Made by a program: the position numbers and the translations under genes
Shown here: one piece after another, positions 1-24,948 of the stretch
Layout of the letters: each line of letters begins with the position of its first letter
Numbering within the stretch: position 1 is the first letter of the stretch
DNA from: Lepidodermella squamata
Taxonomy: Eukaryota; Animalia; Gastrotricha
DNA: 24,948 bases
Direction: 5' to 3'
Assembly (NCBI GenBank): GCA_047495785.1
Contig: JBLDXI010000106.1
Span: forward strand, 1 to 24,948
The notes under the pieces: generated by a model
What the model was told of the DNA's origin: nothing
Seen by the model: only the letters and a program-made list of their open reading frames with translations
Databases searched by the model: none

Positions 1-20
1 CGTGCGCTAGGGTCGAGTAA
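1..20 (+). CDS. 3' end of an upstream paralog of the Cys-repeat secreted protein family (...C-A-R-V-E-stop)
   Basis: tgc gct agg gtc gag taa (3-20) matches the ends of gene A (CAKVED*) and gene B (CAKVDG*). The next ~60 nt (gtgtggc...ggagagcag...cagattagtc) align with the gene A 3' UTR. The 20-mer aatgaataaagcgataaaaa at 813-832 recurs at 4112-4131. Confidence 0.8.
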
Positions 21-306
21 TACCCGTGTGTGGCGGGAATTGGAGAGCAGGAGCGGCTAACAGATTAGTCGAGAGATTGTTAGAGAAAATTATGTGAAGA
101 CTGTGCCGTATAATAATCATTAACGTATTCAATAAGGTTATACATACCGTATAATTATTGCTTGTGAGGGGTGAGGGATTTGATTGAGAGTAAGTTTCAT
201 TATACTCCTGTTTTGCAGGTCAAAGGTCACACGTGCATACGTGATCAAAACGTGTGATCAAAACGCTAAACTTTTAAGTTGTTGCTTGTTGTTAAGTTGG
301 TGGGGG

Positions 307-346
307 TTTCGTCATTTCGTCATTTCGTCATTTCGTCAATTCGTCA
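307..346 (+). repeat. (TTTCGTCA)x5 tandem repeat in the foldback element; mirror (TGACGAAA)x~4 at 656-687
   Basis: Read directly from the sequence. Confidence 0.9.
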
Positions 347-379
347 CTTTGAAAAACTTCCAAAAGACCGAAAAAACTT

Positions 380-468
380 AAAAAAAATAAAAAAAATGAT
401 ATGAGCTGGAGTCGAACTATCAACCTCTGGTTTCGAGTGCTAGTGCTGGAACCACTAAGCAAGCAAGT
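380..468 (-). promoter_or_regulatory. Mirror tRNA-derived Pol III A/B box unit in the left arm of the foldback element
   Basis: Minus strand: TTGCTTAGTGG (462-452) and GTTCGACTCC (417-408), again 45 nt apart, followed by T runs (plus-strand A runs at 380-396). Confidence 0.6.
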
Positions 469-555
469 TGTCTTAAAATCGTGTGCATCTATCTTGTTGA
501 AGTATGCTTTAACTGGGGCCTATATCAATTGATTCTAAGACGGGTCCCATGTGTC

Positions 556-637
556 TCCTGTGTGGTTTAGTGGTTCAAGCTATAGCTCAGGAATCCAGAG
601 GTTGATAGTTCGACTCCAGCTCACAACATTTTTTTTT
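556..637 (+). promoter_or_regulatory. tRNA-derived Pol III type-2 promoter (A box + B box) followed by oligo-T
   Basis: A box TGGTTTAGTGG at 563-573 and B box GTTCGACTCC at 608-617, starts 45 nt apart as in tRNA (positions 8 to 53). T run at 629-637. No convincing cloverleaf. Confidence 0.65.
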
Positions 638-1489
638 ATATTTTTTTTTCCATGGTGACGAAATGACGAAATGACGAAACGATGAAACTACCACACTAGC
701 AACAACCTAAAAGTTTAGTGTTTTGATCACACGTTTTGATCACGTGTGCACGTGTGACCTTTAACCCGCAAAACGGGAGTATAATGTTAGTGATAATCGC
801 GATAATAGTGATAATGAATAAAGCGATAAAAAAAACATAGTCGAATTTTATGTAATGTTAACATATTGAACAATGACCCATAGGCAATGTCGACTCCAGA
901 ATTCAGTTCAGTTCACATCAGATACACTTAAGGGCTGTTTAGTTGACGTCACTTGCCCGTAGAACGCGCTATTTTCAGCTATTTTTAGTGAAGTCGCCCT
1001 TCTTGCGCGAAGCTAATATTTTACTAACGTAATGTCAACTGTAGATACAGTGAAGATGAGAAGTCAGCGGTCCGGCCATTTCTCGTGTTTATGCTTCCAC
1101 CTTCAGACACTTCCAAGATGCTTCGAAGCAAACTCAAACCAGACACCAGGCACGGCCCACGAACAGTGTATCTAATTTGTTTTAATTACGAAAGAAATTC
1201 GGCTGTTTTTATCACGATGGTGAGATCTTGCAGCCTACAGCCTTCAAATTGGTTTTGAAGTGTTCCATACCAACACTTTCAGGGAAGCAAGTTTTAGGAA
1301 GCTCATTCAAGATTTTACCTGCTGAACAATTTTTTTCATAAATACAGCTCATTCATTCATTCAGGAATAATGACATAATTAAGGGGTAGTGATGACTTAG
1401 GGCTCGTTCCAGAAATCAGAGCGACAATGTTGTACCTGTCGCACATCTGTGAATCCATCCCTTCATCACGAGGAAATTGAAAGAAGTGT

Positions 1490-1940
1490 TTTACGAGAAT
1501 AAATGTATTCTGACAATAAATGAGGTCAAACCTTGCTTCGCCAGCATTTTGAATGCGGCAATATCGACTGCTAAGAATAGCTGTCAGGCCAGCTGCGCAA
1601 TTTCTTCATATTAGCTCTGTCAGAAAGCGACCAATACAGTAATGCTTAAGTTATGTTGTGAATAATAATTACCTAAGCAAATTATATTTTCAAATGGCAG
1701 TTTATTAATAATAAAATTAATTATCATATTAGCAATATGGTATTTCTAGCTATTGGTGCTAGCAAACAATAGCTGCGTATCTGCCCCCACAACCACGCTG
1801 TTTTTCGGTAGAAAATACTCTTTTTGAAGTCGAGTTAAAAATAATTCCGCCCATAAAAATCGTCAACCGACCGGCCGAAGTGTCATTTGTTCATACATCT
1901 TATCGTTTTTTACTAAACCGTCAACAGAAACGTTTCTTAT
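1490..1940 (+). promoter_or_regulatory. Conserved upstream/promoter region of gene A
   Basis: Blocks alignable to 6675-7080 (acgagaataaa, gacaataaatgagg, tacagtaatgc, tattggtgc.agcaaa, ctgccccc.caacc.cgct). TATA-like CATAAAA at 1852 and Inr-like TCATT at 1883. Confidence 0.6.
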
Positions 1941-3913
1941 ATGATGAGTTTCAGACTGACTGTCCTCGCAGCGACTTTTAGCATTGCCTTTAGCCGTAAG
2001 TTCTTTTAATCCGTCATTCACTCGTGTCAAACTCGTTTCTCAGAAACTACTGTCAGCCCTGCGAAGCCTGTCGACTGTTCGACTGGAGTGAGCACGACCA
2101 GCGCGTTTGATACCGATGGCATGCTACAGGATTTCAACAATCGTAACCTGTACTGCCCCGATGGCAGCTACCTGGCGTCGTGGAGGACCAAGTTCACTCC
2201 CTCTCCGTCTGGTTGGTCGTCTCAGTCATCCCAGTATGAATACAAGTGCTGTAAGTCCACGGTAGTCGGGAAGTGCAGACAAGTCATCAATGACCTGACT
2301 GATAGCAATGGCTTCGATGTCGTCTCCATGGACAAACAAGATATCAAGTGTAACGCCAATGAGGTTCTGAAAGGCTTCTACTTGTCCGCATGGTGGAATC
2401 AGATCAGATATAACTACACTTGCTGCGAGGTTTGTTGCGAAATCATGGCGTCCGAATGTACCTATGAACCTCACTAAGAGGCCCGACTGGGTACGGGTAT
2501 AGTCTCAGGAATGTTTGGGTAACAAGCCTGAAGGTGCCTCTTTCTAGGGTTGTCTATCATGAAACCACGATTGTGCACTCGCATGGTGGAATTGTCTGAA
2601 TGAATTGAAGAAATCTGTCAGTTTTCATTTAATCTGGTTAAAATTACTACTTTGCACAATTTTGAAATATTTAGGTAATCTGTAATTGTGCGAAACAGCG
2701 CACGGGCACACGCTTTAGGGCCTCCACGCGCGTTCTCCACGGGCCCCCAACACGTCATCTTGACGTCATCCTATTGAAAATTATTTAAAAAAAGATAGCA
2801 TCTAGAAAAAAGTCGAATTTTTCATTCGGATGACGTCAAGATGGCCAAGCCTGTTTGTAAACCGGTGCCATCTCCCTGGGGGTTAGGTAGCATTAAAAAT
2901 GGAAAACTTCATTATTATCCTACGGATTACCGCGCGCTGCCACAATATTCTTAAACATTTCGCCTTGGCAAGTCCACTTTTACCCTCTGATTGCGCAGTG
3001 ATTTTTGGCGTCGGGCACTACCCTGCACCTCTCATGTGCTTTTCATTCCCAGGTTGACAGTGCGTATGATATCAAAACAACGGCGCTAATAACCAATTAC
3101 GACAAGGCAAGCAACAAAACGACGTCTTTCAACAATCACAATCTCACCTGTGCGGACGGTGAGCTGCTACAGCGGTGGCACCTGCAACGCGATGTAGCCC
3201 AGGGCATGATACGCTTCGAATACACATGTGCTAAAATCGCTATGCGTGAGTTGCATAGCTACAGGTGTTAAAGAAATAACATTGCTTCTCTGTAGCTGCC
3301 AAGTGGTACGAGAAGTGCTCCAATACCACGCTGAAAACCGGCTTGAGAGATGACCCCGATGGAAACATGCTCCAGCTCACTTATCTTAACATTGATTGTC
3401 GCGCGAATAATTACATCACTTCATTCGGACTGACGAGGCCGAATGGAAACGCCACCCAGTACACCTACACGTGCTGCGCAGCTCCTTTCGCTTCGTCGTG
3501 CCGCAAAGTACAGAGCAGTTGGACCCCCGCCTACTACGGCGACACCAATTTCCTTGACCGCCAAAATGTCAAATGCAATTCTAATGAGGTCCTGCGAAGC
3601 GTAGTCCAGGTTCTGGACCCCTGGAAAATTCCCGAAGGTTTAATCAGCTACTTCTACACCTGCTGCTCGGTGCGAATTTCCTAAATAGTAAGGCCGACGT
3701 TTTAGAGAAATTTGTTTTTAGGTCACGGGGAAGGTTACCACCACTAGCCTTTCGACCAGTGAATACGTGGATGATCCCAAGGGCAAAACGTATCCTCTGG
3801 TCGGCCAACGCCCAACCTGCCCCGATGGGAAGTTGCTGCAACAGTTCCAACTGGTGCGAAGAGCCAGTAACACCCACCGCTACGAGTTCACCTGCGCTAA
3901 GGTCGAGGACTAA
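1941..3913 (+). CDS. Gene A: secreted Cys-rich six-repeat protein, 399 aa, 5 exons (1941-1995, 2044-2429, 3053-3245, 3296-3669, 3722-3913)
   Basis: All introns are GT-AG (48, 623, 50, 52 bp; phases 1,0,1,0) and the joined exons give 1200 nt in frame. The N-terminus MMSFRLTVLAATFSIAFS looks like a signal peptide. Six repeats end in Y/F-x-Y/F-x-C-C/A. Exon structure is identical to gene B. AATAAA at 4116-4121. Confidence 0.88.
2756..2843. repeat. Intronic inverted repeat with perfect 16-bp arms, each containing TGACGTCA
   Basis: catcttgacgtcatcc (2756-2771) / ggatgacgtcaagatg (2828-2843), with weaker inner pairing tgaaaatt/aatttttca. Located in intron 2 of gene A. Confidence 0.85.
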
Positions 3914-4519
3914 GCTTGTGTGGCATGCACGGGAGAGCAGCAGCAGCCTGCAGATTAGTCAGCAGATTTATAGTCGAAGTGTGAGCAGTATGAAACAGTG
4001 TGAGCGTTGTACCGCATAAGCCTTATATATTGTTATATAAGACATTTTATTGTATCGATAATATGTATTTGAGAGGGAAGTGAGTCGGGGTCAGATTGGC
4101 GACGAACATGGAATGAATAAAGCGATAAAAAGAATGTGGAATAGATATAAAATTCACTCGTAAGTTTGTCATCTCAGCGGTTTGCTATGGGCAAGAATCA
4201 CTACGCTTCAAAGCTTTCACACCAGAAAATGGCTGGGGTAAAAGTATAGCTTTGAGGTTGAAACCAATCCGAAATTCTACATTTGAACTTTGAATAAATG
4301 TTTTAAATGTTTGGATAAATCGACCGCGAACAATCTTTTTACGATGGCTAACGCTGCTTCAGTAATCAAACCGTTTGACGAAATTACGCAATCGAAACTT
4401 TCAGCTTCAATTACTCCGCAGCAGGAAACGATTTTGGCATCTCCTTTTGTAGTTTGTTAGCGGTTATAAGAGCAGTCGACGCTATCTACGTGAAACCAAG
4501 TGTCAAATAACCCCGTGGA

Positions 4520-4662
4520 CAAGGCCGGAGGAAACTGTTGGCTGCTCAGTCGAAACCCACAGGGGAACCTCACCCCCAAGCGCTCAGCTGGGCCCCGATC
4601 AGAGAATTGCCTATTGCCTATAGGGGCCCATGGTCAAGTTCAGGTGTCATGATCCGGCACTG
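4520..4662. mobile_element. 143-bp hAT-like MITE with 8-bp target-site duplication
   Basis: Direct repeat cccgtgga at 4512-4519 and 4663-4670. TIRs caaggccgga / tccggcactg (8 of 10 match). Internal tgggcccc/ggggccca inverted motif. An 8-bp TSD with CA...TG ends is typical of hAT. Confidence 0.8.
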
Positions 4663-5343
4663 CCCGTGGAGTAAATATTTTACTTATGAAAATATTTATA
4701 TTTCATTAATCAGCCGAGTTGTGAATCGCAGCACACTTAGAAGCCTTTTGGAATGATTAATGCAAGTTGCCTTACAGTCGCCTTGGAGCGGCTCTAAGGC
4801 GCCTTAGGCCTCATCAAACACGTCCTCAAAATGTGAAGGAAGATCAATTCACCCCATTCTCACTTGACCGTGATCTGCATTTTAGGCGCGCTATTTTAGG
4901 CTAATTTAGGCTATTTTAGGGTGACGTTGAAGTTAATTTTCTCCTGAATTTCGGACTTGTACATTTTCATGCGCGCGCGCGAGGGAGGGCTGCAATTATT
5001 TGTTGCGCAATAAATGCGAGCGAGGCGTATTTACGCGTAAAACGAGCCAACCAATAGGAGCGCGCGCGCGGAGGAAACACCGGCGGGCCGGAAAATGTGC
5101 CAATTCATTATCCCATTCGCATTGGGCGGAACCGATGGCAGGAATATTAATAATAGAAATATTGTGAATCTGTTTCGATAATAAATGAAAAACACCGTTA
5201 AAATTAAATCCAGGTTTGAATGACCACGAAAGCGATTATGTGGATACCACATGCATCATTGGATAGGTCATTGCGAGAGGAGTAAAGTGCTATAAAATTT
5301 GGGACATAATCGGTCTTTATATTTAATTGTCGTAATAATAATA

Positions 5344-5445
5344 AAATGGCGCCCCTTTCATACGCAACGTGACGATGGCTTCCAACAAAGCTATGCAAAT
5401 TATTCGATCAAATATAACTATACTTGCTGCCACGTAGGTACTTAG
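5344..5445 (+). pseudogene. Possible decayed fragment of another Cys-repeat exon (mirror at 24749-24850, minus strand)
   Basis: Translates to KWRPFHTQRDDGFQQSYANYSIKYNYTCCHVG, resembling WHLQRD... and IRYNYTCCE of genes A/B, with a GT donor-like site after the CC+1 codon. No intact upstream frame found. Confidence 0.4.
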
Positions 5446-6674
5446 GCGCCACGCGCCACACGCCGGACTGAATTGAGACATTAGTATTTAGTATCTAGCA
5501 TTAGTATATATTATATTTAGATGGTATAAATTGTCAGACCAGAGGGCGCTGAGAGTTTATTCCTGTGCTTGTATCGCAAGTTTGGCAAACTTTCTAAGCG
5601 ACAAAAGCTTTCAAGTTCGCGTCGGCGATGAACTGAGCGAGCCCCAGGAAATCAAATGCGGCTTCACTCGGGAATTTCTTTGAGCTCGCTTCTCTACATC
5701 TTTCACTGTGCTGACATGCAACCTCAGAGAATCAACCCCAGCGACCAGCGATTGTCAGAAACTTGTGGATGCAGTACCTCCAAGGTTATAGTGGAGGAAA
5801 AAAAGAAGTCCTCTATCAACACTCAGAAGATTCGATTCGTGCTGAAATATGATTACTTTATCGATAACTGTAAGCGGCCGTTGAACAATATAACGCAGCC
5901 GATCGTGTCGAAATCGGCTTTTGAAATCGATTGCAAGGCGAATCAATTATCACCGATTGTTAAATCTTGTAACAGCGGGTAGCCCTCGCAATTCTATACT
6001 TACTGAAAGCGGCCGCTGAACGAGAACGCTGCCGCGGTTCAGATTCTATTTCGCTGATTGCCAAGTTCTCCCATGGAAACTGAATGGTTACTGCGCTATC
6101 GCTTACCGCTTATCGCTATCCCGCAGTTCATCCCGCACTTTTGCGGTGGGTTGCTGGATAGGGACAATGTGCTGCTGGCGTTTCGCATGACGTTTTTGTA
6201 CTGAGTGGAGCTTAACCATACTAAAAGCTCAAGATTTTTCTTATTTTAACTATTTTCAAGTCTAAACCTAAACCGATATCAAAATAACATTTCGAGCGTT
6301 TTGTACTAAGCCACAGCTGATTTAGTCTTTTCGTCCTCATGTTGCTATGATTATTATTGGGGGTGCATGATTCTTTTTCGATGCTTTTTCGACTGATTTT
6401 TCGGATCTTTGGATGGAGGATCCAACCTTCTCTTGCTGATTCGCTGAATGCAATGACTTTTTTCATGCAGTCAATATCTACGGGACAAGATAACATTTTT
6501 AATTTTTTCGGATCATATTAAATTAATCAGAAATAAACGATATTTCATATTGGCTTGCTGACTAATATCTAGAATAACATCATTAAGAGGCATAGCTGAT
6601 CAATCGCATTAGCGCAGCTCATTGTTAATCGCGATAAATTTCGCGATTCCACTCGCAAACTGTGAAACTGCTCC

Positions 6675-7080
6675 ACGAGAATAAAAGCCATTGGACAATA
6701 AATGAGGCCATGCCTTGCCGTAGCGCCGCTTTACACTCGTAAATTTCGTCCAATTCGCGCTGCGCTGCCAAAGGGCGACCTTTACAGTAATGCCGAAGTT
6801 GAGATGCGAATAATAATTGTTAAACATATTTGTTTAAAATAATAAAATGTATTTTTACACTAGGTATATATTTTACTAGGTATTGGTGCCAGCAAAAATT
6901 GCTGCCTCTCTGCCCCCGCAACCGCGCTCTTTCCGTCGGAAAGTGTGCTCAGTTGTCGTTGAGTTTAAGATAATACCGTCCATAAACATCCGCAAGAAGC
7001 TCAACCGGCAGCAGTGTCATTTAGTCATTCACCTATTTTTGCCTTGCAAATTCAACTGCCGATTGCAAACTTTCCGTAAG
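6675..7080 (+). promoter_or_regulatory. Conserved upstream/promoter region of gene B (mirror at 23114-23519)
   Basis: Homologous to 1490-1940. CATAAA at 6981 and TCATT at 7017. Confidence 0.6.
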
Positions 7081-8689
7081 ATGAGTTTCGGACTGGCTGT
7101 TATCGCGGCGATTTTCAGCATTGCCTTTTGCCGTAAGATACCGAGCCTTGAATCCAATATTAGCCCATGTTGCATTCTTCTCTTCAGAAACTACGGTTAG
7201 CCCTGCGAAGCCTGTCGATTGCTCCACTGGAGTGAGCACCACCGACGCGTTCTACACCGATGGCATGCTATACGATTTCAACAATCGTTATGTCAACTGC
7301 CCCAACGGCAGCTACCTGGCGTCGTGGAGGACCAAGTTCACTCCGTCTTCGTCTGGCTGGTCGGCTCAGTATGAATACAAGTGCTGCAAGGCCCCGATAG
7401 TCAAAACGTGCAGGCAGGTTGCCAATGACCTCACTGAAAGCAATAGCTTTGGTATCGTCTCACTGGAGAAGCAGGATATCAACTGCAACGCCAATGAAGT
7501 TCTTAAAGGCTTCTCCCTGTCCGCATGGTGGACTCAAATCAGATACAGCTACACTTGCTGCGAGGTTAGTAGCCAGGTCATGACGCCTGAACCTTTGTGC
7601 TCATCTACATGTTCCCTTTTTCGCGGGAATTTAAAGAGGACAGTAACAGTTAGCAGGCAACCGTTTGAAGCGGCCCCTCCGTTGTCTACTAGGACATCTC
7701 GCAATGGTAGCCTTCAGCCTGTTTATAAAATTTACCCAAGTCTATTGGGCACTAGCCACTCTCGTACCAACGTTCATATCACTGATCTGCACCCTCTCAT
7801 GTATTTTTCCTTTTTGGCCAGATTTTTGCCCCATATGATCTTAACAAAAGGGCGCTGACAACCACTTACGACACGGCAAGTAACAGAACGACGTCGTTTG
7901 GCCGTCACAATCTGACATGCGCGGATGGCGAGCTGCTGCAGAGGTGGCACTTGCAACGCGATGTAACTCAGGGCATGATACGCTTCGAATACACCTGCGT
8001 TGGTTTCATCCCTCGCCGTAAGTTGCGAAGCAGCGGTTAAAACGTCAATAACATTGCTTTACTGTAGCTCCCAAGTGGTATGAGCAGTGCTCCGGTGCCA
8101 TCCTGAAAGCCCAGTTGGTCAATGATCCCAACGGGAACGTGTACAGCTTCACATATCCTCCTGTCATGCTGGATTGTGGCGACAAAAATTACCTGACTTC
8201 ATTCGGACTGACCAGGCCTAATGGAACCTCCGCCCAGTACACGTACACGTGCTGTGCTGCTCCTTCTCTCGTTGCGTCGTGCATCTACGTGGAGAACGAT
8301 TATACTTTCGGGTACTACGGCAACACCGATTTCCTTGACAGACAAAATGTCAAATGCAATGCTAACCAGGTCCTGCAGAAAGTGTTACTGGGTATGGACC
8401 GCATGATTTCTGAAGGTAGAATTGGCTACTCCTACGCTTGCTGCTCGGTGCGAATTCCAAAGATCCAACCGCTGATACTTTACAAAGATTTTTTTAGGTC
8501 TGGGGTACGCTCATCACTACTAAACATGCGACCGATGATTTCGTCGATGATGCCCAGGGCAAAACATTCCCCCTCGTCGGCCAACGCCCGACCTGTCCCG
8601 ATGGTAAGTTGCTGCAACAGTTCCAACTGGTGCGCACTAGTCACATCACTCACCGATACGAGTACACCTGCGCTAAGGTCGATGGCTAG
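7081..8689 (+). CDS. Gene B: secreted Cys-rich six-repeat protein, 398 aa, 5 exons (7081-7132, 7188-7564, 7822-8017, 8068-8447, 8498-8689)
   Basis: GT-AG introns (55, 257, 50, 50 bp) at the same positions and phases as gene A. 1197 nt in frame. Signal-peptide-like MSFGLAVIAAIFSIAFC. Ends RYEYTCAKVDG*. Confidence 0.88.
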
Positions 8690-8822
8690 GATTGTGTCGC
8701 GTGAGCTGATTGTGGATTGCTGATTAGCTAACAGATTGACAGCAGAGGATGTTTGACAGTTTTACCACAATAACATCATATAATTATTATATTATAAGAT
8801 TAAAAACCGTATATAAACGACT

Positions 8823-9434
8823 ATGGACGATGAACTTACTGCCAGTTACTTGCGTCGCGTCTTCGGTAGTACGATGTTTGGCCGCCGTCGCCTGTTGTGC
8901 TGGGACAGTTTTCGCGCTCACATAAGTAAAAATACGAAAAAAGAACTTAGTCGCTATGGCCTAGACATCGCCGTGATACCGGGAGGGACTACTAAATATT
9001 TGCAAGCCCCGGATGTTGTATGGAATCGTGAATTCAAGAGGAAGTTGGTCGAGCTGTACGATGAGTACTTGGCCGACTCGAGTCAGCATTCTTTCACAAA
9101 AGGTGGGAATATGAGGGCCCCCAGTTACGAGGTGGTCTGCTCGTGGATCCTTGAAGCTTGGAGGTCAATTAAGTTGGAGCTAATCGAGGATTCCTTCAAG
9201 CAATGTGGTGTTACGGTCGCTCTAGATGGCTCGGAAGATGACCTGATATCCTGTCTCAAACCAGGAAAGCCATGTCGGGGTGCCTATGATTTACTGAAGT
9301 CGACGAAAGCTCTGCCAACAAGCCAAACTGTTGCGGATGATGAAGAGGAGGGCAAGAAAAACGACTGCGAGTCTCCTGAAGGTGATGATGACGAGGAGGA
9401 TGAAGTTTTACTTGCCGATGAACAAAATGATTAA
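8823..9434 (+). pseudogene. pogo-family DDE_1 transposase C-terminal fragment, 203 aa
   Basis: Motifs LLCWDSFRAH, IPGGTTKYLQAPDVVWNREFK, WILEAW, SFKQCG and an acidic tail. The N-terminal HTH domains and first catalytic Asp are missing. Confidence 0.88.
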
Positions 9435-9580
9435 TTTTGACAATTCACTATGTGTTGAAAAGAGGGTTCGAAAAAATAAAGGTCAGGCCTCAAATAAAGA
9501 GCGGTCTCAAATATAAGACGGGGTTCCGTGTTGGTTTGAAACAAATATAGGACAGGCCCAACATTTCAGGCAGTACGGTA
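8823..9580 (+). mobile_element. 5'-truncated pogo/Tigger-like (Tc1-mariner superfamily) DNA transposon
   Basis: DDE ORF, then subterminal aaata(t)aagac/gg-type repeats at 9474-9556 and a terminal ...cagtacgg|TA at 9580, the CCGTA-type end. No matching left TIR. Confidence 0.8.
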
Positions 9581-10398
9581 AATATTGCTTCCGAGGAATG
9601 AGAGTCAAAGTCAGATTATTAGGGATGAACAAGGAACGAATAAACTTAAGGAGTTTTGGAAAAATTTCTTTTCGAAGTTGTCTCTCGTGAGAGTCTCTAT
9701 TGCTTGGAGATCGCGAGTTCAATCTTCTATCCATACCCAATCCTGTGACAGGACTTCACGGACTCCCTGTAGTTTGCGAACGCATTTCGAACATATTTCG
9801 AAATTTGCGAAAAATGGTTATCAAATATAATGCCCTAATTTTCATTCCAGATCTCCAGCAATGAATGCTATTTCCCGACTTCAGGCTATGTTAACGAGAA
9901 AAACAGTGTGCACTGGCCGTCGATATTAGAGAGCCCAAAAACTGCTCTCCGAAGTGCCTCCGATGTGCCCAGTGACAATGGCATCCGTTTCATTAGCCAT
10001 CAAATAAATTAAAAACAATTGTGATTAGCATATTTAGAAAAAGAGAATAAAAAGAAACGCACCTAATATTTTTACGCGCTGAAATCTCCGCTGGAAAAAG
10101 AAAATTTCAAATCCTGCCTTGAATTTAGCTAATCCACTTCGGATCCTATCATAGAGCTAGTTTCAAGATAGAGGTCCTACTCCTAACTAAGCCTGAAACC
10201 ACCATGGGCACCAGATGTTGTGATGAATCAGCATCGAGTGGTTGTAAAAGTAAACAAATCAGGTGATTTTTATATTGCCGATATTTCCTTCATGAAATGA
10301 ACAAATGAAATGAACAAATGAAAATGTTTTATTTTACGTCCACCTTCGGCTAAAAGTGATGGTAATAATATATATATACAAGCCTTACCCGTGAGGGT

Positions 10399-12831
10399 TT
10401 AGGGGACGGCTGACGACGAGAGATCAGCTTCAGGAACAGTCGCGAACAATCTGCTTTTTCCCATGAATTCATAATTTTCTATACTGTTACATAGTAGCTG
10501 CCATTCTTCCCGGTCTCTAGCTGTTACTTCCGCCAATTCTAAATCCGCAATTTTGTGAATTTCGATGCGTCGCATCAATAAGGTTGATTTACGGGGTCGC
10601 CCTCGTTTTTTAGGTTCATTAGGATCCCTGATACGTTTTTCATGTATATAAAAAATTCCGATTTTTAGAAGGCTTCTTCGGAGGCAGTCAGACCATCGGG
10701 TTGGCGGCCTGCCGCGAGGCAAGTACCAACTCGGGTCGACTGCTTTCCAATAATACATAATACTCGTGAGACTTTCAGGGTCATATTCGTCCTGTCGAAT
10801 TATATGGCCAAAATATCTCAGACGAAATTTTTCAATCAATTTACTCAATTCCATTACGTCGCAGATCAGTCTAATACCAACATTAGGAATATAATCTGTC
10901 CTAAACAGACCCATAATTGTTCTAAGCCATCGCATAAAGGTGACATTTAACCTTTGCTCTTGCTGGGTGGTCAGGTTCCAGGTTTCACATGCATAGGTGA
11001 CGGTAGGAATAACAACGCATTTAAGGACTTTCAATTTCGTAGCTAAGCTCACGTGTTTTCTATTACACATAAGTTTATTGAGGGCACCAAAGCAGCCGCC
11101 AGCTTTCGCTATGCGTGCCTTGATCTCCTCGTCCATTTTCCCGTCAGAAGTGATGATGCTTCCTAAATATTTGAAAGACGTCACTTTTTCCAAAAGTTTG
11201 CCGTCTAATTCAAGTTGGTAGTTTCTATCCTCACCGATCACCATGTATTGTGTTTTACTAATGCTGATTTTCAAGCCTAGCTCCGTACATGCCTTATTGA
11301 AAACATCCAATAATAATTTAATTTCTTCATGACTCATACCTATTAAAGTTCCATCATCCGCGAAGGCAATCAGGTTCAAAAATTGTTCAGTATTAATAGG
11401 GAAGCCACCTGGGGTGTCCATCAATTTTCGGCAGATTTTATCGAACGTTGCGATGAAGAGTAGCGGAGACAAGGGACAGCCTTGCCGTAAGCCCCTCTTC
11501 ACCACAAAGAAGTCCGAGAGTTGATTATTTATTTTGACTGCTACTTTGTTACATTTATAAAAGCTTTTAACAGCCGCAATAAGGTTAGCATCGACACCTA
11601 GTTCCTCGAGCGCGGCCCAGACCTTCTCGCGGTCGATCAGATCGTAGGCCTTCTCCAGGTCAATGAAAACTAAATGCATTTCCTTACCGCCGCAGCAAAT
11701 AACTTTTTCAATAAGTCTTCGAAGCACAAAAATGCAATCCCTACAGCCTTTCCTTGGTTGAAAGCCAAATTGACGTTTGGAAATTTTAGCGCCAATTAAA
11801 CTTCGCAATTTGCGTTCCAGGATGATCGCGTATAATTTTCCAACAACACTCAGTAAACTGATTCCGCGATAATTTTTGCAATCTGATTTTTCGCCCTTAT
11901 TCTTATATAGTGGTGCTATGATCGCCGTCGACCACTCCTCAGGGATGGTCTTGGTCGACCAAGCCTGATTTAGAATTTGCGCGAGCCATTCAATACCGGC
12001 GTCATCCAAGGCTTTCAGCATCTCTGGGGTTACCTCATCGATGCCGGCGGCCTTGCCATTTTTCATATGATTTAAGGCTGATTTGATTTCTTGAGTACTA
12101 ATACCGTCCGAATCAGGCGGAGGGGGTTCGTCGCTGCCAATGTTTGCGTCGCATTCCGCAATGAAGTCGTCGATCTCACAGCCCTCGAGGAGCTCCGAAA
12201 AGTAATCCTTCATCGCATCAAGAATTTCATCTAAATCAGTGACTAGTTCACCGTCTTTATTCTTTATCGGTTGTAATAATTGAGCGCCGCCATTTTTCTG
12301 GTTCCGTAGTTTTTTAACTTTAGCCCAAAATTTTCGTAAATTTTCCCAGTCATTTCCTTCGTTCAAATCGTTCAAATCATGTAATTCTCTAATGTTGAAA
12401 TCTTTCTCCAGTTTTTCAAGCAATTTTTTCTTCCAGTCTCGAACTTTGTTATACACTTCCTTAGTTATCAGAGATTTCTGGTACTGCGCATAGCTGGCTT
12501 TAGCTGTTTTCACAGCCTCTGCTGCCTGTTTGCACCACCAGGGTGGTTTTGGGTTGAAAATTGTTCTTGCTCGCTCACCGCACGCGATTCTAGTGGCTGA
12601 AAGCAGCGTGTTTTTCATGTTTTTGTATTGAGCGCTCAGGCTAGTAGATGTCGATGCTTCATCACTGACTTTCGAGTTGCGAAGATCAGTGATTTTTTCA
12701 TTGAAAACTGTTTGATAATTACTGTCACGTAGACGGTTATTGTTCAGAATTTTTCCAGAGTTAATTACTTTGGGTCTATTGTAATACGGGAGTTTTAGCT
12801 TAGCAACGACTAACCGATGATCAGATCCCAA
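10399..12831 (-). CDS. LINE ORF2 reverse transcriptase part (mirror copy)
   Basis: Translation identical to 17363-19795. Confidence 0.92.
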   Translation of the reverse strand: MGSDHRLVVAKLKLPYYNRPKVINSGKILNNNRLRDSNYQTVFNEKITDLRNSKVSDEASTSTSLSAQYKNMKNTLLSATRIACGERARTIFNPKPPWWCKQAAEAVKTAKASYAQYQKSLITKEVYNKVRDWKKKLLEKLEKDFNIRELHDLNDLNEGNDWENLRKFWAKVKKLRNQKNGGAQLLQPIKNKDGELVTDLDEILDAMKDYFSELLEGCEIDDFIAECDANIGSDEPPPPDSDGISTQEIKSALNHMKNGKAAGIDEVTPEMLKALDDAGIEWLAQILNQAWSTKTIPEEWSTAIIAPLYKNKGEKSDCKNYRGISLLSVVGKLYAIILERKLRSLIGAKISKRQFGFQPRKGCRDCIFVLRRLIEKVICCGGKEMHLVFIDLEKAYDLIDREKVWAALEELGVDANLIAAVKSFYKCNKVAVKINNQLSDFFVVKRGLRQGCPLSPLLFIATFDKICRKLMDTPGGFPINTEQFLNLIAFADDGTLIGMSHEEIKLLLDVFNKACTELGLKISISKTQYMVIGEDRNYQLELDGKLLEKVTSFKYLGSIITSDGKMDEEIKARIAKAGGCFGALNKLMCNRKHVSLATKLKVLKCVVIPTVTYACETWNLTTQQEQRLNVTFMRWLRTIMGLFRTDYIPNVGIRLICDVMELSKLIEKFRLRYFGHIIRQDEYDPESLTSIMYYWKAVDPSWYLPRGRPPTRWSDCLRRSLLKIGIFYIHEKRIRDPNEPKKRGRPRKSTLLMRRIEIHKIADLELAEVTARDREEWQLLCNSIENYEFMGKSRLFATVPEADLSSSAVP

Positions 12832-12841
12832 AACAGGTTCT

Positions 12842-13672
12842 TCAACGATATGACGAGTGGAATAATTGCCTATCCTCAGTAGGAGTTAGTACGAAATCAA
12901 TTAGCGATCGATTTTTACCGTCACCTGACACCCAAGAGTATCCGCAATTAGGAAAAAATGAGTTTACAAAGCACAAATTATTACTAGCCGCAAATTCAAC
13001 CCAGCAGTTGCCTTTTGGGTTTCCTATTGGATTAGCGTGTTCGCCTACAACTTTTGAGTTTTTCTGGCTTTTAGCTTGACCATTCAGGTCGCCCAGAATT
13101 ATAATTTTACCTGACTTAGTCACCAATCTATTGTATTCCAGCTGTAAATCAGAAATAAATTTGTCCAGTAATTTCGTGTCATTCGCCGCGGGTGCATAGA
13201 CTACTATGACGCTGAAGGTCTCACGATAGATTTTTAGCCTGGCCGACATTAATCGGTCGCTAACAAAATTTATTGATGTGACTTTGATAAATTTACATTT
13301 TTTTACGTACAATCCTGTCCCAGAACGGGCCGTCGCACCGTCATCCAGGCCACAATAATAAAAAGTTCCAGAACCAAGGTTGATTGAACCTTTCCCTTTC
13401 ATACGATGCTCTTGCACGGCTACCACGTGAAAATTTGCAAATTCATCATCCATCTCCCAATTTTTGTCTTTTTCGGTTCTAATATTTAGTGTTGCCAACA
13501 AAATCAGTCTAAATAATTCATAAGCTTGGTGGCTACGAAGGTTCTTTTTGTTGCGACGTCTTTTAGCAGATCGTTCGCCTACCTGTTCATCTTCATCTGA
13601 TCTCTCGTCGTTTCCTATCTTGCATTGATCAGAAAGTGTCAACAAAGGTTCGAAACAGTTTTTAGTATCCAC
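12842..13672 (-). CDS. LINE ORF2 APE endonuclease part (mirror copy, frameshifted from the RT part)
   Basis: Identical to 16522-17352. Confidence 0.88.
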   Translation of the reverse strand: MDTKNCFEPLLTLSDQCKIGNDERSDEDEQVGERSAKRRRNKKNLRSHQAYELFRLILLATLNIRTEKDKNWEMDDEFANFHVVAVQEHRMKGKGSINLGSGTFYYCGLDDGATARSGTGLYVKKCKFIKVTSINFVSDRLMSARLKIYRETFSVIVVYAPAANDTKLLDKFISDLQLEYNRLVTKSGKIIILGDLNGQAKSQKNSKVVGEHANPIGNPKGNCWVEFAASNNLCFVNSFFPNCGYSWVSGDGKNRSLIDFVLTPTEDRQLFHSSYR

Positions 13673-14052
13673 CGGTGTGTTATTGACGGTATGAGCGGCA
13701 TAGTAGCTTGTGCTCTGATTTTATTTATTAATTGGCACGCCTTTGCTACCGCCAGAACTGTAGCACTGAAATAACGCATATACCTTCAACGTGGAATACT
13801 CTGAAATAACGTAGTTCGTTCATGTTTGAATGAGTTAACCGTGAATAAAGTTTTTACTGGCAGGTCGAAATGGACCACTGTTTAACATGAGAAGGAACTT
13901 GAAGCTCGGCGTTTTATTTGAACAACACCATTGTTTTGAACTATATAAAGAACGTGCAGTTGCCAAGAAGATAACTATAATAGCCAAATGCATCATCTGT
14001 CCAGATTTGTTTGGTTCGCATGCCTCAAATTTAAAACTTTCGTTGAATGATA

Positions 14053-14169
14053 GGATCCATAGAGCTAGTTTCAAGATCCTACTCCTGACTAGGGCTGTAA
14101 ACGCCATGGGCGCCAGATGTGATGAATCAGCATCGAGTGGTTGGAAAAGTAAGCAAATCAGGTGATTTT
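14053..14169. repeat. Diverged ~120-bp repeat, direct to 10141-10270 and inverted to 19924-20053
   Basis: Shared atagagctagtttcaagat...cctactcct...ccatggg..ccagatgt...gatgaatcagcatcgagtggttg.aaaagtaa.caaatcaggtgatttt, with several indels. Confidence 0.85.
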
Positions 14170-14276
14170 CGATCGCTCATTATTCTTGAACTTAGTCATA
14201 GTAAACAATTCCCGGCAGATCCAGGTAGCTCTTGAAACGATGAACACATTTATTATTTTTTTCGAAATTTCAACTA

Positions 14277-15220
14277 CCGCATTTCATCAAATAATAGCCA
14301 TGGCTACTATTTTTTCCGAAACTCCGAAAATGGTCCAAAAAAGAGGCAATTATTCGAGGGGGCTATTATTCGAGGGGTGCTATTATTTATCGGTAATTGG
14401 CAATTTCATCATCGCAAATCGTTTGCGCTGTTGAATTCTCTGTTTTTTACCCATACTGCTAATTAATCCTCGGCATCAACTAACAACGGCTTACGTCCAC
14501 CACCTTAATCCGCTTAGCAGTATAAGGCGACGCAATTAGGACAGCTTTTTCCTTCCTCCTCCCTCCTCCAGCGCGCCACCTGCTTCGGACAAGGCATGGC
14601 GTGGCTATTATTCGAGGGGGGCTATTATTTACTTTGGGTCTATTTCACCGCCCTAAAAATAAATGTTTTTGCATTGTGAAATTCCATTTTCATTTAAATT
14701 TGTAGCGTATCGGGGTCGAAAAACGAGAGCCAAAAGCATCATATTTACAGGATCTTTGATGTTCTCGGACGCACGGATTAGAACTTTCGTCCGAAAATTC
14801 ATTTTTTGCCCGTGTCGCCCACCACCCCCGACACGTTCCGAGAGGCTGCGAAAATCGTGTGGCGCCACGTGCATCGCTACTTAATCCCGTTGTCCGTCTC
14901 TTTTGGGCGCCACCCACCCGTAGGACGACCCGGATGCCGCCCAAAACACGGCCTAAAAATGCGTCAGAAGTGCATCGGAGCGCATCGACAGAGAAATTGG
15001 AGGGTGCCTAATACCGGGTGCGCGCGTTTGGCAAGAATTAAGATGCGAAAAAACAGCTTGGCAGAATTTAAAAAAGTGTGTCGATCGTATTTCATCATTT
15101 TTTATATAATTTTTAAGGCGGTGAAATACACCCTTTTAAATGCTCAAAATAGCCTAAAATTTCGGGCTATTATTCGAGGGGGCTTTTATTCGAGTGAGGC
15201 TATTAATCGATGAAATACGG
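14277..15220. mobile_element. Non-autonomous pogo/Tc2-like element (MITE) with TA TSD
   Basis: TA|ccgcatttcatcaaataatagcc ... ggctattaatcgatgaaatacgg|TA. Subterminal (ggctattattcgagggg)-type repeats at 14345-14388, 14603-14630 and 15165-15210. No credible coding sequence. Confidence 0.85.
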
Positions 15221-15638
15221 TATTTCGAAATGGGGGAAAATCGCAAAAAATGAAATTGATCAATTAATAAAATATGGAAACTGCCAATAAGAAGGTGAAA
15301 TTGAAGGGTATTTCTAACGGACCAGGTAATTCTGATCACGCTCTACAATTAGATGCTTGGAGCGAGCTTGGAAGATTTTTTTCAGATTTTCTAGAATTTT
15401 TTTATTTATTGAATGAATGGTTTTTCACTACATTTTGACTCTGATCCAGCTGCGGACTCAATCCAGCCACACCATGTGCACATGGCGCACGTGCTGTCAA
15501 CAAAGAACCTGGATAGAATCCAACAGGCTATCTCCATTTTTGTAATGTAAAAAACCAGGTGGAATAATTCATAAAATCATAGAAAATCAGGAAACAACTG
15601 ACTGGAAAAAGCGGTACCAGCTGTACTCTCGGCTAACT

Positions 15639-16532
15639 TTGGAGGTGGCCAAGCTCTACGAGAGCAAGGCGAAGCTCGAGGAGGAGCTGTCGATGCACAG
15701 TCGACGGCTTCATCAGCTTGAATTGGCGGATGCCAGCAAGTCGCTGGTGATTGGGGGCTTCGCAGAGAACGCTACCGATGAGGAGATCTTCGACGTCCTT
15801 GATGATTTGCTTGAAGACGTGGAATTCGATGTTTTCGAGCGTCTGGGCAAGACCACTTATCGAGTCACGTTCCATTCGCAATCCCATGCGAAGCGGGTCC
15901 TCGATGCTATCTCCTTGCGATGGGAAAAGCCTCATTTTGCGAAACCCTACTATTCGTTCCATCAGCGAGAAGTGCGAAACGAAGCGAAGAGTTACATCGA
16001 AAACCGCCCAGACAAAGCGGAACTGAAAATCCAAGGGAACAGAATTGTGAAAGATGGAAAAACCGAGGTTTTCTACAATTCACGAAAGAAAGCATGGATC
16101 AAGCCAGAGGCGGCGACCGTCGATCGGCCGTTCGTTAACAACCGTCGTGGCTCACAATACCCGGGTAGTCAAGAACATCGACAGGCTCCCGAGGATGTCC
16201 ACAACAATGGCGGAAATGAGGTCAATCGCGGAAACCAGGCCAATGGCGGAAATCAGGTCAATGGCGGAAACCAGGCCAACAGACAGCAGAATCAGCAACA
16301 ACAACATACCAACCAGATGGCACGTGCTGGCACGTGCTTCAATTGCAATGCTCCAGGTCATTACTGGCGCCAGTGCCCGGCACCAGTGCAACCACGTGCG
16401 CCGCCCGTACGCAACAATAACAACAAAAACAAGTTTTTCAACCCGCGCATGGCACGCGACAACCGACGAAACGAACACGCGCCGCCAACGCCGAACTACA
16501 ACGCACAACAACAACACACCGGTGGATACTAA
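15639..16532 (+). CDS. LINE ORF1 nucleic-acid-binding protein (probably 5'-incomplete)
   Basis: Coiled-coil-like N-terminus, RRM-like segment (SLVIGGF...FERLGK...YRVTF), N/Q/G-rich linker and zinc knuckle CFNCNAPGHYWRQC (CX2CX4HX4C). The frame is open from 15546 but the first ATG is at 15693. Confidence 0.8.
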   Translation: MEVAKLYESKAKLEEELSMHSRRLHQLELADASKSLVIGGFAENATDEEIFDVLDDLLEDVEFDVFERLGKTTYRVTFHSQSHAKRVLDAISLRWEKPHFAKPYYSFHQREVRNEAKSYIENRPDKAELKIQGNRIVKDGKTEVFYNSRKKAWIKPEAATVDRPFVNNRRGSQYPGSQEHRQAPEDVHNNGGNEVNRGNQANGGNQVNGGNQANRQQNQQQQHTNQMARAGTCFNCNAPGHYWRQCPAPVQPRAPPVRNNNNKNKFFNPRMARDNRRNEHAPPTPNYNAQQQHTGGY

Positions 16533-17352
16533 AAACTGTTTCGAACCTTTGTTGACACTTTCTGATCAATGCAAGATAGGAAACGACGAGAGATCAGATG
16601 AAGATGAACAGGTAGGCGAACGATCTGCTAAAAGACGTCGCAACAAAAAGAACCTTCGTAGCCACCAAGCTTATGAATTATTTAGACTGATTTTGTTGGC
16701 AACACTAAATATTAGAACCGAAAAAGACAAAAATTGGGAGATGGATGATGAATTTGCAAATTTTCACGTGGTAGCCGTGCAAGAGCATCGTATGAAAGGG
16801 AAAGGTTCAATCAACCTTGGTTCTGGAACTTTTTATTATTGTGGCCTGGATGACGGTGCGACGGCCCGTTCTGGGACAGGATTGTACGTAAAAAAATGTA
16901 AATTTATCAAAGTCACATCAATAAATTTTGTTAGCGACCGATTAATGTCGGCCAGGCTAAAAATCTATCGTGAGACCTTCAGCGTCATAGTAGTCTATGC
17001 ACCCGCGGCGAATGACACGAAATTACTGGACAAATTTATTTCTGATTTACAGCTGGAATACAATAGATTGGTGACTAAGTCAGGTAAAATTATAATTCTG
17101 GGCGACCTGAATGGTCAAGCTAAAAGCCAGAAAAACTCAAAAGTTGTAGGCGAACACGCTAATCCAATAGGAAACCCAAAAGGCAACTGCTGGGTTGAAT
17201 TTGCGGCTAGTAATAATTTGTGCTTTGTAAACTCATTTTTTCCTAATTGCGGATACTCTTGGGTGTCAGGTGACGGTAAAAATCGATCGCTAATTGATTT
17301 CGTACTAACTCCTACTGAGGATAGGCAATTATTCCACTCGTCATATCGTTGA
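16519..17352 (+). CDS. LINE ORF2 apurinic-like endonuclease (APE) part; start uncertain, frame open from 16027
   Basis: Motifs LATLNIRT, VVAVQEH, GTGLYV, SDRLM, VVYAP, IILGDLNG, SLIDFVL. The final SDH motif lies in the next frame. Confidence 0.88.
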   Translation, partial: PVDTKNCFEPLLTLSDQCKIGNDERSDEDEQVGERSAKRRRNKKNLRSHQAYELFRLILLATLNIRTEKDKNWEMDDEFANFHVVAVQEHRMKGKGSINLGSGTFYYCGLDDGATARSGTGLYVKKCKFIKVTSINFVSDRLMSARLKIYRETFSVIVVYAPAANDTKLLDKFISDLQLEYNRLVTKSGKIIILGDLNGQAKSQKNSKVVGEHANPIGNPKGNCWVEFAASNNLCFVNSFFPNCGYSWVSGDGKNRSLIDFVLTPTEDRQLFHSSYR

Positions 17353-17362
17353 AGAACCTGTT

Positions 17363-19795
17363 TTGGGATCTGATCATCGGTTAGTCGTTGCTAAGCTAAA
17401 ACTCCCGTATTACAATAGACCCAAAGTAATTAACTCTGGAAAAATTCTGAACAATAACCGTCTACGTGACAGTAATTATCAAACAGTTTTCAATGAAAAA
17501 ATCACTGATCTTCGCAACTCGAAAGTCAGTGATGAAGCATCGACATCTACTAGCCTGAGCGCTCAATACAAAAACATGAAAAACACGCTGCTTTCAGCCA
17601 CTAGAATCGCGTGCGGTGAGCGAGCAAGAACAATTTTCAACCCAAAACCACCCTGGTGGTGCAAACAGGCAGCAGAGGCTGTGAAAACAGCTAAAGCCAG
17701 CTATGCGCAGTACCAGAAATCTCTGATAACTAAGGAAGTGTATAACAAAGTTCGAGACTGGAAGAAAAAATTGCTTGAAAAACTGGAGAAAGATTTCAAC
17801 ATTAGAGAATTACATGATTTGAACGATTTGAACGAAGGAAATGACTGGGAAAATTTACGAAAATTTTGGGCTAAAGTTAAAAAACTACGGAACCAGAAAA
17901 ATGGCGGCGCTCAATTATTACAACCGATAAAGAATAAAGACGGTGAACTAGTCACTGATTTAGATGAAATTCTTGATGCGATGAAGGATTACTTTTCGGA
18001 GCTCCTCGAGGGCTGTGAGATCGACGACTTCATTGCGGAATGCGACGCAAACATTGGCAGCGACGAACCCCCTCCGCCTGATTCGGACGGTATTAGTACT
18101 CAAGAAATCAAATCAGCCTTAAATCATATGAAAAATGGCAAGGCCGCCGGCATCGATGAGGTAACCCCAGAGATGCTGAAAGCCTTGGATGACGCCGGTA
18201 TTGAATGGCTCGCGCAAATTCTAAATCAGGCTTGGTCGACCAAGACCATCCCTGAGGAGTGGTCGACGGCGATCATAGCACCACTATATAAGAATAAGGG
18301 CGAAAAATCAGATTGCAAAAATTATCGCGGAATCAGTTTACTGAGTGTTGTTGGAAAATTATACGCGATCATCCTGGAACGCAAATTGCGAAGTTTAATT
18401 GGCGCTAAAATTTCCAAACGTCAATTTGGCTTTCAACCAAGGAAAGGCTGTAGGGATTGCATTTTTGTGCTTCGAAGACTTATTGAAAAAGTTATTTGCT
18501 GCGGCGGTAAGGAAATGCATTTAGTTTTCATTGACCTGGAGAAGGCCTACGATCTGATCGACCGCGAGAAGGTCTGGGCCGCGCTCGAGGAACTAGGTGT
18601 CGATGCTAACCTTATTGCGGCTGTTAAAAGCTTTTATAAATGTAACAAAGTAGCAGTCAAAATAAATAATCAACTCTCGGACTTCTTTGTGGTGAAGAGG
18701 GGCTTACGGCAAGGCTGTCCCTTGTCTCCGCTACTCTTCATCGCAACGTTCGATAAAATCTGCCGAAAATTGATGGACACCCCAGGTGGCTTCCCTATTA
18801 ATACTGAACAATTTTTGAACCTGATTGCCTTCGCGGATGATGGAACTTTAATAGGTATGAGTCATGAAGAAATTAAATTATTATTGGATGTTTTCAATAA
18901 GGCATGTACGGAGCTAGGCTTGAAAATCAGCATTAGTAAAACACAATACATGGTGATCGGTGAGGATAGAAACTACCAACTTGAATTAGACGGCAAACTT
19001 TTGGAAAAAGTGACGTCTTTCAAATATTTAGGAAGCATCATCACTTCTGACGGGAAAATGGACGAGGAGATCAAGGCACGCATAGCGAAAGCTGGCGGCT
19101 GCTTTGGTGCCCTCAATAAACTTATGTGTAATAGAAAACACGTGAGCTTAGCTACGAAATTGAAAGTCCTTAAATGCGTTGTTATTCCTACCGTCACCTA
19201 TGCATGTGAAACCTGGAACCTGACCACCCAGCAAGAGCAAAGGTTAAATGTCACCTTTATGCGATGGCTTAGAACAATTATGGGTCTGTTTAGGACAGAT
19301 TATATTCCTAATGTTGGTATTAGACTGATCTGCGACGTAATGGAATTGAGTAAATTGATTGAAAAATTTCGTCTGAGATATTTTGGCCATATAATTCGAC
19401 AGGACGAATATGACCCTGAAAGTCTCACGAGTATTATGTATTATTGGAAAGCAGTCGACCCGAGTTGGTACTTGCCTCGCGGCAGGCCGCCAACCCGATG
19501 GTCTGACTGCCTCCGAAGAAGCCTTCTAAAAATCGGAATTTTTTATATACATGAAAAACGTATCAGGGATCCTAATGAACCTAAAAAACGAGGGCGACCC
19601 CGTAAATCAACCTTATTGATGCGACGCATCGAAATTCACAAAATTGCGGATTTAGAATTGGCGGAAGTAACAGCTAGAGACCGGGAAGAATGGCAGCTAC
19701 TATGTAACAGTATAGAAAATTATGAATTCATGGGAAAAAGCAGATTGTTCGCGACTGTTCCTGAAGCTGATCTCTCGTCGTCAGCCGTCCCCTAA
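17363..19795 (+). CDS. LINE ORF2 reverse transcriptase part
   Basis: GSDHRLV (APE end), KAAGID, NYRGISLLS, QFGF, FIDLEKAYD, GLRQGCPLSP, FADD, FKYLGS. It starts at TTG only because of the frameshift. Confidence 0.95.
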   Translation: MGSDHRLVVAKLKLPYYNRPKVINSGKILNNNRLRDSNYQTVFNEKITDLRNSKVSDEASTSTSLSAQYKNMKNTLLSATRIACGERARTIFNPKPPWWCKQAAEAVKTAKASYAQYQKSLITKEVYNKVRDWKKKLLEKLEKDFNIRELHDLNDLNEGNDWENLRKFWAKVKKLRNQKNGGAQLLQPIKNKDGELVTDLDEILDAMKDYFSELLEGCEIDDFIAECDANIGSDEPPPPDSDGISTQEIKSALNHMKNGKAAGIDEVTPEMLKALDDAGIEWLAQILNQAWSTKTIPEEWSTAIIAPLYKNKGEKSDCKNYRGISLLSVVGKLYAIILERKLRSLIGAKISKRQFGFQPRKGCRDCIFVLRRLIEKVICCGGKEMHLVFIDLEKAYDLIDREKVWAALEELGVDANLIAAVKSFYKCNKVAVKINNQLSDFFVVKRGLRQGCPLSPLLFIATFDKICRKLMDTPGGFPINTEQFLNLIAFADDGTLIGMSHEEIKLLLDVFNKACTELGLKISISKTQYMVIGEDRNYQLELDGKLLEKVTSFKYLGSIITSDGKMDEEIKARIAKAGGCFGALNKLMCNRKHVSLATKLKVLKCVVIPTVTYACETWNLTTQQEQRLNVTFMRWLRTIMGLFRTDYIPNVGIRLICDVMELSKLIEKFRLRYFGHIIRQDEYDPESLTSIMYYWKAVDPSWYLPRGRPPTRWSDCLRRSLLKIGIFYIHEKRIRDPNEPKKRGRPRKSTLLMRRIEIHKIADLELAEVTARDREEWQLLCNSIENYEFMGKSRLFATVPEADLSSSAVP

Positions 19796-19867
19796 ACCCT
19801 CACGGGTAAGGCTTGTATATATATATTATTACCATCACTTTTAGCCGAAGGTGGACGTAAAATAAAA

Positions 19868-19902
19868 CATTTTCATTTGTTCATTTCATTTGTTCATTTC
19901 AT
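19868..19902 (+). repeat. LINE 3' tandem tail (CATTT/CATTTGTT units); mirror at 10292-10326
   Basis: cattttcatttgttcatttcatttgttcatttcat directly after AATAAA. Confidence 0.75.
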
Positions 19903-20613
19903 GAAGGAAATATCGGCAATATAAAAATCACCTGATTTGTTTACTTTTACAACCACTCGATGCTGATTCATCACAACATCTGGTGCCCATGGTGGTTTCA
20001 GGCTTAGTTAGGAGTAGGACCTCTATCTTGAAACTAGCTCTATGATAGGATCCGAAGTGGATTAGCTAAATTCAAGGCAGGATTTGAAATTTTCTTTTTC
20101 CAGCGGAGATTTCAGCGCGTAAAAATATTAGGTGCGTTTCTTTTTATTCTCTTTTTCTAAATATGCTAATCACAATTGTTTTTAATTTATTTGATGGCTA
20201 ATGAAACGGATGCCATTGTCACTGGGCACATCGGAGGCACTTCGGAGAGCAGTTTTTGGGCTCTCTAATATCGACGGCCAGTGCACACTGTTTTTCTCGT
20301 TAACATAGCCTGAAGTCGGGAAATAGCATTCATTGCTGGAGATCTGGAATGAAAATTAGGGCATTATATTTGATAACCATTTTTCGCAAATTTCGAAATA
20401 TGTTCGAAATGCGTTCGCAAACTACAGGGAGTCCGTGAAGTCCTGTCACAGGATTGGGTATGGATAGAAGATTGAACTCGCGATCTCCAAGCAATAGAGG
20501 GTCGAAAACTTGACAACTTCGAAAAGAAATTTTTCCAAAACTCCTTAAGTTTATTCGTTCCTTGTTCATCCCTAATAATCTGACTTTGACTCTCATTCCT
20601 CGGAAGCAATATT

Positions 20614-21371
20614 TACCGTACTGCCTGAAATGTTGGGCCTGTCCTATATTTGTTTCAAACCAACACGGAACCCCGTCTTATATTTGAGACCGCTCTTTAT
20701 TTGAGGCCTGACCTTTATTTTTTCGAACCCTCTTTTCAACACATAGTGAATTGTCAAAATTAATCATTTTGTTCATCGGCAAGTAAAACTTCATCCTCCT
20801 CGTCATCATCACCTTCAGGAGACTCGCAGTCGTTTTTCTTGCCCTCCTCTTCATCATCCGCAACAGTTTGGCTTGTTGGCAGAGCTTTCGTCGACTTCAG
20901 TAAATCATAGGCACCCCGACATGGCTTTCCTGGTTTGAGACAGGATATCAGGTCATCTTCCGAGCCATCTAGAGCGACCGTAACACCACATTGCTTGAAG
21001 GAATCCTCGATTAGCTCCAACTTAATTGACCTCCAAGCTTCAAGGATCCACGAGCAGACCACCTCGTAACTGGGGGCCCTCATATTCCCACCTTTTGTGA
21101 AAGAATGCTGACTCGAGTCGGCCAAGTACTCATCGTACAGCTCGACCAACTTCCTCTTGAATTCACGATTCCATACAACATCCGGGGCTTGCAAATATTT
21201 AGTAGTCCCTCCCGGTATCACGGCGATGTCTAGGCCATAGCGACTAAGTTCTTTTTTCGTATTTTTACTTATGTGAGCGCGAAAACTGTCCCAGCACAAC
21301 AGGCGACGGCGGCCAAACATCGTACTACCGAAGACGCGACGCAAGTAACTGGCAGTAAGTTCATCGTCCAT
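20614..21371 (-). mobile_element. Mirror copy of the truncated pogo-like transposon
   Basis: Reverse complement of 8823-9580. Confidence 0.8.
20760..21371 (-). pseudogene. pogo-family DDE_1 transposase fragment (mirror copy)
   Basis: Translation identical to 8823-9434. Confidence 0.88.
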
Positions 21372-21504
21372 AGTCGTTTATATACGGTTTTTAATCTTAT
21401 AATATAATAATTATATGATGTTATTGTGGTAAAACTGTCAAACATCCTCTGCTGTCAATCTGTTAGCTAATCAGCAATCCACAATCAGCTCACGCGACAC
21501 AATC

Positions 21505-23113
21505 CTAGCCATCGACCTTAGCGCAGGTGTACTCGTATCGGTGAGTGATGTGACTAGTGCGCACCAGTTGGAACTGTTGCAGCAACTTACCATCGGGACA
21601 GGTCGGGCGTTGGCCGACGAGGGGGAATGTTTTGCCCTGGGCATCATCGACGAAATCATCGGTCGCATGTTTAGTAGTGATGAGCGTACCCCAGACCTAA
21701 AAAAATCTTTGTAAAGTATCAGCGGTTGGATCTTTGGAATTCGCACCGAGCAGCAAGCGTAGGAGTAGCCAATTCTACCTTCAGAAATCATGCGGTCCAT
21801 ACCCAGTAACACTTTCTGCAGGACCTGGTTAGCATTGCATTTGACATTTTGTCTGTCAAGGAAATCGGTGTTGCCGTAGTACCCGAAAGTATAATCGTTC
21901 TCCACGTAGATGCACGACGCAACGAGAGAAGGAGCAGCACAGCACGTGTACGTGTACTGGGCGGAGGTTCCATTAGGCCTGGTCAGTCCGAATGAAGTCA
22001 GGTAATTTTTGTCGCCACAATCCAGCATGACAGGAGGATATGTGAAGCTGTACACGTTCCCGTTGGGATCATTGACCAACTGGGCTTTCAGGATGGCACC
22101 GGAGCACTGCTCATACCACTTGGGAGCTACAGTAAAGCAATGTTATTGACGTTTTAACCGCTGCTTCGCAACTTACGGCGAGGGATGAAACCAACGCAGG
22201 TGTATTCGAAGCGTATCATGCCCTGAGTTACATCGCGTTGCAAGTGCCACCTCTGCAGCAGCTCGCCATCCGCGCATGTCAGATTGTGACGGCCAAACGA
22301 CGTCGTTCTGTTACTTGCCGTGTCGTAAGTGGTTGTCAGCGCCCTTTTGTTAAGATCATATGGGGCAAAAATCTGGCCAAAAAGGAAAAATACATGAGAG
22401 GGTGCAGATCAGTGATATGAACGTTGGTACGAGAGTGGCTAGTGCCCAATAGACTTGGGTAAATTTTATAAACAGGCTGAAGGCTACCATTGCGAGATGT
22501 CCTAGTAGACAACGGAGGGGCCGCTTCAAACGGTTGCCTGCTAACTGTTACTGTCCTCTTTAAATTCCCGCGAAAAAGGGAACATGTAGATGAGCACAAA
22601 GGTTCAGGCGTCATGACCTGGCTACTAACCTCGCAGCAAGTGTAGCTGTATCTGATTTGAGTCCACCATGCGGACAGGGAGAAGCCTTTAAGAACTTCAT
22701 TGGCGTTGCAGTTGATATCCTGCTTCTCCAGTGAGACGATACCAAAGCTATTGCTTTCAGTGAGGTCATTGGCAACCTGCCTGCACGTTTTGACTATCGG
22801 GGCCTTGCAGCACTTGTATTCATACTGAGCCGACCAGCCAGACGAAGACGGAGTGAACTTGGTCCTCCACGACGCCAGGTAGCTGCCGTTGGGGCAGTTG
22901 ACATAACGATTGTTGAAATCGTATAGCATGCCATCGGTGTAGAACGCGTCGGTGGTGCTCACTCCAGTGGAGCAATCGACAGGCTTCGCAGGGCTAACCG
23001 TAGTTTCTGAAGAGAAGAATGCAACATGGGCTAATATTGGATTCAAGGCTCGGTATCTTACGGCAAAAGGCAATGCTGAAAATCGCCGCGATAACAGCCA
23101 GTCCGAAACTCAT
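21505..23113 (-). CDS. Gene B': inverted copy of gene B (exons 23113-23062, 23006-22630, 22372-22177, 22126-21747, 21696-21505)
   Basis: Reverse complement of 7081-8689. Confidence 0.88.
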
Positions 23114-24948
23114 CTTACGGAAAGTTTGCAATCGGCAGTTGAATTTGCAAGGCAAAAATAGGTGAATGACTAAATGACACTGCTGCCGGTTGAGCTTCTT
23201 GCGGATGTTTATGGACGGTATTATCTTAAACTCAACGACAACTGAGCACACTTTCCGACGGAAAGAGCGCGGTTGCGGGGGCAGAGAGGCAGCAATTTTT
23301 GCTGGCACCAATACCTAGTAAAATATATACCTAGTGTAAAAATACATTTTATTATTTTAAACAAATATGTTTAACAATTATTATTCGCATCTCAACTTCG
23401 GCATTACTGTAAAGGTCGCCCTTTGGCAGCGCAGCGCGAATTGGACGAAATTTACGAGTGTAAAGCGGCGCTACGGCAAGGCATGGCCTCATTTATTGTC
23501 CAATGGCTTTTATTCTCGTGGAGCAGTTTCACAGTTTGCGAGTGGAATCGCGAAATTTATCGCGATTAACAATGAGCTGCGCTAATGCGATTGATCAGCT
23601 ATGCCTCTTAATGATGTTATTCTAGATATTAGTCAGCAAGCCAATATGAAATATCGTTTATTTCTGATTAATTTAATATGATCCGAAAAAATTAAAAATG
23701 TTATCTTGTCCCGTAGATATTGACTGCATGAAAAAAGTCATTGCATTCAGCGAATCAGCAAGAGAAGGTTGGATCCTCCATCCAAAGATCCGAAAAATCA
23801 GTCGAAAAAGCATCGAAAAAGAATCATGCACCCCCAATAATAATCATAGCAACATGAGGACGAAAAGACTAAATCAGCTGTGGCTTAGTACAAAACGCTC
23901 GAAATGTTATTTTGATATCGGTTTAGGTTTAGACTTGAAAATAGTTAAAATAAGAAAAATCTTGAGCTTTTAGTATGGTTAAGCTCCACTCAGTACAAAA
24001 ACGTCATGCGAAACGCCAGCAGCACATTGTCCCTATCCAGCAACCCACCGCAAAAGTGCGGGATGAACTGCGGGATAGCGATAAGCGGTAAGCGATAGCG
24101 CAGTAACCATTCAGTTTCCATGGGAGAACTTGGCAATCAGCGAAATAGAATCTGAACCGCGGCAGCGTTCTCGTTCAGCGGCCGCTTTCAGTAAGTATAG
24201 AATTGCGAGGGCTACCCGCTGTTACAAGATTTAACAATCGGTGATAATTGATTCGCCTTGCAATCGATTTCAAAAGCCGATTTCGACACGATCGGCTGCG
24301 TTATATTGTTCAACGGCCGCTTACAGTTATCGATAAAGTAATCATATTTCAGCACGAATCGAATCTTCTGAGTGTTGATAGAGGACTTCTTTTTTTCCTC
24401 CACTATAACCTTGGAGGTACTGCATCCACAAGTTTCTGACAATCGCTGGTCGCTGGGGTTGATTCTCTGAGGTTGCATGTCAGCACAGTGAAAGATGTAG
24501 AGAAGCGAGCTCAAAGAAATTCCCGAGTGAAGCCGCATTTGATTTCCTGGGGCTCGCTCAGTTCATCGCCGACGCGAACTTGAAAGCTTTTGTCGCTTAG
24601 AAAGTTTGCCAAACTTGCGATACAAGCACAGGAATAAACTCTCAGCGCCCTCTGGTCTGACAATTTATACCATCTAAATATAATATATACTAATGCTAGA
24701 TACTAAATACTAATGTCTCAATTCAGTCCGGCGTGTGGCGCGTGGCGCCTAAGTACCTACGTGGCAGCAAGTATAGTTATATTTGATCGAATAATTTGCA
24801 TAGCTTTGTTGGAAGCCATCGTCACGTTGCGTATGAAAGGGGCGCCATTTTATTATTATTACGACAATTAAATATAAAGACCGATTATGTCCCAAATTTT
24901 ATAGCACTTTACTCCTCTCGCAATGACCTATCCAATGATGCATGTGGT

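Follow-up and report, generated by a model that had tools for sequence, protein, structure and literature searches.

The window, that is, the whole 24,948-nt stretch of Lepidodermella squamata DNA that was analysed, is one entire contig of the assembly (C106). We found a Cys-rich repeat gene (gene B) on the plus strand at 6883-8723, composed of a signal-peptide-like exon and two repeat exons with a ...Y.Y.CC pattern, of which the Cys-rich ORFs are located at 7121-7858 and 8115-8723. Gene B showed no match in Pfam even at E = 10, and as a lead it may be considered dermatopontin-like (PF14704, Atlas score 0.93). A paralogue of this Cys-rich repeat gene was found at about 2.0-4.0 kb. A fragment of a pogo-type DDE_1 transposase is located at 8823-9434 on the plus strand, and the more complete copy of a LINE, also on the plus strand, extends over approximately 15590-19899. 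This LINE includes ORF1 with a zinc knuckle (15639-16532), an APE endonuclease ORF (16054-17352) and, in a different frame, a reverse transcriptase ORF (17363-19795). Mirror copies of all three are present on the minus strand: gene B at 21471-23311, the pogo fragment at 20760-21371 and the LINE at 10295-13681, where the junction cuts within the endonuclease region. The ORFs agree with the preliminary description, in which the arms duplicate gene B, the pogo fragment and most of the LINE, the last being continuous on the right and cut on the left.

The same description claimed a giant near-perfect palindrome, and this was borne out. Through a base-by-base check, position x was found to pair with position 30194-x, so that the left arm (5246-13681) matched the right arm (16513-24948) over 8436 nt with zero indels, around a spacer of 2831 nt (13682-16512, plus strand). 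A repeat search of the window returned arms of 5246-13685 and 16509-24948 with 2823 nt in between. The arms contained nine mismatches, all located in one 12-nt block (9683-9694 versus 20500-20511), and outside this block no single-base difference was found over 8.4 kb. Past the arm pairing, the first mismatch is at 13682/16512, which places the break at 13681/13682 exactly, as had been proposed. The left overhang (1-5245) is unpaired. Because the window is the whole contig and base 24948 is both its last base and the end of the right arm, the right arm is truncated by the contig end, and the palindrome has neither an outer boundary nor a second flank.

Through searches of the assembly, we found that C106 is an approximately 99% copy of one locus in a 643-kb contig (C18), which holds the same 19.6 kb linearly and colinear across both breakpoints. 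Window positions 1-13685 aligned with the minus strand of C18 from about 158.7 to 141.9 kb, including the left overhang (~158,688-153,453, 96-99% identity) and the left arm (153,452 to ~141,896, 98.7-99.1% identity). Positions 13671-24948 aligned with the plus strand from 139,058 to 153,452, where the right arm is halted by the contig end. A single alignment of 99.3% identity joined 13671-23814 to C18 139,058-149,188 and included the spacer end to end. The spacer is ordinary genomic sequence that contains multi-copy repeats together with the 5′ portion of the LINE (ORF1), and in C18 it is colinear with the right arm. A missed adapter or template-complement read-through was rejected, since all 2831 nt of the spacer align with C18.

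The two copies of the locus also differ. A 3.1-kb stretch of C18 (149,188-152,320) is missing from the left arm of C106, and a 589-bp multi-copy element in the left overhang (198-786) is absent from C18. Divergence between the contigs was about 0.5-1% overall (0.7-1.3% outside the outermost segment, which reached 3.9%); transitions exceeded transversions, indels were few, and transposable element (TE) indels were present. C106 probably represents the second haplotype at this locus. Since the arms are identical despite the real divergence between C106 and C18, both arms derive from one haplotype or one molecule. The sole other copy of the locus in the assembly, that of C18, is linear; no second representation of the palindrome was found, and nothing indicated two copies of the locus outside C106.

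In the 12-nt block, which is a block substitution and the sole difference between the arms, the right-arm version (20500-20511) matches C18. The left-arm version (9683-9694, plus strand) was not found elsewhere in the whole assembly with up to two mismatches allowed, and no nearby source of it, as expected for a short template-switch patch, was found in the window with up to three mismatches. Such a block is not expected if one molecule was simply copied, and an error of the polymerase or of the consensus could account for it.

The junction joins C18 sites 139,058 and 141,891, which are 2.83 kb apart (<10 kb). The 5-nt microhomology GTGTT (7/9 bases including flank) is located at 13677-13681 on the plus strand and is common to both joined sites, lying in C18 at about 141.9 kb (minus strand) and about 139.06 kb (plus strand). 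The linear C18 and this microhomology support the earlier proposal that one fold-back or template switch led from ~13682 to ~16513.

The structure is not confined to this locus. Reading the self-matches in searches of the same assembly, we found fold-backs with approximately 100% identical arms in seven of the eight tested contigs of ≤25 kb; besides C106 these are C101, C115, C120, C140, C145 and C151 (13-24 kb, arms 100% identical). The right arm terminates at the last contig base in C106, C115, C120, C140 and C151; in C101 and C145 the pairing is unbroken to the edge of the examined sequence and projects to base 1. In a larger contig, C103 (230 kb), a fold-back starts at base 1. An outer boundary was absent in every fold-back contig tested, C103 included. 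C101 is 100% identical to a linear locus within C17, and C145 likewise to one within C54; no linear counterpart of C115, C120 or C140 was found among the scored candidates. Junction microhomology was GATCTCGA (8 nt) in C101 and GGTGATA (7 nt) in C145, with chance probabilities per junction of about 8e-5 and 3e-4, respectively. The joined segments are separated by 0.99 kb in C101, 0.76 kb in C145, 1.9 kb in C103 and 6.7 kb in C115; for C120 and C151 the separation does not exceed 0.74 and 0.68 kb, respectively.

The mirror repeat is present in the sequence, yet almost certainly as an artefact of sequencing or assembly; C106 is very probably a technical chimera, produced by fold-back from one haplotype of the C18 locus. 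Of the two readings offered by the preliminary description, the technical inverted chimera is supported by the orphan contig, the linear C18, the junction microhomology and the recurrence in tiny contigs. The other, a young or conversion-maintained duplication raising the dosage of a secreted gene, found no support, there being no outer boundary, no second flank and no extra copies beyond C106. The fold-back geometry and the chimera reading are therefore retained from that interpretation, and the dosage-raising duplication is not.

The template switch would have taken place in the tube rather than in the animal, and we infer that strand-displacing amplification of the multiple displacement amplification (MDA) type is the best-fitting source. 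Inverted chimeras with an intervening deletion make up more than 85% of MDA chimeras, the joined segments mostly lie within 10 kb of each other, and priming uses 2-21 complementary nucleotides (PMC1855051). After amplification, palindromic reads account for 12-48% of long reads and harm assemblies (PMC6218980; Lee et al. 2023, PMC10450198). For C106, one DNA strand would be copied along a C18-type locus, and its 3′ end would detach and re-prime on the opposite strand, 2.8 kb off, through 5 nt of complementarity; extension back across the same sequence would then produce a molecule whose two complementary arms flank a genomic "spacer". One or a few such long molecules might be read and, being unmergeable with the linear assembly, would leave a read-length orphan contig. 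That only about 55% of the contig is colinear with C18 is the probable reason why haplotig purging left it in place.

Among the alternatives, a real and very young heterozygous fold-back inverted duplication on the non-C18 haplotype, by which gene B would be doubled along with the pogo fragment and the LINE, is very unlikely. C106 does carry SNPs and TE indels of its own, as a separate haplotype would, so the linear C18 does not directly contradict a heterozygous duplication, and the 12-nt arm difference could be a mutation that followed the duplication. Fold-back inverted duplications with kilobase spacers and microhomology also arise in vivo, and these two features fit such an event as well. 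However, the arm ends with the contig, the outer boundary and second flank being absent, and the 8.4-kb arms show zero single-base differences. The same structure is moreover found in seven of the eight tiny contigs tested, and two of these seven match linear loci of their own haplotype at 100% identity. Fold-back DNA of somatic or extrachromosomal origin, made in the animal at many loci by template switching at forks or by break repair and then sequenced, would leave a junction anatomy identical to that of the artefact, and many loci are indeed involved. But such molecules would be rare and normally below assembly coverage, the observed pattern is that of in vitro strand-displacement chimeras, and nothing in the sequence requires an origin in the animal; we consider this highly improbable.

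Taking all the fold-back contigs together, it is very unlikely that they represent real molecules of the animal produced by widespread microhomology-primed copying, whether somatic or in the heterozygous germline; if they did, the locus would carry an extra mirrored copy of a dermatopontin-like secreted gene. A mis-join by the assembler of two haplotypes head to head has a precedent in a small animal, the first Adineta vaga assembly (PMC8494291). Here the arms are identical, whereas between haplotypes there is 0.7-1.3% divergence in addition to TE indels, and the junction lies within continuous sequence with microhomology, away from read or contig ends, which leaves a mis-join hardly any probability.

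The main value of a technical fold-back chimera at this locus is in quality control of the assembly, in which fold-back chimeras account for the smallest contigs and for at least one end among the larger ones. Before palindromes, inverted duplications or gene dosage are read from such contigs, three checks are needed: whether the structure fills a small contig entirely or sits at the end of a contig, whether an arm halts at the contig end, and whether a linear counterpart exists elsewhere. The gene-dosage reading of C106 does not hold, and gene counts of the Cys-rich family should leave out the mirrored copy.

Compared with known systems, C106 resembles MDA inverted chimeras and palindromic long reads: its second segment is inverted, both segments map to a single locus, linear in its other copy, and the structure is read-length in scale and recurs at many unrelated loci. 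The gap between segments is 2.8 kb in C106 and 0.7-6.7 kb in the sister contigs, and complementarity at the junctions of C106, C101 and C145 is 5-8 nt. Unlike those systems, the chimeras here persist as finished contigs instead of raw reads, and the C106 arms differ in one 12-nt block. Human Y palindromes P1-P8 and the fold-backs of genomic disorders share with C106 the long near-identical arms, the kb-scale spacer and a multi-copy gene family; they have, however, defined outer boundaries, unique flanks, doubled depth and independent assemblies, whereas in C106 the contig end truncates the arm, and the locus is linear in its only other copy. The palindromes of the 2013 Adineta vaga draft were likewise giant and non-biological structures in the assembly of a small animal, later judged to be artefacts, with phased haplotypes having been wrongly scaffolded (Simion et al. 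2021, PMC8494291). In contrast to these, both arms of C106 come from the same haplotype, so that the cause would be a molecule or read that folded back rather than the joining of two haplotypes.

The inverted repeat of the window was recovered by a repeat search, with arms at 5246-13685 and 16509-24948. The base-by-base check confirmed that the mirror-image repeat of the preliminary description is present and exact: from 5246 to 13681, position x pairs with 30194-x with zero indels, and the pairing ends at 13682/16512, the breakpoint proposed there. Nine mismatches between the arms were found, all within one 12-nt block (9683-9694 versus 20500-20511). In this block the left arm reads TCTCGTGAGAGT, and both the right arm and C18, a 643-kb contig of the same assembly, read AAGTTTTCGACC. 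The left-arm block had no other occurrence in the 121-Mb assembly, and no nearby donor sequence was found. It is the sole feature of C106, the contig spanned by the window, that simple copying fails to predict, and an error of the polymerase or of the consensus in one arm may account for it. C106 (24,948 bp) is one of 151 contigs, and its right arm stops at 24948 because the contig sequence stops there, leaving the palindrome without an outer boundary or a flank on the right.

Through the search of the assembly, we found that C18 bears the C106 sequence colinearly. Window 787-13685 matched C18 158,495-141,891 on the minus strand in four pieces (96-99% identity), window 13671-23814 matched C18 139,058-149,188 on the plus strand in one piece (99.3%), and window 23822-24948 continued after that piece at C18 152,320-153,452. 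Since these alignments lie on opposite strands, C106 descends one strand of the locus, skips 2.83 kb ahead and returns up the other. The "spacer" is simply the sequence that separates both breakpoints in the locus. GTGTT is common to both C18 sites at the C106 junction, with seven of nine bases shared when the flank is counted.

The differences between C106 and C18 contained more transitions than transversions and few indels; C106 alone contained a 589-bp repeat, and C18 alone contained three stretches, of 3.1 kb, 0.48 kb and 0.13 kb. These differences are true divergence, and therefore C106 probably represents a different haplotype, or else a very recent paralogue, rather than a noisy copy of C18. 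Every difference is common to both arms, which indicates that the arms come from one haplotype.

The arms contain a two-exon Cys-rich repeat gene, a pogo DDE_1 fragment and a LINE with APE endonuclease and reverse transcriptase. As described before, the LINE is uninterrupted on the right and truncated on the left, because its zinc-knuckle ORF1 falls in the spacer. The copy at 16054-19795 is probably not intact, since the reading frame changes between its endonuclease and reverse-transcriptase ORFs, at about 17352-17363, and near-identical partial copies elsewhere (97-99%) suggest a young family. A tandem family of secreted-looking proteins with ...Y.Y.CC Cys-rich repeats occupies window 1600-4000 and 6880-8720 and C18 146.8-161.8 kb, with further members on C30, C29, C66, C54 and C4. 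This family gave zero Pfam matches even at E = 10, and its nearest ESM Atlas clusters bear dermatopontin (PF14704; score 0.93). C18 has one extra 3.1-kb Cys-rich unit (149,188-152,320) relative to C106, so the copy number of the family differs between haplotypes. The 589-bp element (198-786) is multi-copy: over 25 copies, 85-97% identical, are spread across many contigs. Its absence from the C18 allele makes the insertion polymorphic, and its copies each match their own reverse complement at about 70%, which points to a fold-back or MITE-like element. A short element with 54-nt inverted ends is present at 4878-5104 as a fragment that retains a single end; copies at 96-99% were found on C7, C11, C23, C43 and C46. 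Nothing observed resembled human, viral or toxin-related sequence.

Fold-backs were surveyed in the first 10 kb of 20 other contigs by self-alignment and search against the same assembly; the survey of small contigs leaves out C125. Seven of the eight tested contigs of 25 kb or less, C106 included, contained a fold-back, and C135 (15.8 kb), where none was found, was the sole exception. Among 12 larger contigs (first 10 kb each), no fold-back was found except in C103 (230 kb), where it begins at contig base 1 (1-2710 versus 4587-7297, spacer 1876 nt). The arm terminates on the contig's last base in five of the seven small fold-backs: C106, C115 (19.3 kb; 1792-7200 versus 13938-19346, spacer 6737 nt), C120 (15.9 kb; 4845-9999 versus 10736-15889, spacer at most 736 nt), C140 (24.3 kb; 6329-10000 versus 20666-24337) and C151 (17.5 kb; 3164-10000 versus 10681-17515, spacer at most 680 nt). 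In C101 (13.3 kb; 2521-6013 versus 7008-10500, zero mismatches, spacer 994 nt) and C145 (20.0 kb; 4647-6941 versus 7706-10000, spacer about 760 nt), the pairing is unbroken to the edge of the examined sequence and projects to base 1. The arms are about 100% identical in all six of these other small contigs and in C103:1-7297.

C101 and C145 are 100% identical to C17 433.0-436.0 kb and C54 4.1476-4.1507 Mb, respectively, both linear inside the larger contig. Thus the same haplotype exists as both a linear chromosome-scale path and a fold-back orphan, the outcome that would be expected of a minority chimeric molecule. Their junctions carry microhomology, GATCTCGA in C101 and GGTGATA in C145; a random junction would show microhomology of these lengths with a probability of about 8e-5 and 3e-4, respectively, and of 5 nt with a probability of about 3e-3. 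C101, C115, C120, C140, C145, C151 and C103:1-7297 mark a probable chimeric class, and every finding made on them should be flagged.

We consider it very likely that the C106 palindrome does not belong to the genome itself. If the C106 haplotype truly carried a heterozygous fold-back duplication, this would have to exist by coincidence alongside a class of seven contigs of the same appearance, and two of these directly contradict such a reading; we regard it as highly improbable. Somatic fold-back molecules formed in vivo would have the same appearance in sequence as in-vitro ones, but we give them hardly any credence. The 2.8-kb genomic spacer rules out both a missed adapter and template-complement read-through. 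Two haplotypes joined head to head are likewise ruled out, since the C106 arms are identical and of one haplotype; in this C106 differs from Adineta vaga AV13, whose palindromes were explained by haplotype mis-join (PMC8494291).

For the favoured technical fold-back, a single inversion junction, microhomology, identical arms, read-length orphan contigs and recurrence are established, and the C106 breakpoints lie on opposite strands of the linear locus, 2.8 kb apart. A 3' end would detach from its template, re-prime nearby on the opposite strand, at a site of short complementarity, and be extended into a fold-back molecule. The resulting contigs may have escaped haplotig purging because no more than about half of each is covered by its best colinear alignment. 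In sequencing of amplified DNA, palindromic reads make up 12-48% of the total with PacBio and 9-31% with nanopore, and such reads harm assemblies (PMC6218980; PMC10450198). The mechanism inferred here is the same model as that of Lasken and Stockwell for MDA (strand-displacing amplification). In their data, 85% of the chimeras were inversions in which the intervening sequence had been deleted; the joined segments mostly lay within 10 kb of each other, and 93.5% of these inversions showed 2-21 nt complementarity (PMC1855051).
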